Assembly: GCA_965216735.1 (NCBI GenBank)
Contig: OZ244198.1
Span: 4,725,628 to 4,789,627, forward strand
Length of the DNA stretch: 64,000 nucleotides
Reading direction: 5' to 3'
Source of the DNA: Arenicellales bacterium
GTDB taxonomy: Bacteria; Pseudomonadota; Gammaproteobacteria; Arenicellales; CBDCFT01
In this document: piece by piece, positions 1-64,000 of the stretch
Layout of the letters: every line of letters begins with the position of its first letter
Numbering within the stretch: the first letter of the stretch is position 1
Notes under the pieces: model-generated
Seen by the model: only the letters and a program-made list of their open reading frames with translations
What the model was told of the DNA's origin: nothing
Databases searched by the model: none
Program-made: the position numbers and the translations under genes

Positions 1-927
1 GAACTTTCCCCTTCCTCCCAGCATTAAACGCCCGGTATCGTCGATACGAAAATAGATAAGCAAACGTTTGGTGTCCGCGACAGCCTGTCCTCTAGGAAGA
101 ATCGTTTCCTGCATCGTTGCGGGCAACGGTTCGGTCGCAACTTGGTAGCTAAATGCTGGAATGACACTGGTTTTTAATCCTGACCAGAGCTGATCGGTAT
201 AGGCGTTAGTGCACAGTAAAACATTATGCGCATTAACGGATCCCGTTTGCGTCAGTACTTGCCAGCGGCGGTTTTTTTTCCGCAATGATTTTGCTGGCGA
301 GTGTGTGTAAATCGCAGCGCCACACCCATGCGCGGCGGCGGCCAAACCACGCGCGTAGGAAAGCGGTTGTAGTTTTCCACCACGTGCATCCAGCAATCCA
401 CCCGCATAGCAATTTGTACCGAGCAACTCAGCGACTTGCGTTTCGTCAATCCATTCCACGTTGGCACCGTAACCTTGCCAATCCTTCGCCAACGCTTCCA
501 GGGCTGGACGCATTTTGCGGTGGTGGGCCGCTTGCATCCAGCCGTGGCGTTCGGCATGACAATCGATATCGTATTTTTCAATAAGATCGAAAACCAAATC
601 GGGTGCGATACCGGCAAAGGTAATCAGCCGGTCAGCGTATTCAAGGGGGATTTTTCGTTTGACTTCCGCCGGTGTGATCTTGAACCCCGGAACGACTTGA
701 CCACCGTTACGACCCGAAGCACCCCAACCGGGTTCAACGGACTCCAGCACGACGACCTTGGTTCCGCTTTCCGCTATATGTAACGCCGCGGACAGACCGG
801 TGAACCCGGCTCCCACGATACATACCTCACAATCGATGTCTTGCTTCAGTGTCGGATAGTCAGTTGCCGGAATAGCCGTGGCGGCCCATAACGAGTCGGG
901 TAACTGGGTCGTATTGTCAGTGTTCAT
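1..927 (-). CDS. FAD-dependent oxidoreductase (DAO family), N-terminal part; gene continues past the window's left edge
   Basis: Absent from the ORF track because it runs off the edge. My translation of the minus strand from the ATG at 927 gives MNTDNTTQLPDSLWAATAIPATDYPTLKQDIDCEVCIVGAGFTGLSAALHIAESGTKVVVLE... This contains a GxGxxG Rossmann motif, and the frame stays open to position 1. Confidence 0.75.
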   Translation of the reverse strand, partial: MNTDNTTQLPDSLWAATAIPATDYPTLKQDIDCEVCIVGAGFTGLSAALHIAESGTKVVVLESVEPGWGASGRNGGQVVPGFKITPAEVKRKIPLEYADRLITFAGIAPDLVFDLIEKYDIDCHAERHGWMQAAHHRKMRPALEALAKDWQGYGANVEWIDETQVAELLGTNCYAGGLLDARGGKLQPLSYARGLAAAAHGCGAAIYTHSPAKSLRKKNRRWQVLTQTGSVNAHNVLLCTNAYTDQLWSGLKTSVIPAFSYQVATEPLPATMQETILPRGQAVADTKRLLIYFRIDDTGRLMLGGRGKF

Positions 928-966
928 AACAGTCGGGTTCTATCCGCGATCATCGGTGGTTTTCCG

Positions 967-1299
967 TTAAGTGGCAGGAATTTGACTGTCAATGCTACCG
1001 GCCGCCGCCGCTTCCTGATTGCCGTTATTGGCACCGACAGTTTCCACCAGCACCCGGCGTGGTGCGAACTGCAGACCTTTTTCGGCAAACGCTTCTTGGA
1101 TACGCCGAAACGATGAGCGGAATTGTTGCAGATTGCCGTGAAAGCCACCGACCATCCCCTCTTGTTCGTTGGTGGTTTCCGTGGTCTGTTTTTCCCAGCT
1201 ATCGAGTATGAGTTGGCGCACCTGAGCGTCGTTCAATTTCGCCAGTAACTCGCGGCGCTCTTCGGGTGTCAAGGTTTCCAGGTCGATGGCAACTAACAT
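967..1299 (-). CDS. hypothetical protein (110 aa), co-directional with and upstream of the oxidoreductase
   Basis: ORF track entry. It sits 40 bp upstream of the next minus-strand gene. No motif recognised. Confidence 0.4.
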   Translation of the reverse strand: MLVAIDLETLTPEERRELLAKLNDAQVRQLILDSWEKQTTETTNEQEGMVGGFHGNLQQFRSSFRRIQEAFAEKGLQFAPRRVLVETVGANNGNQEAAAAGSIDSQIPAT

Positions 1300-1512
1300 C
1301 AGTTCGCTTTCCGGTGAAGCAATATTCAGCGTCGACTACGCCGTGGCGATAGGGCCCGGAAAGATCGCCGTCAAAACGAACAAAAGGCCGGCTACCCGAA
1401 GGATACTTGCAAGACAAGATTGCATAATTTTTCTATTGCTCTGGTAACGATTTACCTGCGGTCATTGTAGACTAACAAGCGCACGTTTGAATCAAAATAC
1501 CGTCATGCCCTA

Positions 1513-2832
1513 GTGAACAAAATGACGCAAGAACAAAAGGTTGATTTGGCACAAAGCACAGAGGTCGTCGTTATTGGTGGTGGTATTGTAGGAAGCACCA
1601 CAGCGTACTTTCTGGCCAAGCAAAATGTTCCGGTCGTGTTATGCGAAAAAGGTGTGATAGCAGGAGAACAGTCGAGCCGCAATTGGGGGTTTGTGCGGCA
1701 ACAGGGCAGAGATCCGGCGGAAGTGCCATTAATGATGGAATGCAATCGTATGTGGCAAAACTTTGAACAAGAACTTGGAGAGGACCTCGATTGGATACAA
1801 GGCGGTAACTTGTATCTGGCAGATAGCGAGGAAAAAATGGCGGCGTTTGAAGCGTGGATCGAAATCGCCAAAGTAAACGATCTCGACACGCATTTGCTTA
1901 GCATGACCGAGGTTAAACAACTTATTCCGGGCATTTCCGGTAAATGGCACGGCGGTGTTTACACGCGCAGTGACGGACAGGCCGAACCTGCGAAGGTCGC
2001 GCCGGCATTTGCCAGGGTCGCGCAAAGTAAAGGTGCGAATGTGTATGAGCAATGCGCCGTGTTTGCAATCGATACTCACAATGGTGCAGTGTGTGGTGTA
2101 GAAACCGAACGGGGTTATATCAAGTGCAATTCCGTCATTTGTGCAACAGGCGCCTGGACCGGACGCATGGCGAAGTCAATGGGTGAAACAGTACCGATGA
2201 TGTGGATGCGTGGTTCAGTGGCGAACACTGAATGTGTCGAACCTATTAGTTCGGCTGGGATCTGGGCCAACATAGGCATACGCCAATGCCGTGACGGAAG
2301 TATCAATATCGCTGACGGCGAACAGTCGGATCACGACGTCAGTTTTCAAACCCTGTTGAGTGGCAGTTGGTTTTATAAAAGTTACTCGAAGTATAAGAAG
2401 GAAATAGAACTACACTTTGGCAAACCAATGTTGGACGAGATTTCCCGTTTCTTATCCGGTAAGGGAAGTCTGCGCAACGATTTGGTTAACCGCAGAACCC
2501 TTGATCCGCAACCGAACGGCAAACGTCTAGGCCACGCCTTGGCGCAATTAAAAGCGTTGTTCCCAGCGGTGGGTAATTCTGGTATCCGGCGTCGCTGGGC
2601 AGGTTATATCGATTTTACGCCGGATATGATTCCTGTCATTGGACTCGCGCTGAACACTGAGAACTTAATTTTTACCGCCGGTCTGAGCGGGCATGGATTT
2701 GGGCTTGGTCCCATGGTGGGACGACTGGCTGCGGAGCTGGTCACTAAGGGCGAGACATCAATGGATATCAGCGAATTTTCCATGCGACGTTTTGTTGATG
2801 GATCAAAGCTGGAACCTCGGAACGTGATTTAA
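1513..2832 (+). CDS. FAD-dependent oxidoreductase (DAO / sarcosine-oxidase-beta-like)
   Basis: N-terminal VVVIGGGIVGSTTAYFLAKQN dinucleotide-binding motif. The 439-aa length is typical of the family. Confidence 0.8.
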   Translation: MNKMTQEQKVDLAQSTEVVVIGGGIVGSTTAYFLAKQNVPVVLCEKGVIAGEQSSRNWGFVRQQGRDPAEVPLMMECNRMWQNFEQELGEDLDWIQGGNLYLADSEEKMAAFEAWIEIAKVNDLDTHLLSMTEVKQLIPGISGKWHGGVYTRSDGQAEPAKVAPAFARVAQSKGANVYEQCAVFAIDTHNGAVCGVETERGYIKCNSVICATGAWTGRMAKSMGETVPMMWMRGSVANTECVEPISSAGIWANIGIRQCRDGSINIADGEQSDHDVSFQTLLSGSWFYKSYSKYKKEIELHFGKPMLDEISRFLSGKGSLRNDLVNRRTLDPQPNGKRLGHALAQLKALFPAVGNSGIRRRWAGYIDFTPDMIPVIGLALNTENLIFTAGLSGHGFGLGPMVGRLAAELVTKGETSMDISEFSMRRFVDGSKLEPRNVI

Positions 2833-2940
2833 GGTTTGCGAATAAGCGCTTTCAATCCCTTTTGCATCTCTCCAAGCGTGGCTTAATATGATGTTAAGCA
2901 CTGAGTTATTAGTGTTCATTTACGCAAACGAAAATAGGGC

Positions 2941-5040
2941 ATGAATACCCGCCATCCACTCGATCCTTTGCTCGCACCACGATCAATTGCCATCGTCGGT
3001 GCATCACGGCGTCCGAAATCGTCCGGTAACGATATGGTTTGTGCTCCCTTACGTGAGGGATTTGAAGGCGCGATTTATCCGGTCAATCCAAAATACGATG
3101 AAATCGAAGGCCTAAAGTGCTACGCGAGCTTGGATGAGATACCGGAAACGGTGGAGCACGTTGTATTAGGTGTCTCTAATGAACGGCTCGAAGCAACGCT
3201 GCAACAGGCGATTGATCACGGGGCCAAGGCAGTTACGATTTTTGCGAGTTGTTATTTACCCGACGATACAACGCCAAATTTAAAACAACGACTCGGCGCG
3301 ATGGCGCGAAACGCGAACATACCGTTGTGTGGCGGGAATGGAATGGGTTTCGCCAATCCCTCCCAACATTTGCAAATTGCCGCATTCCCCACCGCTAACC
3401 GTTGTATGCAGCCAGGTCATATTACCTGGATTGCGCAATCGGGTTCGGTATTCGGGGCGCTCGCATACAACGATCCGCAACTTAAGTTTAATCTCTGTGT
3501 TTCCAGTGGCGCGGAGATGGTGACGACGTGTTCAGACTATATGGATTGGGCGCTCGCGCAATCGTCGACGCGGGTAATTGGCATGTTCATCGAGTCGGTG
3601 CGTGATCCGGATGGTTTTCGAAAAGCGCTGGCAGCAGCGGCTGACAAATCGATTCCGGTGGTCATACTAAAAACCGGTAGAACGCAAGCCAGCGCTGCCA
3701 TGGCCTTGACACACACTGGGGCCATTGCCGGCCGGGACTCTACCTACCAAGCATTATTCGATAGATACGGCGTCATTCGGGTCGACACATTGGATGAAAT
3801 GGCGGGAGTGTTACTGGCATTTTCTCAACCACGCCGCGCCGGTAGTGGGGGACTCGTATCCATTCACGATTCCGGTGGCGAGTGTGAAATGCTGTTGGAC
3901 AACGCCGCTGAATTAGACGTGCCCGTCGCATCCATTAGCGATTCAACGCGCGGTACTTTAGGCCGGCAACTCGATCCGGGTTTGGAACCGGTTAATCCAC
4001 TGGATGCATGGGGCAGTGGGCGCAACGCGGCGGCGATATTCGAAAATTGTTTGAACGCACTGTTACAGGATAACGATGCGGCAGCGGGTCTGATCGTATC
4101 GGACTTGCGCGACGGTCATTGGCATCACGAGGATATGGTGTCCGTTGCGCGTGCCGCCGTTAAAAAAACCTATAAACCGTTGTTATTTGCCACCAATTAC
4201 TCGAATCTTCTGAACAATGAAATCACTTCACCACTGATTGGTGACGGTATTCCCGTTATCAATGGGACGCGCGAAGCTTTGGTTGCAGTAAAGGCTTTGT
4301 TGGCTTACCGGGATTTTTTGGCCCGGCCGCACGCAACATCTACAGTGATCCAGTCGAATTACAATATAGACAAGTGGCGGAAAACCTTATGCAAGACTCC
4401 CCGTCTCGACGAACAACAGTCCTTGGTTTTATTGGATGAATTCGATATTCCAGTGGTTGCGCATCGCGTTGTACAAGACCGTGACACGGCATTAAAGGTT
4501 GCCAAGGAAATGGAATTCCCGCTAGTAGTGAAGACAGCAGCGCCCGGTGTAGGGCATAAGACAGACGTTGGTGGGGTCAAACTGAATATTCAAAATGAAC
4601 AGGAATTGGTGACCGCCTACGATGAGCTGCGAGAAAAATTTGGTAATGAAGTAATGATCATGTCAATGCTGAAAGGGGGTGTTGAATTCGGTTTAGGTGT
4701 ACAAAACGATGCGCAATTCGGCCCCGTCATCATGGTTTGCGCGGGTGGCGTCGCTATTGAGATGATGGACGACCGGAGCTTTGCATTGGCACCGTGTGAC
4801 ACTTGCGCCGCCGAACGCATGTTGGGACGTCTTAAGGTATCCCGTTTTCTAGATGGAATACGCGGCGGCAAACCCTTGGATAGAAATGCGTTGGTAGAGA
4901 TTATCGTCAAAGTTTCGTTAATGGCCGAAGAACTGCGAAATGAAATCGAGGAGATTGATATCAACCCGGTGATCGTGTTGCCGGCGGGCGGTTATGCTGT
5001 CGATGCTTTGGTTGTCGCTAAACCAAACCCTCACGAATGA
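2941..5040 (+). CDS. ADP-forming acyl-CoA synthetase (acetate--CoA ligase family; fused CoA-binding, ligase and ATP-grasp parts)
   Basis: 699 aa. N-terminal CoA-binding pattern PRSIAIVGASRRP. C-terminal ATP-grasp-like region FPLVVKTAAPGVGHKTDVGGVKLNI. Confidence 0.8.
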   Translation: MNTRHPLDPLLAPRSIAIVGASRRPKSSGNDMVCAPLREGFEGAIYPVNPKYDEIEGLKCYASLDEIPETVEHVVLGVSNERLEATLQQAIDHGAKAVTIFASCYLPDDTTPNLKQRLGAMARNANIPLCGGNGMGFANPSQHLQIAAFPTANRCMQPGHITWIAQSGSVFGALAYNDPQLKFNLCVSSGAEMVTTCSDYMDWALAQSSTRVIGMFIESVRDPDGFRKALAAAADKSIPVVILKTGRTQASAAMALTHTGAIAGRDSTYQALFDRYGVIRVDTLDEMAGVLLAFSQPRRAGSGGLVSIHDSGGECEMLLDNAAELDVPVASISDSTRGTLGRQLDPGLEPVNPLDAWGSGRNAAAIFENCLNALLQDNDAAAGLIVSDLRDGHWHHEDMVSVARAAVKKTYKPLLFATNYSNLLNNEITSPLIGDGIPVINGTREALVAVKALLAYRDFLARPHATSTVIQSNYNIDKWRKTLCKTPRLDEQQSLVLLDEFDIPVVAHRVVQDRDTALKVAKEMEFPLVVKTAAPGVGHKTDVGGVKLNIQNEQELVTAYDELREKFGNEVMIMSMLKGGVEFGLGVQNDAQFGPVIMVCAGGVAIEMMDDRSFALAPCDTCAAERMLGRLKVSRFLDGIRGGKPLDRNALVEIIVKVSLMAEELRNEIEEIDINPVIVLPAGGYAVDALVVAKPNPHE

Positions 5041-5049
5041 AATAGGCCG

Positions 5050-6216
5050 GTGGACTTAAAACTCACTCAATCTGAAAGGGATTTACGACAAACAGCACAG
5101 GATTTTTGTGATCAGGTATTACTACCATATGAACTGGTGGTAGAACAAAACCAGGGTTTACCGCCAGCTTCGCGACCCGCGGTCCGCAAGCAAGTCGTCG
5201 AATGGGGATTAGCGGCAATCAATCATGAAAAGCAGCACGGCGGTCAAGGTTTGTCTATGTTTGAACAAACATTAGTGAACGAACAACTGGGCCGGGCAAC
5301 TAACGGTTTGTGGACGGCGGTGTGGCAACCGGCGATTTGTTTGAAACAGGGAACGACGGAGCAAATCGAAGATTATTTAAAACCGTGCTGTCGTGGGGAA
5401 CGACGCGGTTGTTATGCCATTACCGAGCCGCAAGCAGGGTCCGATCCACGCCGGGTGCAAACCAGTGCCGTTTTGAAAAACGGCAGGTACGTTGTTAATG
5501 GCGAGAAGTGGTTTGTGACCTCATTCAACGCCAGCGACTTTATTATTTTGCATGCCCATGTCGACGGTGATCCCGATCAACCGACCTTGTTTTTGGTCGA
5601 TCGCGCTACGCCCGGCATAAGACATATTCGCTCACCGCATTTTATGCATACCTACATTTTCGATCACGCCGAACTCGCGTTTGAGAATGCGAAGGTCGAG
5701 CCGTCTTGCATGTTAGGTGAAATCGGCCAGGGATTTGAGCTAACCAAGGATTGGTTTGTGGAAACACGCTTGCAAATCGCCGCCCATTGTATCGGAGCGG
5801 CGGCCCGCGCAGCGGAAATAGCGAATGATTACGCCAGCGAACGCGTCCAATTCGATCGTGCGATTCGCGAGTTTCAGGCCATCGAGTTCATGTTGGCCGA
5901 TATGGCAACGGAAATCATGGCGGCCAAGTCATTGGTCTACCGAATAGCGGCTGAAATCGACGACGGAATGGATCGCAAACTCGTGCATGCCCGGGCCAGT
6001 GTGGGAAAACTGCACTGCTCGGAAATGGCGGGCCGGGTTGTGGACAAGGCCTTACAAATTCTAGGGGGCCGCGGTTATATGCGTGACAACCCGGTGGAAC
6101 GTTTGTATCGCGATTTACGGGTGGACCGGATTTGGGAAGGGACTTCCGAAATTCAGCGGGCCATTATTGGGGGACAAATCAAAAAGCGAGGATTGGATAT
6201 TTTTACGGGATGGTAA
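5050..6216 (+). CDS. acyl-CoA dehydrogenase
   Basis: 388 aa. ACAD signatures: CYAITEPQAGSDP, QILGGRGY and a C-terminal IWEGTSEIQR. Confidence 0.85.
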   Translation: MDLKLTQSERDLRQTAQDFCDQVLLPYELVVEQNQGLPPASRPAVRKQVVEWGLAAINHEKQHGGQGLSMFEQTLVNEQLGRATNGLWTAVWQPAICLKQGTTEQIEDYLKPCCRGERRGCYAITEPQAGSDPRRVQTSAVLKNGRYVVNGEKWFVTSFNASDFIILHAHVDGDPDQPTLFLVDRATPGIRHIRSPHFMHTYIFDHAELAFENAKVEPSCMLGEIGQGFELTKDWFVETRLQIAAHCIGAAARAAEIANDYASERVQFDRAIREFQAIEFMLADMATEIMAAKSLVYRIAAEIDDGMDRKLVHARASVGKLHCSEMAGRVVDKALQILGGRGYMRDNPVERLYRDLRVDRIWEGTSEIQRAIIGGQIKKRGLDIFTGW

Positions 6217-6254
6217 GTTTCTGACTTAAAAAGCATCTTGTTCCACATCGTTTA

Positions 6255-6270
6255 TGTGAGTTAGTTCACA
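6255..6270. promoter_or_regulatory. CRP/FNR-family-type palindrome TGTGA-GTTAGT-TCACA
   Basis: Both half-sites are perfect. TACGAT at 6292-6297 sits at the spacing expected for the -10 of a class II (-41.5) promoter reading rightward. Confidence 0.55.
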
Positions 6271-6323
6271 GTAATTGAAGTCACTTGTCTGTACGATGAA
6301 GTTTCGAATAAGGAGTACGGGCA

Positions 6324-6521
6324 ATGCAACAACGACACAATATTCAGGAATCCAGGCGTCACTGCGAAGACCCGTACTTTGTATATGGTCTGAATCATCC
6401 CTGTAACGGCATGTACCGGGATGATGTCAGTGTTAGTGAGGATTCATATTTAGATGAAAAACCCACAAACTTGAATGTGTATGATATGAATCGACAAACC
6501 CAATCAACCAAAGGAATCTGA
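6324..6521 (+). CDS. small hypothetical protein (65 aa)
   Basis: AAGGAG at 6310-6315, 8 nt before the ATG. It lies directly downstream of the CRP-like site. No homology recognised. Confidence 0.35.
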   Translation: MQQRHNIQESRRHCEDPYFVYGLNHPCNGMYRDDVSVSEDSYLDEKPTNLNVYDMNRQTQSTKGI

Positions 6522-6876
6522 ACCTCATCCCAGTGATCGTTTGTAAACATACAATCGTTATTAAGGGGAAATTACCATGCAAAGGATGCAATCGTTTACC
6601 CAACAACGAGGTTTTTTAGTGTAGGCATAGGTCTACTATTACTGGCCGTGTTTGGCGGTATCACCGCCGGCACCGACGGCAAAACCCGATACGATAAGCA
6701 AGTCGCCGCAACGGTTGAATCACAATCAGCGATAGATTCTGCGGCTCATTTCACGCAAGTCGACGGAAAATAAACTTTGAAAGTAACCGTAAGGCGGGTT
6801 AGCGCCGCATAATCTTCCTTACAACAAGATCAGCCGTGTGAGCGATATTGTCTCTCATCATAGCGCACAGCGCCTC

Positions 6877-9249
6877 TCACCGCGCACAGCGAAAACCCAC
6901 CATGGATAACGCGAAGTGGGGTGGGTTTGCGTGGCGCAATGTAGTGCGTAATCCCCAGGGGTTGTTACCCCAACCGCCACCACGAATCACTTTTTCTTCA
7001 GCCATTTCACGATTTACCGGATCTTGTTTTGGTGAGCGCGAATAGAATGTTGGGTCAAAACTGTCTTCGACCCATTCCCACACATTTCCGGTCATATCCT
7101 CGGCGTCAAACGCTGACGACCCTGAAGGAAAACTGCCGACAGGTGCTGTGTAAAGATAGCCATCATGGTCATCCGCAGCGCAACAAGCATCACTGCCGTA
7201 GGAAGCACGGAATGTGTTGTCATGGTTGGGAGATTGATTTCCCCAAGCGTATTCACGATCACCAATACCACGGGCTGCACGCTCCCATTCGGCCTCGGTT
7301 GGCAAGTGTTTACCACGCCACTCGCAATATGCATTGGCGTCATGCCAACTCACTTGTACTACGGGGTGATTTTCCAGTCCCTGAATAGAAGAGTCAGGGC
7401 CACGTGGATGTCTCCAAGTCGCTTGTTCGACTTGGTGCCACTTGTTTTCCCAATGCCATGCCTTGCCTGACTTCTCCGCGTCGGTAGTATGGCCGGTAAC
7501 GGCAGCGAAATAGGCAAACTCTTTGTTGGAGACTTCGTGGCGGTCGATGGAAAATTCGGAAACCGTGATCTTGTGCACCGGTTGCTCAGCATCTTCTCCG
7601 TCTTCCGAACCCATCATGAGTTCACCTGTGGTTATTCGAATCATTTCATCACTATGTTTTTGCCACCAAGCCTCCCACGCATCGAAGTCATAGCCAAAGC
7701 GGTTGCCAGTGAGATCAGACAGTGCACCCACAATATCGCCCTTCAACCAGAGCGGATCGTCGTCATTTGTCAATCGTCTAATCAACGCTTGAATCGTTGC
7801 ATCGTCCGATTGTGCAATGTCGCCAACGGTCACAATGGCACCGAGCAAGGGTTCAAAATATTTTTCGGCGTGATTGGATGGTCGTGTCCAATCACCGTTT
7901 AACAAATCAATCGGTACATCCCCATAGCCGTTCAAACTCATAGCCCACAGCAAATACCAACGGTTAATGGCTGGAACGTCGACTTTATGAGCGAATGTTT
8001 CCAATGTCGACGAGGGGGAATCCACTAACAACAATTTTGATAACGCGTTGCCGGCGTCTGCCCTTCGACTCAAAGCCAATGGTTGAAGGAATTTATCCAG
8101 GCTGTTGCGATGCTCTCTAAAGTTTGCAAATGAAGTTTGTAATGCGGTTGCCAATTCCGTGGTTAGAATCGCAATGTCGTTAACCGCTTGTTTTTGCGTC
8201 GTTAGGGACGGTGTTGTGGTGATGTTTTTACTATCGGTTAAGGATGCTTGTCCCCAAAGAGCGCCGCGATCATTGGGTCCCAGGGTGCCGACATAAACAC
8301 GATCATCAAAAACGACTAGATCCACCGGTTGTGTATTGTCAAATACCTGTTCGACAGTCCAGTGTTTGCCGTCAACACTGCGTAGTAGCTTGCCGCCGTT
8401 GTTGGCAGCACTGACAGCCCACATTTCACTTTTGCCCGTAGCAAACGCACGTATATTTTTATCGTCGAGTTCATCGACCCGTTGTACTTTGGCGCCATTG
8501 GTTCGCCACACTGACCGCTCGCCGTTTCGTGAGTTAACGGCATACAACCAACTGTTGAATTCAGTAAGTGCTGTGGTTGCTGTCCCTTCAGGCCATCCGC
8601 TGACTACTTGCATGGAGTTATTGACCCAACGCAACAACTTTGGTCCGGATTGACTGCGACTGGTAAGACCGGCGTAAAGGTTACTATTGAGTATTGTCAA
8701 ACTAGTGATGCGAGACACTTTTCCTTCGGGTGTCTCGTGATCATAAATCACCTCCCAAGCAAGTCCACCGTCAACGGAGCGTTGTAAACCGGCCCGCCAG
8801 GCCGACGTTGCCACATACAATTCATTGTTTGATTGAGCCATCGCGTGTGTATGGAAAACTTGTGCGGGAGCGAGTGTATTTTTAACCCATTCACGACCGT
8901 TGGTGACCGAGTATTCGCCACCACCGGTCGAAAACCGCGAATCTTCGTATGGCCAGTACAAAAGATCGTTGTGTACCACCGGTTCGCCGACATCCTGACT
9001 GAAGAGATGTTTTTCGTAACGTGTTGCGCCGGTTCGAGGGTTATAGCTGTAGAGATCGGCGGAATTGTGGTTTGTGAACTTGACACTATTGACGAACCAA
9101 ACACGATTGTCGTAGGCAACCAAATGGGAAATTGCGGGCCAAGGCCCGGGTTGTGACAAGATGACCAATGGTTCGGCGGTAAACGCATGCCCATTTAACA
9201 GAAACAGAATAGCAAACGGGGTAAACCGCCATGCAGTAAACTTGTGCAT
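6877..9249 (-). CDS. secreted protein with an N-terminal beta-propeller-like region and a C-terminal formylglycine-generating-enzyme (SUMF1/FGE) domain
   Basis: C-terminus reads HKITVSEFSIDRHEVSNKEFAYF ... RGGGWGNNP ... GFRCAR, typical of FGE-sulfatase domains. I chose the start at M24 (ATG 9249) because MHKFTAWRFTPFAILFLLNGHAFTAEP reads as a signal peptide and this start avoids overlap with the LysR gene. Confidence 0.8.
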   Translation of the reverse strand: MHKFTAWRFTPFAILFLLNGHAFTAEPLVILSQPGPWPAISHLVAYDNRVWFVNSVKFTNHNSADLYSYNPRTGATRYEKHLFSQDVGEPVVHNDLLYWPYEDSRFSTGGGEYSVTNGREWVKNTLAPAQVFHTHAMAQSNNELYVATSAWRAGLQRSVDGGLAWEVIYDHETPEGKVSRITSLTILNSNLYAGLTSRSQSGPKLLRWVNNSMQVVSGWPEGTATTALTEFNSWLYAVNSRNGERSVWRTNGAKVQRVDELDDKNIRAFATGKSEMWAVSAANNGGKLLRSVDGKHWTVEQVFDNTQPVDLVVFDDRVYVGTLGPNDRGALWGQASLTDSKNITTTPSLTTQKQAVNDIAILTTELATALQTSFANFREHRNSLDKFLQPLALSRRADAGNALSKLLLVDSPSSTLETFAHKVDVPAINRWYLLWAMSLNGYGDVPIDLLNGDWTRPSNHAEKYFEPLLGAIVTVGDIAQSDDATIQALIRRLTNDDDPLWLKGDIVGALSDLTGNRFGYDFDAWEAWWQKHSDEMIRITTGELMMGSEDGEDAEQPVHKITVSEFSIDRHEVSNKEFAYFAAVTGHTTDAEKSGKAWHWENKWHQVEQATWRHPRGPDSSIQGLENHPVVQVSWHDANAYCEWRGKHLPTEAEWERAARGIGDREYAWGNQSPNHDNTFRASYGSDACCAADDHDGYLYTAPVGSFPSGSSAFDAEDMTGNVWEWVEDSFDPTFYSRSPKQDPVNREMAEEKVIRGGGWGNNPWGLRTTLRHANPPHFALSMVGFRCAR

Positions 9250-9274
9250 AGACGGTTTTAGATAACGCTGGGTT

Positions 9275-10213
9275 TTAGTTGGTTCCCTCAGTCGGTAGTT
9301 GTGGGACAGTTTGGCCACCTTGCAAACGTTCGCCCTCGGTTAATACAAACTCCTTAAATGCTTGGGCGGTGGCAGAAAGTCTCCGGCCGCGGCGATGAGC
9401 GACGTACCAATGACGCATGATGGGGAACGACTCGATATCCAGTTGAACAATATTGTCAACGGATAGTTCAAGTTCAACCGTATGCTTGGAGACGATCGCC
9501 AGACCCAGCCCGGCTTCGACACTTTGTTTTATCGCCTCATTACTGGTCATTTCCACACTGCTGGATGGCTGAATGGCATGATCGACAAAAAAACGCTCGA
9601 TGGCGATGCGGGTGCCGGAGCCGGGTTCACGCATGATGATGGTTTCGTTGTCCAGGGTATGCAGCGGAATATTTTCTTCGCCAGCTAGTGGATGATGCGG
9701 TGCCGCGATAACAATCAGTGGGTTTTCCATGAACGCCTCTGCTGCCACATCGAGGTCGGCGGGAGGACGCCCCATTAGTACGATGTCGGGTTCGTTGTCT
9801 TCCAGTTGCCGCAACAAGGACTCACGATTGGTCACATCCAGGATAACCCGAATGTTGGGATGATCCTGACAAAACTGCGACAACAATTTGGCTGCGAAAT
9901 AATTCACCGTTGACGCAATAGTGACTCTAAGTCTGCCGCTATTAATGCCACGTAAGGCATCGATTTCCTTTTCGGCGGACGACAATTGGCTTATGATTTG
10001 ATGGGTATGGCTCAGTAACACTTCACCGGCTTCTGTTACATGCACCTTTTTACCCAGGATTTCGAATAGCGGAATACCGACGGCCGCCTCTAATTGTTTG
10101 ATTTGCATAGAGACAGCGGGTTGGGTTAGATGTAGTTCCTCCGCTGCACGGGTAAAACTCAGGTTGCGAGCAACCGCATCGAATATCTTGAGCTGGCGGA
10201 TGGTAATGTGCAT
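9275..10213 (-). CDS. LysR-family transcriptional regulator (CbbR-like N-terminus)
   Basis: MHITIRQLKIFDAVARNLSFTRAAEELHLTQPAVSMQIKQLE is a canonical LysR HTH; 312 aa. Confidence 0.85.
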   Translation of the reverse strand: MHITIRQLKIFDAVARNLSFTRAAEELHLTQPAVSMQIKQLEAAVGIPLFEILGKKVHVTEAGEVLLSHTHQIISQLSSAEKEIDALRGINSGRLRVTIASTVNYFAAKLLSQFCQDHPNIRVILDVTNRESLLRQLEDNEPDIVLMGRPPADLDVAAEAFMENPLIVIAAPHHPLAGEENIPLHTLDNETIIMREPGSGTRIAIERFFVDHAIQPSSSVEMTSNEAIKQSVEAGLGLAIVSKHTVELELSVDNIVQLDIESFPIMRHWYVAHRRGRRLSATAQAFKEFVLTEGERLQGGQTVPQLPTEGTN

Positions 10214-10472
10214 TGTCTGATTTTAGCCAAAGCTTTAATAGTGCCAACGCACTAATATCAATAAAAGACTCGTACGTAAACCTTGGCCGGTATGCCGTCA
10301 AACCCGACGGCGATTGTATTCAGCTTGAAACCACCCGGATGGTGACTCTCGATGGCGGGATTATTAGGGAAGAGGCAAGCTTTCACCGCTACTTGCGGCG
10401 GCGTAGGCATGAATATATCTAAAAATGCTCCTAAGCGCGCTGATCGGGGAACATGCGCGGGTTGCTTAGCAA

Positions 10473-10754
10473 TTATGCGAAGGCGAATCGGCCAAACAGG
10501 GGCTCGATTTCTTCGACTTCTTTGGTATCGAGAAAGAATTCGGTTCTAGCTTCCGCACGGATTTGGCCCGCATCGTCTTCCACCAGAGTAAACTCTCTCA
10601 CAGGCAGGCCGCAAATTCCTTGCAATTTCTCATGTAAGGTTTCCGCGCCGGCCAGTGCCGCCGGGCTGGTGTTGAGCATGGACAATTGACCATAGTTGAG
10701 ACCGATAATCTTTGGTCCTTGACCGGTCATGATTTCAAAAAGTTTAGTATTCAT
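10473..10754 (-). CDS. hypothetical protein (~93 aa)
   Basis: ORF track 10473..10763. I prefer the internal ATG (MNTKLF...) because AGGTGA lies 5 nt upstream. No motif recognised. Confidence 0.4.
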   Translation of the reverse strand: MNTKLFEIMTGQGPKIIGLNYGQLSMLNTSPAALAGAETLHEKLQGICGLPVREFTLVEDDAGQIRAEARTEFFLDTKEVEEIEPLFGRFAFA

Positions 10755-10812
10755 TAGAGTCACCTAGTATTTCGCGTCTTATAGCATTTTTTCATAACTA
10801 TGCTTAACAAAC

Positions 10813-10828
10813 TGTGAACTTCGTCACA
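10813..10828. promoter_or_regulatory. CRP-like palindrome TGTGA-ACTTCG-TCACA in a divergent intergenic region
   Basis: Both half-sites are perfect. It lies between the minus gene ending at 10754 and the M23 peptidase gene starting at 10893. Confidence 0.5.
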
Positions 10829-10892
10829 AAAATTTACTTTTAACAATAGATTGCATTCCACTTTGATTTTTGACTAATGTGTTACAAACATC

Positions 10893-11723
10893 ATGACTCG
10901 TTCAAGACCAAAAGTAGTGTTCCTCCTGTCGATAGTTACGTGGTTTATGCCAGTGGCCATGGCGAACACGATAGAGTTGCAGGGGGAGTTGAAGCAAGGC
11001 GCTTTGGTGCGGGGTGTGGTGCCGCCCGGTTCCATCGTACAACACGACGGTGAGAAAGTCAGAGTTTCGCCGGCTGGCGTTTTCCTGCTCGGCTTTCACC
11101 GTGACGCGAAGCTATCGTCGACGTTGATGGTTCGGTTTCCCAATGGAACGGAGCAGAGGCGGTCACTAACTGTTGCAGCACGACAATACAAAATCGAGCG
11201 CATTGACGGACTTGCGCCGGAAAAAGTGACGCCGCCGCCAGAGGTATTGGAGCGCATTGCACGCGAAGTAGCCTTGGTTAAACAAGCACGGCTGCGGAAC
11301 GACCCACGCACTGACTTTTTGACTGGGTTCGAGTGGCCGTTGGTTGGGCGTATCAGTGGTGTCTACGGTAGCCAACGGGTGTTGAATGGCGAACCCAAAC
11401 GCCCGCATTTCGGAATCGATATTGCCGCGCCGGCCGGTTCGCCGGTTACCGCGCCAGCGGACGGTGTGGTCACGCTGGCGCATCCGGACATGTATTATTC
11501 GGGAGCAACCTTAATCATCGATCACGGTCATGGGTTATCATCCGCCTTCCTGCATTTGCAACGCATTACTGTTGAGCCGGGTGAACGTGTGCGTCAGGGG
11601 CAAAAAATCGCCGAGGTGGGGTCAAGCGGTCGTAGCACGGGGCCGCATCTCGACTGGCGAATCAATTTGTTCGAAAAACGCTTAGACCCGGCACTTGTGG
11701 CAGGACCCATGCCTGAGAGCTAG
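10893..11723 (+). CDS. M23-family metallopeptidase (murein endopeptidase-like), secreted
   Basis: HFGIDIAAPAGSPVTAPADGVV ... DHGHGLSSAFLHL ... GSSGRSTGPHLDW are the M23 motifs. The N-terminus is a hydrophobic signal. Confidence 0.85.
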   Translation: MTRSRPKVVFLLSIVTWFMPVAMANTIELQGELKQGALVRGVVPPGSIVQHDGEKVRVSPAGVFLLGFHRDAKLSSTLMVRFPNGTEQRRSLTVAARQYKIERIDGLAPEKVTPPPEVLERIAREVALVKQARLRNDPRTDFLTGFEWPLVGRISGVYGSQRVLNGEPKRPHFGIDIAAPAGSPVTAPADGVVTLAHPDMYYSGATLIIDHGHGLSSAFLHLQRITVEPGERVRQGQKIAEVGSSGRSTGPHLDWRINLFEKRLDPALVAGPMPES

Positions 11724-11768
11724 CGATGATCGCTGGTATTGTTACCTTATTGTGAGATGAACAATTAA

Positions 11769-12314
11769 ATGAGAGAGGCTGAAAATAAAAACGGCTTGGT
11801 TATCGGCATCGTTTCCATGGCAACGGTGGTGACGGTATCCAATGTATTGGTGTCCTACACCATTAACGATTGGTTAACCTGGGCGGCTTTCACCTATCCC
11901 ATCTCGTTTTTAGTGACGGATCTAACCAATCGCAAGCTCGGTGTCGGCCCGGCACGCAAAGTCGTTTATGTTGGTTTTGCCCTGGCCGTGTTGTTATCGA
12001 TTTACTTTGCAGGCTGGCGTATTGCCGCCGCCTCCGGCAGCGCGTTCCTGATCGCGCAACTTTTGGATGTACAAATATTCGACCGTTTGCGTAAGGGTGT
12101 ATGGTGGCGCGCACCACTGGTATCCTCTTCTGTCGCATCGGCGGTGGATACAGTATTATTTTTTGGTATTGCCTTCATGGGCACCGGCGTGCCTTGGGTG
12201 ACGCTGGCCACCGGTGACTACCTGGTGAAACTCGCCATGGCGTTGACCATGTTGATTCCATTTCGAATGTTGTTATCCTGGATAAGACCCGCCGAGCCTT
12301 CGGCTTTCAGTTAA
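11769..12314 (+). CDS. yhhQ: queuosine-precursor transporter / VUT family (YhhQ-like)
   Basis: Polytopic membrane protein. TYPISFLVTDLTNRKLG resembles the conserved YhhQ N-terminal motif. Confidence 0.65.
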   Translation: MREAENKNGLVIGIVSMATVVTVSNVLVSYTINDWLTWAAFTYPISFLVTDLTNRKLGVGPARKVVYVGFALAVLLSIYFAGWRIAAASGSAFLIAQLLDVQIFDRLRKGVWWRAPLVSSSVASAVDTVLFFGIAFMGTGVPWVTLATGDYLVKLAMALTMLIPFRMLLSWIRPAEPSAFS

Positions 12315-12334
12315 TTTTTTGAGAGATAAACAAT

Positions 12335-13354
12335 ATGGCGACTCAAGCTGCGGAAATTGTGAAATCTGCGCCCTTTGGAACAGTATTCACGAAAAAAATG
12401 GTGGTTAGCCATTACGGGAAAGGTGCCTGGAGTTCGTATTCAATCGAGAAAACTAAACCGTTTTCGCTGCACCCGGGGGCGCATGTTTTTCATTATGCCA
12501 GCACCTGTTTCGAGGGGCTCAAAGCGTATCGGCGTGACGACGGTGGCGTGCATATTTTTCGTCTGGATTCTCATGTTGAACGTATGCAACAAAGTGCGCG
12601 ATTGGTAGAGCTGCCGAAACCTGAAGGCGATATGTTGCGCAGCATGATTCTTGATGGTGTGCGAGCTTGTCGTCAGGAAATTCCGGACTATCCGGGTGCC
12701 TTGTATATTCGCCCGACCTTGATTGGCACCCAGGTCAATGTCGGTGCCGCCGCCACCGCCACCACTGACGCGACCTTGTTTGTATTGTTTTCCCCGGTGG
12801 GTGATTACTTTCAGGGTGGTCAACGGCCTCTACGCATCTTGGTGGAAGATCAAGTTTTGCGTTCGACACCGGAGTTCGGCATGGCCAAAACCGGTGGCAA
12901 CTACGCGGCGGCATTACGGCATATCAGCCACGCAAAAAAAGAATACAACGCCGATCAAGTATTATTCTGCCCGGGTGGTGATGTACAGGAAACCGGCGCG
13001 GCCAATTTCTTGCTCATCAATGACCATGAAATTCTAACCAAAAAACTAGATGGTTCGTTTTTACATGGCATCACGCGTGAATCGACACTGACCATCGCGC
13101 CCGAATTGGACTACAAAGTCAGTGAGCGGGATTTTACCGTTGATGAAATGCTGCATTGGATTGAGTCCGGCGAAGCTGCATTATCCGGTACTGCGGCAGT
13201 ATTAGCGGGTATCGGCACCTTGATCTACAAAGACCGCGAGTACCGAGTCGGTGACGGCGGGATTGGCGCCAACACCGAGAAGCTGCGTTCCGTACTGACC
13301 GACTTACAAAGCGGCGTGGTAAAAGACAATCACGGCTGGTTGACCGAGGTGTAA
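12335..13354 (+). CDS. ilvE: branched-chain amino acid aminotransferase (fold type IV)
   Basis: 339 aa. HYASTCFEGLKAYR, YIRP and GMAKTGGNYAA patterns are typical of BCATs. Confidence 0.8.
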   Translation: MATQAAEIVKSAPFGTVFTKKMVVSHYGKGAWSSYSIEKTKPFSLHPGAHVFHYASTCFEGLKAYRRDDGGVHIFRLDSHVERMQQSARLVELPKPEGDMLRSMILDGVRACRQEIPDYPGALYIRPTLIGTQVNVGAAATATTDATLFVLFSPVGDYFQGGQRPLRILVEDQVLRSTPEFGMAKTGGNYAAALRHISHAKKEYNADQVLFCPGGDVQETGAANFLLINDHEILTKKLDGSFLHGITRESTLTIAPELDYKVSERDFTVDEMLHWIESGEAALSGTAAVLAGIGTLIYKDREYRVGDGGIGANTEKLRSVLTDLQSGVVKDNHGWLTEV

Positions 13355-13755
13355 ATCCCACCCGGCTATTTTCTATTACAGAAATCATCGTACCGGGCTA
13401 TTTTCCGCTTTTATAAATTACTGATACGCTCCATCAGGAATGTCAGACAAGTACCTGGATTCAGTATCCCGGTCGAGGTGCGACACGATGAACATCGAAT
13501 GAACAAGGTTTTATATCCACGGTGGTATGAAGACTAAGCGGTAAAGAATAGTGCTCTTTGATGAACGTTGCCGGCAAACGCTAAGGTCAACGGCAGAACT
13601 ATCAAATCACGGTATTGAAACTGATGCCGGTCAGTTCGTGCGATTGATAACAACAAGTCTGTCTCTTCAGTGATGAATTATGATGGTGGAATGGGGTCAA
13701 AAGAACCAGGCACATGTTGAACCTGGATCTGAATTGGTTGAAAAAGCAATATTTG

Positions 13756-14235
13756 ATGCGACGACATGTCTATACAGGTCTTCTGCCATGGTGGTCCGGG
13801 GTTGTTTTGTGTGCTTTGAGTAGCTATTGCAGCGCCGACAATATGGAATCGAAAGTCGAAGCTCATCGTCTGTTGACAGAACGATTTCAAGCATGGGAAA
13901 TGGGGCAGGATTCGGATTACCTCGTCGACGGCTATGCTGAAATCGTTGTTTTACTCACGGATTTCGATTCACCGTTACCGAAGGTGACCCATCAAGTGCA
14001 ATACCGGGAGGAAATACATCGACGTCAGCGAATATTGACTATGGCTATGCCCAGCGACAGTTACCGACGTGTGACTACATTATCTTCATCGCCTCGACTA
14101 ATTATGTATATCAATCATGAAGGATTAGATTATTTGTACGCGGATAGACGTGTCGATCTATGGGTTCCGAGTAAATGGTCTATGCCGCCGGTTAATTGGT
14201 CTGTATCGCATAGCAAAGCGGCGACATACGAATAA
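13756..14235 (+). CDS. hypothetical secreted protein
   Basis: Within ORF 13714..14235. MRRHVYTGLLPWWSGVVLCALSSYCSADN looks like a signal peptide. The start is uncertain. Confidence 0.4.
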   Translation: MRRHVYTGLLPWWSGVVLCALSSYCSADNMESKVEAHRLLTERFQAWEMGQDSDYLVDGYAEIVVLLTDFDSPLPKVTHQVQYREEIHRRQRILTMAMPSDSYRRVTTLSSSPRLIMYINHEGLDYLYADRRVDLWVPSKWSMPPVNWSVSHSKAATYE

Positions 14236-14704
14236 TGCGTAACTTTATGTCAGGAACATTGTTTAAATGAGTACACAAACACCATTTAGTAATGTCGGCT
14301 TGTATCGATGGTGTGTGCAAATGCACCCTGGTGCGCGAGAGTGCCAAGCTCTGAATACAATATTTGCAATACTATGCCCCTTTTTGATGACAATCCATTA
14401 AAGGGCGATATAGAAACGGTTAAGTTCTTTGTGTTAATGTGTTTCCAACCCCTCCGGAGCCTACAGTTTGTTCGCCAGCGGCTACAACCATAATTTCTTC
14501 CTGTGGCCCAACCTTATTAGAGCACACTGAGGTATCGGTTCGAAAAAGTCACGAATCTCGTCGATTAGACAACGCTAACCGCAGCCCTGGCAGGTCGAAC
14601 GCGCCCGCAAAACCACGTCTGAGTCACCGCATTAAGCGAGGTCTGGAAACGACGTGATTTCGTGTGATTGATGCAAAGGTACCGTATCCAACAAAACCAT
14701 AACT

Positions 14705-14743
14705 TGTGAAGTAGATCACAGTTTGTGTGTGAACTAGTTCACA
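14705..14743. promoter_or_regulatory. tandem pair of perfect CRP-like palindromes (TGTGA-AGTAGA-TCACA and TGTGA-ACTAGT-TCACA), 23 bp centre to centre
   Basis: Read directly at 14705-14720 and 14728-14743. TAGACT at 14765-14770 sits at class II spacing from the second site. The pair lies in a ~700-bp gap with no convincing gene. Confidence 0.55.
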
Positions 14744-14946
14744 TATTTAATAATTTCGAACGAGTAGACTGCAAACCTCTCTGGGGTATGTTAGGGGGGG
14801 ATGCGGCTGAGTTCCCAAATACACCCGGCTCGGCGCGCATCTTTTCTAGCACGTCGGTGCCGCGAATTTAGTTCCGACGCCTTATCTTCCCGTCATTTCT
14901 GTTCGCCTTGAAAAACACATTGTTTAAGGCGTGAGACGTGAATTTA

Positions 14947-15285
14947 CTAAAACAACGTCCACTCTGAAGTTGGGGTTTGTTTAGTAAAAAAGAATGTACG
15001 TTTTCGATCACGGTCAATAACGATGCAACTAAGCCGTAGCGGATAGGTAACATTGTTTCTTTGCGAGAATTCAATTTCGTCGCTCGTGAACTCAAGCGAT
15101 TTATCTTCGCCCGCTCCCAGTCCTGGAAGTAACCCGTCTTCTTTTGATTCCATACATTTGTGTAACATGCTTAACAATTCCTTGCCGTAAGGACTTTTCT
15201 CAAATTTTGTTTCCATTATCGAACAGCCGGTTATACTAAACACGAAAGTGACTAGTATAAGATTGAAATTTGATAGCTGTTTCAC
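14947..15285 (-). CDS. hypothetical lipoprotein
   Basis: MKQLSNFNLILVTFVFSITGC contains a lipobox (ITGC). Confidence 0.5.
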   Translation of the reverse strand: MKQLSNFNLILVTFVFSITGCSIMETKFEKSPYGKELLSMLHKCMESKEDGLLPGLGAGEDKSLEFTSDEIEFSQRNNVTYPLRLSCIVIDRDRKRTFFFTKQTPTSEWTLF

Positions 15286-15362
15286 AGTTTATCTCCAACG
15301 CCCAAAATTAGAAAATTCATTAGAGGCGAGGCGTATTTGCCTCTGACGAATTAAGAGAAATA

Positions 15363-15827
15363 TTACAAACACTTGGCATGACCTATCTTGCGTCTCCGTT
15401 CCTCACGAAGATCGCGCAAACTATCCGGCAAATTCTTATCGATGTCCGCATCGCCCGGATAGCCATTGTTAATTAAGTGTGGATACAGAGTCTTTACTAT
15501 CTGATGTTTACCCTGATCTTCTAAGATAACCGCGTGCGTAAAGTAAGCCAGCATACGGGTCAACCGTCGAGAAGATGTTTTCATCGGCGTCAGGTTGGCC
15601 ATGGCCAAATCATGATGACAATTGATGATTTGTTCTGTCATTCTCTTGGATTCTTTCGCGTCTTTCCCTAACATCAGAGAAACACAACCACCAAGCGGTG
15701 CCAATAGAATACTGACTATCAAAACCGTACGAATACAGAGGCGATGTTGTTTTGGTTTCACCGTTGATCTCCCAAATTGTGTGCGCACAACACCTTTTCT
15801 GAAAACTTTCTTCAATTCAACTGACAA
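15363..15827 (-). CDS. hypothetical protein, possible lipoprotein
   Basis: Internal LLAPLGGC lipobox-like signal. The start is uncertain. Confidence 0.4.
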   Translation of the reverse strand: MSVELKKVFRKGVVRTQFGRSTVKPKQHRLCIRTVLIVSILLAPLGGCVSLMLGKDAKESKRMTEQIINCHHDLAMANLTPMKTSSRRLTRMLAYFTHAVILEDQGKHQIVKTLYPHLINNGYPGDADIDKNLPDSLRDLREERRRKIGHAKCL

Positions 15828-15843
15828 TTTCTATCTAAAAAGA

Positions 15844-16224
15844 TCAACCCACCACTTGATGACCACGTTGACGCATGCACTCAACGACGATCTGTTTGCG
15901 CTCATCTCGTGTTTCCCAGGCCCTTGCGCCACTACTTAGAACGCTACCTGCTATTGCCGCACCCACGGCGCCCTCCAAGCCATCGTCGATAGCGCCGAGC
16001 ACGGCTCCCGTAACAGCACCAGCGATCGCTTCGCTTTTTACATCACCATTGGCGAATCGGCGTTCGGTCGCCAGTGACTGACAGGCACCGAGATCAGATG
16101 TGTACTGGTCACCCATTTCACCATCGACGATGGGCTCGTATTTGGCCCCACTGTGCGCGCAACCCAAAGTGAGACTTAAATTGGTGAGAATAATTGCAAG
16201 TTTAAGTTTTGTTGCATGTTTCAT
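15844..16224 (-). CDS. glycine-zipper outer-membrane lipoprotein
   Basis: MKHATKLKLAIILTNLSLTLGC lipobox. AIAGAVTGAVLGAIDDGLEGAVGAAIAGSV is a glycine-zipper repeat. Confidence 0.6.
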   Translation of the reverse strand: MKHATKLKLAIILTNLSLTLGCAHSGAKYEPIVDGEMGDQYTSDLGACQSLATERRFANGDVKSEAIAGAVTGAVLGAIDDGLEGAVGAAIAGSVLSSGARAWETRDERKQIVVECMRQRGHQVVG

Positions 16225-16235
16225 TTAGACAACTC

Positions 16236-16295
16236 CTAAAAGGTCTTGGATAGTGTTAAAGAAAACTAAAAAGTCTTGGATAGTGTTAAAGAAAA
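16236..16295. repeat. 30-bp perfect-but-one tandem duplication (2 copies)
   Basis: ctaaaaGgtcttggatagtgttaaagaaaa followed by ctaaaaAgtcttggatagtgttaaagaaaa, in the intergenic region between the OMP and lipoprotein genes. Confidence 0.9.
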
Positions 16296-16316
16296 GCCCA
16301 GGAATGAATAACACGT

Positions 16317-17063
16317 TCAGAACGAGTAAGCTAAACCGATAAAAATTCGGTGATCGTCCAAATCGTAATCGGTCTTTTCGCCGTCATTTTTGTCGTTGTT
16401 GTATTCGGGTCCAATAAAATAGGTCGTGAAGTTATACTCCGCACGCACTGACCATCGTTCAAAAAGTGGAATGGCGACACCCGCACCAACGACACCACCA
16501 ATCCAGTCGTGCACGGAGCCAGAAAACCCTTCAGTCGGATTGCCGGCCGAATCGATGGCAGTCACAGTGAGCGTGCTTACTTCAATGTCGGTATACGCGA
16601 GGCCAGCTCTTCCATAAACCAGCCAATCATTGGGAAGTTGCTTTCCAAACAAACCAGATACTTGTAACTTCCAGCCATTTGTTACGTGGAAGAACTTGTT
16701 ATCGCCTTCCGGTTTGGCCAGAAACGAATCGTCAATGTCATCTTTGAATTTTTGCGCATCGATCTCGACCCCTAAAAATTGGGACCCACGGTACCAACCA
16801 TGGCCTGCGAATCCCCCCCAAGTGGCTTTACTATAGTCAAGATCGATTCCATCCTTGCGATATCGAAATGGTGCGACGTCCTCGTGATGTCCCTTTAGAT
16901 CCAAATTGATATGTCCGGCTTCGATGCCGGTATACCAACCTTGCATTGGGCGATATGTTGTGCTGTCATCCGCCTGAGTTACGGGATGGATCGCACCTAA
17001 TCCGACGACGAGCGTTAATACAATAGGACTTGTTTTCCGGTACAGCCCAAAAGAGATTGACAT
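16317..17063 (-). CDS. outer-membrane beta-barrel protein (OmpA-like/porin-family barrel)
   Basis: Signal peptide, alternating aromatic/Gly beta-strand pattern, and a C-terminal ...GLAYSF with terminal Phe. Confidence 0.65.
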   Translation of the reverse strand: MSISFGLYRKTSPIVLTLVVGLGAIHPVTQADDSTTYRPMQGWYTGIEAGHINLDLKGHHEDVAPFRYRKDGIDLDYSKATWGGFAGHGWYRGSQFLGVEIDAQKFKDDIDDSFLAKPEGDNKFFHVTNGWKLQVSGLFGKQLPNDWLVYGRAGLAYTDIEVSTLTVTAIDSAGNPTEGFSGSVHDWIGGVVGAGVAIPLFERWSVRAEYNFTTYFIGPEYNNDKNDGEKTDYDLDDHRIFIGLAYSF

Positions 17064-17181
17064 TAATTTAGATACTCCCGTGTTTGTTGAAAACCGGGTG
17101 TATCATCCAACAGTGTCCAATGCGTATTCCATTTAGTTTTTGTAGAGATGTGTAAGCGATTGTCAGTTACCTGAACCAAAA

Positions 17182-17892
17182 GTGAACACATCTTCCGAAA
17201 CACGCTCGACACGGCTCTTGCTGGTCGAAGATGATGCAGAGCTTGCGAAAATGATCTCCGATTTTCTCAGCGATGAAGGATTTGAAGTGGGCTGGGTAGA
17301 TAATGGCAAAACCGCTGTTGAGAAAATCTGTTGCGACGTGCCTGATTTAGTGATTCTAGACGTTATGTTGCCGGAGCTTGACGGAATAGAGGTTTGCCGT
17401 TGTGTTAAAGACGAGTTTTCGAATCCTATTTTGATGTTGACAGCTAAAGATGACGAACTGACCGAAGTAACATCTTTAAATCGTGGAGCAATGGGATACC
17501 TCACAAAACCAGTGAGAGCGCATGTACTACTGGCCCACATTAAGGCGCTGTTAAGACATAAAAATTCCGCAATCCGACCACCGGCAAACGACACAATCAT
17601 TGTCCAAGATCTCATACTGAGTAAAAGAGCTTATGAAGTGACATTGGGTAATGAACGATTGGATCTGACGTCGGCCGAGTTTCAATTATTAGCCTTGTTA
17701 GCAGAAAATGCCGGGCGGATTATTTCCCGAGATACCCTCTATAAAGAGTTGCGGGGAATCGAATATGATGGGATAGACCGTTCCATTGATATGCGTGTGT
17801 CATCATTACGAGAAAAAATGAACGATGAAACACCCCCTTATCGGTACATTAAAACGATAAGAGGGAAAGGATATCTACTCGCGTCAACGTAG
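17182..17892 (+). CDS. OmpR-family response regulator
   Basis: REC domain (LLLVEDD ... LVILDVMLPELDG ... LTAK) followed by a winged-helix C-terminus (...IKTIRGKGYLL). Confidence 0.9.
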   Translation: MNTSSETRSTRLLLVEDDAELAKMISDFLSDEGFEVGWVDNGKTAVEKICCDVPDLVILDVMLPELDGIEVCRCVKDEFSNPILMLTAKDDELTEVTSLNRGAMGYLTKPVRAHVLLAHIKALLRHKNSAIRPPANDTIIVQDLILSKRAYEVTLGNERLDLTSAEFQLLALLAENAGRIISRDTLYKELRGIEYDGIDRSIDMRVSSLREKMNDETPPYRYIKTIRGKGYLLAST

Positions 17893-17986
17893 CGTTTTCC
17901 TGACAATTACTTACATAACCGAACAAATCTTACGTCGTTAAAGGACGACCGATTTGATATAACAGTGGTTGAATGAGCACCACGAC

Positions 17987-19258
17987 ATGAAATCCATATT
18001 TGCAAGAACCTACATTGTCATTGCGGTATTGATCTTTGTTTCCCTATTTGCAACGATCATTATCGTAGACAATTTATTTGAAACAACGGATAGTGAGATA
18101 TTCATTGATGGAGCAACCTTGGAAGCGAAATACATCGAAGCGGAACTCCGCTTTGTGCCGGAATCGACATGGAACACTTGGATAGAGGAATACCAATCTG
18201 ATCTCGGACACATCATTGAGTTGGTAACAGACGTCGGGGAAGACAAGGGTCAGGTCAATACAAAAGCAACTTTTTCCGGCATTCGGGCGGATTACTGGTC
18301 GATACGTTATCCCCTTGATGGTTATCACAAATCTTTAATTGTGAGTGAAAGCGACGGTTCGTTTGCTGATATCCCCACTGATGACTGGCTCGAAATACTA
18401 ATTCCCATAGGAACCATTTTTCTAATATTGGCATTTGGGATTCTATATCTGGCAAGAAGAATTACGAAACCAATAGGTGATTTAGTACAGGCCACTCAAG
18501 CATTTACGGATGGTAATCTCAATATTCGCGTTGCCGAAGATGTTTCCCACCCGGTGGACAATTTAGCGATTGGGTTTAATGAGATGGCGACACGACTTCA
18601 GGAGTTAGTGCGTGACCAACAAGTTCTGATCGGTGCGTTGCCGCACGAACTACGCAGTCCTTTGGGCCGTATTCGGTTTGCACTCGATACGTCACGCAAT
18701 TTGAACACAGTGGATGCATTGCGCGTACGCATCGAGAAAATCGATAGTTATGTGGATGAATTGTATGGCATCACCGAAGATGTCCTGACTTTGATTCAGT
18801 TGCAAAACGAAAAAGTGGTGCAATACCATCCAATTAACTTAAAAGCTCTACTAGAGGAGGTTTGTAGATATGAGGACTTTCGATCCATCGTTGATGTTTC
18901 TTATACAACGAACATCAGCCAACCTATTCATGGCAATACTGCTTTAATACGAAGAGCGTTAGCTAATCTTGTTGACAACGCTTGTCGTTATGCAAAAACC
19001 AAAGTAGAAATTCAAGCAAATCAAACTAATTCGCAAGTTCAGGTTACAGTTAGTGATGATGGTCCTGGAATTGAATCTGAATACCGTGACCAGGTATTTA
19101 CGCCATTCTCAAGAATCGATGAAAGCCGAAGTCGTAAGTCTGGTGGAGTGGGTTTAGGGTTGGCCTTAGTCGATATGATTATGAAAAAACACCAAGGCAG
19201 TACAACGGTAACTACTAGTCCATGGGGTGGTGCCCAATTTACACTGACTTGGAGTTAA
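17987..19258 (+). CDS. sensor histidine kinase (2 TM, HAMP, HisKA, HATPase_c)
   Basis: H-box LPHELRSPL, N-box LVDNACRYA, G-boxes DDGPGI and GGVGLGLA. An alternative TTG start exists at 17969. Confidence 0.85.
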   Translation: MKSIFARTYIVIAVLIFVSLFATIIIVDNLFETTDSEIFIDGATLEAKYIEAELRFVPESTWNTWIEEYQSDLGHIIELVTDVGEDKGQVNTKATFSGIRADYWSIRYPLDGYHKSLIVSESDGSFADIPTDDWLEILIPIGTIFLILAFGILYLARRITKPIGDLVQATQAFTDGNLNIRVAEDVSHPVDNLAIGFNEMATRLQELVRDQQVLIGALPHELRSPLGRIRFALDTSRNLNTVDALRVRIEKIDSYVDELYGITEDVLTLIQLQNEKVVQYHPINLKALLEEVCRYEDFRSIVDVSYTTNISQPIHGNTALIRRALANLVDNACRYAKTKVEIQANQTNSQVQVTVSDDGPGIESEYRDQVFTPFSRIDESRSRKSGGVGLGLALVDMIMKKHQGSTTVTTSPWGGAQFTLTWS

Positions 19259-19422
19259 GATGGTTCATCAAAAACAAGTTTATCAGTCCTATTCGACACT
19301 GTCGGGGGGGAAGTGAATTAAGCCTATAAATCACCCTTTACACCATACGCTGGTGTTTCTTGAACTAAATGATCATCGAAAGGTTGGCCCGGCGGTCGGA
19401 TAAGATACTCACCCGCTATGAT

Positions 19423-20148
19423 CTAAAGCTTGTGTTTTTTAGCAATCGCTTTAGCTCGTTTTGTGGGAGCCGGATGTGATGCCAATATGCTGCTGGAATC
19501 TCCCAGTTCAGCGAGTTTCTTTAATGCGGACACAGCGTTGGACAGGTCATAACCGTGCTTTTTCATAAATGCCACCCCATAGTTATCCGAAGCCGATTCT
19601 TCCTTTCTGGAATAACTGGCATTGACCATGGCTTCGGCGATACCGCCGAGTTCCGATGTCGCAATGGAGCCTAAGTCGCCCCCAGCCGCTGCCACACTCT
19701 TACGTGCAGCACTGGTGGCATAGGCGGTTTTCATTTTCTTCTTACTGTGCTCCAGTTTGACATGACCGATTTCATGGCCGATAACAAACAACAACTCCTG
19801 ATCGTTCATCTTATCCATCAGACCGGAGAAAAAACGAATACTCCCATCTGCGGTGGCGAAGGCATTCATCTCATCGACTAAATATACTTTGAAATTTAGA
19901 TCTAAGCCATCTTCGCCCGTATGCTTGTTGGTGAGATTGGCCAGACGTTTCGCATACTCATTATCCGTCGGCGCCACTTTATTTTGACTATCGTATTGTT
20001 TAATCGCCCTGAAACTCAGTGCTCTGGCATCCTCATTACTCAGAGTGACTGCCTTAAACGCATCTACGGCACCACCGATGGAGATGTTGTTTAAATCGAA
20101 GGCAGTGGCCAGGTTGGTGTAAAATAGAATGAGCCCGGCAATAAACAT
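19423..20148 (-). CDS. M48-family zinc metallopeptidase (periplasmic, YcaL/LoiP-like)
   Basis: HEIGHVKLEH HExxH motif. I chose the start at the internal M (MFIAGLILFYTNLATAFD, signal-like). The ORF extends to 20226. Confidence 0.8.
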   Translation of the reverse strand: MFIAGLILFYTNLATAFDLNNISIGGAVDAFKAVTLSNEDARALSFRAIKQYDSQNKVAPTDNEYAKRLANLTNKHTGEDGLDLNFKVYLVDEMNAFATADGSIRFFSGLMDKMNDQELLFVIGHEIGHVKLEHSKKKMKTAYATSAARKSVAAAGGDLGSIATSELGGIAEAMVNASYSRKEESASDNYGVAFMKKHGYDLSNAVSALKKLAELGDSSSILASHPAPTKRAKAIAKKHKL

Positions 20149-20422
20149 TTTTTTCACTTTTCTATGCGGTCGAAGACAGAGCACCACGGGTTTACCCGTG
20201 GGTGAATGAGCAACGCTGTTGTTCATCGCGGTCTGCAGTTAAAGTGATGAACAGCAGCGGCAGCCCGAAGGGCTGTAACAGTAAGCACCCCGGCTTTAGC
20301 CGGGGGAATCTATTCCTTCTATTGGTTCGATTCATAGAATTCTTTGACACCGTTCGATACGCACCTGATAGCCCTGCAGAAATATTGCATGATGGATTCT
20401 ATATAACTAGCTAGATCGTAGA

Positions 20423-20438
20423 TGTGTGCCAGTTCACA
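20423..20438. promoter_or_regulatory. near-perfect CRP-like site TGTGT-GCCAGT-TCACA
   Basis: One mismatch. It shares the extended right half AGTTCACA with the sites at 6255, 14728 and 31674. Confidence 0.4.
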
Positions 20439-20552
20439 CGAACTGAGTGATAAAATTTACAGTTGGGTGATTGCCATAGGACGCAACCATACGCTCACTC
20501 TCGGGCCGATATGATCAGAAGAAAAAAAGCGAGAGGCAAATTCATAGGACAA

Positions 20553-20583
20553 GTTAGAGGTCTCGTATTCCGAGGCCTCTAAC
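20553..20583. other. 13-bp stem-loop downstream of P1
   Basis: gttagaggtctcg / tattc / cgaggcctctaac. This gives 13 pairs, one of them a G-U wobble on plus-strand RNA. No adjacent U-run, so it is not a classical intrinsic terminator. Confidence 0.4.
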
Positions 20584-20635
20584 GATCAAAAAGATAATTT
20601 TGCGTTGGTATCCGTTTAATCCCAGTGACCAAAAA

Positions 20636-20911
20636 CTAGTTAATAACGCCTCCGGTAGTTGTTGGCGCGGGTGTTGTTGCAGGTGCAGCGGTCGTGGTGG
20701 GTGCGGTCGTAGTTGCTGGGGCCGAGGTGGTCGTTACAACTGTAGTTGTTTGCGCATGCGCTGGAAGAACAACACTATCCACAATAGGTCTTGTCCACTC
20801 GCGGGGTAACGCCTTAGTAACAACAGCGGTTGCCCCGCCGGTCAGTAAAATGGTCTTTAACGTTTTTCGTCGCTGGCTGGATTTATTTGAGTAGTTCTTT
20901 TCTTGTGTCAC
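20636..20911 (-). CDS. P1: minimal member of the Tat-like-leader family (leader plus a 35-aa Thr/Pro/Ala-rich tail)
   Basis: SQRRKTLKTILLTGGATAVVTKALPREWTRPIVDSVVLPAHAQTT matches the leader of P2-P6. The remainder is TVVTTTSAPATTTAPTTTAAPATTPAPTTTGGVIN. Confidence 0.65.
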   Translation of the reverse strand: MTQEKNYSNKSSQRRKTLKTILLTGGATAVVTKALPREWTRPIVDSVVLPAHAQTTTVVTTTSAPATTTAPTTTAAPATTPAPTTTGGVIN

Positions 20912-21581
20912 GTTAATCTCCCGCTGTTCAAATATTTGGCGCGAGTCTCACATAACGCCAATCAAATGTAAATATCACGACAGCAAAGCTAATAATCCCA
21001 GAAAGCTTATTTTTACAATATGAACAGTGTACATGTTGCTACAAAGGATTCCATACCCGGACTGGAATTTATTTCAACATGACCCGTGCTTTTCAAGGTT
21101 TATTAAAGATTAGGTTCTGATTTACCAAGTTACACCATATGAGCAGGGATGACGGTATTTATTGATCATTGAAGCACTCATACTAATGTGATGGTGTTAG
21201 CTCACTGCGCGAGTGTTTGAACAGACTACAATAGCATTGTGAACAATTGTAAAATTATTGACTTATGCATTTATCGATATATACAGTTCAGAATGTCGAA
21301 ATGAGTCAATCGATGCACACTCACTAAGTTGCAATATTTGATCGCTATCGACTAATATAACGCCGTAGTTCTAAGCGGAGAATACGGTACGCCAGGGAGG
21401 GGGAGATGATGGGCCCTGACGCACCGTATGATGTTGACACTTGTTTTTACCCAATCTCCACATTGGGTATTTTTACCGAGGACAATTGGGGGCGTCGTCC
21501 TACAGCGTGCAGCAGTATACGGCTGCAAGAATTCAGGTTACAACACACACCCACGCAGGGTAATCCTGCAAAAACGCTGTA

Positions 21582-22499
21582 ATGAACTGGGACCACTTAC
21601 ACACGTTTTATATTTTGTCAGAACACGGATCGTTGACATCCGCGGCGAAAGAATTGGGAATTGATCCGACCACTGTCTCGCGCCGTATAGCAGCTTTAGA
21701 AAGCTCGCTAAATATACGGTTAATAAGAAAAGAAAAAGGCCAGTTGGTGCCGACGCGGGCAAGCATTGATGTGTTGAACCGTATTAGCCGAATGGCCGGC
21801 GAAGCCCGTCAGCTGACGAATACAAACAATGGGAAAAGGGCAGGGTCGACGACCGGGGAGAAAAATTCTTATCTATCAGGCACCGTTCGGATTACATCTG
21901 TTGAATCGCTTATTGTGGATTGCCTCGTGCCGGAACTGGCCTCGCTGTACAAGACTTACCCGAAAATCCAGTTGGAACTTATCGGTTGTGACGAAAACGT
22001 TAGTTTCCACAGAAAAAATGCTGACATAGCAATACGGCTCGCAAAACCAAAGAACCAACAACACGTTGTGAGCAAGCGCTTAACTCGCATAGGTTTTGCT
22101 TTGTATGGTTCAAAGCGGCATATCAAAATAAACAAGCAGCTCCAGAATCAAAAGGGTTGCTTTCTCGCTTACAGTGATGAGTATAGTCACTTACCCGAAA
22201 TGCGTTGGATCGCCCAGTACGCGAACGGTAAAAGCTCCACAAAAATTATGTCGTCTAATGCGTCGGTCCTTTACGATGCCATTCGACGTGGTGTAGGTAT
22301 CGGGATCTTACCTTGTTATCGAGGAGATTCCGATCGATCACTCATCCGTTTGACGGGAACTGAGCCCATTATTACACGTACGGGTTGGTTGATGGTTCGT
22401 AAGGAAGCATCAACCGGTGTACTGATTCGCGGTTGTGCCGAATGGCTTGAAAGTCTATTTTCCCGAAAGCAGGTAATGATTTCCGGTATTCAAGAATAA
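21582..22499 (+). CDS. LysR-family transcriptional regulator
   Basis: MNWDHLHTFYILSEHGSLTSAAKELGIDPTTVSRRIAALE is a LysR HTH. Confidence 0.85.
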   Translation: MNWDHLHTFYILSEHGSLTSAAKELGIDPTTVSRRIAALESSLNIRLIRKEKGQLVPTRASIDVLNRISRMAGEARQLTNTNNGKRAGSTTGEKNSYLSGTVRITSVESLIVDCLVPELASLYKTYPKIQLELIGCDENVSFHRKNADIAIRLAKPKNQQHVVSKRLTRIGFALYGSKRHIKINKQLQNQKGCFLAYSDEYSHLPEMRWIAQYANGKSSTKIMSSNASVLYDAIRRGVGIGILPCYRGDSDRSLIRLTGTEPIITRTGWLMVRKEASTGVLIRGCAEWLESLFSRKQVMISGIQE

Positions 22500-22543
22500 A
22501 ACCCTCGATACCGAGTTTTGCATAAGATAGATGCCGTAATAAG

Positions 22544-23428
22544 TTATGTGAGAACCCCCGAAAACAATGACTGTTCCTGTTCGAATAATTCGTTGATCCA
22601 CTCAACAATGGTTCGAATAGCAGAGTTAGAATGATAGTTCGCGGGGGCCAGTAGCCACGCCTCGCGGTTAACGACCGGTGTAGGACCGCTAATACGGGTA
22701 AGGGAAGGATCAGGATCGCCGCGATAACACGGTAGCACGCCAATTCCGACTCCGACTTTGATGGCCATTTTTAGTACACCGGCATCGTTTGATTTAAGCG
22801 CCGGTTCCGGTTTTTGCATGTTTTGCCGCATCCATTGAGCTTCCGGCAACTTGCCGTATTCATCTTCGTAGGTAACCCAATCTGTCGCTTGGTTAGTGTA
22901 CTGAGTCCAATCATTATTCAAGTGACTCGCCGCGTATACCGCAAACCCAGCAACGGTGAGTTTTTTTGTAACAATATTTAACAATTCGGGTTTGGCAAAG
23001 CGTATGGCGACATCGGTTTCTCGTTTATTCAAACTCAAATTTAAATCGGTGCTGACAAACTGGACGTTTAGTTTAGGGAAACGCTTTCGCAGCGGCGGTA
23101 ATTTTGGCACTAAGCAGTCCATGACTAACGATTCCACTGCGGTAATACGTACGTTTCCCGATATTTGATCTTGATGCACATTGGACAACTGATCCAGTGA
23201 TTGCGCTAGCTCCGCCATAGCTTTTGCTTTTTCATAAAAGCTGTGGCCGACATCGGTCGGGATATAGCGTCCCTCTTCTCGTGTGAATAGACGGGTGCCG
23301 AGTTCTTTTTCAAGGGAAGCCAGGCGCCGGGATACCGTCGTTGGGTCAATTGATAGTTCTCTGGCGGCCTGGGCCAAAGTGCCTTGCCGAAAAAGAATAT
23401 ACAGAGTTTGAATATGATCCCAGTTCAT
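22544..23428 (-). CDS. LysR-family transcriptional regulator, paralogue of 21582..22499
   Basis: MNWDHIQTLYILFRQGTLAQAARELSIDPTTVSRRLASLE. I chose the start at this M (ATG 23428) by alignment with the paralogue. The ORF extends to 23506. Confidence 0.85.
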   Translation of the reverse strand: MNWDHIQTLYILFRQGTLAQAARELSIDPTTVSRRLASLEKELGTRLFTREEGRYIPTDVGHSFYEKAKAMAELAQSLDQLSNVHQDQISGNVRITAVESLVMDCLVPKLPPLRKRFPKLNVQFVSTDLNLSLNKRETDVAIRFAKPELLNIVTKKLTVAGFAVYAASHLNNDWTQYTNQATDWVTYEDEYGKLPEAQWMRQNMQKPEPALKSNDAGVLKMAIKVGVGIGVLPCYRGDPDPSLTRISGPTPVVNREAWLLAPANYHSNSAIRTIVEWINELFEQEQSLFSGVLT

Positions 23429-23801
23429 TACTGCAATTACGCAGATACTAAATGCAATATTATGGTTATATTTGTATTTCTGCAGCATATATAATTTTTC
23501 CTGCATTTTAAAGTGTTGACATAAGTCGTTCTGGCAACGCTACCGCTTTCGGGAAAAGTCAAGTAGTAAAAGTGGCGCGTTGTTAGGTTTTTGTAAACAG
23601 AACTGACGCGGGGGTGTCATGACGAAGGGCGTTTTTATCACTTGGTGGGGCGGTTATTGTCTGCCAAACGTAAGACCAAACACGATTCGTTTCTGAGTCA
23701 AACATCAGTGAGACATCACCATCCATGTAAACAAAATGTTACAGGTTGCATTAGTTTATGTGGATGTCAACTAGCTCATAGACCAATTTTAAGGGGACTA
23801 A

Positions 23802-24341
23802 ATGATGACAGGCATTAGGAAGTGGCTCATAAGCCAGACATCCGTCAGTCGAATAGGACTGTACGTATTGTGTTATCTGTTGGTATCGCCGCTGAAGGCA
23901 GAGGGACTAGCGCCCCCCAAAGGTGAAATAGTTTTGTTGGTAAGTGGAAACATCGGCCGTACGACCAATGGTCAGTCTGCATTGTTCGATCGTGCACAAT
24001 TGGAAAATATTGGGATGCACGACCTTCGTACCACAACACCTTGGACAGATGGTGAAACAACTTTTGAAGGAGTCTTGCTTAGCGATCTCTTGGATGAAGT
24101 AGCATCGCATGGCGAGCTTCTACATGCCGCCGCTTTAAACGACTACAGTGTTACTATTCCGGTTGGTGATGCGAAACACTGTAACGTACTCATCGCCCTT
24201 AAAGCAGACGGAGAATACTTGAGTTTGCGTAATCGGGGACCGTTATGGATTATCTATCCTTGGGAGGAAAAATCACAATTAGATCAAACCACATTGCGCG
24301 AGCGGTCCATTTGGCACTTAAATTCACTTATCGTTGAATAA
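23802..24341 (+). CDS. periplasmic protein resembling the molybdopterin-oxidoreductase substrate/Moco-binding fold (Oxidored_molyb-like, short form)
   Basis: Signal peptide, then TTTPWTDGETTFEGVLLSDLL ... NDYSVTIP ... LRNRGPLWIIYP. This is the pattern of small YedY-like domains often found next to sensor kinases. Confidence 0.5.
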   Translation: MMTGIRKWLISQTSVSRIGLYVLCYLLVSPLKAEGLAPPKGEIVLLVSGNIGRTTNGQSALFDRAQLENIGMHDLRTTTPWTDGETTFEGVLLSDLLDEVASHGELLHAAALNDYSVTIPVGDAKHCNVLIALKADGEYLSLRNRGPLWIIYPWEEKSQLDQTTLRERSIWHLNSLIVE

Positions 24342-24349
24342 CTTGATCA

Positions 24350-26761
24350 ATGCGTTTTACGTTAGTCGGACTATGGATACTGCTGATTGCACTGATTGCC
24401 GCTAGCGTGATGGGGTTAATAGCGCTCAATAATACGAGTAGATCTGCTAGTGCCGAATTGCCAATGGATGCTTCCTGGCATGCGGGTTCCCTGGTCGGTG
24501 AGACAACAAAGCTGCATGGGGAAGTGAAAAATAACGTGCACAATCTTGAACACGGGCATCGGGGAATGCAAGACAGCATGGCGTTTCGATTCGCGCTAGT
24601 TAACAGCCGTGTCTTGACGTTGTCCCATGGACAGATTTACGGGTTTATAAGCGCGGATGCCAATATTACGTCTCAGATTACAGCGGTTAACGAACAAGTA
24701 GAAAAAATTGAGAAACTCATCGATTCGGGCGATTTATCACTCGGCGAGTATGAAAAATTACTACAGTTAGTAGACGTTCTCCACGTACAAAGCAAGCAGT
24801 TGTATTTGGCAATAGCCCGATTCAGCCAACATGCCAGCAATGCGGTTGGTCAACAAATCAGGCAACAAAGTCAAGTCTCACTCATTTCGTTTCTCGGAAC
24901 CATAGTGGTGGGCTCAGCCTTGTTTTCACTGTCTCTTCTCGAATACCGCCGACGTAACAAAGTGACACAGGAGCTATCCAAATTGGAGACCAATTACAGG
25001 ACCTTGTTCGAAACAAGCGACTTGTTCATTTGCACGCTTGGCGCGGATGGCTATATCACAGATGCGAATGGAGCGTGCCGCCGTATTACAGGTTATAGCA
25101 AGGAAAAAATTTTAGCTACGCATATTCGAGAGATAGGCGTACCCAGGGATGTCGATCGCTACAAAACACTGATGAAAAAAATCATGGCTGGCGAACTTCA
25201 CAGCGCGAACTTCGAATGGAAATACACTACCAAAGACGGCCAAATAAGATATGGTGATGTCTCCACGACAGGTATTTACAATACAGATGGTTCTTACCAA
25301 GGCAGTATCTCGGTGATTAAGGACATCACGGACAAATTCAAAGCGGAACGGGCTCTGCAACAAAGGGAACTCCAAAACCGAAAATTTAATTCTGCCTACT
25401 ATTCGTTAATAACTCATCACTATATATTCCAGACGTCACCGGACAAGTCATTTCAGTCGATAATCTCGGCAATAATGGAGGCTTTGGATTTGACACTTTG
25501 TTCAATTTGGCTTCGTGATAAAGACAGTGAATGCCTTAGGTGTCAAGCATCTAATTTAAATGTAGGAAATCCGCCAACCGTTGATCGATCAATGAGCAAA
25601 AAATTAATCGGGCAACTTGAGAAGGAAAAAACGATAATCCTTGACGTTGCGAGCCGTGCCCGCACGATAATGCCGGTATTATTTGGAGTTGCAACGGGAA
25701 AGGCGTTGCTCGTGAGTATTCACGCCGAAGATCGACTTACCGGTTTTATCATTGCAATAAAAAAAGGCGACGACAACGAATGGGGGTTCGATGAGCAAAA
25801 CCTTATGAATGTCATGACCACGCTGGCTGGTACGGTTGTTGAAACGGATACTCGGCGTTCTAGTCAAGCGGAACTAAAACTGCATAAGGACAAACTGGAA
25901 GAAATAGTGGAAACGAGAACCAGCGAACTAGTTAAAACAAACGCACAGCTTAATGAAACGCTGTCTACCCTGGAGAAAACGAATTCACAACTTATTCAAT
26001 CGGAAAAACTCGCTTCTCTTGGAGCCCTAGTTGCGGGGGTTGCACATGAGATCAACACACCTTTAGGTAATAGCATCACTGTGGCCACCACGTTAGAAGA
26101 CAAAACCAAGGAATTTAAAGATGAATTAAGAACCGATGCTGTGAGGCGTAACACGCTGGAAGACTATATCGACGATGTCGGTACTGCATCCAACCTGCTT
26201 TCACGTAATTTATTTCAGGCCGCCCGTATGGTGGCTAGTTTTAAGCGTATAGCCGTTGACCAAACGAGTTCAGTGCGTCGTCAATTTAATTGTAAAGAGC
26301 TAACTGAAGAGGTGTTGATGACGCTGAGCCCGACTATCAGCAAGACAAAAATCCGCTGTGAAATCGATATTCCTGAATCTATAGAGCTTGATAGTTATCC
26401 TGGTGACTATGGTCAAGTGGTTTCAAATATTGTGCTCAACGCGGTTACACATGCCTTCGAACAAGAGGACGAGCCCGGGTTAATACGTATAGAAGTCAAC
26501 ATGGAGAGCGACTATGCGATTTTCAGAATATCCGACAACGGTAAAGGAATCCCAGAGCACCATCTAAAAAAAATATTCGATCCGTTTTTCACGACCAAAA
26601 TGGGATCGGGCGGGAGCGGACTGGGACTCAATATCGCCCACGGCATTGTGAATGGGGTGTTGGGTGGAAGCATTACTGTGAAGAGTGAAATAGGAAAAGG
26701 TACTGTATTTACCATCGTCCTGCCCCAAAGTGCACCCGCGAAAAAACAAACGAGCCAATAA
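24350..26761 (+). CDS. membrane sensor histidine kinase with PAS and GAF-like domains
   Basis: N-terminal TM segments; PAS-like region (YRTLFETSDLFICTLGADGYITDANGA); H-box GVAHEINTPLGN; HATPase motifs DNGKGIP and GSGLGLNIA. Confidence 0.85.
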   Translation: MRFTLVGLWILLIALIAASVMGLIALNNTSRSASAELPMDASWHAGSLVGETTKLHGEVKNNVHNLEHGHRGMQDSMAFRFALVNSRVLTLSHGQIYGFISADANITSQITAVNEQVEKIEKLIDSGDLSLGEYEKLLQLVDVLHVQSKQLYLAIARFSQHASNAVGQQIRQQSQVSLISFLGTIVVGSALFSLSLLEYRRRNKVTQELSKLETNYRTLFETSDLFICTLGADGYITDANGACRRITGYSKEKILATHIREIGVPRDVDRYKTLMKKIMAGELHSANFEWKYTTKDGQIRYGDVSTTGIYNTDGSYQGSISVIKDITDKFKAERALQQRELQNRKFNSAYYSLITHHYIFQTSPDKSFQSIISAIMEALDLTLCSIWLRDKDSECLRCQASNLNVGNPPTVDRSMSKKLIGQLEKEKTIILDVASRARTIMPVLFGVATGKALLVSIHAEDRLTGFIIAIKKGDDNEWGFDEQNLMNVMTTLAGTVVETDTRRSSQAELKLHKDKLEEIVETRTSELVKTNAQLNETLSTLEKTNSQLIQSEKLASLGALVAGVAHEINTPLGNSITVATTLEDKTKEFKDELRTDAVRRNTLEDYIDDVGTASNLLSRNLFQAARMVASFKRIAVDQTSSVRRQFNCKELTEEVLMTLSPTISKTKIRCEIDIPESIELDSYPGDYGQVVSNIVLNAVTHAFEQEDEPGLIRIEVNMESDYAIFRISDNGKGIPEHHLKKIFDPFFTTKMGSGGSGLGLNIAHGIVNGVLGGSITVKSEIGKGTVFTIVLPQSAPAKKQTSQ

Positions 26762-26765
26762 CGCT

Positions 26766-27989
26766 ATGGTTACAACGGACTCTATTCGAATTATCGATAC
26801 GCCAGATTTCCCTTCCACAAGCCACAAAGAATATGCTTGGAAACTGTTAGTAGTTGACGATGAAGAAGAAGTGCATTTGTCCACACGGTTTGCGCTTCGG
26901 AATGTGAAAATCCTGGGTTCGCCGGTTGAGATTATCGGGGTATATTCAAAAAAAGAAGCGAGAAAACTACTCAGTTCTACACCGGACATAGCCGTCATAT
27001 TGCTCGATGTTGTGATGGAAAATGAGAGTGCCGGTTTAGAACTGGTGAGTGTTATACGTGAAGAGTTGGGGCTTAACGATGTAAGAATAATTCTGCGTAC
27101 CGGTCAACCGGGGTACGCACCCGAACTTAAAGTCCTGCAAGAATACGATATTAATGATTACCGTACAAAAGAAGAATTATCCAGGACACGGCTGATCAGC
27201 ATAATAACGTCTGCAGTGCGTGCTTATCAAAATTTGAAACGTGTCCAGCAAATGGAACGATTGACCAGTGTGGCTAGACTAGCAGCAGGCATTACCCACG
27301 AAATCAAGAATCCACTTGCTATTATTTTAATGGGCACCGACTATCTGGAAGAAAGGCTCAACAGGGGCGATCCAATCGATGCAGGCGTGATTAGGGAGAT
27401 TCGCAATGCCGTATCTCGCGCCAGTTCTATTGTGTCGAATGTATTGGACTTATCGAATATTACAGAAATTAGACGAGAGCCCAGTGACATACAGCAGCTG
27501 ATCGACGTCGCAATAAATCAAGTCACCTATCTAATCGAAGCTAACGAGGTGGTCGTTGAGAGTAGTTGCGGCAGCGATGTTCCTAAGATTCTCATTGATA
27601 GGGAAAAAATGGAGCAAGTATTCGTCAATGTCATCAAGAACGCATGTCAGGCTATGATGGAAGGCGGCAAACTTGTCATTACAGTACGGGTTGACGTGCC
27701 CGATGAAAACCATCGAATTAGAAAGCAGTCTCCCGGTTCGGAATCGTTTTACCCACCTGGCGAAAAAGTAGTGCTTATTATTTTTAAAGACTCCGGTCCT
27801 GGTATTCCAAACGATATACGTTCGAATGTCTTCGAGCCGTTTGTTACCACGAACAGACGCATCGGTGGGACCGGCTTGGGTTTGTCCATCGTCAGAAATA
27901 TTGTGGAACTGCATGAGGGTAAAGTAGAAATTGTTAACCCCCCTGAGGGAGGCACTGAGGTATTGATCGCACTAAGTATTGATGACTAA
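26766..27989 (+). CDS. hybrid response-regulator receiver / histidine kinase
   Basis: REC (LLVVDDEEEV ... ILLDVVME) followed by H-box AAGITHEIKNPLA and HATPase (DSGPGIP, GTGLGLSIV). I chose ATG 26766 so the gene does not overlap the upstream kinase. Confidence 0.85.
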   Translation: MVTTDSIRIIDTPDFPSTSHKEYAWKLLVVDDEEEVHLSTRFALRNVKILGSPVEIIGVYSKKEARKLLSSTPDIAVILLDVVMENESAGLELVSVIREELGLNDVRIILRTGQPGYAPELKVLQEYDINDYRTKEELSRTRLISIITSAVRAYQNLKRVQQMERLTSVARLAAGITHEIKNPLAIILMGTDYLEERLNRGDPIDAGVIREIRNAVSRASSIVSNVLDLSNITEIRREPSDIQQLIDVAINQVTYLIEANEVVVESSCGSDVPKILIDREKMEQVFVNVIKNACQAMMEGGKLVITVRVDVPDENHRIRKQSPGSESFYPPGEKVVLIIFKDSGPGIPNDIRSNVFEPFVTTNRRIGGTGLGLSIVRNIVELHEGKVEIVNPPEGGTEVLIALSIDD

Positions 27990-28004
27990 ACAAAGGACAC
28001 TCTG

Positions 28005-28412
28005 ATGACAAAGACGAAAGTATTAATTGTGGACGACGAAGAGGGATTTTGCTGGATGATTAAAAAACGATTGGAAGACACGGGCAAATACGATGTATAC
28101 ACCGAATCTTTCAGTTCACGGACCGTGAGCATGGCAAAGGAAGTCAATCCGGACGCAATTATTTTGGATTTTATGATGCCTGATATGGACGGCGACGAAG
28201 TAGTCGAGAGACTAAGGGAAGATCAAAGTACGGAATCAATTCCAGTCATTTTCTTAACCGCGATTGCAATGAAAGAAGGTAAAGAGGATTCACGGGTAAT
28301 CACTACTGGCAGTAACGTTGTACTGGGGAAACCTGTGTCGTCGGCACTGCTAATGGATACAATCGACGAGGTGATAGCAAGAGGTAGGCAAATAGACTGT
28401 CCCCACCGATGA
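28005..28412 (+). CDS. single-domain response regulator (CheY-like)
   Basis: KVLIVDDEE ... IILDFMMPDMDG ... FLTA, 135 aa. Confidence 0.85.
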   Translation: MTKTKVLIVDDEEGFCWMIKKRLEDTGKYDVYTESFSSRTVSMAKEVNPDAIILDFMMPDMDGDEVVERLREDQSTESIPVIFLTAIAMKEGKEDSRVITTGSNVVLGKPVSSALLMDTIDEVIARGRQIDCPHR

Positions 28413-28482
28413 TGGGTTTGCTATATAATGAAGGTTTTACTCCGTCCTGAGAAGGCGGGGAATTCAAACCTTAGAGATTAAT

Positions 28483-29013
28483 ATGACCCAACTCACCCCG
28501 GGCAACGCTGTGCCCGAATTAAAAGTGAAAACTTTAGATGGATCCGTTTGGAATCTATCAGAGCAAACACCTGAGCATTTTACGATTGTTGTCTTTTACA
28601 GAGGACTACATTGCCCGATATGCGCTAGCTATTTACCTGACATAGAAAGCCGCGTTCGCGCATTTCGGGGGCTCGGTGTTGAAATCATCGCTGTCAGCAG
28701 TGACGGTGAAGCACGCGCTAGAAGTATTAAAGAGGAACTTGGCCTCGATGAATTGACGATAGGCTACGACTTGAGTATAGAAACGGCTAGAGACTGGGGG
28801 CTATACGTTTCTCAGGGAATTGGTAAAAGTTCAAAAGGAATTGAAGAACCCAATCTTTTTATTGAGCCGGGCATTTTCATTATACGACCCGATCAGACAC
28901 TTTATTCCTGTGTTGTTCAAAGCATGCCATTTGCAAGACCGCAGTTTTCGGAAACCCTCGATGCAGTTCAGTTTATTATTACCAACCGCTATCCGGCACG
29001 TGGTGAAGCATAA
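28483..29013 (+). CDS. peroxiredoxin-like (AhpC/TSA-redoxin family) protein
   Basis: FTIVVFYRGLHCPICASYL is a thioredoxin-fold CxxC region typical of peroxiredoxin-like proteins. Confidence 0.7.
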   Translation: MTQLTPGNAVPELKVKTLDGSVWNLSEQTPEHFTIVVFYRGLHCPICASYLPDIESRVRAFRGLGVEIIAVSSDGEARARSIKEELGLDELTIGYDLSIETARDWGLYVSQGIGKSSKGIEEPNLFIEPGIFIIRPDQTLYSCVVQSMPFARPQFSETLDAVQFIITNRYPARGEA

Positions 29014-29513
29014 TAGCGAGCCGATGAATCTTGATAATGGTGCGGCGAACGGGGGCTACAATAAAACCAAACACTCATTGAATTCCACGCCCTGCGGGGA
29101 GAAAGGTCATGCTCTTACTCCTTAAGAACCCTGCTCGGAGGGTCCAATTAACAATTGTTTACATTCCGAATCGCTTGTTGGATTGTGACAAACTGTTTGT
29201 CTAGTGTATAACTAGTCGTGTCCCCGTTTGGGGGGGACAACTTACACAAAGTGTATTGATCGTGTTTTGATCATCGCTTTTTTGGGGGTCTAAATAGCTG
29301 TTGTCTTATTTGGGGTAGGCCAACACTATTTGATTTCGGAAACACGGGGTAAGTTGCGTAGTAGAGCTGCGCAACGGAACTGATTCAATTCCGTATGACA
29401 CGCGGAACTGAATTGGTATTGGGGTAACTCGAATAGTTTAGCCTTCACGTTGCGCGTAACTGGTTTTGATTTGTCAAAGCGGCAAATCTATTTTGGCATT
29501 TGTGGGGGTACAT

Positions 29514-31193
29514 ATGTGTACATGTAATTCTAGAGTTGGAAGGGGGCTATTTTCTTCTCTTTTCCTTACGTTTTTGATGTTTGTGGGAACGATCCAAGCG
29601 CAAGAAGTCGCAAATCCTGATTTGGTTCAATCTTGTGGATTGGATATCGCCCTTGTTCTTGACGAGTCAGGTTCTATTCAGGACCAAAACGCGATTAACG
29701 CCGTTAGGCAAGCCTCGAAATCTTTCGTTGGAGCGCTGAGTGGCACTGGTTCCAGTGTGTCTATTGTTGAATTTAATACCCGTGCAAGAACGGTACTTCC
29801 GTTAACAGAAGTCACGGACAGCTCCATGCAATCTTTTTACGATTACATTGATGCGACTTCGGGTAATCCAGACACTGGATACGATCCCTCGGTTTATACC
29901 AACATGGAACGTGGTACAAACTGGGAAGACGCATTTCGTACAACAGCGAGTAACCAATCCACTCCGTTACTGGTTTTTGTAACTGACGGTGATCCAACAT
30001 TCTGGCTGGTGGATCCGGACAATACGGCAATAGGTGGCGTTGGCTATGACACAGGGAATAACAATGCGGACTCTGCAAACCAGGCGACACCGGTAGCAAA
30101 CGCTATTAAACAAAACGGAACCCATATCTTGATGATAGGTGTGGGCCCGGGTCTTTCTGGTGCCGTACAACAAGGTCGGTTGATGCAAGTATCGGGACCG
30201 GATCTGGTTACGGATTTAACCAGTTTTGATCTAGCTACCACGGATGTTATGGTTGTTTCGGATTTTGCGTCTTCGTTATCGGCCGTTCTCCGGCAAATCG
30301 TTGTATCGCTTTGCGCACCATCCATCACTTTTCAGAAGTTGGCCAAAGATATTGGTGAAAGCGCTTATTCGGTAGAAAGTGGTTGGACCTTTTCGGGTAC
30401 TGTCCAAACGAATGACGGTACTCCCGTTGAATGGATTACGCCGAATGCAGGCAGCACAGCCGCCGAACAATCCGGCCAAACCGATGAAAACGGAGAAATC
30501 ACTTTTCATTGGGTAGCGGACAGCGACGTTGCCTTTACCTGGGACGAAGATTTACAAGACTTTTCCTTTGTGGATGGCCAATGTTCGAAACGGACATTCG
30601 AAAGCGACGGTCATGTGGATTCAACATTCGCCACCATCCCACTGGAAACTTTCGTCGTATCCGACAGTGACTATATCTCTTGTGTGGTGAGGAACGAACG
30701 ACACATTGTGGTCAACACTTGTGACGACGGAAAACCCGCTGGACTCGTGTTTCGTTACGACGGCTCAGGTGCTGAAGATGACACCAATTCGCAACTCACC
30801 AACGAATTAATCGTGGAGGGTGATCCGATGTCAATGGACCCGGTGTTTATTGAAGTCTTCGATCACAAAGGTGTTGTACTATTCGCCGGCACGGTGGGTT
30901 TAAATGACACTTTTCAAGTCTCGGGCACCAAACGGCTCATTCCACCCCGTATGCGCTTCTTAGTGTATGACGCGGAAGGTGGCAGCGTGTTGCAAACGGT
31001 GCAGTTCCATACCTCGTGTTCGCAACCCTTGAATACGGGCGATTCCTTTGGTTCTATCGTACTAGTGGGTGAGACCCAGGTTTCTTCCGGTGGCAATCCA
31101 GGCAAGCCAAATAATGGCGATGGTGACAAGCCGGAAAACCCCGGTAAATCAAAAGGCAAGAAACTCGGTAAGGACAAAGGAAAAAAATCCTAG
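29514..31193 (+). CDS. secreted von Willebrand factor A (vWA) domain protein with a Lys/Gly-rich C-terminal tail
   Basis: Signal MCTCNSRVGRGLFSSLFLTFLMFVGTIQAQE. MIDAS DIALVLDESGSI. The C-terminus is GGNPGKPNNGDGDKPENPGKSKGKKLGKDKGKKS. The ORF track start at 29466 is less likely. Confidence 0.75.
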   Translation: MCTCNSRVGRGLFSSLFLTFLMFVGTIQAQEVANPDLVQSCGLDIALVLDESGSIQDQNAINAVRQASKSFVGALSGTGSSVSIVEFNTRARTVLPLTEVTDSSMQSFYDYIDATSGNPDTGYDPSVYTNMERGTNWEDAFRTTASNQSTPLLVFVTDGDPTFWLVDPDNTAIGGVGYDTGNNNADSANQATPVANAIKQNGTHILMIGVGPGLSGAVQQGRLMQVSGPDLVTDLTSFDLATTDVMVVSDFASSLSAVLRQIVVSLCAPSITFQKLAKDIGESAYSVESGWTFSGTVQTNDGTPVEWITPNAGSTAAEQSGQTDENGEITFHWVADSDVAFTWDEDLQDFSFVDGQCSKRTFESDGHVDSTFATIPLETFVVSDSDYISCVVRNERHIVVNTCDDGKPAGLVFRYDGSGAEDDTNSQLTNELIVEGDPMSMDPVFIEVFDHKGVVLFAGTVGLNDTFQVSGTKRLIPPRMRFLVYDAEGGSVLQTVQFHTSCSQPLNTGDSFGSIVLVGETQVSSGGNPGKPNNGDGDKPENPGKSKGKKLGKDKGKKS

Positions 31194-31650
31194 CGCGAGT
31201 AACTTTACACGGAATACTTGCCAGCTAATTACTGTGTAGGGGAACTGTTCCAAAGGACTGGATCGCAAACGGGTGGGAATCGGGCAGTGGATGCCCGGTT
31301 CCCACTTTTTTTGCAACCAGGGTCCTAAGATAAGACAGGGGAGCATGTATCCAAGGGATCCAAATAATCGGTGTTGAAAATGACGTTTTGGTCTACGACG
31401 CACCAAGTTGAAGGTGGCGATGACAACTTACAAGGATTATTTGAGTCAAATTTTTCAATGATAAGACAGCATTTTCATACTTGCTCCTGCCACCAACCAA
31501 GAAAATGCGAAGCGACTCAAAGCGTTCGGTAATGAGACAATGCAACGCACAAATCGCCAAAACCACTAAGTACGAAGCTTGTATAACAGATCTGCCACCG
31601 TGTTTTAACGTGCGGTTCATTTCCCTAAATTCACCCATGGTGACGTGTCT

Positions 31651-31689
31651 TGTGAACTATCACACAATGATTGTGTGATGCAGTTCACA
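31651..31689. promoter_or_regulatory. tandem CRP-like sites (TGTGA-ACTATC-ACACA and perfect TGTGA-TGCAGT-TCACA), 23 bp centre to centre
   Basis: Read directly. The architecture and flanks match the pair at 14705-14743. TAAATT at 31711-31716 sits at class II spacing. Confidence 0.55.
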
Positions 31690-31722
31690 GTTTCCCCCTT
31701 TGTATCTTGTTAAATTGAAACA

Positions 31723-31851
31723 ATGTTTTGGCAAGAGCAACGATAGGGGCGTTGTTAAGGAAACAGAGTTTAGGACTATGGGGAGTTTCTAAACTCGAGT
31801 TTTTACAAGGAGATATTGAAAACCCCCATCTAGGGACAGGTGGGGGTTTTT
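31723..31851 (+). ncRNA. candidate small RNA (about 130 nt), from the predicted CRP-dependent start to an intrinsic terminator
   Basis: No ORF longer than 8 codons with an RBS. It is bounded by a promoter-like element and the hairpin plus T-run at 31819-31851. The 5' end is predicted only from spacing. Confidence 0.35.
31819..31851 (+). terminator. rho-independent terminator (A-tract / stem / T-tract, potentially bidirectional)
   Basis: aaaACCCCCAtctagggacaggTGGGGGTtttt: a 7-bp GC-rich stem flanked by a 3-nt A-run and a 4-nt T-run. Confidence 0.75.
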
Positions 31852-32230
31852 ATCTATCTCGAGGTTACTGAACCTCGGACATGCTTTCAGAAGCATGCCA
31901 TGATCAAAAACACGTTGTCACGCGATGGCCGCGGTCGATGAGGCCATTGATGTAAAAATACGGCTCGTCAATTTCCGTACGAGTGTTCAAGAACAGACGG
32001 TGGTGGTGAACAACCTTTACGCTGTTGTTGGAATGGCGGAGCGATTTACTCACCGGCAACACACATAAACGCAAGCCTTGGATGTCCACGTTACACTGCT
32101 TGGACTATGTTCATCGTCCAAGCCCGATTGTGTGAATTCGTGATTGCCATCAAGCACCAGTGGATGGCACACTGTACGGTGACGTCGTTGCGTTGATCTT
32201 TTTATTATCAACTTAAGGGAGACACAAAGG

Positions 32231-32779
32231 GTGAGAAAACAAAAAAAATCGAGTAATGCACGTAGAAAATTACTTAAACTAGCTTCGTACGGTACATTGG
32301 GTGCCACTACAGTCCCGGCAACATGGGTAAAGCCGATCATTGACGTGGTGGTTCTACCGGCGCACGCACAAACCACGGGACCCGTTGATCCAACTAACCC
32401 GACTAATCCAACTAATCCGACTAATCCAACGACCCCACCACCGACGACACCGGCACCGAATCAGTGCACTGTCTCGACCATACCGGCCGCATCAATTGGT
32501 GCATGCCCGACGTCGCCCAACATTCAGGCAGCGTGTACAGTCGATTTAAATATTTCCGGTTGCGAGCCATTTGCATCGGTCGACGGACAATGGATTTGCA
32601 ATGGATCCAACGTAGGTGCCTATGGAAGTTTCACGCTCGATGCGAATGGTGGGTTATCGGTGACACGGCCGTATCCGGGTGTGCATGGTGGACGCTGTTG
32701 CGAACTGGTGATTGATATCAATGGTCAGGTTTTTCGCGACCTGTTTTTTGTGGCAGACGGGGGTAGTTGCCAAATATAG
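32231..32779 (+). CDS. P2: Tat-like-leader family protein with (PTN)n linker and a 9-Cys C-terminal domain
   Basis: GTG start preceded by taAGGGAGac. NARRKLLKLASYGTLGATTVPATWVKPIIDVVVLPAHAQTT leader, then PTNPTNPTNPTNPTTPPPTTPAP, then a Cys-rich domain. Confidence 0.7.
   Translation: MRKQKKSSNARRKLLKLASYGTLGATTVPATWVKPIIDVVVLPAHAQTTGPVDPTNPTNPTNPTNPTTPPPTTPAPNQCTVSTIPAASIGACPTSPNIQAACTVDLNISGCEPFASVDGQWICNGSNVGAYGSFTLDANGGLSVTRPYPGVHGGRCCELVIDINGQVFRDLFFVADGGSCQI
32390..32434 (+). repeat. in-frame 9-bp tandem repeat (ccRacWaaY, about 4.5 copies) encoding (PTN)n in P2
   Basis: ccaactaac ccgactaat ccaactaat ccgactaat ccaacgacc, read directly. Confidence 0.9.
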
Positions 32780-32929
32780 CATCGGTGTGCGCTTCGAACG
32801 TGCAGTTTGCACTATTCGTTGGCGTTGTTTGACGCAATAATCTGCAAGCCGTCAATTGAACGGAGCGCATACCCCAACACTATCTCCAAAAATACTTGGA
32901 TTAGAGAACCGATGCGTGACGGTAGCGTC

Positions 32930-33583
32930 TCACCGAACAGGTAGCTGATTTTCGGCATTCTTCGAGTATCCGTAACAATCGAAGTCCGCTTCGAAAAGCT
33001 GGCGTACGATTTCAGTTGTCGTTTCGTCGTAGTATTCCGCTATCTCACGGTCATCCCTCATCGGATGCCGGTAAGTATTGAATTGGGGGAAGCGACGGTT
33101 TATGTGTAATGCCGACGCGACAGGTCGAATTGCATATGGAAGCCGTTCGAAGTGGGCCACATAATCGCAGATATCTACTCCATCGAGTTGGGTGTAGCAC
33201 ACTTGTGGTAGGTAATGCGATCCCTTCTGGTGGGCGGCGGCGGTAGCTAGCTCGGGTAGCGACAGGACGAAATTTCTGAAATTTCCAAACCGCTGCACGT
33301 GATGATCGTATAAGTAGTAATAAACTGAAACTAGACGCGAAAAAGGATTTCGCACGACGGTAAACTTGTAGTAACTATCAAATATATCACTGCCCAATTT
33401 ACGTTGAATAACTTTTGCTGTAGCGTGTTGTAAATAGATACCCTCTTCAGGGTCCCAGCCAAATAAGGAATCGTGATCGGCCACTCTATGGTCGCGTTTT
33501 TCATCCCGTAACCAGCGCTCCACCGAAACACCGGCTGTCTTTCCAATATGAAAGTAGATACATTTATGTTCGTGAAAAACCAT
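32930..33583 (-). CDS. sulfotransferase-family protein (PAPS-dependent type)
   Basis: FHIGKTAGVSVERWL resembles the 5'-PSB loop (hIPKTGGTS). FTVVRNPFSRLVSVYYY resembles the RNPxxRxxS 3'-PB motif. Confidence 0.7.
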   Translation of the reverse strand: MVFHEHKCIYFHIGKTAGVSVERWLRDEKRDHRVADHDSLFGWDPEEGIYLQHATAKVIQRKLGSDIFDSYYKFTVVRNPFSRLVSVYYYLYDHHVQRFGNFRNFVLSLPELATAAAHQKGSHYLPQVCYTQLDGVDICDYVAHFERLPYAIRPVASALHINRRFPQFNTYRHPMRDDREIAEYYDETTTEIVRQLFEADFDCYGYSKNAENQLPVR

Positions 33584-33668
33584 ATTTCCATACCAAGTTG
33601 TCGTGTCGGCGTATTAGGCTCTACTATAGCGGCGCTACCATAGACTTGTTAAACACACATATTAACCG

Positions 33669-33941
33669 ATGAATAAAAGCGATATTCCCGTGATTGCCGG
33701 CGACTACCGTCTGGAGGAATTCGATGGCGAACTCTTGTTGTATCACCCGGCGACGACGAGAACCTTACATATGAACGACTCGGCGTCGCTCATCTGGAAC
33801 CTGTGTGATGGAAAGCGAACAATTCAAGATATTGTGACTACTCTCGCCGAAGCGTATCCCGAATCCGCTGAAAGCATTGAGAACGATGTAACGCAGACAA
33901 TTAAAAATCTTTTTGACAATGGCGTTTTATCCCTCGACTAA
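33669..33941 (+). CDS. PqqD-family protein (RiPP recognition element, RRE)
   Basis: 90 aa. ...EFDGELLLYHPATTRTLHMNDSASLIWNLCDGKRTIQDIVTTLAEAYPESAESIENDVTQTIKNLFDNGVL matches the PqqD pattern throughout. Confidence 0.8.
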   Translation: MNKSDIPVIAGDYRLEEFDGELLLYHPATTRTLHMNDSASLIWNLCDGKRTIQDIVTTLAEAYPESAESIENDVTQTIKNLFDNGVLSLD

Positions 33942-33950
33942 AAATTAAAG

Positions 33951-35795
33951 ATGAAGACGTGGTACGTTGAGTTCGGGGGTCATTCGGCCGCCATTCAATA
34001 CGAAGACAATTCCGTCGCCGATCTTCTTGAATTTCTGTTCGTAGACCTTCCTGCAACTTCTGCAATTACTCCGGTAGAAACCTTTCGAATCATGGCGGAC
34101 CCGTCATGGAAACACTGTGAATTGCGTTGGAGTGATGGCCATAGCACCCGTGTGAATTCTCGTTGTGAATTGGCGCTCCAAGTCGTATCCGAAGTTCTTT
34201 TTACATTGATCAATAAATGTAGGGGAGGTCACATAATTCATGCCGCGGCCGTGCACAAAGATAACATGGGTATCTTGATGCCGGGCAAAAGCGGTGCTGG
34301 AAAATCGACTCTATGTGCATGGTTCGTAAAAAACGGCTATACATATCTGACAGACGAAGCGATTTGTTTTCCAACGGGGCAGTCGCGATTTCATTCTTTT
34401 ACACGTCCAATTCATTTTAAGCCGGGTTCTACCTCCGCTCTGAATACATTGTTGAGCGGTGAGAATATCAATGATTTATCTGAAACAGATGGTCATACGA
34501 AGATTGTTCCGCACCGTAGCTTAAATGAAAATTGGAAAAGCGCGGTTCCAGATGTGTGTTTACTGTTATTTCCGGAGTATGCAACCGACCATGACTTCAG
34601 CTTGGAACCTCTTAAACCCGCGCAAGCGAGCATGGCGCTCATGGGTGTGCATGCCAATGCCCGTAATTTAGAACACCATGGGTTTCATGAGATTACTAAC
34701 ATCGCGCGATCAACACCCGCCTTTCGATTATGCTACAGCGATTACACCCAACTCGAAAATAGACTTGATTTATTGGTAGAGCTTGTCTTGGAACGATCCG
34801 CCGATGCCACGCATTTGGTGGAATTATTCCGTTCGATGCAAACCCATCGTGTCATAGATATTCCTTCGAAACAGGAGACAACCGAAAAAGCCACCCACCC
34901 CATACCGGAGCCAACGAAATCCGGTTCCAAGAAAAAACTATGTCTAGGCATGGCTACGTATGACGACTACGACGGTGTTTACTTTTCCGTTCAAGCCATT
35001 CGTATGTTTCATCCCGAAATAACCCAAGACACCGAGATTTTGGTAATCGATAATAATCCGACAGGGGCTTGCAGTCTGGCATTGAAGAAGCTCGACGGTT
35101 CAATAAAGGGTTACCGCTATATGCCCAATGCGAATGTTCAAGGTACCGCAATCAGGGATTTGGTTTTCCAATATGCCAATGCCGACTATGTTTTGTGCAT
35201 GGACTCCCATGTGTTTCTAGAGCCCGGTGCTATCTGCAAATTCATCGATTACTTGGATCAACATCCTGACTGCATGGATTTACTACAAGGCCCCATGTTG
35301 TATGACGACCAATCTACGGTGATGACGCATTTTGAACCGCAATGGCGCCAGGGTATGTACGGTACTTGGGCGCACGACGAACGCGGACAAGACAAAGACA
35401 ACCCACCGTTTGACATTCCCATGCAAGGATTGGGTTTGTTTGGTTGTCGAAAACAGGCGTGGTTAGGATTCAACAAACACTTTCGTGGATTTGGTGGTGA
35501 AGAGGGATATATTCACGAAAAGTTTCGTCAAGCAGGGCGTCAAACCTTGTGTCTACCTTTTCTACGTTGGCTGCATCGTTTCGAACGCCCTAATGGTGTT
35601 CCCTACCGACTTAAATGGGAAGACCGCATATATAACTACTGGGTGGGATTTAGCGAATTGAGTATGGACCCGGCGCCGATGATCGAACATTTTCGTGGTC
35701 ACCTGGGCAAACAAGTGACGGATAATATCTTGGCTGATATCCAGGCGGTCTTTAAAGAAAAAGCAATATTAAAACAAAACATTCCATCAAAATGA
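33951..35795 (+). CDS. fusion protein: N-terminal HPr-kinase-like P-loop domain plus C-terminal family-2-type glycosyltransferase domain
   Basis: IIHAAAVHKDNMGILMPGKSGAGKSTLCAWFVKNGYTYLTDE is the HprK-like Walker A region (nt 34284-34310). From about aa 328, KKLCLGMATYDDYDGVYFSVQAIRM ... ILVIDNNP ... YVLCMDSHVF is a GT-A fold with a D-S-H metal motif at nt 35202-35210. Confidence 0.75.
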   Translation: MKTWYVEFGGHSAAIQYEDNSVADLLEFLFVDLPATSAITPVETFRIMADPSWKHCELRWSDGHSTRVNSRCELALQVVSEVLFTLINKCRGGHIIHAAAVHKDNMGILMPGKSGAGKSTLCAWFVKNGYTYLTDEAICFPTGQSRFHSFTRPIHFKPGSTSALNTLLSGENINDLSETDGHTKIVPHRSLNENWKSAVPDVCLLLFPEYATDHDFSLEPLKPAQASMALMGVHANARNLEHHGFHEITNIARSTPAFRLCYSDYTQLENRLDLLVELVLERSADATHLVELFRSMQTHRVIDIPSKQETTEKATHPIPEPTKSGSKKKLCLGMATYDDYDGVYFSVQAIRMFHPEITQDTEILVIDNNPTGACSLALKKLDGSIKGYRYMPNANVQGTAIRDLVFQYANADYVLCMDSHVFLEPGAICKFIDYLDQHPDCMDLLQGPMLYDDQSTVMTHFEPQWRQGMYGTWAHDERGQDKDNPPFDIPMQGLGLFGCRKQAWLGFNKHFRGFGGEEGYIHEKFRQAGRQTLCLPFLRWLHRFERPNGVPYRLKWEDRIYNYWVGFSELSMDPAPMIEHFRGHLGKQVTDNILADIQAVFKEKAILKQNIPSK

Positions 35796-36310
35796 GTATT
35801 AGACGTCTTTTCATTACCCGACTCATCGGAATGCTCAGCGCCATTCCGATCTTGGGTAACGCCTCACTGCGCGCAAATACCGCTATTGCGGATTCCCCCA
35901 GCTCGGTACAAGATCAATTCCGAATTCTCGTCGACACCTGTGTGCCTCGGGACGACTATCCGGGCGCTGTCGACGAGGGAATCGATAGAAAACTATTGAG
36001 CGAAATTTCGGCGAACCCGATTCATTTGAAACGCGTACACGATTTGCTAATTGATATTGATAAACTGTCGCGTAGTCAATTCAAACAGGTTTTTGTCGAT
36101 CTCGAGTTGTCTAATCGTACCCGTCTACTAGATAGACTATTGAATGATAAAACACTGGTTCCTGACCAACGTGCAGAATTAAGTTACCTACGTGCACGTG
36201 TACTGCAACTGTTTTATACCTCCGAATCCGGATTTGCCATGCTGGATTACCATCCACCCAGTCATGGCGGTTACCCGGACTACGCAAAACCCTTAGATCA
36301 ACTAAGCTAA
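35792..36310 (+). CDS. Tat-signal small subunit (gluconate 2-dehydrogenase subunit-3-like) partnering the GMC flavoprotein
   Basis: MSIRRLFITRLIGMLSAIPILGNASLRANTAIA is a twin-arginine signal. 172 aa. The ATGA overlap with the upstream gene implies translational coupling. It lies directly upstream of the GMC oxidoreductase. Confidence 0.6.
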   Translation: MSIRRLFITRLIGMLSAIPILGNASLRANTAIADSPSSVQDQFRILVDTCVPRDDYPGAVDEGIDRKLLSEISANPIHLKRVHDLLIDIDKLSRSQFKQVFVDLELSNRTRLLDRLLNDKTLVPDQRAELSYLRARVLQLFYTSESGFAMLDYHPPSHGGYPDYAKPLDQLS

Positions 36311-36315
36311 AGCGA

Positions 36316-37956
36316 ATGCCGCAACCTGATTACGATGCCATCGTCATCGGTGCGGGCGCGGGCGGTGGATTCGCGGCGATGGCCCTGGCCGAACGTGGTG
36401 CGAAAGTATTGTCAATCGAACGCGGCAAACGTTTCAATTACAAAACCGACTATCCCATGAACTATCCTGACTGGGAATCGCGTTTGCATCCGTTGTCCAG
36501 TGTTGTGGAAACGTTTCAGCCTGTCGCTACACCGGAAATAGCCAAAACCGATAGCGACATTTGTTCCCGAATCACCGGGTCCCCATCACCACACGCACCT
36601 GGACGACGCGGACAGTTTCAGTATTTACGTTCTATCGGCGTGGGCGGATCCACCTTGCACTATCAAGGGGAAGCACACCGCTTTCCAAGCCACGCTTTTA
36701 GGTCGAAAACCCTATTTGGTTGGGGTGAAGACTGGCCCTTGTTCTATACCGAGTTGGAACCGTACTACGACCAGGTGGAAAAAATCCTGGGCGTCGCCGG
36801 GAATCCGGGTAATCCTTTTAAGGATAAACGTGGAGCATTTCCAACCCCTACCCACTCGTTATCCACCAAAAGCCAGCTCGTCGAGTTTGGCACAAAAAAA
36901 TTGGGTTGGTCGTTACTGCCGAATACGTTGGCGTTGCCCAGCCGCTCTATCGACAACCGTATGCCGTGTCAACATTCCGGCGGTTGTGTTCAAGGTTGTA
37001 TTTTCGGTGCCAAATCCAGTGTCGATCAAACCGCCATCGTGCATGGCGAAAAAACCGGAAACCTGACCGTGTTACCCGAAGCGCGGGTGGTGCAACTGGA
37101 GACGAATAAGAAAGGGGGTGTGACCGGTGTTGTGCTGGTACACAATAAAAAACGTCGACGCATTAGTGCACACAAGTACTTCCTTGCCTTGGGTGCGATT
37201 GAAACGCCTCGTTTGTTGTTGGCCAGTGCATCGAGCTCCCATCCGAATGGTATTGGCAATGCGCACGATCAGGTAGGTCGTTATCTTATGGAAACCATCA
37301 TAGCCAGCATGGAAATATTGGTCGAACAACCGGTGCATGCATACAAAGGCCCGCCCATCGACGCACGTATCTGGGATTTCAATTACCCATCAAAAGATTC
37401 CCGTGTGCGTTCGGGCTATGTATTGGGAGTGTCTGGCACATCGGCAGGCCCCCACGGACCGGTGTCTTACGCGAATAGTGTCCAGGGATTGGGTTTAGAA
37501 CACAAACGGAAGGTGCGTGACATCTTTGGCCGCAATGTCCAACTGTTCGGCATCGCGGAACACATGCCCCACTACGATAATCGATTAAGGCTAGGTGACA
37601 AGAAAGACGCCGATGGCGTGCCACTGGTAACCGTATTCAGCGACTACTCATTCGATGATCGCGAAACACTACGCGAAATGATCAATAAAATCGATACCTT
37701 GGCAGATGCTTGTGGTTTTTTAAACAAAGTGCGTTTGCATTCGAGCTACGACTCTCCATCTTCCACCCATGTCGCCGGCACCTGCCGTATGGGCAGTGAT
37801 CCGGAAAAAGCAGTAACCGATGAGTTGGGCAAAGTGTTTGGCGTCGGCAATCTTTACATTACCGACGCCAGCGTCTTACCGAGTCAGGGAGCGGGCGATT
37901 CCCCGTCCCTGACTATTCAAGCCTTGGCGTTACGAACAGTTCGAATGTTGTCGTGA
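36316..37956 (+). CDS. GMC-family FAD oxidoreductase (no signal peptide of its own)
   Basis: YDAIVIGAGAGGGFAAMALAERGAKV FAD motif. C-terminal GTCRMGSDPEKAVTDELGKVFGVGNLYITDASVLP GMC signature. Confidence 0.85.
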   Translation: MPQPDYDAIVIGAGAGGGFAAMALAERGAKVLSIERGKRFNYKTDYPMNYPDWESRLHPLSSVVETFQPVATPEIAKTDSDICSRITGSPSPHAPGRRGQFQYLRSIGVGGSTLHYQGEAHRFPSHAFRSKTLFGWGEDWPLFYTELEPYYDQVEKILGVAGNPGNPFKDKRGAFPTPTHSLSTKSQLVEFGTKKLGWSLLPNTLALPSRSIDNRMPCQHSGGCVQGCIFGAKSSVDQTAIVHGEKTGNLTVLPEARVVQLETNKKGGVTGVVLVHNKKRRRISAHKYFLALGAIETPRLLLASASSSHPNGIGNAHDQVGRYLMETIIASMEILVEQPVHAYKGPPIDARIWDFNYPSKDSRVRSGYVLGVSGTSAGPHGPVSYANSVQGLGLEHKRKVRDIFGRNVQLFGIAEHMPHYDNRLRLGDKKDADGVPLVTVFSDYSFDDRETLREMINKIDTLADACGFLNKVRLHSSYDSPSSTHVAGTCRMGSDPEKAVTDELGKVFGVGNLYITDASVLPSQGAGDSPSLTIQALALRTVRMLS

Positions 37957-37990
37957 CGTGTAACGCTTTGCTGATAGCCAGATCAACGGA

Positions 37991-38614
37991 TTAAAGGGAG
38001 CAAAATGGCTCACTTGGGCACCCGCTCCCTACCGATAGTGTTCCAGAACTAGCGTAAGTCCCGGACAACGTGAAATCCGCGCCACTCGCTGAAACGCTAT
38101 TAACGGCGATGGATTCCATGCCAAGAATGCAGTTATTGACGTCGACCATGTCCACGGCGCCACCACCCACCACGCCACTTGCGGTGAGGAACGAACCATT
38201 GCCCAGCACTGCCAACGTTGCCGTGAAGTTCGTGCCGTTTACCTCAATACACATGTCAGCAGAATCCTGCGGCAATCCACCGGCATACGCATTTGGAATG
38301 ACTGTATCCAGGATGGTGGCGTATAAACCTTCTTGCGGTTGATCGATACTATTAATAGGAGTTATGGTGACGGAGAACTGACCTCTGAAATTGATGATTG
38401 GCAATGTCGTAGTTGGCGCGGGTGTGGTAGGCACCACGGTGGTTTGCGCATGAGCAGGCAGTATCACACTGTCCACCACCGGTTTGGTCCATTTGGTCGG
38501 TAGTGTTTGGCTGGCCGCAACAGCGGCACCGCTACCGACTAAGAGTCTCTTTAACGCTTTGCGTCGTGCTGTCGGTTGCTCCGGTGGTTGTGATGAATCA
38601 AACGCTTGTTTCAT
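37991..38614 (-). CDS. P3: Tat-like-leader family secreted protein, 4-Cys beta-rich domain
   Basis: I chose the start at MKQAFDSS (ATG 38614) because AAGGAGAA lies upstream and it aligns with P4. Leader TARRKALKRLLVGSGAAVAASQTLPTKWTKPVVDSVILPAHAQTTVVPTTPAPTTT. Confidence 0.75.
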   Translation of the reverse strand: MKQAFDSSQPPEQPTARRKALKRLLVGSGAAVAASQTLPTKWTKPVVDSVILPAHAQTTVVPTTPAPTTTLPIINFRGQFSVTITPINSIDQPQEGLYATILDTVIPNAYAGGLPQDSADMCIEVNGTNFTATLAVLGNGSFLTASGVVGGGAVDMVDVNNCILGMESIAVNSVSASGADFTLSGTYASSGTLSVGSGCPSEPFCSL

Positions 38615-38822
38615 AAGATTTCTCCTTTTCTTCAGTGCGGTTTTAATCAAACCTCGGTGATATCGTAGCTTCATTCATTGCTAAATTTACCGATTTAGGG
38701 TGCCGATGATTCCGATTCTCCGTCTGTCTATCCAATCGCCAACGTTAGCGATAGTGAGCAAAATGTAGAGCATGAACCATGGCTAAAATTGTTGTTTCGT
38801 GTCATAAGGTCAATACTCGTTC

Positions 38823-39452
38823 TTAAGTAAAGATTGGGATACAGTTTCCCGGATCACTGGGGCAACCGTTACCGGTTGGCAGCATTCCGCTAGCGGTAAA
38901 GAAACCGGACATCGTGAAATCCGCTCCACCGGGTGACACGCTATTCACCGAAAGAAATGTGTCGGATACTTCACAAGCGTTCGGGTTGTCCATAATCACT
39001 GGACCTCCACCTACAGTGCCACTGGCGGTCAAGAAAATGGGATCAGTAGCAGTAGGACGAGTAAAGTCAAATCTCACAGCCGCGGTGAAACTGGTACCGT
39101 CCACTGCAATACACATGTCACCGGATTGTGTCGAAGTACCAGCGTGTGCTTTTGGAACGATTGAATCCAGTATGGCAAACAGGCTTTCTGGCTCGTTATT
39201 AATTGTTACTATAGCGTTTGCTGAAACAGGACCCCTGAAATTGATTACTGGTGCCGCCGTCGTAGTGGGCACCACGGTGGTTTGCGCATGCGCCGGTAGT
39301 ATCACACTGTCCACCACTGGTTTGGTCCACTTGGTCGGTAGTGTTTGGCTGGCCGCGACAGCAGCACCGCTACCGACTAAGAGTTTCTTTAACGCTTTTC
39401 GCCGCGCCGTCGGTTGCTCCGGCGGTTGTGATAAATCAAACGTTTGTTTCAT
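38823..39452 (-). CDS. P4: Tat-like-leader family secreted protein
   Basis: The leader differs from P3 at 3 residues out of about 62. The mature part is diverged but keeps 4 Cys (DMCIAV, NACEVS, GNGCPSDPGNC). Confidence 0.75.
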   Translation of the reverse strand: MKQTFDLSQPPEQPTARRKALKKLLVGSGAAVAASQTLPTKWTKPVVDSVILPAHAQTTVVPTTTAAPVINFRGPVSANAIVTINNEPESLFAILDSIVPKAHAGTSTQSGDMCIAVDGTSFTAAVRFDFTRPTATDPIFLTASGTVGGGPVIMDNPNACEVSDTFLSVNSVSPGGADFTMSGFFTASGMLPTGNGCPSDPGNCIPIFT

Positions 39453-39625
39453 AAGGTTTCCCCTTCTCGTCGATAATATTCTTAATCAAAACTTGGTTAC
39501 GTCATGATTTTATGGACTACGCTTTAGTGATTCCCGAAAAATATATGATAGCTTTGTTTGTTCCATACCGCTCAAGTCCTCAGATAGGTAGGGGTATTTG
39601 TAGGAACTAGGTGCTAAGCTGATGT

Positions 39626-40240
39626 TTATTCGCAACCAACGAAAGGATCAGTGGGACAACCGCTACCGACCGGTAATACACCACTCGCGTTGAAGAGACC
39701 CGATAGCGTGTAGTCGGCACCAGCGGTTGATGCACTATTGACCGACAGATCTGTTGGGGTAGAGCGACACCCATCGACATCGGTCATGGTGACTGAACCA
39801 CCCCCTACTATGCCACTCGCTGTAAAAATATCAGTATCAACTACTAGTGTTGCGGTGAAGCTGGTGCCATTGACTTCAATGCACATGTCTGCGGGTCTCT
39901 GAGTGAATCCACCGGCGTGCGCATTGGGAATGACCGTATCCAGGATGGTGGCGTACAAACCTTCTTGCGGTTGGTCGATACTATTAATAATAGGATTGTT
40001 TTGTTGGCCAGCAGTAAATTGACCTCTGAAATTTTGCATAAACACCGTTGTGGTAGGCACCACGGTGGTTTGTGCATGAGCCGGTAATATCACACTGTCC
40101 ACTACCGGTTTGGTCCATTTTGTGGGTAAGGCGTGACTGGCGGCTACTGCGGCGCCGCCACCGACTAACAACTTTTTTAAAGCCTTTCGCCGAGTAGGTG
40201 TGTGGTCTTTGGATACGACTTGGTTTTCTGATGAACTCAT
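39626..40240 (-). CDS. P5: Tat-like-leader family secreted protein
   Basis: I chose the start at MSSSENQ (GGGAGG upstream). Leader TRRKALKKLLVGGGAAVAASHALPTKWTKPVVDSVILPAHAQTT. The mature domain is close to P6. Confidence 0.75.
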   Translation of the reverse strand: MSSSENQVVSKDHTPTRRKALKKLLVGGGAAVAASHALPTKWTKPVVDSVILPAHAQTTVVPTTTVFMQNFRGQFTAGQQNNPIINSIDQPQEGLYATILDTVIPNAHAGGFTQRPADMCIEVNGTSFTATLVVDTDIFTASGIVGGGSVTMTDVDGCRSTPTDLSVNSASTAGADYTLSGLFNASGVLPVGSGCPTDPFVGCE

Positions 40241-40508
40241 CAACGGCCTCCCATTCATGAAATTTTGATGTTTCTACTCAACCACTTATGAGATATGTAT
40301 CATAAATATTATCAAATAGCCACAAAACAACATTGTTCGTACTAAGGTTTATTAATATTAGATATTATTAATAAAACACAAATCTATATACCGGCCGATA
40401 CCGTTAGATGACATGAATGACTGTTACAGGAAACTTTTTTTGGTGGACGTCATAGTACGCTGACAAATGTCAGAGGCGGAAACCGAATTCCCAAATCGAG
40501 CCCCACTG

Positions 40509-40586
40509 CGTTTGGGACATGATCCAGAAAAAGCGATGGTGACTGAATTCGGCAAGGTGTTCGGCGTCGGTAACCTTTTTATTTCT
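40509..40586 (+). pseudogene. remnant of the 3' end of a second GMC oxidoreductase gene
   Basis: It translates to RLGHDPEKAMVTEFGKVFGVGNLFIS, versus CRMGSDPEKAVTDELGKVFGVGNLYIT at the C-terminus of 36316..37956. There is no upstream ORF. The position relative to P6 mirrors that of the intact GMC gene relative to P3. Confidence 0.65.
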
Positions 40587-40621
40587 CAATTTAGGTATGG
40601 GTGACGGGGCTAAGCTATTGT

Positions 40622-41197
40622 TTAATCACAACCAACAATAGGATCAGTCGGACAACCGCTACCTGCCGGCAACATACCACTCGTGCTGTAAAAACCCGAT
40701 AACGTGTAGTCGGCACCAGCGGATGATGCACTATTGACAGTCAACTCTGTTGGCACAGAAGTACACCCATCGACATCGGTCAAGGTAACCGGACCTCCGC
40801 CGACCGTACCACTCGCCGTGAATAAAATATCATTGTTTACTAACAGTGTTGCGGTGAAACTGGTGCCATTGACTTCAATACACATGTCGGCCGGTGACAT
40901 ACGAAATCCGGCATGCGCTTTTGGAATTACCGTATCCAGGATGGTGGCGTATAAACCTTCTTGCGGTTGGTCGATGCTACCAAAGTTTATGTCAACGGAG
41001 AACTGGCCCCTGAAATTTTGCATAAACACCGTTGTGGTAGGCACCACGGTGGTTTGTGCATGAGCCGGCAGTAGGACACTGTCCACCACCGGTTTGGTCC
41101 ATGTGGCCGGTAGCTGGGTTGCACCGACCACACCCCCCGCCAAGCCCAACAACGCCCTACGACGTGCCGTCGGAATACGCTGTTTATCTTCTTGCAT
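40622..41197 (-). CDS. P6: Tat-like-leader family secreted protein
   Basis: I chose the start at MQEDKQRIP (GGAGACGGAGAG upstream). Leader TARRRALLGLAGGVVGATQLPATWTKPVVDSVLLPAHAQTT. The ORF extends to 41260. Confidence 0.75.
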   Translation of the reverse strand: MQEDKQRIPTARRRALLGLAGGVVGATQLPATWTKPVVDSVLLPAHAQTTVVPTTTVFMQNFRGQFSVDINFGSIDQPQEGLYATILDTVIPKAHAGFRMSPADMCIEVNGTSFTATLLVNNDILFTASGTVGGGPVTLTDVDGCTSVPTELTVNSASSAGADYTLSGFYSTSGMLPAGSGCPTDPIVGCD

Positions 41198-41376
41198 CTC
41201 TCCGTCTCCCCATAAAGTGTCGAATTTTCTAAAACCCGGCTTTACAACGACAGGTTTCATTTAAAACGGGCACAACGAAGGAGCCCGCTCTCTGCTTGGT
41301 GTCCAATGAATTATCAGACATTCCTTCGTGATAGTTGCTACTGGAAAGCAGTTAAACCAATGACAGCGACGAGCGC

Positions 41377-42534
41377 ATGACCCATTTGGGCTATAATTTA
41401 AGTGTAAAACTGCGGGGACTAAGCCATATGGTGGAACGATCACAGGAGGACAAAGTATCGGCCGAGATTGTCGAGAGGATTTACCGCGACATTTCTACCC
41501 TCGATCTGCCTGATTTACTTAAACAAATAGCGAGTCTCATCGGCGTCGCTGAAGTCGCCATCTACACCGCGCCGCCCGGTTCAGAACAATTCCAGTCTGT
41601 CATTGGCGGATGTATTGAAGACAGCGTTCATCAACAATATGTCGATACGTATCAGCACGGTGACGTCCAAATACAACGACTGTTGCGTACTAAACATATC
41701 GATTTTCTAACTGGGGAAGATCTAACGACTTTTGAAGAACTCAAACATTGTTGTGTCCACAATGATTACCTAAGACCGAACGGTATTGATTCACAACTGG
41801 TCTACGCAATGCATGGGGAGCATGGTCATAGGCGGACGTTCGTCGCTATGAGGGAGTGCGAGGCCGGACCTTATCAGGATTGGCAAATCGCTCTATTCAA
41901 GGCGATCGCAGGAAAAATCAAAGACAGTCTTAACCTGCGCGATACGATACACCAACTTCACTTCGATAATACTATATCTAACCTAGTACTGGAGAGCGCA
42001 AGCGTCGGACTTGCTGTGTTGAATGATGAGTTTGTTCCTGTTTATGTAAACGAGGTGTTTCGTAATATCGTAAAACAAACGAAATGTCTCGATCTACAAA
42101 ACGGTCGCATCCGCTGCAACAATGAATACGACAAAACGCTGACACAGTTACTTCAAAATGCAATGATTGGTCAATCTGGCAGTATGTGTCTACAAAGAAA
42201 CGGCACAATGACTAGATTAGAAGTCACTCGGTTTATCGATTCATTTGACGAAGATTTATTGTTTTCATCTGATGCTCGAATTCTCTTGTTACTGCGGCAA
42301 GAACGAGCGATAAAAAAGTTTGATCTTGTTGCGATTAAACATCACTTGGGTATTTCACATGCCGAATCACGGCTTGTTTTTCACCTCGTAAATGGAGGCA
42401 CGATCAATAGCTACGCCACTCAGTGGCGCGTCAGTACGCACACAGCCAGAAACCAACTGAAATCGGTTTTTAACAAGACAGGACTTCATTCACAAAAAGA
42501 GTTGGTAGCCAAGATATATCTTGATCTTGGTTGA
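41377..42534 (+). CDS. LuxR-family (C-terminal HTH) transcriptional regulator with an uncharacterised N-terminal sensory region
   Basis: C-terminal HLGISHAESRLVFHLVNGGTINSYATQWRVSTHTARNQLKSVFNKTGLHSQKELV is a GerE/LuxR-type HTH. An alternative start exists at 41428. Divergent from P6. Confidence 0.7.
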   Translation: MTHLGYNLSVKLRGLSHMVERSQEDKVSAEIVERIYRDISTLDLPDLLKQIASLIGVAEVAIYTAPPGSEQFQSVIGGCIEDSVHQQYVDTYQHGDVQIQRLLRTKHIDFLTGEDLTTFEELKHCCVHNDYLRPNGIDSQLVYAMHGEHGHRRTFVAMRECEAGPYQDWQIALFKAIAGKIKDSLNLRDTIHQLHFDNTISNLVLESASVGLAVLNDEFVPVYVNEVFRNIVKQTKCLDLQNGRIRCNNEYDKTLTQLLQNAMIGQSGSMCLQRNGTMTRLEVTRFIDSFDEDLLFSSDARILLLLRQERAIKKFDLVAIKHHLGISHAESRLVFHLVNGGTINSYATQWRVSTHTARNQLKSVFNKTGLHSQKELVAKIYLDLG

Positions 42535-42671
42535 AACGGTCGTTAAGAAAGCTTGGTTTAGTTCGTGTATGAACGATGACCTGCCTTCGAACGGCTAAAT
42601 CGTTTGCGTCGTTTTGGATGTTGTTGCGAACGCCGCACAATACGGTGAACACGTTTCGGAAAAGAGTATAA

Positions 42672-43841
42672 CTAGTTATCAACAGGGGCTTGGTTGCGAA
42701 TACGATACAGGGTATACCGTAGCGTGGAACGTATACGTTGAATCATCCAAAATCCAATACGCGTCCAATGCCGTATACACCGGATCGGTCCGGAGACGTC
42801 CTGCTCCGGTGGTACGCCGTAGTACAAGTGCCACCACCAGGCCGGTGGCCAAACGATGCTTCTTAGATACTTTAAACTGCGTCGATAGTTGCGGATTGAC
42901 CACGGCACACTGGACAGTGTGGGAATACCCCGACCCGCGCCCGATGGAGCGGGCACAGTGGGCGGCGATATTCTGCGCTGTAATATCGGCGGCATCGGGG
43001 AAACGTAGTGTAAACAACGTATGGTGTTTTCGATGATCGGATGGTTCTGTTTAAGCGAAAGCCAATCGATGTCCTCATCAAAATGCGCACAGTAAGCATA
43101 AACGTCTACAATGGATATAAGCTTTGTTTCCATCACAGGCTCTGCTAAATGACGGCACAAGTGCTTCAACATATCCGCATGGCCGAGATGCTGGGCAGAT
43201 ACTTCGCTGACCGAGTAATTTTGAACTTCACTCATGAGGTTTTTCATTGAGATAGAGGCGCGGGCGTCCGGAGCAATCGCGTCGCGGTGGACCTCGACGC
43301 TGATAGCGAGTCCGTCAAACTCTTTCTTGGCGATGGCCATGTGATGATGATCGAACTTTACGCCGGGTCTAACTAAAGACGCACCACTGTAACCGAGTGA
43401 GCCCAACAGTTGCTGGGCCCGGTTGCATTTATCTTCGTCCACCAAGAGATCGATATCCGACATCGGTCTCAATTCCGGTGCGGGATAAACGGTGTAAGCC
43501 AGTGCTGCACCTTTCAAAACAATAACGGAAATATTCTGACTCTCTAGCTTTTGTAATATCTCGATGAGCGCGTGTGTGCGAACTTTTGTCGCATGCCGAT
43601 GACGTAGCGCCAACGATTTCAGCTGTAGTTCAGTGTCATTAGGAATTACGATGCCGAGTTGTTTGAGGTGCCGGTGCAGCAGCGGTGCCATACCATGTTG
43701 TTCGGCACGTTGGGCCAGTCCCTGCCAAACACTTTTGTCCTTAGCGAGTTGGTTTATAGATGTGACACGTTGATCATCCAGCTCCAGACAGGAGCAAGCG
43801 CGCAACAGGCGAGTAGATGAAGGCAAATCTTGACGTTGCAC
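42672..43841 (-). CDS. nucleotidyltransferase-family protein (NTP_transf_5 / PF14907-like)
   Basis: VIVLKGAALAYTVYPAPELRPMSDIDLLVDEDKCNRAQQLLGSLGY matches the LKG ... R.m.DIDLLV signature of this family. Confidence 0.7.
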   Translation of the reverse strand: MQRQDLPSSTRLLRACSCLELDDQRVTSINQLAKDKSVWQGLAQRAEQHGMAPLLHRHLKQLGIVIPNDTELQLKSLALRHRHATKVRTHALIEILQKLESQNISVIVLKGAALAYTVYPAPELRPMSDIDLLVDEDKCNRAQQLLGSLGYSGASLVRPGVKFDHHHMAIAKKEFDGLAISVEVHRDAIAPDARASISMKNLMSEVQNYSVSEVSAQHLGHADMLKHLCRHLAEPVMETKLISIVDVYAYCAHFDEDIDWLSLKQNHPIIENTIRCLHYVSPMPPILQRRISPPTVPAPSGAGRGIPTLSSVPWSIRNYRRSLKYLRSIVWPPAWWWHLYYGVPPEQDVSGPIRCIRHWTRIGFWMIQRIRSTLRYTLYRIRNQAPVDN

Positions 43842-43900
43842 GCGACGGTTAATCTATTGACCAAAACAATCGTAGTGTTTTCTCATCTCATGCAAGCACG

Positions 43901-46900
43901 TTAACCGATAATCTTAGATAGTTTTATCGTCCAGTATTCATTGCCCAATTTACGTTCGACCGCAAACTGTGCATCGAGAAAATCACCCTCGATCCATTCT
44001 GTCGCGAGTGTCTCCGACATAATAAACTCGCGGTATGTAGCAATGGCTTGTTCGACTTTAGAACTACCCGTGACTTGCAATCGAATTCGATCTGATACGA
44101 TTAAATCAGCCTGCTTTCTCGCATCTTGTACAGTGCGCACCACCTCTCGAGCGAGACCTTCAAGCAATAATTCTTCGTTGAGAGTGATATCCAAACCAAC
44201 AAGAAAACCTTGCTCTTCGGCGCAAGCGAAACCTTCCGCAGATTCGGTTTCCACCAGCACATCCTCGGCTTCGAATTCAATCGATTGTTCATCCACGTGT
44301 AATGTAAATGACTCACCTTTCGCGCACGCATTGGCAATAACACCGCCATCGGCATCGATTAGCGCTTGTTTAATCTTGGGAACCAGTTTTCCGTATTGTT
44401 TGCCGATACGTGGTAAATTGGGCTTAAGCCGGTAAGTCACCAGCTCCGCATCCCGTGCGGCAAACTCGATTTCCTTTACGTTTAATTCCTCGAGAATTTG
44501 CTGATCGTGATTCTTTACAGCTTTCCCAGCCTCTTCATTCGGTACACGAATCAAGAGTTTGGATAAGGGCTGGCGGATACGAACTTTGCTGGCTTCACGT
44601 GCAGAGCGACCCAAACCCACAACACGTTGCACAACGTCCACTTCGTATAGCAGTGCATCGTCGATGTACTGGTCGTTAACAGTTGGCCATTCGGTCATGT
44701 GTACACTCGATAATGCCTCGGCAGTGCTTGAACGCACCAGATTTTGGTACACCGCTTCGCTCAGGAACGGCATGAACGGCGCCATCAGCCGATGCACGAC
44801 GTCGATACATTCATGCAATGTCAGATACGCTGATTGCTTGTCGTCCCCCGCCTCAGCTTTCCAGAAACGGCGCCGGTTGCGTCGAATGTACCAATTGCTG
44901 AGTTGATCGACAAAAGATTCAATTGCTTCGCCGGCGCCTTTGGCGTCATAGTTGTCTATAGCTTTTGTCACGTCGCGAACAGTTCTACTCAGCAAGGCCA
45001 ACGCCCACCGATCGATCTCTGGACGTTGCTCGAACGGAATCGTTTTGTTTAGATCTACATCGTCTAGCCGCGCGTACAAAACAAAAAACGCGTAGGTGTT
45101 CCAGAATGTGTTGACAAATGAGCTGGCAACCTCGGCAATAATGTCCACCGAGATACGTTTTTGCGCTTCCGGTGCAAGCCGCGCTAGAAAATACCAACGC
45201 AGCGCATCGGCGCCGATGGTGTCAAATACGTCGTACGGGTTGACGATATTACCAATGGATTTGGACATTTTCTTACCGTCTTTGTCCACGATGTGTGACA
45301 GGCAAACACAGTTGCGATAGGCCACGCTATCGGATACCAGCGTGGCAATCGCGTGCAAGGTGTAAAACCAGCCACGGGTTTGATCGATGGCTTCGCAGAT
45401 GTAGTCCGCAGGAAAATGCCTTTCGAAGGTTTCGGCGTTCTCAAAAGGGTAATGCCATTGGGCATACGACATGGCGCCGGAATCGAACCAGCAATCGATT
45501 ACTTCGGGAACGCGACGGTATTCCTTACCGTCTTTGTTAAATGTAATCTCATCAATGGCCGGGCGATGTAAATCGATGTCACTCAGACTCCGACCGCTCA
45601 ATTCTTCAAGTTCGGCCAAAGAGCCGATACAAATAAAATCGCCTTCACCATCCGTCCAAACGGGCAACGGCGTGCCCCAAAATCGCTCCCGTGAAAGTGC
45701 CCAGTCGATATTGTTTTCTAACCAGTTACCAAACCGTCCGTCGCGTATGGTTTCCGGTACCCAATTAATGGTCTTATTCAACTCAACCATGCGCCGGGCC
45801 ACTTGGGTGGTGCGGATATACCAGGCGTTCTTGGCGTAGTAGATTAATGGATCACCAGTGCGCCATCCATGTGGGTAGTTGTGCAAATAACTCTCCTCGC
45901 GGAACAATAAACCACGTTCTTTAAGTGAAGCGATGAGTGCCGGATCTGCCTCCTTGAAAAACTTGCCCGCTACCGGCTCGACTTCAGGCAAAAAATATCC
46001 ATCCAGTCCGACGCCGTGTACCACCGGCAAATGGTATTTCTGCCCAAGTGCCAAATCGTCTACACCGTAGGCGGGTGCGATGTGGACAATGCCGGTGCCG
46101 TCTTCAGTGCTGACAAAATCACCGCTCACAACTTGGAATGCATTTTCTTTATTGTCCACGGTCAGATAATCAAACAAGCGTTGATAGCGTTTGCCAAGTA
46201 AGTCACGTCCCTTGACCGTTTTAACAACGGATTGCTCTTGTTCGCCAAAAATGGCTTCGCGCCGTGCTTCGGCGACAATCAACGTTTCGCCATCGCATTG
46301 CACATACGCATACTCTATATCGTCGCCAACCGCAGCCAACAGGTTCGACGGTAATGTCCAGGGTGTGGTAGTCCAGACCAATAACGACACATTCGGTTCG
46401 TCGCACAAACGAAAGCGTACCAAAACCGATGGATCACTTACCTCTTTATAGCCCTGGGCCACTTCGTGTGAGGACAATGTTGCACCGATACGTGGATCGT
46501 AGGGTACAACTTTGTAACCCTGATAGATTAGATCCTTGTCCCAGATATTCTTTAACAGATTCCACACCGACTCGATGTAGTCGTTATTCAGGGTGTAATA
46601 AGCTTCGTCCATGTTCACCCAGAAACCCATGCGTTCGGTCATTTTTTCCCAATCACCGATATAACGCATGACCGATTCACGGCATCGCTTGGTGAATTCC
46701 GCTATGCCGATTTTCGCTTCAATTTCTTTTTTATCGAAGATGCCGAGTTCTTTTTCGATTTCGTGTTCCACCGGCAAACCGTGTGTATCCCAACCCGCTT
46801 TTCGCGGACAATGAAATCCGCGCATGGTTTTGTAGCGTGGGTAAATATCCTTAAACGTTCGCGCTAGCACGTGATGAATGCCGGGTTTACCGTTGGCCGT

Positions 46901-47062
46901 CGGCGGACCTTCATTAAAGGTAAATAGAGGGCGGCCCTCGGATTGCTCAAGACTTTTTTTAAACAATTTATGCTCGCGCCAGAACTCGAGAATCTCTTGT
47001 TCCAGCTTTGGACCATTGTAGCGGCTGGGTACTTCTTTAAAAGTCTTGTCGTTAGAAACCAT
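43901..47062 (-). CDS. ileS: isoleucine--tRNA ligase, type 2 (eukaryote/Bacteroidetes/Thermus-like)
   Basis: FNEGPPTANGKPGIHHVLARTFKDIYPRYKTMRGF (the type-2 form of the HIGH region) and KMSKSIGN. About 1053 aa from ATG 47062. The in-frame upstream extension to 47191 runs through the leader RNA and is rejected. Confidence 0.9.
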   Translation of the reverse strand: MVSNDKTFKEVPSRYNGPKLEQEILEFWREHKLFKKSLEQSEGRPLFTFNEGPPTANGKPGIHHVLARTFKDIYPRYKTMRGFHCPRKAGWDTHGLPVEHEIEKELGIFDKKEIEAKIGIAEFTKRCRESVMRYIGDWEKMTERMGFWVNMDEAYYTLNNDYIESVWNLLKNIWDKDLIYQGYKVVPYDPRIGATLSSHEVAQGYKEVSDPSVLVRFRLCDEPNVSLLVWTTTPWTLPSNLLAAVGDDIEYAYVQCDGETLIVAEARREAIFGEQEQSVVKTVKGRDLLGKRYQRLFDYLTVDNKENAFQVVSGDFVSTEDGTGIVHIAPAYGVDDLALGQKYHLPVVHGVGLDGYFLPEVEPVAGKFFKEADPALIASLKERGLLFREESYLHNYPHGWRTGDPLIYYAKNAWYIRTTQVARRMVELNKTINWVPETIRDGRFGNWLENNIDWALSRERFWGTPLPVWTDGEGDFICIGSLAELEELSGRSLSDIDLHRPAIDEITFNKDGKEYRRVPEVIDCWFDSGAMSYAQWHYPFENAETFERHFPADYICEAIDQTRGWFYTLHAIATLVSDSVAYRNCVCLSHIVDKDGKKMSKSIGNIVNPYDVFDTIGADALRWYFLARLAPEAQKRISVDIIAEVASSFVNTFWNTYAFFVLYARLDDVDLNKTIPFEQRPEIDRWALALLSRTVRDVTKAIDNYDAKGAGEAIESFVDQLSNWYIRRNRRRFWKAEAGDDKQSAYLTLHECIDVVHRLMAPFMPFLSEAVYQNLVRSSTAEALSSVHMTEWPTVNDQYIDDALLYEVDVVQRVVGLGRSAREASKVRIRQPLSKLLIRVPNEEAGKAVKNHDQQILEELNVKEIEFAARDAELVTYRLKPNLPRIGKQYGKLVPKIKQALIDADGGVIANACAKGESFTLHVDEQSIEFEAEDVLVETESAEGFACAEEQGFLVGLDITLNEELLLEGLAREVVRTVQDARKQADLIVSDRIRLQVTGSSKVEQAIATYREFIMSETLATEWIEGDFLDAQFAVERKLGNEYWTIKLSKIIG

Positions 47063-47350
47063 ATGTTGTTCTCCAAAACAAAAACGCCCCGGGGCTTGCA
47101 TTGCTGCAATGCCCCGGGGCGATGGGTATTCTGTCGCTGTACCACCCGGTTTCGCTACGCCCTCGCGGGCGATAGCCTCAACAAGTAACAACCGTTACTC
47201 AAGCCCTGTCTCGGGGGCCAGTCGTCTGAGTCTACTCGGTTCGCTGGCATCCTAACGAGAAAACCAGCGGCATACCTTTCGGTCAGCGGCTCCAGGGTGA
47301 TTTTCGGCGGGGTCCGGGTCGGGGCTCTCACTCTCTCCCGATCGCTGATT
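47063..47350 (-). promoter_or_regulatory. T-box riboswitch leader (Ile specifier) controlling ileS
   Basis: Read on the minus strand: AGCGAUCGGGAGAGAGU (Stem I 5' side), GAAAAUCA (AUC at 47299-47301 followed by A), a GNRA-capped Stem III CGCCC-GCGA-GGGCG, the T-box core GGGUGGUACAGCG (47135-47147, 12/13 to GGGUGGUACCGCG), then the terminator. Confidence 0.7.
47075..47121 (-). terminator. intrinsic terminator of the T-box leader, ending 13 nt before the ileS start region
   Basis: Minus strand CGCCCCGGGGCAUUGCA-GCAA-UGCAAGCCCCGGGGCG followed by UUUUUGUUUUGG, then GAGAACAACAUAUG. Confidence 0.8.
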
Positions 47351-47538
47351 CCGGCTTGGTCCGGCTACTCGTCCCTTTCAAAGCCTTGGTGTTAGCGATT
47401 AGAAATCTAACCCGCTCCCCGTTAAAACGCAAGTCAACTTCCCACGGATATTCACATTTGTCTAACAGCCTTAAACAAGGAGTTGACACCAGCTCATTAT
47501 CGCGCGAAAACACATACCGTTTATTCTGGTGTGGACGT

Positions 47539-48294
47539 ATGAAAATGAAAAAATCTTATTCCGTTGTTTCGCAAAGCATGCTTGGTTCGTTTTTGCTATT
47601 GGCTATGCCGGGGTTAGTAGCCGCAGGTGAAAGAACTTCAGTGGTTGAATTGTTTACCTCTCAAGGTTGCTACTCTTGTCCCGCCGCGGATGATTATCTG
47701 GCCCATCTCATCGACAATCGCAAAGACGTGATTGCTTTGGAGTACCATGTCGATTACTGGGACACGCTGGTCTGGGGGTCGGACGGCAGTTGGAAGGATC
47801 CATTTTCCAGTCCCGAATACACCCAACGTCAGCGTGGTTACCACGCCGCTGACCTAAAGGGTCGGCGTGGTGTTTATACACCACAGATGGTGGTGGATGG
47901 GCGTTTCGCTGCGGTGGGTTCGGATCGAAGAGCCGTACAAAAGGCGCTGTCTGATAGAAACGAATCTTTTTTAGAAGTTGACATTGAAGCGATAGCAAGC
48001 GGATATTCTATTGCAGTGGATGGCCAGGCACAGAATTCGGCGGACGTATGGCTGGTGACTTTTGATCGCAAAAAAACCACCGCCATACCGCGTGGAGAAA
48101 ACGCGGGCAAAACCTTAGACAATTATCACATTGTGAAACGTCTTGAACGCATAGGCGATTGGAGTGGCGTTGCCACGACTATTAAAGCGGAGGTTTCTTT
48201 GGCAGAAGGCGAAGGTTGTGCAGTGTTGATTCAATCCGTGAGTTACGATACGCCGGGGCCGGTCCTTGGCGCATCGTATTGTCCGGATACCTGA
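47539..48294 (+). CDS. DUF1223 family secreted thioredoxin-like protein
   Basis: MKMKKSYSVVSQSMLGSFLLLAMPGLVAA signal. VVELFTSQGCYSCPAADDYL ... ALEYHVDYWD is the DUF1223 signature. The ORF-track N-terminal extension to 47356 overlaps the T-box region and is rejected. Confidence 0.75.
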   Translation: MKMKKSYSVVSQSMLGSFLLLAMPGLVAAGERTSVVELFTSQGCYSCPAADDYLAHLIDNRKDVIALEYHVDYWDTLVWGSDGSWKDPFSSPEYTQRQRGYHAADLKGRRGVYTPQMVVDGRFAAVGSDRRAVQKALSDRNESFLEVDIEAIASGYSIAVDGQAQNSADVWLVTFDRKKTTAIPRGENAGKTLDNYHIVKRLERIGDWSGVATTIKAEVSLAEGEGCAVLIQSVSYDTPGPVLGASYCPDT

Positions 48295-48426
48295 TACTGA
48301 ACAGAAAGTGCGAGTGCCGCCGCCCCCATAGATATTTGGCAAAGTGAGTCGTAAAACTCTCAGAATGAATTTCCACTAAAGTTTGCGTTAGCAGTCTATT
48401 TACCGGTAACTTGGCGGTATGAATAT

Positions 48427-49932
48427 TTGCCAAGAACCAGTAATCCTAACGTGACCGGTCGCTTTGCAAGGAGTTTTATAAAAAGAATATTGTCGCGTTT
48501 GGGTGTGAGTGTAAAGCGATCGCCTGGCCAATTCGAACTGTTAATTGAAAGTAACTCTGCCAGGCAGTTGTCGATCGTTGAGTCAGAAAAATTCGCGCCC
48601 TGTTCCGGGGTTTCAACGCTCTCGCGAATCAACCTGGACAAACAAGGTGGATCCCTTGCCACGCTGGGAACAAAAAAAGCGATCGACATAACATTATCCG
48701 GCGAATCAATCGCAGTTGTTGAAACGGGTAGCTGGTGCTGGCCTGCCCACTTGCAGAACGGCGTGCGTACTGCGCGTGTTTCACACCCAACGGAAGGACG
48801 GGAACGGCGGGTGATAGTTGATTTTCGCAGTAGGGCAGAAAAACACTTTGCCAATCTATTCGTCGATTCAATCGGTCAGGCAATAATGGCAATTTTTTTG
48901 ATGGGAAAGGAAAATGGCAAGGCGTTTGCAAAGGGCTGGGTTTACGATCCACATCGGCAACCCGGCGCAGACGGATTTCGATTGAATAATCAAACAGCCG
49001 ACATTGTGTTGACCACATCACAACCCGGTTGGGAAACACATCTCGGACCCGTGTTTTCGTATTTCAGTATGAAGGGAGAAGAACATTTTACTTTTTTCGA
49101 TGCTAAGGTTACGGCAAAAGGGTCGGCTATTGAACCGGTAGTAGTCGAATACAATAGCACGCCGGAAGGCCTGTTTGACCGTTGCCGTTTCGGCTATGTC
49201 GAGGATAACCTGCCAATGCCCCGGGGTGAAACGTTTAAACGCGTATCGGGAAACCCTAATCCGTTTACCTTTCGACTGTCAGGCTATTCCGCTTCTTTGG
49301 TCTTACGCGATATCGTTCGACATTATCTCGACAAATCTGTAGCGGAGTTAAGTCGTGTACTCGATTGGGGTTGCGGGTGCGGGCGGGTGTCCCGTCATTT
49401 CCGTGACGATGCTGGGAGAACTCATTGGTGTGGTGCGGACATCGATGAGATAGGCGTTCAATGGGCACAGGAAAATCTGCCTTTTGGTCATTTCCATCAT
49501 ATAAAGCCGTTGGAAAAAACGCCTTATCCGGATAATCACTTCGAACTTATTTTTGGAATTTCGGTATTTACCCATTTACGCGAAGCAGATCATTTATTCT
49601 GGTTGCAGGAACTCGCCCGTATTTTGGCTCCCGCTGGAATTGTGGCGGTGAGTATCGCTGGAAAGACGTTGCGAGCGCGGTTGTTTACAACAGACATCAA
49701 CGAACTCACCAACGACCTCATCGCGGGATACACCGATCATGGCCGCAGCGACGCCATCGATGGAAGCACGAGCGATATTGAGTATTACCGCAGCACGTTT
49801 ATATCAGAAGACTATGTTAGGACAGTGTGGAGCCGCTACTTCGATGTCCTGGATATTCATCCGGGGCTAATCGGATGCCGACAGGATTTGGTCGTCATGG
49901 GCAAGAAACCTGCGCACCAAGATTGCGATTAA
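48427..49932 (+). CDS. class I SAM-dependent methyltransferase with a long uncharacterised N-terminal region
   Basis: VLDWGCGCGRVSRHF (motif I) and ELIFGISVFTHL in the C-terminal third. The start is uncertain. Confidence 0.6.
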   Translation: MPRTSNPNVTGRFARSFIKRILSRLGVSVKRSPGQFELLIESNSARQLSIVESEKFAPCSGVSTLSRINLDKQGGSLATLGTKKAIDITLSGESIAVVETGSWCWPAHLQNGVRTARVSHPTEGRERRVIVDFRSRAEKHFANLFVDSIGQAIMAIFLMGKENGKAFAKGWVYDPHRQPGADGFRLNNQTADIVLTTSQPGWETHLGPVFSYFSMKGEEHFTFFDAKVTAKGSAIEPVVVEYNSTPEGLFDRCRFGYVEDNLPMPRGETFKRVSGNPNPFTFRLSGYSASLVLRDIVRHYLDKSVAELSRVLDWGCGCGRVSRHFRDDAGRTHWCGADIDEIGVQWAQENLPFGHFHHIKPLEKTPYPDNHFELIFGISVFTHLREADHLFWLQELARILAPAGIVAVSIAGKTLRARLFTTDINELTNDLIAGYTDHGRSDAIDGSTSDIEYYRSTFISEDYVRTVWSRYFDVLDIHPGLIGCRQDLVVMGKKPAHQDCD

Positions 49933-51641
49933 CGAATAAAACCCAAACTTTCCAGCTTGATAATAATACGGTGCGCAGCCAGATCAGGGGTTAAATCTTT
50001 TGTGTCGATCACCATTTCAGCGTTCTCCGGAACTTCGTATGGATCGCTGATACCGGTGAATTCTGGAATGATACCTGCGCGCGCACGGGCATACAGACCT
50101 TTGCGGTCACGGGCCTCACATTCTTCCAATGATGTCGACACATATACTTCTATAAATCCACCGGCGGCTTCCACCATGGCGCGGACTTTGCGGCGGGTGG
50201 ACTTATACGGCGCAATAGGGGCGCAGATCGCGATACCACCGTTTTTGGTAATTTCGCTGGCAACAAAGCCTATACGTTGAATATTCAAATCACGATGCTC
50301 ACGGGAAAAACCCAATTCACTGGACAAATTCTTTCGGACAATATCACCATCCAATAGCGTCACCCGGCGTCCGCCTTGCTCCATGAGTTTTACCATCAAG
50401 GCATTAGCGATTGTTGATTTACCCGCACCGGACAGACCAGTAAAAAATACAGTGAGGCCTTGCCGATGGCGTGGTGGAATGGTCTTGCGCAATTCTTCCA
50501 CCACCGCTGGATAGGAAAACCAATCGTCAATCTTGAGTCCCTCGCGCAAGCGGCGGCGAAACTCGGCACTGGTAATCTCAAGGGTGCGTTCGTTTCCCCT
50601 GACTTCATCTTCGGGTAAATATTGCGCTCGATTGACGACGTAAACCATGTGTTTGAACGCGACGGGTGTTACATCGAGCTCTTCTTGGTGTTCTTGGAGC
50701 AATTTCTGTGCTGCGTAGGGAGAATAAAACGCTTCTCCGCTCCCATCTTTACCCGACCCCGCGTGGTCATGCCCGACGATAAAATGTGTACAACCGTAAT
50801 TTTTGCGAATAATGGCATGCCATAAAGCTTCACGTGGCCCCGCCATACGCATCGCCAACGGTAGCAGACTCAGTGCGGTGGTTTGTTCGGGGTACTCACG
50901 CAGCAAACGCTCGTAGCAGCGCACTCTGGCAAAACGGTCTATATCACCCGGTATGGTGGATCCCACCACCGGATGTATCAGTAGGTTGGCTTCGCTTTCA
51001 CGCACCGCTCTTATAGTTAGTTCTTGGTGAGCGCGATGCATGGGGTTACGGGTCTGGAATGCCACTACGCGCCGCCACCCTAGCTTTTCAAAATAATCGC
51101 GTAGTTCTTGGGGTGAATAACGCAAATGACGAAAGTCATAGTGATGAGGCGCTTCGACACCGTGCAACTTCCCTGCGAGATAAACCGGATGAGTGTTGTT
51201 AAACAAATAATCGACACCGGGGTGATCACTGTCAGTTGAATCGTAGACCTGGCTGGCTTCGCGTTGTTTGTCTGCTTGCCATTGCTCCTCCACATCCATG
51301 ACAGCGATCAGTACGCCTTCACTGTCGCGCAGCGCGATACGGCTAGCTGTCTCCAGTGATTGTGCAAAATCTTCGCTGACATCGAGGTTAATGGGCACAG
51401 GCCACAACATGCCATTACTTAACCGCATATCCTGTAATACGGATTCGTAATCGGTTTTGCCGAGAAAACCCTCTAGGGGAGAAAAGGCCCCGTTTAGTAA
51501 CAGTTCAAGATCGCACAATTGCCGTTCGTTTAAATCCCACGACGGATAATCACGCGCTTTTTGTTTCTCCTGCTCGGCTTCAGTGGGGCCCAAATACAGG
51601 TTTTTGAGTACACCACCGTGGGGTTGTTTAAATGCGCCCAT
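49929..51641 (-). CDS. sat/cysC: bifunctional sulfate adenylyltransferase (ATP sulfurylase) / adenylylsulfate kinase
   Basis: QTRNPMHRAHQEL and HFIVGHDHAG are sulfurylase motifs. C-terminal FFTGLSGAGKSTIANAL ... DGDIVR is the APS-kinase P-loop. 570 aa. Confidence 0.9.
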   Translation of the reverse strand: MGAFKQPHGGVLKNLYLGPTEAEQEKQKARDYPSWDLNERQLCDLELLLNGAFSPLEGFLGKTDYESVLQDMRLSNGMLWPVPINLDVSEDFAQSLETASRIALRDSEGVLIAVMDVEEQWQADKQREASQVYDSTDSDHPGVDYLFNNTHPVYLAGKLHGVEAPHHYDFRHLRYSPQELRDYFEKLGWRRVVAFQTRNPMHRAHQELTIRAVRESEANLLIHPVVGSTIPGDIDRFARVRCYERLLREYPEQTTALSLLPLAMRMAGPREALWHAIIRKNYGCTHFIVGHDHAGSGKDGSGEAFYSPYAAQKLLQEHQEELDVTPVAFKHMVYVVNRAQYLPEDEVRGNERTLEITSAEFRRRLREGLKIDDWFSYPAVVEELRKTIPPRHRQGLTVFFTGLSGAGKSTIANALMVKLMEQGGRRVTLLDGDIVRKNLSSELGFSREHRDLNIQRIGFVASEITKNGGIAICAPIAPYKSTRRKVRAMVEAAGGFIEVYVSTSLEECEARDRKGLYARARAGIIPEFTGISDPYEVPENAEMVIDTKDLTPDLAAHRIIIKLESLGFIR

Positions 51642-51865
51642 TACTTTACATGCCTCGAATGATTGTGTTCCTATGTAATTGTTAAAGTATGTCTGTACAC
51701 ACGTCGATTGTTCGTTTCATCACCTAGTTGATTTCATGCCAGACCCGGCCATAGTGAATCGAATCGCATTGCTTTTGGCGCGCCGAATTATAGGCGTAGA
51801 CATAAAATTACGAAAGACCGACTTGTTCAATTCCCAGATTCAATAATTCGGATGTTTCCTTCGAC

Positions 51866-53230
51866 ATGAGCCAAGCTACGATGACTCAGGGGTCAGTGCG
51901 TGCACATCTGGTAGCACTCACTATTCCCATGATCTGGGGATTGTTGGCAATGATGACATTCAACATCGCGGACACCTGGTTTGTATCCAAACTGGGCGAA
52001 TTACAATTAGCGGCCATGAGTTTTACCTTTCCGGTGGTCATGGTTCTCATCAGTCTTGGAATTGGGTTAATGGCAGGAACCGCCTCGGTATTGGCGAGGG
52101 TGATAGGCCAGGGAGATTCCGAAAAAGTAAGGCAATTGACAACGGATGCTGCGTTGCTGGGTTTGGCGTTGTCGGTCGTGTTTACCGTCGCAGGCTTATT
52201 CACCATCGATCCGTTGTTCCGCCTGCTGGGAGCGGATGAAAAAGTTTTACCGTTTATTCGAGATTATATGATTGTCTGGTACGGCGGATTTGTCGTCTTT
52301 CTGGTTCCCATGGTAGGTTTTGGCGCGATACGCGCGACCGGCGACAGCAAGTTGCAGGGCCGGATCATGGTGGCTTCCGCCGTCATGAATCTGATACTTG
52401 ACCCGTTGCTGATTTTTGGCTGGCTTGGTTTTCCGCGACTGGAAATTCAGGGTGCCGCCATCGCATCGGTTATCGCCAGGGCTTTGAGTTTTTGCATTGG
52501 GTTTTGGGCGCTGCATTATCAAAAGCGCATGTTGACTTACAAGTGGCCCACCTTATCGCGAATCTACTTTTCATGGAAACAAGTTTTACACGTCGGTCTT
52601 CCTGCCGCCGGAACAAACATGATTATTCCATTTGCCATTGGTGTTATCACAGCCATGATTGCGCGTCATGGCGCCGATGCAGTAGCGGGTTTTGGCGCGG
52701 CGTCACGTATCGAGCAAGTAACCCTGGTCGTTTTCTTCGCCATGTCCGCAACCATCGGTCCATTCATGGGGCAAAACCTGGGCGCGGGTCATCATGATCG
52801 AATCGTTGAAGCTTACCGGTTAACCGTTAAGTTTTGTCTGTGGTTTGGGCTTTTGATTGCAATCGCCCTAGCTTTGAGTGCACAGATATTGATGCGGCAG
52901 TTTAGCGATGATGAACAAGTCATCGCCGCGGGAGTCGCGTTTCTTTGGATAGTACCTGTCAGCTTCGGCGCGGAAGGCGTTATTATGAACACCAACGCGG
53001 CGTTCAATGGGCTGGGCCGTCCACTACCGGCGGTGGTGATTTCGGTCACTAGAATGATAGTTCTTTACTTGCCCGTCGCCTATATCGCAGATCACTGGCT
53101 GAACATCGAAGGCATCTTCGCCGCAGCCTGTATGGCCAATTTCGGCGCAGCGGTATTGGCCTACGTTTGGTATCGGCGAATATGTTATGGATTAAATGAC
53201 GCGAGGGAAAAACAAACCGCTTATTCGTAA
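51866..53230 (+). CDS. MATE-family efflux transporter
   Basis: 454 aa with about 12 TM segments. The N-terminal LVALTIPMIWGLLAMMTFNIADTWFVSKLG pattern is typical of MATE/NorM. Confidence 0.8.
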   Translation: MSQATMTQGSVRAHLVALTIPMIWGLLAMMTFNIADTWFVSKLGELQLAAMSFTFPVVMVLISLGIGLMAGTASVLARVIGQGDSEKVRQLTTDAALLGLALSVVFTVAGLFTIDPLFRLLGADEKVLPFIRDYMIVWYGGFVVFLVPMVGFGAIRATGDSKLQGRIMVASAVMNLILDPLLIFGWLGFPRLEIQGAAIASVIARALSFCIGFWALHYQKRMLTYKWPTLSRIYFSWKQVLHVGLPAAGTNMIIPFAIGVITAMIARHGADAVAGFGAASRIEQVTLVVFFAMSATIGPFMGQNLGAGHHDRIVEAYRLTVKFCLWFGLLIAIALALSAQILMRQFSDDEQVIAAGVAFLWIVPVSFGAEGVIMNTNAAFNGLGRPLPAVVISVTRMIVLYLPVAYIADHWLNIEGIFAAACMANFGAAVLAYVWYRRICYGLNDAREKQTAYS

Positions 53231-53634
53231 GGCACCGTGGGGTTGCCTTGTTTTAACCAACCGACAATACCATCGGTCATGTCATAGACTTGTTTGTAAC
53301 CGAGTTGATTGAACAATGCATCGGATATCACCCGGGTACGATTACCGGTCCGGCAAATCAACATAACGGGCTGATCCGGTGTGGCGATCTCTTTTAGGCG
53401 CGCCATCCACGCGTTCAGATCGTAACGACCGTTTTCGTCGAAAAAGGTCAATAGATGCGAACCTTCAATAACACCGGTTTCCTTCCACTCCGATTCGGTG
53501 CGTACATCGATAACCGGAACGCCTTGTATTATCAATTGTTTAGCTTGTTCTAAATCCGATCGTTGTAAGTCAGCATACGCCGTACTCATAAGAACCAAGC
53601 AAGTAATAAAACCAATAAAAAATTTACCTAGCAT
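53221..53634 (-). CDS. rhodanese-domain protein, secreted
   Basis: Signal peptide. VIDVRTESEW ... MLICRTGNRT is a rhodanese active-site loop with Cys. Confidence 0.75.
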   Translation of the reverse strand: MLGKFFIGFITCLVLMSTAYADLQRSDLEQAKQLIIQGVPVIDVRTESEWKETGVIEGSHLLTFFDENGRYDLNAWMARLKEIATPDQPVMLICRTGNRTRVISDALFNQLGYKQVYDMTDGIVGWLKQGNPTVPYE

Positions 53635-53911
53635 AAGTGTGGTTTAAATATTTAATAATGTCACCGGACTCCGGCATCCATGTGGATTTTCCATTTTTGT
53701 CGACTATACAAAGTACCGGTACCGTGCTACTACCGCAGGCCTCGATCAATTCCCGTTCATATTGTGTATCTTCCCAGATATTGCGAGTTTCCACGTCGAT
53801 ACCGAGCTTACTGATCGCGTGTTGTACCCGCCAGCAAAACAGGCATAAGTCGCGGTGATATAGAATAAGACTGCTCGGTTTCAGGTTAGTTTCCGCAGAG
53901 TTATTTTGCAT
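53624..53911 (-). CDS. glutaredoxin-like protein
   Basis: LILYHRDLCLFCWRVQHAISKLGI ... STVPVL is a CxxC thioredoxin-fold pattern. Confidence 0.6.
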   Translation of the reverse strand: MQNNSAETNLKPSSLILYHRDLCLFCWRVQHAISKLGIDVETRNIWEDTQYERELIEACGSSTVPVLCIVDKNGKSTWMPESGDIIKYLNHTYAR

Positions 53912-53923
53912 TGGTTTGCTTAA

Positions 53924-55720
53924 TTACTGGTGTAACGGCCAAAAAACGAGAAGTAAGGGAACGGCGACAGCGACAATCAGAATTTCCAACGGTAAACCCA
54001 TACGCCAGTAATCCGAAAAATGATAACCACCCGGTCCCATCACTAAGGTATTGGATTGATGGCCGATGGGTGTGAGAAAAGCGCAGGAAGCACCTACCGC
54101 GACAGCCATTAGAAAGGCTTCGGGATTAACGCCCAGTTGTTGGGCGATGCCCAAAGCAATGGGGGCCATTACTAATGCCGTGGCGGCGTTGTTGATAATG
54201 TCCGACAAAAACATGGTAACTACCAATACGAGCGTCAAGATAAGCACAATGGGTAAGCCCGATGTCAAGCCGATAATACTGTTGGCAATTAAGTCGGTAG
54301 CGCCGGTGGTTTCCAGTGCGCGACCCACCGGAATCATCGCGCCCAACAAGACAATCACAGGCCAATCGATTTCGCGATAAAGATTACGCACCGGCAAAAT
54401 ACCGAACAGAATATAAGCAACGATGGCCATGACGAAGGTGACAGTCAAAGGCAACACGCCGAAGACACCGAGTGCGATAGCAATACCGAAAATACTTACC
54501 GCCAAACCGACCCGGCGTTCACGGCTAATGGCGAGATCGCGTTGCGCCAACGGTAACAAACCAAGGTCGGTCATGGTTTCGCCCATAGTTTCTGTAGGCC
54601 CTTCCAACAATAATATATCGCCGGCGCGGAATAGTTGCCGTCGCAAACGCCGCCGCACGGTTTCGCCTTGACGGGCCAATGCCACCAAAGAGACGGTGCG
54701 GTTGGTGTGTCTGCGCAAGAACGCGACCGTGCGACCCTCCAATGGAGAACCGGGTGTGACCACACCTTCGGTCAAAGTGAGATCGGCAGAAGCCAGCTTT
54801 TTAAAGCTTTTGTCTTCCGTGGTGACTAATTCCAGTCCTAATTCATCAATAATCGGTTTTAAACCACCGGGATCAGAACGCAACAGGTAAACATCGTCTT
54901 GTTCGATGATGTGATAAGCAGACACAGGTTGTGCCAAACCGTTTCCACGGGCGAGCCCCATGACATCAATATCGCCGGTATGTAGTTGGTCGACGAATGC
55001 CAAATTCTGCCCAACCAGTGAATTTCCTTCCGGTACTTTGACCTCGGTTAAATATTCTTCGACCTGAAATAATTGTTGCGGTGGGTTTTGTGACAAGCGT
55101 GCTTTGGGTATAAGACGCCAACCGATAATGGTGACAAAAAGGACACCGAGCAAGGCAACCGGCACCCCCACTGGTGAAAATTGAAACATGCCAAAACCGG
55201 TACCGGTTTGTTCCGACTGATAAGTTGCAATAATGATGTTCGGCGGTGTGCCTATCATGGTCGTCATGCCGCCGAGTATGCTGCCGAATGCCAGCGGCAT
55301 TAGCAGCATGGCAGGGGAGCGTTTATGTTCGCTAGCGGTCGCTAAAGCGACCGGTAACATTAATGCTAATGCACCTACATTATTCATGAATGCGGACATG
55401 ACGGTGACCACGCCGGTCAACGCAACCAAATGCACAAACGCGTTAGCAGTAAATGGCAATAGTCTGCGAGCTACTAAATCTACAACACCGGAATTTTTTA
55501 ATGCGTGACTGATGACCAACACCGCGGCTACGGTAACTACCGCGGGGTGGCCAAATCCCGCGAAAGCATCTTGCCCTGGGACCAAACCGAAAGCAACAAC
55601 TGCTAACAAAGCGATAACGGCCACCATGTCGTGACGCAACTTTCCCCATCCGAACAACCCTAGGGTTATCAATAAAACGCTGAATACCGCAATTTGGTCG
55701 GAAGTAAGTTGTTCCAACAT
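53924..55720 (-). CDS. SLC13/DASS-family anion permease with central TrkA-C domains (possible sulfate/dicarboxylate symporter)
   Basis: 598 aa, polytopic. The central soluble region (LTEVKVPEGNSLVGQNL ... ; LTEGVVTPGSPLEGRTV) resembles a TrkA-C pair. The repeated-hairpin ends carry SNTLVMGPGGY. Confidence 0.75.
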   Translation of the reverse strand: MLEQLTSDQIAVFSVLLITLGLFGWGKLRHDMVAVIALLAVVAFGLVPGQDAFAGFGHPAVVTVAAVLVISHALKNSGVVDLVARRLLPFTANAFVHLVALTGVVTVMSAFMNNVGALALMLPVALATASEHKRSPAMLLMPLAFGSILGGMTTMIGTPPNIIIATYQSEQTGTGFGMFQFSPVGVPVALLGVLFVTIIGWRLIPKARLSQNPPQQLFQVEEYLTEVKVPEGNSLVGQNLAFVDQLHTGDIDVMGLARGNGLAQPVSAYHIIEQDDVYLLRSDPGGLKPIIDELGLELVTTEDKSFKKLASADLTLTEGVVTPGSPLEGRTVAFLRRHTNRTVSLVALARQGETVRRRLRRQLFRAGDILLLEGPTETMGETMTDLGLLPLAQRDLAISRERRVGLAVSIFGIAIALGVFGVLPLTVTFVMAIVAYILFGILPVRNLYREIDWPVIVLLGAMIPVGRALETTGATDLIANSIIGLTSGLPIVLILTLVLVVTMFLSDIINNAATALVMAPIALGIAQQLGVNPEAFLMAVAVGASCAFLTPIGHQSNTLVMGPGGYHFSDYWRMGLPLEILIVAVAVPLLLVFWPLHQ

Positions 55721-55881
55721 TGATGGACTAGCAGCTTATTGAAAATGTCTGAGGTGAGTACAATACAAGGCAAAGCTGGGGGAGAAAGCGCAGTTTACAC
55801 GGAGTTTGCGCCTTCGATGCTCCGTATTTTGAGTCTGGTTTTAACGAAGTATTATGCCACATCGGGCTTCTCAAAAAGCTG

Positions 55882-56655
55882 CTAGCTGCGAATGCCGTAA
55901 CCGCGATTTAACAAGTGCAAATTAAATGCGAATAAGGCGGCAATAAACAAACATATAATGAAATAAGATACCCAAAGATTAATATCGGAAATACCCAGAA
56001 AACCGAAGCGGAAGGCGTTAATCATGTAAAGAATGGGATTAGCCAGGGACAGGTTTTGCCAGAACTCTGGAAGTAAATTAATGGAATAAAAAATCCCACC
56101 CAGATAAGTCAATGGTGTGAGCACAAATGTTGGGACAATGGACACGTCGTCAAAGCTTTTAGCAAAAACACCATTTATAAATCCGCCCAGTGCAAACAAG
56201 ACTGAAGTTAGCAAGACCGTGCTGGAAAGAATCCAGATACTATGAATGCGCAGATCGCTAAATATCAACGACACGACGGTCACTACAATGCCAACAGCAA
56301 TACCACGCGACATTCCGCCAATGACATAACCAATCAAGATGATGTAGTTTGGTGTCGGCGAAACCAACAATTCTTCAATCGAGTGTTGAAATTTGGCACT
56401 AAAAAAAGAGGATACCGTGTTGGCATAAGAATTGGTAATCACCGCCATCAAGATTAGTCCGGGCACGATAAAGTCCATATAACGGTAACCTTCCATTTCA
56501 CCAATTCGCGGCCCTATCAAATTTCCAAAAATAACAAAGTACAGCGAAGTGGTGATAACTGGTGGCAAAATGGTCTGTTGCCAAATACGCGTAAAGCGCG
56601 TGATTTCCTTGATCACGATGGTGGACAAGGCAATTAGAATTTGATTGACGCTCAT
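55882..56655 (-). CDS. yadH: ABC-2 type transporter permease
   Basis: KEITRFTRIWQQTILPPVITTSLYFVIFGNLIGPRIGEMEGYRYMDFIVPGLILMAVITNSYANTVSSFFSAKFQHSIEELLVSP closely parallels E. coli YadH. Confidence 0.85.
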   Translation of the reverse strand: MSVNQILIALSTIVIKEITRFTRIWQQTILPPVITTSLYFVIFGNLIGPRIGEMEGYRYMDFIVPGLILMAVITNSYANTVSSFFSAKFQHSIEELLVSPTPNYIILIGYVIGGMSRGIAVGIVVTVVSLIFSDLRIHSIWILSSTVLLTSVLFALGGFINGVFAKSFDDVSIVPTFVLTPLTYLGGIFYSINLLPEFWQNLSLANPILYMINAFRFGFLGISDINLWVSYFIICLFIAALFAFNLHLLNRGYGIRS

Positions 56656-57584
56656 TGACTTTGTTGAGAACGGCGATCGCCCACGAGACCCATAAATAGC
56701 TGTTCCAATCGATTCGATTTGTTGCGCATGCTAGAAACTTCAATCCCATGACGAGAGAGTTCGGCAAACACCGGATTAATCCCAGCATCTTTTGCAACAT
56801 CGACTTCGATTGTGGAGTCGTCTACTAGACGCATGCAAAAACCGTTGTGATCGGGTAGTCGATCTAATGGGTCACTAATATCCAGCACAAACGTTTCCAC
56901 GTTGAGTTGTCTAAGCAGCGCTTTCATGCTGGTGTTTTCTACCAACCGTCCATGATCAATAATCGCAATATTGCGGCAAAGACTTTCCGCTTCTTCCAAG
57001 TAGTGCGTCGTTAGAATAATTGTTGTTCCTTCCGCGTTTATTTTTTTTAAGAACTCCCACATGGATCGACGAATTTCGATATCTACGCCTGCAGTCGGCT
57101 CATCCAGAATGAGCAGTTTCGGTTGATGAATCAATGCGCGTGCGATCATCAAACGCCGCTTCATACCACCAGACAATGCCCGTGCCTGGCCATTGCGTTT
57201 GTCCCATAATCCGAGTTGATTTAAGTATTGCTGTGCTCGTTCATGCGCCAAACGCCGTTCGATGCCGTAGTATCCTGCCTGATTGACTACAATTTGTAAC
57301 GGCGTTTCAAACATATTGAAATTGAACTCTTGTGGAACGACGCCAAGATAGGATTTCGCTGTCGGGAAATCACGATCAATATCGACGCCAAAAATTTCGA
57401 CCTTCCCTGCTGTTTTATTCACCAACGAGCAAATGATACCGATAGCGGTCGATTTGCCGGCGCCATTTGGCCCCAGCAGGGCAAAGAAATCGCCTTGGGC
57501 TACTTCAAGATCGATACCGTGCAAGGCGGTCAAGCCGTTGGCATAGGTTTTTTTCAATCCTCGGATGGACAGGGCGGTGATCAT
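56652..57584 (-). CDS. yadG: ABC transporter ATP-binding protein
   Basis: Walker A GPNGAGKST, signature LSGGMKRR, Walker B LLILDEPT. There is a 4-bp overlap with yadH. Confidence 0.9.
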   Translation of the reverse strand: MITALSIRGLKKTYANGLTALHGIDLEVAQGDFFALLGPNGAGKSTAIGIICSLVNKTAGKVEIFGVDIDRDFPTAKSYLGVVPQEFNFNMFETPLQIVVNQAGYYGIERRLAHERAQQYLNQLGLWDKRNGQARALSGGMKRRLMIARALIHQPKLLILDEPTAGVDIEIRRSMWEFLKKINAEGTTIILTTHYLEEAESLCRNIAIIDHGRLVENTSMKALLRQLNVETFVLDISDPLDRLPDHNGFCMRLVDDSTIEVDVAKDAGINPVFAELSRHGIEVSSMRNKSNRLEQLFMGLVGDRRSQQSQ

Positions 57585-57685
57585 AGAATCGGTTATGGGT
57601 AAAGCGCTACAGATAAGATCGGATCGTTAGTTATGGTGCTAAAGGGTTTAAATTTCAACTATAGCCCCGAGATACGAGTCCATGA

Positions 57686-59020
57686 TTACTGTTTTAGCAC
57701 GACTTTTTGGTAAAGGTTTTTTAACTTAGATTGAGGGTCGTAACGTGCTTTTAGATTTTCGTAACGTTCTCGGTTGTACTTCGACCAAAATTCTTGTTCG
57801 GAAAAATAACAATCCGAGTACAGTGATTTAATTCCACCGAGTGCCGCGACTTTTTTCTCGATCAGACGATTGTAGTGTCCGGGCGGGTGATTTTGCCGGT
57901 TACGCACCACATCCCAAAATCCGAAATTGATGTACAGTTTCTCTGGATCCATCGGATAAAGATCAAATGCTACGGACTTGTCGAAAGTCCCAATAGGACA
58001 TATCCAAATGGGCTTGATTCCAATTTCACGTTGAAAAAATGCTAAAAACTCGGCGGCGTTTTCAATGGGGATATCCACATCTTGGATAACGGATTCCGGT
58101 TGATTGCCTACCAGCCGATTTAATCTGCGTGTCACACCCCAGTGCGTGTTCCAACGCATGACTTTGGTATAAGTGCGCGAGTTCAGGCGTTGTTTGCCGA
58201 GCAGACGGCGCATGAATTGATTTTGCACATACAAATTCTTTGAGCACCAAAACCAATCTGTGTCCCAGCGCCAAATGTAATCGTGTACAGATAGATAATC
58301 TTTTTCTTTTCTGCGGATGGATTGGTAGTAGATATCGAGATAGGTGTAGTCGTTGGTAAATGGTGCTTCATCAACAAAGCAACCGGTAGTGACATACAAT
58401 TCATTTTTGTTAAATACACTGCCGTCAACAAAATCCACACCGCTGTTGCAAGCGTGTTCGATTTGCTCAAATAATTCTGGAGCGTTGCTGCAGCGCCTGT
58501 GTCGAATTTCGACATAAGGTTTGACCGGAACAGTCGATGCCTTGAGTTTTAAAATATACCCCAGTGTTCCATAGGAATTAGGGAAACCGTAAAACAAGTC
58601 TTTATGTTCGTTGTCTGGTGTGCAAGTAACGACTTCGCCATGACCGAGTAATACATCCATTTCCAAAACGGTTTCATGCGGCAAACCGTATTTGAACGAT
58701 GATGATTCGATGCCAATTCCAGAAATCGCGCCGCCTATGGTGATGGTCTTTAACTGGGGCACTACGGCAGGCATAACGCCATGCGGCAAGGTGCCATCAA
58801 CCAAACGTTGGTAGGTCGTCATGCCTTCCACTTCAACCCAGGCCTGCTCTGCATCAACTGCAAGAACATTGTTAAAGTCCTTAACGTTAAGCGTCTGGTT
58901 AGGTGTTTGTTCGCGGTCACGGAACAGATTCGAGGTCTGTTTTCCGAGGCGAACATTACCAGCAGGCGCGGATGCGATTTCAGCAATGAGTCGTTGTTTC
59001 TTATCTGTATAGTCCAACAT
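57686..59020 (-). CDS. FAD-binding (PCMH-type) oxidoreductase, DHCR24/Diminuto-like
   Basis: LKTITIGGAISGIGIESSSFKYGLPHETV is the FAD_binding_4 region. The C-terminal part carries YIWRWDTDWFW. Confidence 0.65.
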   Translation of the reverse strand: MLDYTDKKQRLIAEIASAPAGNVRLGKQTSNLFRDREQTPNQTLNVKDFNNVLAVDAEQAWVEVEGMTTYQRLVDGTLPHGVMPAVVPQLKTITIGGAISGIGIESSSFKYGLPHETVLEMDVLLGHGEVVTCTPDNEHKDLFYGFPNSYGTLGYILKLKASTVPVKPYVEIRHRRCSNAPELFEQIEHACNSGVDFVDGSVFNKNELYVTTGCFVDEAPFTNDYTYLDIYYQSIRRKEKDYLSVHDYIWRWDTDWFWCSKNLYVQNQFMRRLLGKQRLNSRTYTKVMRWNTHWGVTRRLNRLVGNQPESVIQDVDIPIENAAEFLAFFQREIGIKPIWICPIGTFDKSVAFDLYPMDPEKLYINFGFWDVVRNRQNHPPGHYNRLIEKKVAALGGIKSLYSDCYFSEQEFWSKYNRERYENLKARYDPQSKLKNLYQKVVLKQ

Positions 59021-59598
59021 TAAACAATCATTTTCGCTGACACATTGACCAAACGATGCACGATCAATTTCACGGCATCACATGTTGTTTTATCTTTCAG
59101 CTTCCCCTGTTCATCGAAAGCCTGATGCGCCTGTGGTATGGCCTTTTGCTCCGGTATGACAAGCATATTGAGATTACCCAAAATCATGCGTACCGTGACC
59201 AGCGTGCACAAACCACCCAGTGCTCCCGGCGAGGCGGCAAGCAAAGCGGCTACTTTACCGCTAAATGCAATCAATGATGCTTCATCCGGTTCCGGCCGCG
59301 ATGTCCAGTCGATGGCATTTTTTAACACACCGGTGATGGAACTGTTGTATTCGGGTGCGGCAATCAGAAATCCGTGGTGTTCGCACATGAGCCGTTTTAG
59401 CTTTTTAGCATTCTCCGGCAGACCTTGTTCGTTTTCCAAATCGCCGTCGTACAAGGGCATGGGATAGTCGCGCAGATCAATTTGTGTCACTTCGGCCCCA
59501 GCATCGCGAGCCATTTGCGCAGCGACGCGAACAAGTTTTTTGTTGTATGACCCGCTTCGGGTGCTACCGGCGAAAGCAAGTATTTTTGGTTGTTTCAT
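59020..59598 (-). CDS. NADPH-dependent FMN reductase
   Basis: KILAFAGSTRSGSYNKKL ... EYNSSITGVLKNAIDW are flavodoxin-like reductase motifs. Confidence 0.75.
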   Translation of the reverse strand: MKQPKILAFAGSTRSGSYNKKLVRVAAQMARDAGAEVTQIDLRDYPMPLYDGDLENEQGLPENAKKLKRLMCEHHGFLIAAPEYNSSITGVLKNAIDWTSRPEPDEASLIAFSGKVAALLAASPGALGGLCTLVTVRMILGNLNMLVIPEQKAIPQAHQAFDEQGKLKDKTTCDAVKLIVHRLVNVSAKMIV

Positions 59599-59751
59599 TG
59601 TAAGTCTGTTAATTCATTCAAATCATTAAATATAGGGGAACACACCACTAAAACCTTAGAAAAAACACCTTTGCGTACGGGAATGACACGCATAAAATTG
59701 GACCTAAGTTTAACCAATAAAACATTTCATTTTACTGAATGAGGATGTTGT

Positions 59752-61059
59752 ATGCCGGATTTTAAGACGCTTGACGTATCTGAGCTGGAAGCGCTGGAAC
59801 AAACGCTGACCACGCGCTATGAGAATTTTCGCGAGCAAGGACTGGTACTGGACATGACCCGTGGCAAACCTTCGGTGCGCCAATTGAATCTATCGAATGC
59901 CATGTTGGAGTATCCCGGGGTTAATGATTTTACCGCCGATGATGGCACGGATTGCCGTAACTATGGGGGATTGAGCGGTATCCCCCGGATGAAAAAATTG
60001 TTTGCCGATATGTTGCAGGTGACGTCCGAGCAAATCATCGTAGGTGGCAATTCGAGTCTGAACATGATGTACGACGCTTTGGTGCGTGCCTATTTATTTG
60101 GTGTTCCCGGCGGTGACGGATCCTGGATGCAGCAAGGCCCATTAAAATTTTTATGCCCCAGCCCCGGTTATGACCGGCATTTCGCTGTTACCGAACATCT
60201 GGGTTTTAAACTCGTCACCATCGATATGACAGACGCGGGACCCGACCTGGAACAGGTAGCCGCGGCGGTCGCGGAAGATTCGTCGGTTAAGGGAATTTGG
60301 TGCGTACCCAAATACAGCAACCCGACCGGAATCACTTACAGCGAGGAGGTGGTACGTGATTTGGCGAGTATGCCGACCGCAGCGCCGGACTTTCGTATCA
60401 TGTGGGACAATGCTTACGCCGAGCACTATTTTGTTGACCGTCCCGATGCACTGGCCAGTATCTATGAGGCGTGTGTTGAAGCCGGTCATGAGGATCGCGT
60501 ACTCATGTTTGCATCGACTTCAAAGGTGAGTCTGGCGGGGGCGGGGGTGGCGGCCATGGCAGCGAGTCCCGTAAATATCGACGACACCTTGAAACATCTA
60601 GCCATCCAGACCATCGGCCCGGACAAGATAAACCAACTACGCCATGCCCGGCTTTTTGGCGACATCGAAGGTTTACGCGCACACATGCGTCAACATGCGG
60701 AATTAATCAAACCGAAATTCGATATCGTGCAAGAAGTATTACATAACGAATTGGATGGTACCGGTACGGCGAGTTGGACAAATCCCAACGGTGGCTATTT
60801 TGTCAGTCTGGATGTATGGGAGGGTTGTGCCCAGAAAGTCGTTCAAGTAGCTGATGACATCGGTGTGAAATTAACGCAAGCCGGCGCCACCTTTCCCTAC
60901 GGAAAAGACCCGCGCGACCGGAATATCCGCATCGCACCTACATTCCCACGACGGGAAGAAGTAAAGCAATCCATGGAAGTGTTAGCGGTTTGTATTCAAT
61001 TGGTCGCGGTAAAACACTTGTTAGGTAAGGTAGACAATTCCGAGGTGGATAAGCAGTAA
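59752..61059 (+). CDS. PLP-dependent aminotransferase (class I/II fold; aspartate-aminotransferase-like)
   Basis: 435 aa. LDMTRGKPS ... YSNPTG ... FASTSKVSLAGAG contains the SxSK Schiff-base lysine context. Confidence 0.7.
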   Translation: MPDFKTLDVSELEALEQTLTTRYENFREQGLVLDMTRGKPSVRQLNLSNAMLEYPGVNDFTADDGTDCRNYGGLSGIPRMKKLFADMLQVTSEQIIVGGNSSLNMMYDALVRAYLFGVPGGDGSWMQQGPLKFLCPSPGYDRHFAVTEHLGFKLVTIDMTDAGPDLEQVAAAVAEDSSVKGIWCVPKYSNPTGITYSEEVVRDLASMPTAAPDFRIMWDNAYAEHYFVDRPDALASIYEACVEAGHEDRVLMFASTSKVSLAGAGVAAMAASPVNIDDTLKHLAIQTIGPDKINQLRHARLFGDIEGLRAHMRQHAELIKPKFDIVQEVLHNELDGTGTASWTNPNGGYFVSLDVWEGCAQKVVQVADDIGVKLTQAGATFPYGKDPRDRNIRIAPTFPRREEVKQSMEVLAVCIQLVAVKHLLGKVDNSEVDKQ

Positions 61060-61106
61060 ATCTAGCTTGCCACGCGCGGGCAAGCTCGCTCCTGCAATAC
61101 CGACAA

Positions 61107-62246
61107 CTAATCACTCAACAAATTACCCGTTCGGTGAGGTAGAGGGGTTTTACCTGCGATGCGGCACAAGGTCTGTCCTGGCCGGGTGAATCGATCACCG
61201 CGCCGGGCATACATTACACCAGAGGTGCATGATTTTAATTCCGTCCGCGCTGTGACTGCGTCCGGTTTCAATGGGTCGACAATAGTGGCTACAACTTCGC
61301 CTTTTTCGATGTAGTCACCGGGTTGCTTGTGATAGACAACAACGCCCGCCTTGATGGATTTGACCGTATCGACACCAGTCAATGGTGTGGCCTCACATTT
61401 TTCTCCCGGTAACGGACCAGGGTCGCCCGCGATGATTTTCCGCCGTTGCATAAACCGGAACAAGTTGTCGGCATCCTGTCTGGCTCGTGCGTCACTGATA
61501 TCCTTTTCGCCCCTCAATTCCACGGTTGCAGAAAGACAAGCGGGTGGGATTGCCTGCTTGGGAAATTTTTTTGCTAGTTCCCACCACATGCCACCCACTG
61601 CTTCATCGAATGGATGACCACCCGAGACTTCCGCCAGTAAGTTCGCTTCACTGCCTAATTGAGCACACAAGTCCCCAGCGTTCGGCCACAAAGCGGGAGA
61701 GGTGTAAATATGCAAAACCGCTTCCCAGTCGCAATGCAAGTCCAAGCAAATATCGGCATCGAATGCTAAGCGTAACAAGGCGAGACGCAAAGCGGTAAGC
61801 TCATCCGTGGTTGCGACTTCTGCGAGTACTTCGCCCACGGCTGCCCTAATTTCGGCCACATTGGCGTCCGCACTATCGCCCAACCGATCCCTAACTTTAT
61901 CTACAACGCGATTAGTGATATCGGGGTAAAGGCGGTTGAAGTTTTGACCCGAGCTGGATTCAAAGCGCCCTTGCAGGTTACCCAGGTAATGTTGTGACAA
62001 GCCGATTGGGTTTGCCACCGGCACCAGCACCACTTCGCCTGTAATATTTCTATCTTTATCGGCGTCCTTGAGCATGGTTGTGAGATGATGCATCACCAAC
62101 ATGCCAGGGTTTTCGTCCGCATGTAGGGCAGTTTGAATATAAGCTTTAGGTCGTTCGCCTTCGTTACCGAATCGAAATACGGTGAGTGACCGCTGCGTGC
62201 CGCAACTCATCATTGGCAGGGCGATATCCGTCTTTTGAAAGCTCAT
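61107..62246 (-). CDS. succinylglutamate desuccinylase / aspartoacylase family zinc hydrolase
   Basis: AYIQTALHADENPG (HxxE Zn ligands) and a later LDLHCD motif. Confidence 0.7.
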   Translation of the reverse strand: MSFQKTDIALPMMSCGTQRSLTVFRFGNEGERPKAYIQTALHADENPGMLVMHHLTTMLKDADKDRNITGEVVLVPVANPIGLSQHYLGNLQGRFESSSGQNFNRLYPDITNRVVDKVRDRLGDSADANVAEIRAAVGEVLAEVATTDELTALRLALLRLAFDADICLDLHCDWEAVLHIYTSPALWPNAGDLCAQLGSEANLLAEVSGGHPFDEAVGGMWWELAKKFPKQAIPPACLSATVELRGEKDISDARARQDADNLFRFMQRRKIIAGDPGPLPGEKCEATPLTGVDTVKSIKAGVVVYHKQPGDYIEKGEVVATIVDPLKPDAVTARTELKSCTSGVMYARRGDRFTRPGQTLCRIAGKTPLPHRTGNLLSD

Positions 62247-62250
62247 AGGC

Positions 62251-62931
62251 TCAGATCAATAATTCGACCAGTTCAGCCAGGTCTTGCACTTGCGCATGGG
62301 GTTCGTGCTCGTGTTCCCATTCTTGTTGCTTGCGGTTAATCCAAACTGTGCGCATGCCGTAGTCGGCGGCACCCTTTATGTCCTCCACGGGGTGGTCGCC
62401 GATATGTAATACCTCCTCTGCATTCAAGCCAAGTCGATCACAAGCAACATCGAATATCTTGGGATGTGGTTTGAGCACGCCAACCTCCCTCGCATTCACC
62501 GAATGACTGAAGAATTGATTCAACTGTAAACGGACAACATCCGCATTGCCATTGGATAATGCAATGAGAGGGTACTTTTCACTCAAAGCCTGCAATGCAG
62601 GTAACACATCAGGGAAAAGTTCGACATCGTGACGGGCATCGAGAAAAATCTGCAAAACTTGTTCCGCGCCGGATTCATCGTATTCACATTGACGCAATAC
62701 ATAGGCATAAGTTTGCCGCCGCATCTCGGTAAAATCGTGCCCGATACCGGGTTGTTGTTGTAACACTTCGTTGCGTACCGCCCTGATGGCGACAATATCA
62801 AAGTTCTTGACAATGCGAGGGTAATTGTCGGCGAGGAAAGCATGCACTCTCTTTTCCGCTCGGACAATAATGGGCATGATTTCCCACAGTGTATCGTCGA
62901 GATCAATAGAGATGGCTTTTACATCGTCCAT
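62251..62931 (-). CDS. HAD-superfamily hydrolase (subfamily IA)
   Basis: AISIDLDDTLW (DxDxT), LSNGN, and GDHPVEDIKGA motifs. Confidence 0.8.
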   Translation of the reverse strand: MDDVKAISIDLDDTLWEIMPIIVRAEKRVHAFLADNYPRIVKNFDIVAIRAVRNEVLQQQPGIGHDFTEMRRQTYAYVLRQCEYDESGAEQVLQIFLDARHDVELFPDVLPALQALSEKYPLIALSNGNADVVRLQLNQFFSHSVNAREVGVLKPHPKIFDVACDRLGLNAEEVLHIGDHPVEDIKGAADYGMRTVWINRKQQEWEHEHEPHAQVQDLAELVELLI

Positions 62932-63007
62932 AATGTCATATTAAAACATTGTGCGTTGATACAAAATGCACGTTTATTAAACCATTGCCCATAGTCAGTG
63001 CCTGCCC

Positions 63008-64000
63008 GTGAAATTACTACGGTTAAACATCGTAATCTTAGTATTGCTCATAGTGAGCGGGGTTCTGTTTTGGCTATCGATGCCACAGATTCTGGAAAGT
63101 CTGGTGCAGAGGCAATTGCAAAACCGGGGTTTTCTCGATGTCGACGTTAACATTGACTCAGTTTCAACGGACGAAATTGCGGTCGATTCCATTCGATTTG
63201 GTGCAACGGACAATACATGGCGCGTAAATGGAAAAAATATCGTCACGTCGTTTGACTGGCGCGACTTGTTACGTGGAAATGTTCAGACTATTTCTGTCAA
63301 GCAATTGGCACTCAACCACACGCCACTTAATACCGGACAACGAAATGACTTCGCCTTGCAACCGTTGTTATTGGCGTTGAGTCAATCGTGGCAGCAACAA
63401 ATTCCATTCGATTCGTTGCTGGTCGATCGAGTCGATTTGTATTCGAGTCAAACAACGCCACCCATCGATGCCAGTGCACGCCTGGAAGTAAATAAGCGGG
63501 CAGAGGATTTACACGGTGAGATTGAGTTTGTATCGGACAATGGCGAATCTCGTTCATTGCAACTGAATTGGAATGAGGGCAAGGATTTAAGTCTCGACTT
63601 TATACCTCCATTTACTGCAGGTAGCAGGCCCGCCTATGTAGAGATAAAGCCGGTATCAAGCAATCAACTTGCCGGTGAAGTGAAAGTTGATTTGGATGCG
63701 TTGCGAGAATGGGCATCACCGCTAATTACGGTGACCAAGGGGCTTGAAGCGCATGGAGTTTTAGAGGTCGGTTTTACTATTGAAGAAATCGCCAAAGGGG
63801 TATCCAACTTAACATTGCTCGGTACCGGGCAGAACATACAAAGCTTTGATGTCGGCTTGGAATATTTGCAAACATCCACGAATGGAATACTTAAACAAAC
63901 TGACCAGGGTTTTGAGTTTACCTTTACCGACGACAACCATTTACAACTTCAAGAGTTGTCGGCTGGTGGCGCTAAACTAAAACGGGTGCGATTGCAACCC
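63008..64000 (+). CDS. N-terminal part of a large membrane-anchored protein (possibly YdbH/AsmA-like); continues past the right edge
   Basis: Absent from the ORF track because it runs off the edge. My translation from GTG 63008 gives VKLLRLNIVILVLLIVSGVLFWLSMPQILESLVQRQLQNRGFLDVDVNIDSVSTDEI... with no stop up to 64000. The family assignment is tentative. Confidence 0.5.
   Translation, partial: MKLLRLNIVILVLLIVSGVLFWLSMPQILESLVQRQLQNRGFLDVDVNIDSVSTDEIAVDSIRFGATDNTWRVNGKNIVTSFDWRDLLRGNVQTISVKQLALNHTPLNTGQRNDFALQPLLLALSQSWQQQIPFDSLLVDRVDLYSSQTTPPIDASARLEVNKRAEDLHGEIEFVSDNGESRSLQLNWNEGKDLSLDFIPPFTAGSRPAYVEIKPVSSNQLAGEVKVDLDALREWASPLITVTKGLEAHGVLEVGFTIEEIAKGVSNLTLLGTGQNIQSFDVGLEYLQTSTNGILKQTDQGFEFTFTDDNHLQLQELSAGGAKLKRVRLQP

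Follow-up and report, generated by a model that had tools for sequence, protein, structure and literature searches.

A PqqD-family RRE, a fused HprK-like kinase/glycosyltransferase and Tat-like leader-bearing proteins in an Arenicellales genome: a candidate system for leader-dependent peptide and protein modification

The locus and its genes

We analyzed a 64-kb window (64,000 nt) of the genome of an Arenicellales bacterium (GCA_965216735.1, OZ244198.1:4725628-4789627), in which positions are counted from the first nucleotide. The features considered here are the following:

20636..20911, minus strand: 91-aa precursor with a Tat-like leader (leader HMM E 1.1e-21)
32231..32779, plus strand: 182-aa leader-bearing protein, P1 (leader HMM E 7e-18; leader motif at 32324-32368)
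32930..33583, minus strand: Sulfotransfer_2 sulfotransferase, 217 aa (Pfam PF03567, E 7e-12)
33669..33941 (stop included), plus strand: PqqD-family RRE, 90 aa (Pfam PF05402)
33951-35795, plus strand: whole ORF of the 614-aa kinase/glycosyltransferase
33951..34850, plus strand: kinase half of the enzyme, residues 1-300, an HprK/PEPCK-fold P-loop kinase domain
34929..35795, plus strand: GT-A glycosyltransferase half, residues 327-614 (Pfam PF00535)
35792-36310, plus strand: Gluconate_2-dh3-like Tat-signal subunit (Pfam)
36316-37956, plus strand: GMC FAD oxidoreductase (Pfam)
37991-38674, 38823-39452, 39626-40258 and 40622-41260, minus strand: four paralogous leader-bearing proteins (leader HMM E 7e-19 to 7e-23)
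41377..42534, plus strand: 385-aa protein, weakly matching a LuxR-type HTH near its C-terminus (NCBIfam NF041232, E 0.0019, residues 335-382)
42672..43841, minus strand: NTP_transf_5 nucleotidyltransferase, 389 aa (Pfam PF14907, E 5.3e-45)

The 90-aa PqqD-pattern protein and the 9-bp gap that separates its gene from the 614-aa ORF were found just where the original prediction had placed them. The PqqD protein matched PF05402 over 67/67 profile positions (E 8.8e-17, 61.6 bits, gathering cut-off 23.4), with weaker NCBIfam matches to the HPr-rel-A PqqD, ScmD and lasso PqqD chaperones. A true role in PQQ biosynthesis was rejected, despite a narrow pass of TIGR03859 (48 versus 46 bits); no PQQ-biosynthesis domains were found among the approximately 30 larger ORFs scanned between 13.7 and 59 kb of the window. 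An ABC-2 exporter and a PAPS synthase are also encoded in the 64 kb. Scanning positions 32-44 kb for promoters and terminators returned sites no more numerous than in shuffled sequences.

The two halves of the enzyme

The view that the N-terminal half is HprK-like was confirmed by domain matches, by an AF2 model and by Foldseek. Residues 89-273 matched TIGR04352 (HprK_rel_A) with an E-value of 3.2e-26 and 92.1 bits, below the equivalog cut-off of 200, and by this score the half is a relative rather than a member of that equivalog. It also matched Pfam Hpr_kinase_C (E 4.7e-4) and, among PDB profiles, HprK 1ko7 (E 2.7e-5), in an alignment that pairs LHaaaV with LHGVLV, GxSGaGKS with GDSGIGKS and ltDE with vaDD (enzyme and HprK, respectively). 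The AF2 model of this half (pLDDT 88.3) retrieved PEP carboxykinases (E 1e-6, TMq 0.5-0.6) and the HprK/P structures 3tqf, 1knx and 1kkm (E 5e-4 to 4e-3). Along with the fold, this half has a Walker A motif GxxGxGK[ST] and, as in HprK, a conserved His and a pair of acidic residues, at the following sites:

34239-34241: H97
34293-34307: P-loop, G115-S119
34353-34358: acidic pair, D135-E136

The P-loop Lys and Ser, earlier given as K117 and S118, are correctly K118 and S119. A signature of 11 residues (H97, G115, G117, K118, S/T119, D135, E136, R152, N236, R238 and N239) is complete in 77/78 homologues of about 600 aa, which argues for retained nucleotide chemistry, and K118 is kept in 117/121 homologues.

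Assignment of the C-terminal half to a GT-A/GT2-type domain was likewise upheld, both by Pfam (PF00535 Glycos_transf_2, residues 337-440, E 8.2e-10, 39.3 bits, cut-off 23.3) and by Foldseek, so that the structure and HMM check proposed for the two halves returned a kinase fold and a GT-A fold, with nothing to contradict either. Searched with the full-length AF2 model (pLDDT 77.8), the PDB gave 314 matches at E <= 1e-3, the best 50 of which are all GT-A glycosyltransferases; the top 20 are all ppGalNAc-T (E ~2e-9), followed by RmlT, K4CP and COLGALT1, and the gap between ppGalNAc-T and ordinary GT2 enzymes (RmlT, K4CP) is less than tenfold in E-value. PDB sequence matches of this half were TarP (E 4e-4) and K4CP (E 2e-3). 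Its candidate sites are:

D338-D339
D367-N368
35202-35210: D418-S419-H420 (GAC TCC CAT)
35490-35510: FGGEEGY, residues 514-520
35574-35576: His542, candidate C-terminal metal ligand

The D-S-H triplet lies exactly at the nucleotides reported for it. These residues are each kept in 118-121 of 121 homologues (D418/H420, D338/D339 and D367/N368 in 121/121, H542 in 120/121), while the middle residue of D-x-H, scored in 115 of them, is C in 81 and S in 34. The invariance of D418 and H420 indicates that D-x-H is no chance substitution, and conservation across the kinase and glycosyltransferase sites suggests that the catalytic residues are under selection. Elsewhere, DxH in place of DxD is restricted to two families, GT27 and GT60, whose members O-glycosylate Ser/Thr of polypeptides (PMC7185993), in agreement with the earlier description of DxH as a hallmark of polypeptide GalNAc-transferases.

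Comparison with GalNAc-T2 extends this likeness in part. Its motif VLTFLDSH (D224-S225-H226) corresponds to VLCMDSH in the window enzyme, and its WGGEN, followed after 25 residues by H359, corresponds to FGGEE, followed after 25 residues by H542, so that the E517-to-H542 spacing equals that from E334 to H359. However, the xED position, which provides the catalytic base of inverting glycosyltransferases, is Glu-Glu (E517-E518) where GT27 has Asn, so that stereochemistry, and even the type of acceptor, may differ from the retaining transfer of GalNAc to polypeptide Ser/Thr that marks GT27. At the level of sequence, kinship of this half to GT27 is not significant: a profile of the glycosyltransferase domain found no GalNAc-T among PDB sequences at E <= 10, BLASTP against the GalNAc-T2 motif region gave E 0.049, and hhalign against a GT27 alignment of exon-sized fragments gave E 0.43 and a probability of 0.1, although in the same register. 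Nor was a ricin-type lectin domain, or any Pfam domain beyond those named above, found in the 614-aa enzyme, in which a helical tail behind the GT-A domain closes the chain. Of the GT27 characters, then, DxH and the C-terminal metal His were found, while the WGGENxE motif, significant sequence similarity and lectin/type-II topology were not; the proposed resemblance to ppGalNAc-T stands as one of nearest solved structures and does not reach significance by sequence.

A shared leader and its cargo

Next to the enzymes we found ORFs with a common leader, in which a Tat-like SRRxLLK and a Gly/Ala-rich hydrophobic stretch are followed by W-x-[KR]-P-[VI]-[VI]-x-x-V-x-x-P-A-H-A and then by x-[TA]-[ST]. 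This anatomy was present in 82/84 enzyme-adjacent ORFs. W-x-x-P followed by [VIL], with mostly K or R in the third position, occurs in these 82 and in all six window precursors; among the 82, exactly 8 residues separate W-x-x-P from A-H-A in 75, A-H-A itself is present in 72, and position +3 is Ser in 57 and Thr in 17. The window's own precursors have Thr at +3, and their RR is invariant (alignment A4). The exact spacing recurred in 137/138 best global matches, as did RR, and the tag was found on at least 4,227 protein clusters. No Pfam or NCBIfam family covers the precursor cores or the leader in its entirety.

Of the six window ORFs, one encodes a mucin-like peptide of 91 aa and the other five encode proteins of approximately 180-230 aa. 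In the peptide, which is identical to representative P0132, the Tat-like leader is followed by WTRPIVDSVVLPAHA and a 38-aa core, QTTTVVTTTSAPATTTAPTTTAAPATTPAPTTTGGVIN, with 17 Thr. In P1 the leader precedes a QTTGPVDPTNPTNPTNPTNPTTPPPTTPAP linker and a Cys-rich domain, and in the four paralogues, for which no homologues were found beyond this genome and that of the close relative, it precedes QTTVVPTTT... and a four-Cys domain some 140 aa long. Enzyme-adjacent cores contain 28% Thr versus a background of 4.7%, and 69/82 enzyme-adjacent precursors have a stretch of 15 aa in which Thr makes up 40% or more. Leader-bearing proteins sampled independently of the enzyme had Thr-rich tracts in only 31/137 and 16/57 cases; their cores are diverse folded domains, and the contexts of those without Thr-rich cores lie mostly on contigs of 1-2 kb. 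In an independent metagenome sample, the leader gene encodes a short poly-Thr peptide where it abuts the enzyme genes (L091 and L108). Absence of Thr tracts from most independently sampled proteins implies that they are not an obligatory target, and from the alignments it is the junction x-[TA]-[ST] after A-H-A, rather than the T/P-rich tract, that appears as the invariant feature of the substrates. The expectation of Thr-rich substrates bearing a leader is supported by this genomic linkage; the Tat-like nature of that leader had been missed.

Relatives of the fusion were found in approximately 405 of 185,579 species genomes and form more than 1,100 protein clusters. The original prediction knew of no characterized HprK-like/glycosyltransferase fusion; the fusion is uncharacterized but no rarity, being a large family, whose members carry no public name beyond "glycosyltransferase" and, on the N-terminal half, the Pfam record PF27840 (ScmC). 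The literature searched describes neither an HprK::GT2 fusion nor a RiPP leader of Tat type, nor precursors of RiPPs that are poly-Thr. Some relatives carry GT25, LicD or a second GT2 as C-terminal fusions, which imply glycan extension.

Conservation of the neighborhood was assessed in 52 fusion loci having at least 5 kb on both sides, using iterated HMMs seeded from the window proteins; single-linkage clustering of neighboring ORFs was dropped, as spurious antisense ORFs and merged families confound it. PqqD was found near the fusion in 37/52 loci, NTP_transf_5 in 36/52 and leader ORFs in 35/52, the last often as 2-6 tandem copies directly upstream, and all three accompany the fusion in Gamma-, Alpha- and Desulfobacterota lineages; no partner was found in about 30% of these loci by what is a crude ORF and HMM screen. 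One homologue, P0082, joins HprK, PqqD, FucT_N, GT2 and GT25 in a single chain, a Rosetta-stone arrangement that, together with the 37 loci, supports the proposed link between the enzyme and the stand-alone RRE. PqqD had been recognized as a partner from the outset, whereas NTP_transf_5 had been overlooked; it is the third conserved enzyme of the system, and by the descriptions in two papers it would be of the same kind as LppN and PsmN (PMC13381572, PMC6993621). The best explanation of these associations is that the PqqD protein, the 614-aa enzyme and NTP_transf_5 are the conserved enzyme side of a leader-dependent peptide/protein modification system.

Proposed function and alternatives

The closest characterized system is the family of linear polyphosphorylated peptides (LPP; LppA/K/B/S/D/N), described by its authors as restricted to Bacillota (Popov et al., 2026, PMC13381572). 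Its core genes encode a SipW-like signal peptidase I, a stand-alone RRE, a kinase that is HprK-like, an NTP transferase as well as an exporter resembling MsbA, and its leader consensus, YxxPxVLxHQxIxFET followed by xxS with phospho-Ser3, contains the RRE-binding motif [Y/W]xxPx[L/V/I/F/A] (PMC13381572). Both systems have a PqqD-type RRE as a separate protein, a kinase of the HprK-like type, an NTP transferase not yet characterized and precursors of roughly 35-200 aa, in which the leader is conserved and the C-termini vary; both leaders combine [Y/W]xxP and hydrophobic residues with a cleavage context of the signal-peptidase type and a conserved Ser at the third core position, although the window's own precursors have Thr there; Y-to-Ser3 is 18 and W-to-Ser 17 residues, in differing sequence. 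Here, however, kinase and GT-A glycosyltransferase share one chain, the leader has W instead of Y and is grafted on a Tat-like signal, cleavage would follow A-H-A rather than F-E-T, cores beside the enzymes are poly-Thr, and the hosts are Pseudomonadota and Desulfobacterota. The LPP core set is also incomplete, with no S26/SipW-like peptidase or MsbA-type ABC gene among the ORFs annotated between 28 and 47 kb or the genes tabulated for the relative.

Other known systems share parts of this arrangement. Phosphorylated lasso peptides (paeninodin, PadeK; pseudomycoidin, PsmK/PsmN; PMC6993621) have an HprK-like kinase acting on an RRE-bound precursor and an NTP-transferase-dependent hexose on the phosphate, but macrolactam synthetase and B2 protease are both absent here, hence no lasso, and the target would lie near the leader junction instead of at a C-terminal Ser, with a canonical GT-A domain in addition. 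The HPr-rel-A system (TIGR04352 kinase A, TIGR04353 PqqD) and SynChlorMet ScmC/ScmD score highest among curated families with both proteins, although scores are far below the equivalog cut-offs (92 versus 200 and 25 versus 35 bits) and these families have neither a glycosyltransferase domain nor a known function. In bufferins (PMC11626156) and lipoprotein-pathway RiPPs (PMC13056109), cytoplasmic modification precedes export and cleavage by the housekeeping signal-peptide route, as we propose here, with Sec or lipoprotein signals and MNIO enzymes where here we see a Tat-like signal with an embedded RRE-binding motif.

Our preferred reading, to which we give a probability of roughly one half, is that an RRE-guided bifunctional enzyme phosphorylates a leader-proximal Ser/Thr and O-glycosylates nearby Thr, with Tat export to follow. 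The cytoplasmic PqqD protein, which presumably binds the W-x-[KR]-P motif, would grip the leader strand as lasso B1 and LppB RREs grip [Y/W]xxP. The complex would then dock on the HprK-like half, and Ser/Thr at core +3 (or +2) would be phosphorylated, in the manner of LppK on Ser3. The tethered GT-A half, with Mn2+ held by D418, H420 and H542 and a UDP-sugar as donor, may O-glycosylate Thr of the leader-proximal Thr/Pro-rich tract, NTP_transf_5 may elaborate the phosphate, as in the PsmN-dependent hexosylation of pseudomycoidin, and in this organism the sulfotransferase may sulfate the product. Tat tolerates folded or decorated substrates, and the bulky modified cargo would leave by this route, after which signal peptidase I would cleave behind A-H-A. 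Of the activities first proposed, Ser/Thr phosphorylation and O-glycosylation of T/P-rich linkers, the two folds, the intact kinase signature and DxH speak in favor, while the T/P tract as the invariant target did not hold; by analogy with LppK, which (poly)phosphorylates core Ser3 and does not accept Thr (PMC13381572), a single Ser/Thr at +3 is a more likely kinase target than the linker generally. TIGR01409 TAT_signal_seq was among the few models matched by all five leaders examined (12.5-19.5 bits), which speaks for Tat. Against this reading, +3 in the window is Thr, the residue that LppK refuses, and the TIGR01409 cut-off of 16.7 bits was passed by only one of the five leaders, that of Oricola, and by neither window leader (14.2 and 13.1 bits). 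The leader c-region is unusually long for signal peptidase I. The lack of significant GT27 similarity by sequence and the fusion loci in which no partner was found weigh against it too.

The same data could be read as a phosphoglycan built at one site, with the kinase half phosphorylating +3 Ser/Thr, the glycosyltransferase half, with or instead of NTP_transf_5, adding sugar(s) to the phosphate or to the first sugar on it, and the Thr tract serving as a spacer or as a target of other enzymes. An invariant x-[TA]-[ST] junction in place of an invariant Thr tract favors this, consecutive action on one site suits a kinase and glycosyltransferase in one chain, and the carboxylate kept at xED (E517-E518) is as in inverting GT-A enzymes acting on sugars or other acceptors; moreover, the hexoses of pseudomycoidin are attached to phospho-Ser, and one cyanobacterial cluster encodes a recognizable glycosyltransferase together with a PsmK homologue (PMC6993621). 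We nevertheless hold it rather doubtful, as it leaves unexplained both the consistent poly-Thr of enzyme-adjacent precursors and a metal site otherwise restricted to polypeptide O-glycosyltransferases, and NTP_transf_5 is already on hand for a phosphate-linked step. That the kinase-like half is mainly a docking module, bringing the RRE-leader complex to a leader-dependent peptide glycosyltransferase and leaving the substrate unphosphorylated, seems unlikely. In 10/23 GT25-fused relatives of about 800 aa the kinase domain is retained with at least two signature substitutions, and a standalone HprK-like kinase is encoded in seven such long-form loci (L019, L024, L026, L027, L033, L063 and L085), which together point to a role of the domain beyond catalysis; but no standalone kinase was found in the window, and its enzyme belongs to the ~600-aa class, in which the signature, including the Walker A Lys, is so nearly always complete.

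Could the leader be a mere secretion signal on ordinary Tat/Sec-exported proteins, the PqqD protein and the enzyme acting elsewhere, for example on a small unannotated peptide or a non-peptide acceptor? Of the 20 loci of 5 kb or more around independently sampled leader genes, only 2 adjoin the enzymes, the diverse folded cores would suit such a role, and in three relatives among the Arenicellales (L005, L010 and L011) the enzymes are present with no leader ORF within 10 kb. Yet a plain signal peptide has no need of an invariant block of W-x-x-P, 8 residues, A-H-A and x-T-S/T, let alone one so exactly spaced among its best global matches, that fits a known RRE-binding motif and accompanies two thirds of well-flanked fusions, often in tandem upstream copies, and we judge this quite improbable. 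Least credible is a role in polysaccharide, LPS or sugar-phosphate metabolism with incidental PqqD adjacency, to which the uninformative public names, GT25 and LicD fusions typical of LPS and teichoic-acid pathways, and the ABC-2 exporter and PAPS synthase might point; co-occurrence of the three partners with the fusion across distant lineages, the physical fusion of PqqD in P0082, and the fact that the nearest models of the kinase half are the PqqD-associated HprK_rel_A and ScmC and no sugar kinase family speak against it.

More tentatively, the RRE-guided bifunctional enzyme might belong to a prokaryotic pathway of mucin-type O-glycosylation, a possibility that we hold as clearly the weaker part of our interpretation. 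The RRE would steer a kinase-tethered, cytoplasmic DxH GT-A enzyme of GT27/GT60 type to dense glycosylation of poly-Thr peptides and of the N-termini of many secreted proteins, all marked by one composite tag (Tat signal plus WxxP...AHA block); PqqD would in addition serve Tat as a "proofreading" chaperone, keeping the signal peptide bound for as long as modification lasts, and the completed glycoconjugate would leave through Tat. With GT27 and GT60, the latter being the pp-alpha-GlcNAc-transferases, the enzyme shares the GT-A fold, DxH, a GGE-x motif, the candidate C-terminal metal His 25 residues past Glu and, on this reading, Thr/Pro-rich acceptors, whereas it has no lectin domain or membrane anchor, would be cytoplasmic and has Glu, not Asn, at the third xED position; recruitment would be via leader and RRE instead of a lectin domain. 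If this were true, it would be a hitherto uncharacterized bacterial counterpart of animal mucin glycosylation, and the glycosyltransferase domain a bacterial sister, or source, of the eukaryotic polypeptide O-glycosyltransferase families; a bacterial relative, or at least mimic, of the DxH enzymes would make the origin of mucin-type glycosylation testable. RRE-guided (RiPP-type) chemistry would reach beyond small antibiotic-like peptides and, as phosphorylation and dense O-glycosylation, take in the secreted peptides and entire proteins of Gram-negative bacteria, and a general export signal would be seen to carry an enzyme-recruitment code. The work also points to a portable leader tag and a soluble machine of two proteins with which poly-Thr glycopeptides resembling mucins or antifreeze glycoproteins might be produced in bacteria, and gives a testable role to a fusion family of some 400 species genomes and to thousands of unannotated leader-bearing proteins.

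The remaining genes of the locus are less constant. The sulfotransferase gene, transcribed divergently from the PqqD gene, is an accessory one, found beside the fusion in only three distinct systems: an Arenicellales relative (L001/L003, one contig), a Desulfobulbaceae locus (L004, one contig with L084) and an Oricola locus (L052). The 385-aa protein is kept in the close relative only (L001) and is a possible regulator. By ORF coordinates, the start of the Gluconate_2-dh3-like gene overlaps the stop of the fusion (ATGA); this gene and its GMC partner, possibly periplasmic accessories of uncertain membership, also adjoin three leader-bearing genes in an unrelated locus (L086).

The kinase-glycosyltransferase fusion and its PqqD partner

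The six-frame ORF list contains two genes separated by a 9-bp gap:

33669-33941 (+), 90-aa PqqD-type protein
33951-35795 (+), 614-aa kinase::glycosyltransferase (GT) fusion

This arrangement is the same as in the original prediction, which had placed a 90-aa PqqD-type protein 9 bp upstream of a 614-aa ORF. The smaller protein is covered over its full length by a PqqD-family domain (Pfam E 8.8e-17). In the larger one, NCBIfam HprK_rel_A covers residues 89-273 (E 3.2e-26) with a score of 92 bits, which falls short of the 200-bit equivalog threshold, Pfam Hpr_kinase_C gives a weak match in the N-terminal half, and residues 337-440 match Pfam Glycos_transf_2 (E 8.2e-10). The codons at nt 35202-35210 read GAC TCC CAT and encode D418-S419-H420, the D-S-H that had been noted there; the P-loop residues are K118/S119, one position off the earlier numbering. 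With 48 bits, the PqqD protein also passes the 46-bit threshold of TIGR03859, the NCBIfam equivalog for genuine PQQ-biosynthesis PqqD. No PQQ-biosynthesis domains were found among the window ORFs scanned, and automated annotation would probably misname the role of this protein.

The kinase::GT fusion is a large family. A protein search returned more than 1,100 matches, of which the best 120 were all kinase::GT proteins with 40-50% identity, plus one at 90% that is syntenic and comes from an Arenicellales MAG. Scanning one genome per species, we found relatives in 405 stretches, which come from Arenicellales, from Desulfobulbaceae (cable bacteria among them) and from numerous Hyphomicrobiales and Rhodobacterales. 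Labrys, Oricola indica, Desulfofustis glycolicus and Yoonia tamlensis are cultured hosts of the fusion. D-x-H varies in its middle residue, with DCH in 81 and DSH in 34 of the 115 sequences scored.

Conservation of individual residues of the fusion
D418, H420: 121/121 sequences
D338, D339, D367, N368: 121/121 sequences
E518, H522, H542: 120/121 sequences
E517: 118/121 sequences
K118: 117/121 sequences

An AlphaFold2 model of the kinase half (residues 1-303, 31-sequence alignment, pLDDT 88.3, pTM 0.87) best matched ATP-dependent PEP carboxykinases (E about 1e-6, TMq 0.5-0.6), followed by the HprK/P structures 3tqf, 1knx, 1kkm and 2qmh (E 5e-4 to 4e-3). HprK 1ko7 was also reached by the sequence profile of this half (E 2.7e-5), in an alignment pairing LHaaaV with LHGVLV, Walker A with Walker A, and ltDE with vaDD. 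The predicted fold of the kinase half is that of a PEPCK/HprK P-loop kinase. The full-length model (pLDDT 77.8) had 314 PDB matches at E<=1e-3, and the best 50 of these 314 were all GT-A glycosyltransferases; polypeptide GalNAc-transferases filled the top 20 (E 2e-9 to 1e-8), followed by RmlT (1.1e-8), the chondroitin polymerase K4CP (2.5e-8) and COLGALT1. An HprK-like N-terminal half and a GT-A C-terminal half had been proposed from the sequence, and the predicted models bear out both; neither of the two fold-based objections tested applies, because the model of each half matched the expected fold.

Conserved neighbours and leader-bearing proteins

HMMs iterated from the window proteins were run against the ORFs that we called in 80 loci centred on the fusion. 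Counts refer to the 52 loci that extend 5 kb or more to each side of the fusion, and reflect crude ORF calling and HMMs trained on the same loci that were later searched. A PqqD gene was present in 37 of the 52, an NTP_transf_5 gene in 36, one to six ORFs with a common N-terminal leader in 35, and a second kinase in 10; in about 30%, these crude calls and locus-derived HMMs detected none of the partners. The window copy of the NTP transferase is:

42672-43841 (-), NTP_transf_5 (Pfam E 5e-45)

In one relative (P0082) a single chain reads HprK-PqqD-FucT_N-GT2-GT25, and others have an added GT25, LicD or second GT2, which suggests glycan extension.

The window holds six leader ORFs:

20636-20911 (-), 91-aa leader-bearing ORF, core QTTTVVTTTSAPATTTAPTTTAAPATTPAPTTTGGVIN
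32231-32779 (+), leader-bearing protein P1
37991-41260 (-), four leader-bearing paralogues

Near the fusion, 82 of 84 leader ORFs show R-R, a Gly/Ala-rich hydrophobic stretch and then W-x-x-P, the third position of which is K or R in most. Among these 82, the gap after W-x-x-P is exactly 8 residues in 75 and A-H-A follows in 72; counting the core from there, A or Q stands first and A, T or S second, and the third residue is S in 57 and T in 17. The Tat-signal model TIGR01409 was among the few matches of all five leaders tested (12.5-19.5 bits, cut-off 16.7); one of the five passed the cut-off, and both window leaders tested fall below it. The cores contain 28% Thr, against a background of 4.7%, with typical sequences such as TTTTTTTTTT or APTTTAAPTTT.

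A profile built from the six window leaders and run against 1.84 billion representatives matched 4,227 proteins at E<=1e-3, 1,147 of them at E<=1e-10. The W-x-x-P, 8-residue and A-H-A arrangement was kept in 137 of the 138 parsable sequences among the best 150 matches, with T at +2 in 132 and S or T at +3 in 137. The cores of these best matches are mostly diverse domains of about 130 aa. T/P-rich linkers had been proposed as the target. Thr tracts are typical of the fusion-linked leader ORFs, 69 of 82 of which have a 15-residue window with at least 40% Thr, but they are not universal: a strongly Thr-rich window occurs in just 31 of 137 of the best leader matches, and 16 of 57 proteins are Thr-rich in a metagenome sample centred on leaders. 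The enzymes adjoin the leader gene in 2 of 20 metagenome loci of at least 5 kb (L091 and L108), and both of these encode a short precursor with an extreme poly-Thr sequence. As the leader junction is conserved while the Thr tract varies, the invariant feature is A-H-A followed by x-T/A-S/T. Judged from these sequences, the poly-Thr peptides are the putative enzyme-linked "cognate" substrates, and the secreted proteins that carry the same predicted leader tag elsewhere are dispersed and far more numerous.

The 91-aa ORF, not listed before, lies 13 kb from the enzyme genes; no other precursor in the window is as typical of the family. Its Tat-like leader is followed by WTRPIVDSVVLPAHA and then by a core of 38 aa, 17 of them Thr, whose APATTTAPTTTAAP repeats recall antifreeze glycoproteins; it is identical to the database representative P0132. 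In each of the four paralogues, another leader-like motif, ILD[ST][VI][VI]P[KN]A[HY]A, lies 48-55 residues past the first A-H-A:

38282-38314 (-), second motif
39141-39173 (-), second motif
39914-39946 (-), second motif
40910-40942 (-), second motif

This motif is similar to the first (VVDSVILPAHA), without the WxxP, and might mark another site of cleavage or have arisen by internal duplication. About 18% (23/131) of the longer cores in the top global leader matches show the same feature, in the form xLVPxAHAG. The starts of the ORFs at 37991-38674 (-) and 40622-41260 (-) are probably set too far upstream; comparison with the 209-aa paralogue points to internal Met residues as the likely starts, that of MKQAFDSSQ (nt 38614) in the first and that of MQEDKQ in the second.

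Known systems, proposed pathway and alternatives

The nearest characterised system is the linear polyphosphorylated peptide (LPP) family of Bacillota, comprising a discrete RiPP recognition element (RRE) LppB, an HprK-like kinase LppK, an NTP transferase LppN, a SipW-like peptidase and an exporter (PMC13381572). Its leader consensus is YxxPxVLxHQxIxFET followed by xxS, with [Y/W]xxP as the RRE-binding motif; core Ser3 is polyphosphorylated by LppK, and the authors describe LPPs and paeninodins as restricted to Bacillota (PMC13381572). The window leaders share this layout, with an aromatic-to-Ser/Thr distance of 17 residues compared to 18 in LPPs. Precedents exist in the literature for RiPPs using Sec or lipoprotein signals; in the literature searched, we found no description of a kinase::GT fusion, a Tat-type RRE leader or poly-Thr precursors. 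HprK/RRE/NTP-transferase peptide modification is the known part, to which this system adds substantial new features.

The original prediction regarded DxH as typical of polypeptide GalNAc-transferases. This agrees with Taujale et al., who found the change from DxD to DxH among GT-A enzymes confined to GT27 and GT60, both polypeptide Ser/Thr O-glycosyltransferases in which a C-terminal His completes the metal site (PMC7185993). GalNAc-T2, with its sequence recovered from PDB, has 219-VLTFLDSH and a second segment from 331, and the window enzyme has 414-VLCMDSH and 514-FGGEEGYIHEKFRQAGRQTLCLPFLRWLHRFER, with an equal Glu-to-His spacing of 25 residues. Similarity to GT27 is weak (BLASTP E 0.049; hhalign E 0.43), a profile search with the GT half gave no GT27 match, and the base position is Glu in the window enzyme whereas it is Asn in GT27. 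Given the weak statistics and the Glu base, we do not class the GT half as a GT27/GT60 member, although structure prediction and motif register suggest that it may work like one.

In the pathway that we propose, the RRE would bind the WxxP strand of the Tat-type leader, the kinase half would phosphorylate the +3 (or +2) Ser/Thr, the tethered GT half would O-glycosylate Thr nearby, and NTP_transf_5 would elaborate the phosphate; the product would leave via Tat, with cleavage after A-H-A. We put the probability of this whole five-step chain at roughly 0.5. Its main rival, a possible but clearly less probable one, is that the GT half builds a phospho-linked glycan at a single junction site. In pseudomycoidin, hexoses on phospho-Ser require the NTP transferase PsmN, and a kinase is paired with a recognisable GT in a cyanobacterial cluster (PMC6993621). 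A single-site glycan does not account for the Thr-rich cores of most precursors beside the fusion.

That the kinase half serves solely as a docking module seems unlikely for the window enzyme. The 11-residue kinase signature HGGK[ST]DERNRN is whole in 77 of 78 relatives of about 600 aa, the window's own class, in which the domain looks catalytically constrained. Relatives of ~800 aa with an added GT25 domain have at least two signature substitutions in 10 of 23, and their loci also carry a separate HprK-like kinase beside PqqD. Retention of a kinase-like domain where catalysis can come in trans implies a second, docking role, and the fused domain of the GT25 forms looks like one subfunctionalised into a docking module. 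Degenerate signatures are frequent in these forms (L019, L024, L026, L027, L033, L063, L085; P0084, P0110, P0114, P0116 and others), and the degenerate forms adjoin a separate intact HprK-like kinase, PqqD and NTP_transf_5. Slightly less likely still is a leader that acts as a secretion signal and nothing more; the tag is widely dispersed, and its W-x-x-P and junction are nearly invariant. A role of the fusion in polysaccharide metabolism we regard as very improbable.

Other genes in the window

Several further genes lie in or near the cluster; the sulfotransferase, PAPS synthase, symporter and Gluconate_2-dh3/GMC genes are local extras, not general to the fusion family.

32930-33583, Sulfotransfer_2 gene, divergently transcribed
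35792-37956 (+), Gluconate_2-dh3-like subunit with Tat signal, then GMC oxidoreductase
49929-51641 (-), PAPS synthase (bifunctional ATP-sulfurylase/APS-kinase)
53924-55720 (-), sulfate-symporter-like gene (CitMHS/Na-sulfate-symporter type)
55882-57584 (-), ABC-2 exporter pair

The PAPS synthase, symporter and ABC-2 pair are located 6-14 kb beyond the NTP_transf_5 gene, and PAPS supply would fit the Sulfotransfer_2 gene of the cluster. ABC-2/ABC_tran genes occur near the fusion in 12 further loci. Just upstream of the cluster, 29466-31193 (+) encodes a protein of 575 aa that looks secreted and combines VWA and DUF7467 domains with a Lys/Gly-rich tail; it is conserved only in the close relative.

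The start of the Gluconate_2-dh3-like gene overlaps the fusion stop codon (ATGA). The Gluconate_2-dh3/GMC pair also stands next to three genes with the leader on an unrelated contig assembled from a metagenome (L086, 1535-3748); owing to this recurrence it may provide an accessory periplasmic step, and it hints at periplasmic oxidation of exported products. A 45-codon ORF between two paralogues (40467-40604 (+)) is identical at 18 of 26 positions to the C-terminal region of the GMC oxidoreductase (36316-37956; E 2e-11), and looks from this alignment like a pseudogene remnant of an old duplication or rearrangement in the cluster.

Follow-up and report, generated by a model that had tools for sequence, protein, structure and literature searches.

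A tag of about 50 residues, common to a large and so far unannotated family of proteins from marine Arenicellales, may guide modification before export

Six leader genes and their neighbours

The window, a 64,000-nucleotide stretch of DNA from an Arenicellales bacterium (contig OZ244198.1), contains six genes, here called P1 to P6, whose open reading frames were all present at these coordinates:

P1, 20636-20911, minus strand: 91-residue leader protein; the leader is residues 1-53 (20753-20911), followed by a mature 38-residue Thr/Pro/Ala mucin-like tail
P2, 32231-32779, plus strand: 182-residue leader protein; the leader is residues 1-46 (32231-32368)
P3, 37991-38614, minus strand: leader protein of the main payload family; leader 38447-38614, the start being M21 of the longest ORF
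P4, 38823-39452, minus strand: leader protein; leader 39285-39452
P5, 39626-40240, minus strand: leader protein; leader 40073-40240
P6, 40622-41197, minus strand: leader protein; leader 41057-41197

A Shine-Dalgarno-like sequence precedes the likely start codon in all six genes, and the encoded leaders share RRKxLK, a Gly/Ala h-region and then LPxxWxKPxxDSVxLPAHA|QTT. In alignments, RR, L, P, W, P, D, V and LPAHAQTT were invariant across P1-P6, and a Thr/Pro-rich linker directly followed the leader in each protein. A preliminary description of this DNA had claimed a common N-terminal module in these genes, and this was borne out by the ORFs, the alignments and the profile matches described below. 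Two of its details needed correction: the P2 domain, which follows a PTN/TP-rich linker, has 8 Cys and not 9, and P1, said to have no payload, carries the mucin-like tail. For the mature domain of P4, which has 4 Cys, the model showed a beta-barrel of 8 strands; the AF2 model gave no structure for the leader.

P3-P6 are tandem paralogues with leader cores that are 86-92% identical at the DNA level. Comparison of P1 with P2 over the 21-codon core showed 4 identical, 11 synonymous and 6 non-synonymous codons. Since these differences are mostly synonymous, neither gene conversion nor a DNA repeat explains the likeness, and conservation of the leader acts on the protein and not on the DNA.

The neighbouring genes include the following:

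32930-33583, minus strand: sulfotransferase (PF03567), 151 bp from P2
33669-33941, plus strand: PqqD-family RRE protein of 90 residues; best model TIGR03859 (PQQ-pathway PqqD)
33951-35795, plus strand: HprK-like kinase (residues ~89-273) fused to a GT2 glycosyltransferase (residues ~337-440)
35792-37956, plus strand: Gluconate_2-dh3 small subunit with an ordinary Tat signal, and a GMC flavoprotein
41377-42534, plus strand: LuxR-type regulator with a C-terminal HTH, divergent from P6
42672-43841, minus strand: NTP_transf_5 nucleotidyltransferase (PF14907), third member of the PqqD/HprK-like/NTP_transf_5 triad

P3-P6 are located between the NTP_transf_5 gene and the other two members of the triad. 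The PqqD-family protein scored 48 bits against TIGR03859 (cutoff 46), its best solved relative was the PqqD of M. extorquens (PDB 5SXY, E=3e-4), and judged from these matches it is closest to genuine PqqD. The PF03567 sulfotransferase family recurs near leader genes of other genomes and the Gluconate_2-dh3/GMC flavoprotein pair beside leader genes of the main payload family, while the LuxR-type regulator is conserved in the sister genome.

Size, spread and payloads of the family

A profile built from the six leaders, the check proposed in the preliminary description, detected relatives down to E 1e-25 in a search of 5.8 billion proteins, so the likeness of the leaders goes well beyond coincidence. 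An exhaustive search with this profile yielded 4,370 cluster representatives at E<=1e-3, with the module always at the N-terminus; P1 is identical to one of the profile matches, P0001. The hosts are mainly Arenicellales and related marine Gammaproteobacteria, with several copies per genome. Pfam and NCBIfam have no model for the module, and Pfam annotated essentially none of 150 family members. The tag of about 50 residues is thus the hallmark of a large family of proteins, so far without annotation, in marine Arenicellales.

Clustering of 287 payloads of at least 30 residues each gave 148 clusters, i.e. the leader is portable, and its presence on otherwise unrelated payloads, as originally claimed, extends to at least 148 payload clusters. 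The mature proteins have a median length of 117 residues (range 2-316), the shortest tenth being of 17 residues or less. The number of Cys was even in 84% of payloads of at least 60 residues, which suggests oxidative folding outside the cytoplasm, where Sec fits better than Tat. The main payload family repeats a leader-like motif, LxDxLVPxAHAG, some 43 residues further on; the model places this second AHAG motif in a helix and loop of the folded domain, preceded by a confident strand. The payload fold showed a weak resemblance to surface-lipoprotein barrels, e.g. NHBA and TbpB.

A Tat-like signal with a long c-region

The twin-arginine consensus of the family, S-R-R-K-L-L-K, is close to S/T-R-R-x-F-L-K; of 336 leaders, 300 have RR and 21 have KR. 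The maximal 10-residue Kyte-Doolittle value of the h-region had a median of 1.85, where E. coli reference signals give 1.6-2.2 (Tat) and 2.7-2.8 (Sec). Weak matches to TIGR02811 were found in 104 of 150 members and to TIGR01409 in 53 (E<=0.1), with a match to PF10518 in one; P5 was the only copy in the window to reach the TIGR01409 TAT_signal cutoff (17.1 vs 16.7 bits). The twin arginines, an h-region in the Tat range and the weak matches to two Tat models agree with the earlier claim that the N-terminal part is Tat-like.

The cleavage site was placed by the pattern P-x-H-A, matched by 355 of 362 leaders, so A at -1 is fixed by definition. The distance from RR to this site is fixed at 39 residues (5-95% range 36-40), with K/R at -13 in 90% and A at -3 in 92% of leaders, and the site is followed by Q (86%), T (89%) and S/T (100%). 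Between the h-region and AHA lie about 22 conserved residues. The c-region is therefore not short, as it is in usual Tat signals, and for a signal peptidase I site AHA would be at an unusual distance from the h-region. Signal peptidase demands small residues at -1 and -3 only. The Gluconate_2-dh3 subunit encoded from 35792 has a normal short Tat signal without the extra ~20 residues, and the extra segment is therefore no general Tat requirement of the organism; this upholds the view that the ~20 residues before AHA|Q go beyond the needs of Tat and signal peptidase. The alternative cleavage site AVA|AS, also proposed earlier, fared differently. It is confined to P3-P5, the family consensus at this place being A(I/V)VAGKSLP, and a retained pro-segment is thus without family-wide support.

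Resemblance of the leader core to PqqA

The core follows the consensus W-[TS]-[KR]-P-V-V-[DE]-S-V-x-L-P, with conservation of 100% for W, 97% for P, 90% for [KR], about 80% for VV, 86% for [DE] and 94% each for the following V and L. In PqqA, the binding of PqqD has been assigned to the N-terminal leader (PMC10906245), and PMC12715619 uses MKWAAPIVSEICVGM as 'the PqqA leader'. The N-terminus of PqqA, W-[TKVI]-[KA]-P-x-[FWY]-x-D-[LIV]-R-[LIF]-G (KWAAPIVSEICVG in M. extorquens), runs parallel to the leader core. An hhalign comparison of the core with annotated PqqA N-termini paired KWTKPVV with QWTKPAF over 7 columns (P=0.0047), a match that is short and statistically modest. When an HMM of PqqA N-termini alone was used, leader ORFs made up 33 of the top 50 among 11,299 ORFs, their median score being only near the 98th percentile of background. 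The leader core resembles, over a short stretch and with modest statistics, the N-terminus by which PqqA binds PqqD.

The parallel with PqqA and PqqD extends to the genes, as the PqqD-family gene of the window also adjoins peptide genes and its product matches genuine PqqD best. In contrast, the E-x-x-x-Y cross-link motif of PqqA is absent from P1-P6 and from the family consensus, and none of pqqB, pqqC and pqqE was found among the annotated neighbours in the window. The motif lies within a Tat-type signal here, whereas it stands at the start of a 23-29-residue peptide in PqqA, and payloads reach 316 residues, unlike PqqA. The partner enzymes here are kinase-like, glycosyl-, nucleotidyl- and sulfotransferases, and not the radical SAM enzyme of the PqqA system.

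PqqD and modifying enzymes beside leader genes

We analysed about 1.4 Mb of leader-centred loci from a genome sample and an independent metagenome sample, the latter scored with models fixed beforehand. All 14 PqqD-domain genes of the two samples were within 1.9 kb of a leader gene. The genome sample contributed 7 of 7 PqqD-domain ORFs at 60-1544 bp, and the metagenome sample 7 further genes at 0-1879 bp, 5 of them within 200 bp. The adjacency of PqqD and leader genes is far above chance. A PqqD, HprK or NTP_transf_5 gene was present within 1.5 kb at 7 of 75 genome loci and at 7 of 57 metagenome loci, which lie on short contigs.

The PqqD domains were free or fused to glycosyltransferases, often together with an HprK-like kinase and NTP_transf_5, and the fusion partners of some were GT2/GT25, a GlcNAc-transferase or a pyruvyl transferase. 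Recurrent neighbours of leader genes further included TTL ligases, sulfotransferases and prolyl-hydroxylase/Hyp-glycosyltransferase sets, and this adjacency of modifying genes is likewise non-random. Leader peptides adjacent to triads are poly-Thr/Pro (L093, L111, L119) and those beside P4H/GT sets Pro/Ser/Thr-rich (L038, L040), P1 being a peptide of the same kind. Some of the mucin/extensin-like candidates adjoin genes for eukaryote-type prolyl hydroxylase, Hyp-glycosyltransferase and O-fucosyltransferase.

A modifying enzyme was not found in the examined flanks of ~80-85% of leader genes, and we assume that enzymes act in trans on distant leader proteins. In other phyla, relatives of the window PqqD occur in NTP_transf_5/PqqD/HprK-like triads that lack a leader gene for 10 kb around, so that the triad can do without this leader. 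Clustering of neighbours revealed no recurrent protease or secretion gene beside leader genes. As docking partner, the preliminary description had named a PqqD-like RRE, a protease or an export factor; of these, the RRE is favoured, by the 14/14 PqqD adjacency and the PqqA-like core.

Discussion

We see roughly an even chance that the module is a dual leader, Tat signal and RRE docking site in one, which guides cytoplasmic modification of the Thr/Pro region and is removed at AHA|Q. Its first part, comprising the n-region, S-R-R-K-L-L-K and the Gly/Ala-rich h-region, would be the Tat export signal. The second part, ~20 residues with L-P-x-x-W-[TS]-[KR]-P-V-V-[DE]-S-V-x-L-P, would form a docking strand for PqqD-type RiPP recognition elements, on the model of the PqqA N-terminus (W-x-K-P-x-hydrophobic-x-D-L) held by PqqD, and could also dock TPR or other peptide-binding domains of neighbouring enzymes. 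The docking-segment peptide LPTKWTKPVVDSVILPAHAQTT is a putative ligand of the PqqD-like protein encoded at 33669-33941. Docking in the cytoplasm would position the enzymes on the region just downstream, the candidates being the HprK-like kinase, GT2/GT25 glycosyltransferases, NTP_transf_5 and sulfotransferases and, in other genomes, TTL ligases or prolyl hydroxylase with Hyp-glycosyltransferases. Their target would be the near-invariant Q-T-[ST] with the Thr/Pro-rich linker or, where the member is short, its entire mucin-like tail. After modification the protein would exit via Tat, and the entire leader, docking site included, would be cut at the signal-peptidase-type site L-P-A-H-A|Q. We infer RRE binding, the chemistry of modification, the Tat route and the position of cleavage. 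One tag may in this way take very different proteins through modification and then export.

More tentatively, and as less likely than not, we propose that the PqqD/HprK-like/NTP_transf_5 cassettes and the glycosyl-, sulfo- and TTL-type transferases fused to them or encoded nearby constitute a leader-guided modification pathway. It would combine a PqqA-like motif set in a Tat signal, more than 100 unrelated payloads including mucin/extensin-like poly-Thr/Pro peptides, cytoplasmic O-glycosylation or phospho-glycosylation, exit via Tat and removal of the leader by signal peptidase. If true, this pathway would represent a new class of RiPP-like secreted glycoproteins and the first substrate for the orphan PqqD-kinase-nucleotidyltransferase cassette.

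It is conceivable, though we think it rather improbable, that the leader is no more than a Tat (or Sec) signal peculiar to this lineage, its c-region being unusually long and conserved through its handling by the Arenicellales translocase or signal peptidase and through family expansion by duplication and 5'-end swapping, with the enzymes recognising the Thr/Pro-rich payload and not the leader. The clear Tat-like features agree with this, the AxA site and the fixed 39-residue distance fit a processing constraint, enzymes are missing at most loci, and PqqD triads exist elsewhere without this leader. However, another protein of the window uses a normal short Tat signal, and a signal peptidase has no need for an invariant W at -15, P at -12, V at -7 or S/T at +3. 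A signal alone also leaves unexplained that the PqqD-domain genes of both samples are all beside leader genes, whatever the payload type.

Action of the segment after export, as a retained pro-segment or as a sorting or anchoring signal for a periplasmic or outer-membrane partner (protease, surface-display or secretion factor) that cuts AHA|Q, appears unlikely. A signal-peptidase site is under less constraint than near-invariant L-P-A-H-A-Q-T-[ST], and the similar motif in the main payload family, the weak likeness to NHBA/TbpB barrels and even Cys counts indicative of extracytoplasmic proteins speak for such a role. The absence of a recurrent protease or secretion gene beside leader genes argues against it, as do the lack of family-wide conservation of AVA|AS, which a retained pro-segment needs, and the modelled position of the second AHAG motif inside a folded domain; the adjacency to cytoplasmic PqqD-domain enzymes would again have no explanation. 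There is next to no likelihood that the module arose artefactually, through gene conversion or recent duplication confined to the paralogues of the window. The tandem P3-P6 genes, so similar in DNA, would agree with such an origin, but it is refuted by the family-wide searches, with thousands of relatives on unrelated payloads in many genomes, and by the codon comparison of P1 and P2, which are alike in peptide despite mostly synonymous differences.

The three-gene logic of the HPr-rel-A system (TIGR04352 kinase A, TIGR04353 PqqD-related, NTP_transf_5) is seen in the window and in four further loci (L080, L111, L113 and L119). The equivalog cutoffs are missed by far (HprK_rel_A 76-102 bits against 200, PqqD_rel_X 25.4 against 35), and the kinase here is often fused to GT2/GT25. 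To our knowledge, no substrate has been described for HPr-rel-A.

With RiPP precursors the family shares a near-invariant leader joined to a variable core (148 clusters from 287 payloads), but not a core of tens of residues, the median mature length being 117 residues. Nif11/NHLP (prochlorosin-type) precursors also have a conserved leader on hypervariable C-terminal parts, in many copies, mostly far from the modifying enzyme, and the leader described here is likewise highly conserved on variable C-terminal parts with many copies per genome, most of them away from modifying enzymes. Nif11/NHLP leaders have no export signal, carry GG-type sites cut by a C39 peptidase-transporter and precede short peptide cores; the present leader, unlike these, has a Tat-type export signal and the AHA|Q site. 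Serine-rich-repeat adhesins of Gram-positive bacteria are O-glycosylated in the cytoplasm on a Ser/Thr-rich region and have a long conserved N-terminal signal region (KxYKxGKxW-type) dedicated to this substrate class, exported by accessory Sec (SecA2/Y2) with no RRE. They are similar in the long conserved leader and in the cytoplasmic modification proposed here for the Thr/Pro-rich region.

Bufferins, MNIO-modified RiPPs with Sec signal peptides, are small-protein precursors modified in the cytoplasm before export, with signal peptidase as the leader protease and a signal peptide dispensable for modification (PMC11626156). The present family is comparable in its small-protein precursors with a general export signal and in the proposed cytoplasmic modification before export and removal by signal peptidase, and bufferins differ in the use of Sec and not Tat, in a single payload family and in other enzymes (MNIO/DUF2063).

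If the dual leader is real, a RiPP-style recognition handle is hidden within a general export signal, and the cell could manage without a leader protease or a transporter of its own for this purpose. Sec would be replaced by Tat, a route that accepts folded or bulky cargo. The bufferin study argued that Sec is unsuited to bulky modifications (PMC11626156). In a widespread order of marine and sponge-associated bacteria, secreted proteins now labelled 'hypothetical' would gain, in their thousands, a defined N-terminal signature that can be searched for, the PqqD/HprK-like/NTP_transf_5 cassettes would gain candidate substrates, and the family would point to bacterial mucin- or extensin-like glycopeptides. 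The leader could become a portable tag for enzymatic modification, then export, of arbitrary proteins.

A second, cytoplasmic role of a Tat leader is known from the REMP systems (DmsA-DmsD, TorA-TorD), where the leader binds a chaperone that holds the substrate until it is finished. REMP substrates and the present leader are alike in the RR motif, the weakly hydrophobic h-region and the AxA site, and differ in that one leader here serves more than 100 payload types and has a c-region of ~22 residues. REMPs are TorD/NapD-type proteins and not PqqD, acting in cofactor insertion into single cognate enzymes. The signal of E. coli DmsA also ends in AHA.

Six genes of the window carry a common leader

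The six ORFs that the preliminary description had credited with a common N-terminal leader of about 50 residues (RRKxLK ... LPAHA|QTT) are all present in the window. The most plausible start codon was taken for each, with a GGAG-like ribosome-binding site ahead of it.

Leader ORFs of the window
20636-20911, minus strand, P1
32231-32779, plus strand, P2
37991-38614, minus strand, P3
38823-39452, minus strand, P4
39626-40240, minus strand, P5
40622-41197, minus strand, P6

Alignment of the six proteins (alignments A1 and A2) showed that RR, L, P, W, P, D, V and LPAHAQTT are invariant, and that a Thr/Pro-rich stretch follows LPAHAQTT in all six. The part after AHA|Q, referred to here as the payload, is a 4-Cys domain of ∼145 residues in P3-P6, much as had been reported. 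In P2 the Cys-rich domain was confirmed, preceded by a TP/PTN linker, but it contains eight cysteines and not nine, and P1, thought to lack a payload, carries a 38-residue Thr/Pro/Ala tail. A comparison of the 21-codon core of P1 and P2 revealed 4 identical, 11 synonymous and 6 non-synonymous codons, which rules out a DNA-level repeat or gene conversion. What is conserved is thus the leader peptide rather than its DNA.

The leader defines a large family

A search with an HMM built from the six leaders had been proposed earlier. This profile retrieved 223 proteins, all short, in a word-indexed search, and 4,370 representatives at E≤1e-3 (1,272 at E≤1e-10) in an exhaustive search of 1.84 billion representatives, where the match was N-terminal in every case and the host proteins were 50-345 residues long. 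A scan of one genome per species identified 195 leader-encoding stretches. Most of them belong to Arenicellales, Arenicella or unclassified Gammaproteobacteria MAGs, and genomes carry several copies each. Three of the loci (L003, L007 and L032) belong to a sister genome of the window organism, the contig of L003 being 93% identical.

The family consensus is MTDKKSSESRRKLLKSIAAGSGAIVAGKSLPESWSRPVVDSVMLPAHA|QT[ST]. Numbered from the AHA|Q site, the most conserved positions in 355 leaders were P-18 (92%), W-15 (100%), K/R-13 (90%), P-12 (97%), V-11 (78%), V-10 (80%), D/E-9 (86%), S-8 (82%), V-7 (94%) and L-5 (94%), followed downstream of the site by Q (86%), T (89%) and S/T (100%). The leader ended in P-x-H-A in 355 of 362 sequences. 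The motif did not turn out to be a common annotated domain: Pfam and NCBIfam hold no model for the leader module, nor for nearly any payload, and searches against them gave P1-P6 only sub-threshold Tat-signal matches, apart from that of P5 described below, whereas the payloads of 150 members matched no model. Searches of the literature on the motif, on Arenicellales and Tat, and on Tat-signal RiPPs found no description of the family.

A Bacteroidetes-type O-glycosylation sequon (D-S/T-hydrophobic) at D-S-V was rejected, since family members can have A, T or V in place of the Ser. A likeness of DSVxLPA to a TonB box was set aside, as it had no supporting context.

A Tat-like signal encloses a candidate PqqA-like segment

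The S-R-R-K-L-L-K of the leader fits the Tat pattern S/T-R-R-x-F-L-K, with RR in 300 of 336 leaders and KR in 21. The hydrophobicity of the h-region is Tat-like, the c-region contains basic residues, and an AxA site closes the leader. Weak matches to TIGR02811 and TIGR01409 were seen in 104 and 53 of 150 members, respectively, and P5 exceeds the TIGR01409 cutoff. About 22 conserved residues separate the h-region from AHA, and the distance from RR to the site is fixed at 39. The preliminary description had regarded this segment as exceeding what a signal peptidase needs, and the same window bears this out: the Tat signal of the Gluconate_2-dh3 subunit encoded at 35792, MSIRRLFITRLIGMLSAIPILGNASLRANTAIA, is an ordinary one and lacks the segment. 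Tat export in this organism therefore does not generally call for it.

The core of the segment, W[TS][KR]PVV[DE]SVxLP, is similar to the N-terminus of annotated PqqA from plasmid records, M(Q)W[TKVI][KA]P[ASE][FWY]xD[LIV]R[LIF]G..., and both contain a W, a basic residue, a P, a hydrophobic pair, an acidic residue, alternating hydrophobics and G/P. The leader of M. extorquens PqqA is MKWAAPIVSEICVGM (PMC12715619), and binding to PqqD has been assigned to the N-terminal part of PqqA (PMC10906245). Profile alignment with hhalign placed KWTKPVV of the leader against QWTKPAF of PqqA (P = 0.0047). When an HMM built only from PqqA N-termini was run against 11,299 ORFs, leader ORFs made up 33 of the 50 top matches, but a typical leader lay only at about the 98th percentile of the background. 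The resemblance is consistent with gene adjacency, and is a good lead rather than proof.

A subset of leader genes lies beside PqqD-like and protein-modifying genes

Between 32.2 and 43.8 kb of the window, the gene order is P2, a sulfotransferase, a PqqD-like protein, an HprK-like kinase/GT2 fusion, Gluconate_2-dh3, a GMC oxidoreductase, P3-P6, a LuxR-type regulator and NTP_transf_5. P3-P6 are therefore flanked by members of a triad consisting of PqqD (a RiPP recognition element, RRE), HprK-like kinase and NTP_transf_5. The PqqD-like protein scored 48 bits against TIGR03859 (cutoff 46), and among solved structures M. extorquens PqqD matched it best (5SXY, E = 3e-4). Judged by sequence, it is nearer to genuine PqqD of the PQQ pathway than to lasso or other RREs. 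No pqqB, pqqC or pqqE occurs among the annotated genes of the window. A relative, P0264, is named 'PQQ biosynthesis peptide chaperone PqqD' by NCBI. At the homologous locus of the window, PQQ genes are absent and the PqqD-like protein barely passes the cutoff of TIGR03859; the name is probably a systematic mis-annotation.

We then compared 75 leader-centred loci from genomes (numbered with the prefix L), and found protein-modifying genes within 1.5 kb in 15 of them. These included PqqD, on its own or joined in one protein to GT2/GT25 or a pyruvyl transferase (L002, L018, L054 and L077), and a single leader gene flanked by TPR-GT2-GT25 and TPR-GT2-phosphodiesterase proteins (L056). ATP-grasp ligases of the tubulin-tyrosine-ligase (TTL) family were present in L009, L031, L054 and L064, and in these loci and L110 lay 0-200 bp from leader genes, which suggests amino-acid ligation onto leader proteins. 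Four loci (L038, L040, L046 and L050) harbored a eukaryote-like set of 2OG prolyl hydroxylase (P4H), PF11397 GlcNAc-transferase, HPAT and O-fucosyltransferase, resembling a bacterial version of the hydroxyproline glycosylation of eukaryotes. Sulfotransferases also occur in these clusters. The adjacent leader peptides are 106-109 aa long with Pro/Ser/Thr-rich tails in L038/L040, and 73-95 aa with short Gly-rich tails in L046/L050.

Because these gene families had been chosen from the first sample, models were fixed before a second sample of 57 independent metagenome contigs was analysed. PqqD, HprK-like or NTP_transf_5 genes lay within 1.5 kb in 7 of the 57, despite short flanks (mean 1.9 kb examined), and the triad was directly beside a leader gene in L093, L111, L113, L116 and L119. 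Across both samples (∼1.4 Mb), none of the 14 PqqD-domain ORFs was more than 1.9 kb from a leader gene, and 8 were no more than 200 bp away. This favours the adjacent PqqD-like RRE, which had been named earlier as a possible partner and would bind the leader. Leader peptides beside triads or P4H sets are mucin- or extensin-like, e.g. QTTTPPDTTDTPQEPTTSAAPTTTTTTT..., APTPTGTTTTAAPTTTAAPTTT... and GGSPSPTPSVSPAPTPPPTDVPPP..., and P1 is of the same kind.

A contig labelled Leptolinea sp. UBA5203 (Chloroflexota; L080) has a leader gene, HprK-like, PqqD and NTP_transf_5 within 2 kb; either the contig was mis-binned, or leader gene and triad were transferred horizontally together.

A proposed dual leader and its alternatives

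These features would be best explained if the leader were dual, combining a Tat signal for export with an embedded PqqA-like strand for docking, a reading about as likely as not. In the cytoplasm, the strand would recruit recognition domains of the PqqD (or TPR) type along with their enzymes; the candidate docking peptide for the PqqD-like protein of the window (33669-33941) is LPTKWTKPVVDSVILPAHAQTT. The enzymes would modify what lies just downstream, namely Q-T-[ST] plus the Thr/Pro-rich linker or, in short members, the entire tail. The modified product would leave via Tat, a plausible route for bulky cargo, which was argued to be a poor Sec substrate in a study of bufferins (PMC11626156), and a cut at LPAHA|Q would take off signal and docking site together. 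One or a few enzyme sets would serve most of the family in trans, in the manner of prochlorosin-type systems. Tat signals, RRE-recognised leaders and AxA sites are each of known kinds; we could not find a description of their fusion into one portable module, of its scale, of the link to PqqD/HprK-like/NTP_transf_5 and glycosyltransferase cassettes, or of mucin-like substrates. With a fair though less than even chance, the module marks a new class of leader-guided, Tat-exported glycoproteins.

Several observations count against the dual leader. Four-fifths of leader genes have no such modifying enzyme nearby. Triads found by protein search with PqqD homologues in Anaerolineales and other lineages had no leader gene within 10 kb and no W-x-K-P peptides near them. 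The even cysteine numbers of the payloads, described below, suggest folding after export, and, for signal peptidase I, the long c-region would leave AHA at a great distance from the membrane. For these reasons the main alternative is that the segment serves export alone, as part of a long Tat signal particular to the lineage, and that the enzymes recognise the Thr/Pro-rich payload itself, although the ordinary Tat signal at 35792 manages without the segment. A role of the segment in post-export sorting, or as a pro-segment, ranks second; the additional cleavage site AVA|AS postulated in the preliminary description is confined to P3-P5 and is not kept across the family, which argues against a pro-segment.

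Among the leaderless triads, those of L083-L086 (Anaerolineales and other MAGs) include HprK-like (ScmC-like) proteins and a PqqD ∼50% identical to that of the window, with no leader-family gene or obvious precursor nearby.

Payloads are diverse

Removal of the leader left 287 payloads of at least 30 residues, which formed 148 BLAST clusters, more than 100 of them singletons; mature lengths ranged from 2 to 316 residues. Among payloads with 60 or more residues, 84% had an even number of cysteines, the pattern to be expected of extracytoplasmic proteins. The largest cluster (75-84 members) is of the P3-P6 type, and the second (17 members) is a Cys-rich domain of ∼50 residues encoded just downstream of giant DUF7933-repeat proteins. 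Such giant proteins (1,200-1,700 aa) lie upstream of the leader gene in L025, L033, L041, L048 and L061, with 11 repeats in that of L033; in L033, L041 and L061 the nearby leader gene encodes a Cys-rich mature domain of ∼50 aa (CVTDTTVGGPL...CDLDLP).

A word-indexed search with the P4 payload gave only P4 and three paralogues from the window and sister genomes, and the payload family was therefore assembled locally. The AlphaFold2 model of P4, based on 58 family sequences (pLDDT 77.9), had a disordered leader and an eight-stranded barrel from about residue 70 onward, weakly resembling the barrels of NHBA, TbpB, VtrC and lipocalins. A second near-invariant motif, (L/F)xxxxLDxLVPxAHAG, is found in the main payload family ∼43 residues past the first AHA (alignment A3), and echoes VVDSVxLPAHAQ of the leader.

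Second AHAG motif
about 39138-39185, minus strand, P4 residues 90-105 (motif present in P3-P6, alignment A3)

Since the model places a confident strand before this motif and the motif itself in a helix/loop of the fold, pro-peptide cleavage there is not favoured.

Gluconate_2-dh3 (a Tat small subunit) and the GMC flavoprotein form a pair at 35792-37956 in the window and also occur together in L016, L019, L024 and L003. Its distance to leader genes of the main payload family is 35-660 bp, as seen in four independent genomes, and the barrel-type payload may belong to this periplasmic dehydrogenase as a partner or third subunit.

Genes related to sulfur esters surround the cluster.

Sulfur-ester genes
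6877-9318, FGE-sulfatase-domain protein
32930-33583, sulfotransferase
49929-51641, bifunctional sulfate adenylyltransferase/APS kinase (PAPS supply)

In L081, a MAG contig that is related (its PqqD is 70% identical), an aminotransferase and an M48 peptidase directly precede sulfotransferase-PqqD-HprK/GT2. Relative to L081, the window holds ∼19 kb extra (13354-32930), encoding two-component systems, LysR regulators, AhpC, a VWA-DUF7467 protein, P1 and P2.

Follow-up and report, generated by a model that had tools for sequence, protein, structure and literature searches.

T-box riboswitches are regarded as a signature of Bacillota, with scattered occurrences also known in Actinomycetota, Chloroflexota and Deinococcus-Thermus. 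Outside Bacillota, ileS T-boxes of Chloroflexota have been reported for Dehalococcoides, and the only proteobacterial cases in the literature covered are leuA T-boxes in two deltaproteobacterial genomes, those of Geobacter and Pelobacter (PMC2494555). A survey published in 2025 still called T-boxes restricted to Bacillota and found that terminators are used by only ~10% of Pseudomonadota riboswitches, terminator-type elements being uncommon there (PMC12452182). Regarding the gene considered here, Proteobacteria generally have a type 1 isoleucyl-tRNA synthetase (IleRS1) and not the type 2 enzyme, IleRS2 (PMC4861432). No paper on a T-box in Gammaproteobacteria or Woeseia was found in the open-access literature.

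In this work, we characterize a leader located in a 64-kb stretch of DNA (the window, meaning the whole stretch analysed), in which the leader and its gene are read on the minus strand, as are all features given below. With a probability of roughly 85%, judged from the sequence, this leader belongs to the transcriptional T-box riboswitches (class I), has specificity for tRNA-Ile and controls a type 2 ileS gene in a marine-type gammaproteobacterial host related to Woeseiaceae. The T-box mechanism is well known; its occurrence in this bacterial class, on which we found no earlier report, and the conservation of the element in Woeseiaceae and related lineages are what the present case adds.

The Rfam T-box model (RF00230) aligned over its full length (model positions 1-219) to positions 47390-47112 with 61 bits, corresponding to E = 9.4e-13 in the 701-nt region searched and to E = 8.6e-11 when the whole window was compared with all 4227 Rfam families, where it was the sole RNA-family match with E < 0.01. 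This score is below the RF00230 gathering score of 93 bits in Rfam 15, and a scan of the window at the gathering cut-off returned zero matches, which reflects the high cut-off of this family and not the absence of the element. The cut-off was passed by 4 of 16 orthologous gammaproteobacterial leaders (L016, 115.8 bits; L082, 99.5 bits; L002, 99.4 bits; L014, 98.8 bits), the window copy having the lowest score among the leaders scored, and two Chloroflexota ileS T-boxes accepted as genuine (L020 and L059) likewise score below it; therefore, the RF00230 threshold under-calls T-boxes from outside Bacillota. A match under the gathering score could also be read as a chance resemblance, or as a leader of another kind, for instance one acting by ribosome-mediated attenuation through an Ile-rich peptide, a reading to which we give almost no weight: the independent model yields E ~1e-12 and orthologous leaders pass the cut-off, ruling out chance, and an Ile-rich leader peptide was rejected because stop codons break all three leader frames and no run of Ile codons occurs. 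The earlier note, made from the sequence alone, had proposed an Ile T-box in front of ileS and a covariance-model search as a check; the proposal is borne out by this full-length, significant match (though under the gathering score), by a conserved AUC specifier, by an ileS gene matching TIGR00392 downstream, and by mutually exclusive antiterminator and terminator folds, and the strings quoted in it were all found on the minus strand where they had been placed. Conversely, its upstream limit at 47350 was too short: the element starts at ~47385-47390, and the 5' half of Stem I along with its K-turn base had been left out.

Stem I is present in full length at 47288..47385, as defined by the Rfam alignment and by covariation of a five-helix structure. 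It comprises a basal helix with a K-turn (UGA.../...GGA), the specifier loop, two middle helices, an AG bulge (AAUCAGCGA, 47350-47342), a distal helix and a distal loop of 11 nt (47335-47325). When this five-helix structure was placed on 15 gammaproteobacterial leaders, 92.4% of the cells were paired, against 35-54% in slid controls; 19 of the 22 pairs were changed on both sides among these leaders, and all 22 covaried in a set of 49 leaders. The motifs GAA.AUCA, AGCGA and GUG..AG are invariant in the aligned gammaproteobacterial leaders. Within the specifier loop, the context GAA-A-AUC-A presents the Ile codon AUC at 47301-47299, in agreement with the earlier reading of this codon and of a purine after it, the following base being A; specifier and regulated gene thus correspond, an Ile codon lying upstream of ileS. 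GAA.AUCA is unchanged in 15/15 aligned gammaproteobacterial leaders, AUC is kept in every orthologous leader, and the same specifier was also found in Chloroflexota leaders. The string CAGCGAUCGGGAGAGAGU (47347-47330), which had been taken for the start of Stem I, actually covers the AG bulge and the distal helix with its loop, and the accompanying suspicion of a reduced, actinobacterial-type Stem I does not hold, since the stem is complete and starts ~40 nt further upstream.

Downstream of Stem I, Stem II (47226..47286) is predicted to comprise a base helix (CUGA/UCAG), an internal-loop motif (CCGAA...AGUAGA) and a lineage-specific apical hairpin (CGCUGG/CCAGCG). It is followed by the predicted Stem IIA hairpin, GCCC-CCGAGACA-GGGC (47203..47218), which was recognised by its conserved motif and covariation and carries an F-box-like loop, CCGAnAC, whose motif CGA(G/U/A)AC is kept across leaders. 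The Rfam alignment of the Stem II/IIA region is unreliable in the window due to insertions; the motifs of both stems are nonetheless recognisable by sequence in all leaders, and RNAalifold, run on six gammaproteobacterial leaders, predicted Stem II and the Stem IIA hairpin with covarying pairs. An extra hairpin, AGUAAC-GGUU-GUUACU (47184..47199), separates Stem IIA from Stem III; it is an optional feature of the clade, occurring in 4 of the 6 leaders of the RNAalifold set (L004 and L007 are without it), and shows a compensatory A-U to G-C change with respect to the closest relative, locus L081. Stem III, GCUA(U)CGCCC-GCGA-GGGCGUAGC, is situated directly 5' of the T-box sequence at 47176-47154, with the GNRA cap already recognised in the earlier reading, and differs from that of L081 by a C-G to U-A change. 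A hairpin occupies this position in 17/17 leaders, with unrelated sequences, and Stem III is likewise among the stems predicted with covariation.

The T-box sequence and antiterminator span 47114..47151, with a lower helix CCGGG/CCCGG, a 7-nt bulge UGGUACA and an upper helix GCGA/UCGC. This region was aligned by RF00230 with high posterior probability, and the canonical bulged antiterminator fold has an energy of -10.0 kcal/mol (36 nt) to -11.6 kcal/mol (49 nt). The T-box core, AACCGGGUGGUACAGCG, is located at 47151-47135, and its UGGU at 47144-47141 was correctly identified before. What had gone unflagged is the base at 47138, where the window core reads GGGUGGUACAGCG with an A, and 20/20 relatives for which this motif was read (17 of them gammaproteobacterial) have ...ACCGCG; the core is unchanged in the 14 other aligned gammaproteobacterial leaders. 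The intrinsic terminator (47075..47121) consists of a 37-nt hairpin at 47121-47085, as strong as had been claimed (-33.8 kcal/mol for the bare hairpin), and a U-run, UUUUUGUUUU, at 47084-47075; the value for a 63-nt segment around it is -36.7 kcal/mol (z = -6). Compared with L081, the terminator shows a paired deletion, with one base lost from each arm. The folding of both alternatives, another of the checks proposed, gave an antiterminator (-10.0 kcal/mol) and a terminator (-33.8 kcal/mol) that are mutually exclusive, because the segment 47121-47114 (CGCCCCGG) is common to the 3' strand of the former and the 5' arm of the latter. All 15 gammaproteobacterial leaders possess a terminator of -20 to -61 kcal/mol with a U-run, together with an antiterminator of -9 to -17 kcal/mol.

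A simple scan of 46950-47650 for sigma-70 promoters and for terminators found neither element; in the case of the terminator, the stem is bulged and falls beyond the scan rules. A putative promoter, proposed by inference only, may be located at 47404..47432, with the hexamers TTGCGT (47432-47427) and TAGATT (47409-47404) separated by a 17-nt spacer. The hexamers are weak, matching 7/12 consensus positions; their pattern, again with 17 nt in between, is also seen in L081 and the Woeseiaceae leaders. At the other end of the leader, a Shine-Dalgarno sequence, GGAG, was read from the sequence at 47071..47074, 8 nt before the AUG; it is downstream of the terminator, unpaired in the fold and not sequestered. 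This arrangement bears on whether the leader could be a translational ileS T-box of the actinobacterial type, in which Stem I is short, the specifier sits in a terminal loop and tRNA binding frees a sequestered Shine-Dalgarno sequence. The distal part of Stem I had been hard to fold by eye, and T-boxes of that class typically regulate ileS; however, the Stem I found here is complete, its specifier loop is internal, and K-turn, AG bulge and distal loop are all present, while the expression platform is a hairpin followed by a U-run, with GGAG free downstream. A reduced or translational T-box was rejected on these grounds, and we consider it exceedingly improbable.

Under the preferred reading of a transcriptional T-box, transcription would start ~15-25 nt upstream of Stem I, which would then dock tRNA-Ile(GAU), with the AUC specifier pairing with the anticodon and the platform formed by the AG bulge and the distal loop stacking on the tRNA elbow. 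Bacterial tRNA-Ile has the discriminator base A73, which the tRNA-Ile of this organism presumably shares. With uncharged tRNA bound, the free ACCA at the 3' end of the tRNA could pair with UGGU of the 7-nt bulge, and this pairing would stabilise the weak antiterminator (~-10 to -12 kcal/mol) and allow RNA polymerase to read into ileS; with charged tRNA, the -34 kcal/mol terminator would form via CGCCCCGG, and transcription would stop at the U-run. The net effect would be an autoregulatory loop in which IleRS responds to the charging ratio of its tRNA, IleRS2 being taken as the presumable sole IleRS of the genome. Scans for tRNA genes in the window and in 20 loci found none.

At positions that are otherwise conserved, the window copy shows two changes peculiar to its lineage, namely the C to A change at 47138 and a C.C mismatch in Stem I at 47364/47307, the latter absent from L081. 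Both are unique to the window among the 15 aligned leaders as well as in the comparison with L081 and, considered along with the lowest Rfam score of the set, they would fit a decaying relic in which tRNA sensing is weakened and ileS is expressed through leaky termination or from another promoter. We regard such decay as quite improbable: every helix, AUC, UGGU and the full terminator are intact, other members of the 15-leader alignment also have single mismatches in Stem I helices, and a -34 kcal/mol terminator before an essential gene would be intolerable without working antitermination.

Of 24 testable gammaproteobacterial loci, 21 have a leader of the same type in front of the orthologous ileS (Woeseiaceae, Arenicellales and others), the absences concerning L008, L012 and L015. 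The Stem I model built here matched the window at a single site; it also matched upstream of ileS in 14 GTDB loci of Gammaproteobacteria and in seven further loci outside the training set (L081-L084, L085-L086) with 94-104 bits. Across the orthologous leaders AUC is invariant, as is the UGGU/T-box core except for the one base of the window. The relative L081 is 84% identical and fully syntenic; a tblastn search of the window neighbours against 80 GTDB loci revealed no synteny, which was observed only with this closer relative. The 119 nearest non-identical IleRS clusters are each 71-85% identical to the window enzyme, and most labelled relatives are metagenome-assembled genomes (MAGs) of marine or sediment origin. 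A proteobacterial host, as presumed in the earlier note, is corroborated independently of ileS by the Sat/CysC protein of the window, which is 88% identical to a MAG protein labelled 'Gammaproteobacteria bacterium' and shares 71-73% identity with MAG proteins of Woeseiaceae and Gammaproteobacteria.

The regulated gene, ileS (47062-43901), directly follows the leader and encodes a protein of 1053 aa; the public gene call (1096 aa) begins inside the riboswitch. Its product matches TIGR00392 with 966 bits (cut-off 621), and the next-best models are MupA (853 bits) and MupB (814 bits), both scores being below the respective exception cut-offs, so the enzyme is not MupA or MupB itself. It contains the Pfam domains PF00133, PF08264 and PF19302 (DUF5915 C-terminal domain), related IleRS have lengths of 1043-1053 aa, and homologues occur in Chloroflexota, Clostridia, Actinomycetota and other phyla. 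The equivalog match, the Mup models as runners-up, the homologues, the length and PF19302 mark it as an IleRS2. A megablast search of ileS and its leader against plasmids gave no match and no sign of a plasmid-borne cassette. The gene lies outside the usual ribF-ileS-lspA slot, and this location, together with MupA and MupB being the closest models after the generic ileS one, would suit a different role for the same T-box: ileS2 could be a second, inducible IleRS beside a housekeeping ileS1. In such a circuit, an inhibitor of IleRS1 (mupirocin- or thiomarinol-like) would raise uncharged tRNA-Ile, and the T-box would turn on the insensitive type 2 enzyme, providing RNA-based inducible antibiotic resistance. 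There is precedent in Priestia megaterium, where an ileS2 preceded by a T-box is induced by mupirocin alongside ileS1, but bacteria generally carry one gene only, ileS1 or ileS2 (bioRxiv 10.1101/2022.02.09.479832). No ileS1 occurs within the 64-kb window and, in the clade member L015, ileS2 directly follows murJ-ribF, the normal position of ileS1, which implies replacement rather than addition. We therefore consider an inducible second synthetase unlikely; if true, it would represent a widespread inducible resistance circuit in Woeseiaceae-like gammaproteobacteria.

Retaining the reading of a T-box that controls the resident IleRS2, we assessed its origin with a neighbour-joining tree of IleRS containing no IleRS1. 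The gammaproteobacterial IleRS2 sequences formed one clade in 60/60 bootstraps; their sister group flipped over the 60 bootstraps between an Ignavibacteria/Bacteroidota-type and a Chloroflexota-containing group, and the naming of Chloroflexota as donor was thus rejected. Outside Gammaproteobacteria, the best Stem I scores were obtained for a Clostridia locus (top) and an Actinomycetota locus; ranking donors by this score was rejected as uninformative. Since the gammaproteobacterial IleRS2 constitute one clade and Ile T-boxes are also found on IleRS2 genes of Chloroflexota, Clostridia and Actinomycetota, a co-transfer of gene and leader is supported. Both were probably acquired together by the clade ancestor from a T-box-using lineage and vertically inherited since. 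An old transfer, common to a large clade and not recent in the window genome, is supported in outline. The earlier suggestion that ileS and its leader arrived together by horizontal transfer hence stands in outline, though not as a recent event, and the ileS phylogeny suggested for its evaluation recovered the gammaproteobacterial clade without naming a donor.

Taken together, a canonical terminator-type T-box is stably kept across Woeseiaceae, Arenicellales and related lineages, and this stable maintenance in a gammaproteobacterial clade suggests that the T-box mechanism can operate with proteobacterial RNA polymerase and tRNA. It also suggests that a regulatory RNA can cross phyla with an essential gene and then persist, and it opens a natural setting in which T-box kinetics could be examined in a Gram-negative host. 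For genome annotation, most of these gammaproteobacterial leaders are missed at the Rfam 15 cut-off.

In comparison with known systems, the class I T-boxes of Bacillota (e.g., Bacillus subtilis tyrS and Staphylococcus aureus ileS; RF00230) have the same domain order, running from Stem I (K-turn, specifier loop, AG bulge, distal loop) through the predicted Stems II and IIA(/B) and Stem III to the T-box sequence with its UGGN bulge and the competing antiterminator and terminator, and likewise a specifier cognate to the regulated aminoacyl-tRNA synthetase gene. The window element differs from them in its gammaproteobacterial host, in the apical hairpin of Stem II and the hairpin before Stem III, which are insertions, in its Stem IIA loop (CCGAGAC instead of the usual F-box CCGUUA), in the final base of the bulge (A instead of C), and in its score below the Rfam cut-off. 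The ileS T-boxes of Chloroflexota, which we observed in Anaerolineae, Herpetosiphon, Ktedonobacter and Thermoflexus loci, share with the window IleRS2, the AUC specifier, the AGCGA bulge and the terminator-type platform, and Chloroflexota IleRS are among the nearest non-gammaproteobacterial relatives of the window enzyme, with ~50% identity; however, many Anaerolineae leaders have C or U directly behind the codon, where the gammaproteobacterial ones have A, and Chloroflexota are not resolved as the sister group of gammaproteobacterial IleRS2 in the tree. The translational ileS T-box of Actinobacteria (Nocardia, Mycobacterium) also controls an IleRS2-type ileS and senses tRNA-Ile, but it has a truncated Stem I, a specifier in the terminal loop and a Shine-Dalgarno-sequestering helix, whereas the window leader possesses a complete Stem I and an intrinsic terminator. 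Finally, the deltaproteobacterial leuA T-boxes offer a precedent, being T-boxes that occur sporadically in Proteobacteria sensu lato, presumably through horizontal acquisition; these belong to another class (now Desulfobacterota), with Leu specificity and a biosynthetic target, whereas the type found in the window spans a large and abundant clade.

We consider the element upstream of ileS to be a standard class I T-box, a reading to which we assign a probability of roughly 85%. All the strings quoted in the earlier note, which had proposed an isoleucine T-box from the sequence alone, were found on the minus strand upstream of the 1053-codon ORF, and the covariance-model check that it suggested gave a significant, full-length match, though below the Rfam 15 gathering value of 93 for the T-box model RF00230: in an E-value-threshold search, this model aligned end to end (model positions 1-219) to window positions 47390-47112 (minus strand, as for all leader and ileS coordinates below) with 61 bits (E = 9.4e-13 for the ileS upstream region). 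It was the sole family match with E < 0.01 (E = 8.6e-11) when the whole 64 kb was compared with all 4227 Rfam families, and a default scan of the 64-kb window, which applies the gathering cut-off, reported no match. The low score reflects a model biased to Bacillota and insertions in Stem II, rather than non-membership. The ileS T-boxes of two Chloroflexota loci (L020, L059) also fall under the cut-off and go unreported, and those of the Clostridia loci L058 and L073 pass it at 123.5 and 117 bits; therefore, default annotation under-calls T-boxes outside Bacillota. Among gammaproteobacterial leaders, 4 of 16 pass (98.8-115.8 bits).

Stem I, which the earlier note suspected to be reduced, is full length (47385-47288) and starts about 40 nt beyond the 5' limit proposed there; the string taken for its start (47347-47330) corresponds instead to the AG bulge and distal region. 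The basal helix (G47385-C47288, G47384-C47289, C47383-G47290) is followed by a K-turn (UUUGAAA/GGA), a helix above it (47376-47373 with 47297-47294), the specifier loop (5' strand ACGAGUA; 3' strand GAAA-AUC-A, with AUC at 47301-47299), a middle helix (47365-47361 with 47310-47306) with a single C.C mismatch (47364/47307), a second middle helix (47354-47351 with 47317-47314), the AG bulge AAUCAGCGA (47350-47342), and a distal helix (47341-47337 with 47323-47319) bearing an 11-nt loop. When this five-helix structure was imposed on the window and 14 gammaproteobacterial loci, 92.4% of cells were paired and both partners varied in 19 of 22 pairs; 500 shuffles all fell short on each of five measures, and sliding the partner by 1-3 columns lowered pairing to 35-54%. 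A covariance model built from these 15 sequences found exactly one site in the window. Of 80 loci taken from a GTDB scan in which each species was represented by one genome, 48 likewise had a single site ahead of ileS (14 gammaproteobacterial loci, about 28 from Chloroflexota, five from Clostridia and one from Actinomycetota). With these added to the window (49 sequences), all 22 pairs covary. Seven loci outside the training set, including L081, three Woeseia sp. MAGs (L082-84) and the circular chromosomes L085 and L086 (5.85 and 4.71 Mb), also matched, at 94-104 bits.

Downstream of Stem I lie Stem II (47286-47226), which carries an apical insertion and the internal loop CCGAA/AGUAGA; the Stem IIA hairpin (47218-47203), whose CCGAGAC loop is F-box-like; an extra hairpin (47199-47184); and a GNRA-capped Stem III (47176-47154). 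RNAalifold recovered these four elements from six leaders, the extra hairpin as an optional one, both members being changed in 13 of the 24 pairs, and a Stem III, unrelated in sequence between leaders, was present in 17/17 examined. The T-box sequence AACCGGGUGGUACAGCG (47151-47135) enters an antiterminator (47149-47114) with the canonical helix-bulge-helix fold and a 7-nt UGGUACA bulge; its 36-nt core folds at -10.0 kcal/mol, and a 49-nt segment around it at -11.6 kcal/mol. The 37-nt terminator hairpin (47121-47085), followed by UUUUUGUUUU, reaches -33.8 kcal/mol alone and -36.7 kcal/mol within its containing segment (z = -6). As the folding of alternatives raised in the earlier note now shows, the two structures overlap: the last eight antiterminator bases (47121-47114) are the first of the terminator hairpin. 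In all 15 leaders folded in this way, the antiterminator is bulged (-9 to -17 kcal/mol) and the terminator, followed by a U-run, is far more stable (-20 to -61 kcal/mol). In the proposed mechanism, the AUC and elbow platform would recognise uncharged tRNA-Ile(GAU), whose ACCA end would pair with UGGU and stabilise the antiterminator, and charged tRNA would allow the terminator to form. The Shine-Dalgarno GGAG (47074-47071) lies 3' of the terminator, 8 nt before the AUG, so that the platform is transcriptional rather than SD-sequestering, and we regard a translational T-box as extremely improbable. The same holds for chance resemblance or attenuation by a peptide, the latter rejected because all three leader reading frames are stop-filled and lack an Ile-rich peptide. 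A mechanical ORF (47356-48294, plus strand) overlaps Stem I; alignment with the called L081 gene places the start of the divergent DUF1223 gene at ATG 47545 (249 aa), which leaves a 482-nt intergenic region for promoter and leader.

The ileS gene (47062-43901) encodes an isoleucine--tRNA ligase (TIGR00392, 966 bits, cut-off 621). The next-best models, those of the mupirocin-resistance IleRS MupA (853 bits) and MupB (814 bits), score far under their own cut-offs, and a DUF5915 C-terminal domain is present; by these sequence features, the enzyme is classed as type 2, 'eukaryote-like' IleRS. The public record P0125 (1096 aa, 100% identical) starts at TTG 47191, and its extra N-terminal stretch (47062-47191) crosses Stem III, antiterminator and terminator. 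Relatives measure 1043-1053 aa, and ATG 47062 has GGAG 8 nt upstream; the P0125 start is likely a misannotation hiding the riboswitch. In published phylogenies, IleRS1 is the general proteobacterial type, IleRS2 occurs mainly in Firmicutes, Actinobacteria, Chlamydiae, Spirochaetes and Deinococcales, and its presence in a few alphaproteobacteria is ascribed to horizontal transfer (PMC4861432). The host was rightly described as apparently proteobacterial, on grounds independent of ileS: the neighbouring Sat/CysC protein (49929-51641) is 88% identical to that of a 'Gammaproteobacteria bacterium' MAG and 71-73% to Woeseiaceae, Gammaproteobacteria and Pseudomonadota MAG proteins, and other window genes match enterobacterial-type models (e.g., a YadH-like permease, 412 bits). 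NCBI taxonomy places Woeseiaceae and Arenicellales within Gammaproteobacteria. Positions 14000-30000, with several sensor histidine kinase genes and a GC content of 0.44-0.46 (about 0.50 elsewhere), may be an acquired or fast-evolving segment.

The leader extends across a clade. In the GTDB-species scan, IleRS at 65-75% identity came only from gammaproteobacterial MAGs (Woeseiaceae, a Chromatiales bacterium, Arenicellales, Acidiferrobacteraceae and unclassified), and beyond them identity falls to about 50% or less (Chloroflexota, other phyla). The 119 nearest non-identical protein-database clusters are each 71-85% identical to the window enzyme, the named ones being Woeseia sp., Woeseiaceae, Arenicellales, Gammaproteobacteria, Proteobacteria and 'marine bacterium B5-7'. 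Most gammaproteobacterial and many Chloroflexota loci have the core GGGUGGUACCGCG 76-143 nt before ileS, and GAA-N-AUC-A occurs in every gammaproteobacterial leader. In an Arenicellales MAG (L016:2049-6129), an isoleucine T-box (Rfam 115.8 bits) precedes a glutathione-S-transferase-like ORF and ileS, a predicted two-gene T-box operon. Three gammaproteobacterial loci (L015, L008, L012) lack a T-box leader. L012 shares flanks with the T-box-bearing L009 (small membrane protein and rhomboid upstream, NAD-dependent epimerase downstream), and its ileS intergenic region measures 208 nt versus about 420 nt. In L008, an Acidiferrobacteraceae MAG, an adenosylhomocysteinase-like ORF is preceded by a SAH riboswitch (5732-5814) that, at 48.4 bits, exceeds the gathering score of RF01057. 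In L015 (553-6109), the order murJ-ribF-ileS2 puts a type 2 IleRS where proteobacteria classically have ileS1, suggestive of in-situ replacement with leader loss. This replacement, and the single ileS type usual per bacterium, argue against the view that an unseen ileS1 exists and that ileS2 is its inducible backup, insensitive to inhibitors, an arrangement with precedent in Priestia megaterium that we hold to be unlikely here.

The closest relative, L081 (IleRS 84% identical), shares with the window the order MatE, Sat/CysC, methyltransferase, divergent DUF1223, leader, ileS, NTP_transf_5. A GMC-type oxidoreductase is also conserved downstream in L081; in the window (33951-37956) it adjoins an HprK-related kinase A family protein (TIGR04352, below cut-off). 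The two leaders are collinear (84% identity). Differences between them include A-U to G-C in the extra hairpin and C-G to U-A in Stem III, both compensatory, and paired one-base deletions, one in each terminator arm. Where the window has A47138 and the C.C mismatch, L081 shows the canonical ...UACCGCG and a fully paired helix. Both deviations are therefore private to the window's lineage; that the T-box of this genome is a decaying copy seems to us quite improbable.

In a neighbour-joining tree of 79 IleRS sequences (60 bootstraps), the gammaproteobacterial enzymes form one clade (60/60), with the window grouping with the scan loci L001 and L002 (58/60). The sister group is unstable, being Ignavibacteria/Bacteroidota-type in 26-30/60 and a Chloroflexota-containing group in about 25/60. 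The Stem I model search of ileS loci found no T-box in FCB-group homologues; its occurrence in Chloroflexota, Clostridia and Actinomycetota homologues favours some T-box-using lineage as the putative ileS2 donor. The joint horizontal transfer of ileS and leader proposed earlier is supported in outline by the type 2 enzyme and the T-box-bearing homologues in other phyla. Since the ileS context is conserved in the clade (e.g., DsbA-...-leader-ileS-small ORF-murI across Woeseiaceae), inheritance after transfer looks vertical.

No report of a T-box in Gammaproteobacteria or Woeseia was found in the open-access literature; given this scope, and as some leaders pass the Rfam cut-off, unremarked database annotations of them may exist. 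In the papers covered, proteobacterial T-boxes comprise only those of leuA in Geobacter and Pelobacter (PMC2494555), Proteobacteria are not mentioned in the TBDB preprint, and a 2025 survey confines T-boxes to Bacillota and describes terminator platforms as rare in Pseudomonadota (PMC12452182). Set beside these systems, the leader is a T-box of known kind, and what is new is its unexpected, clade-wide host range.
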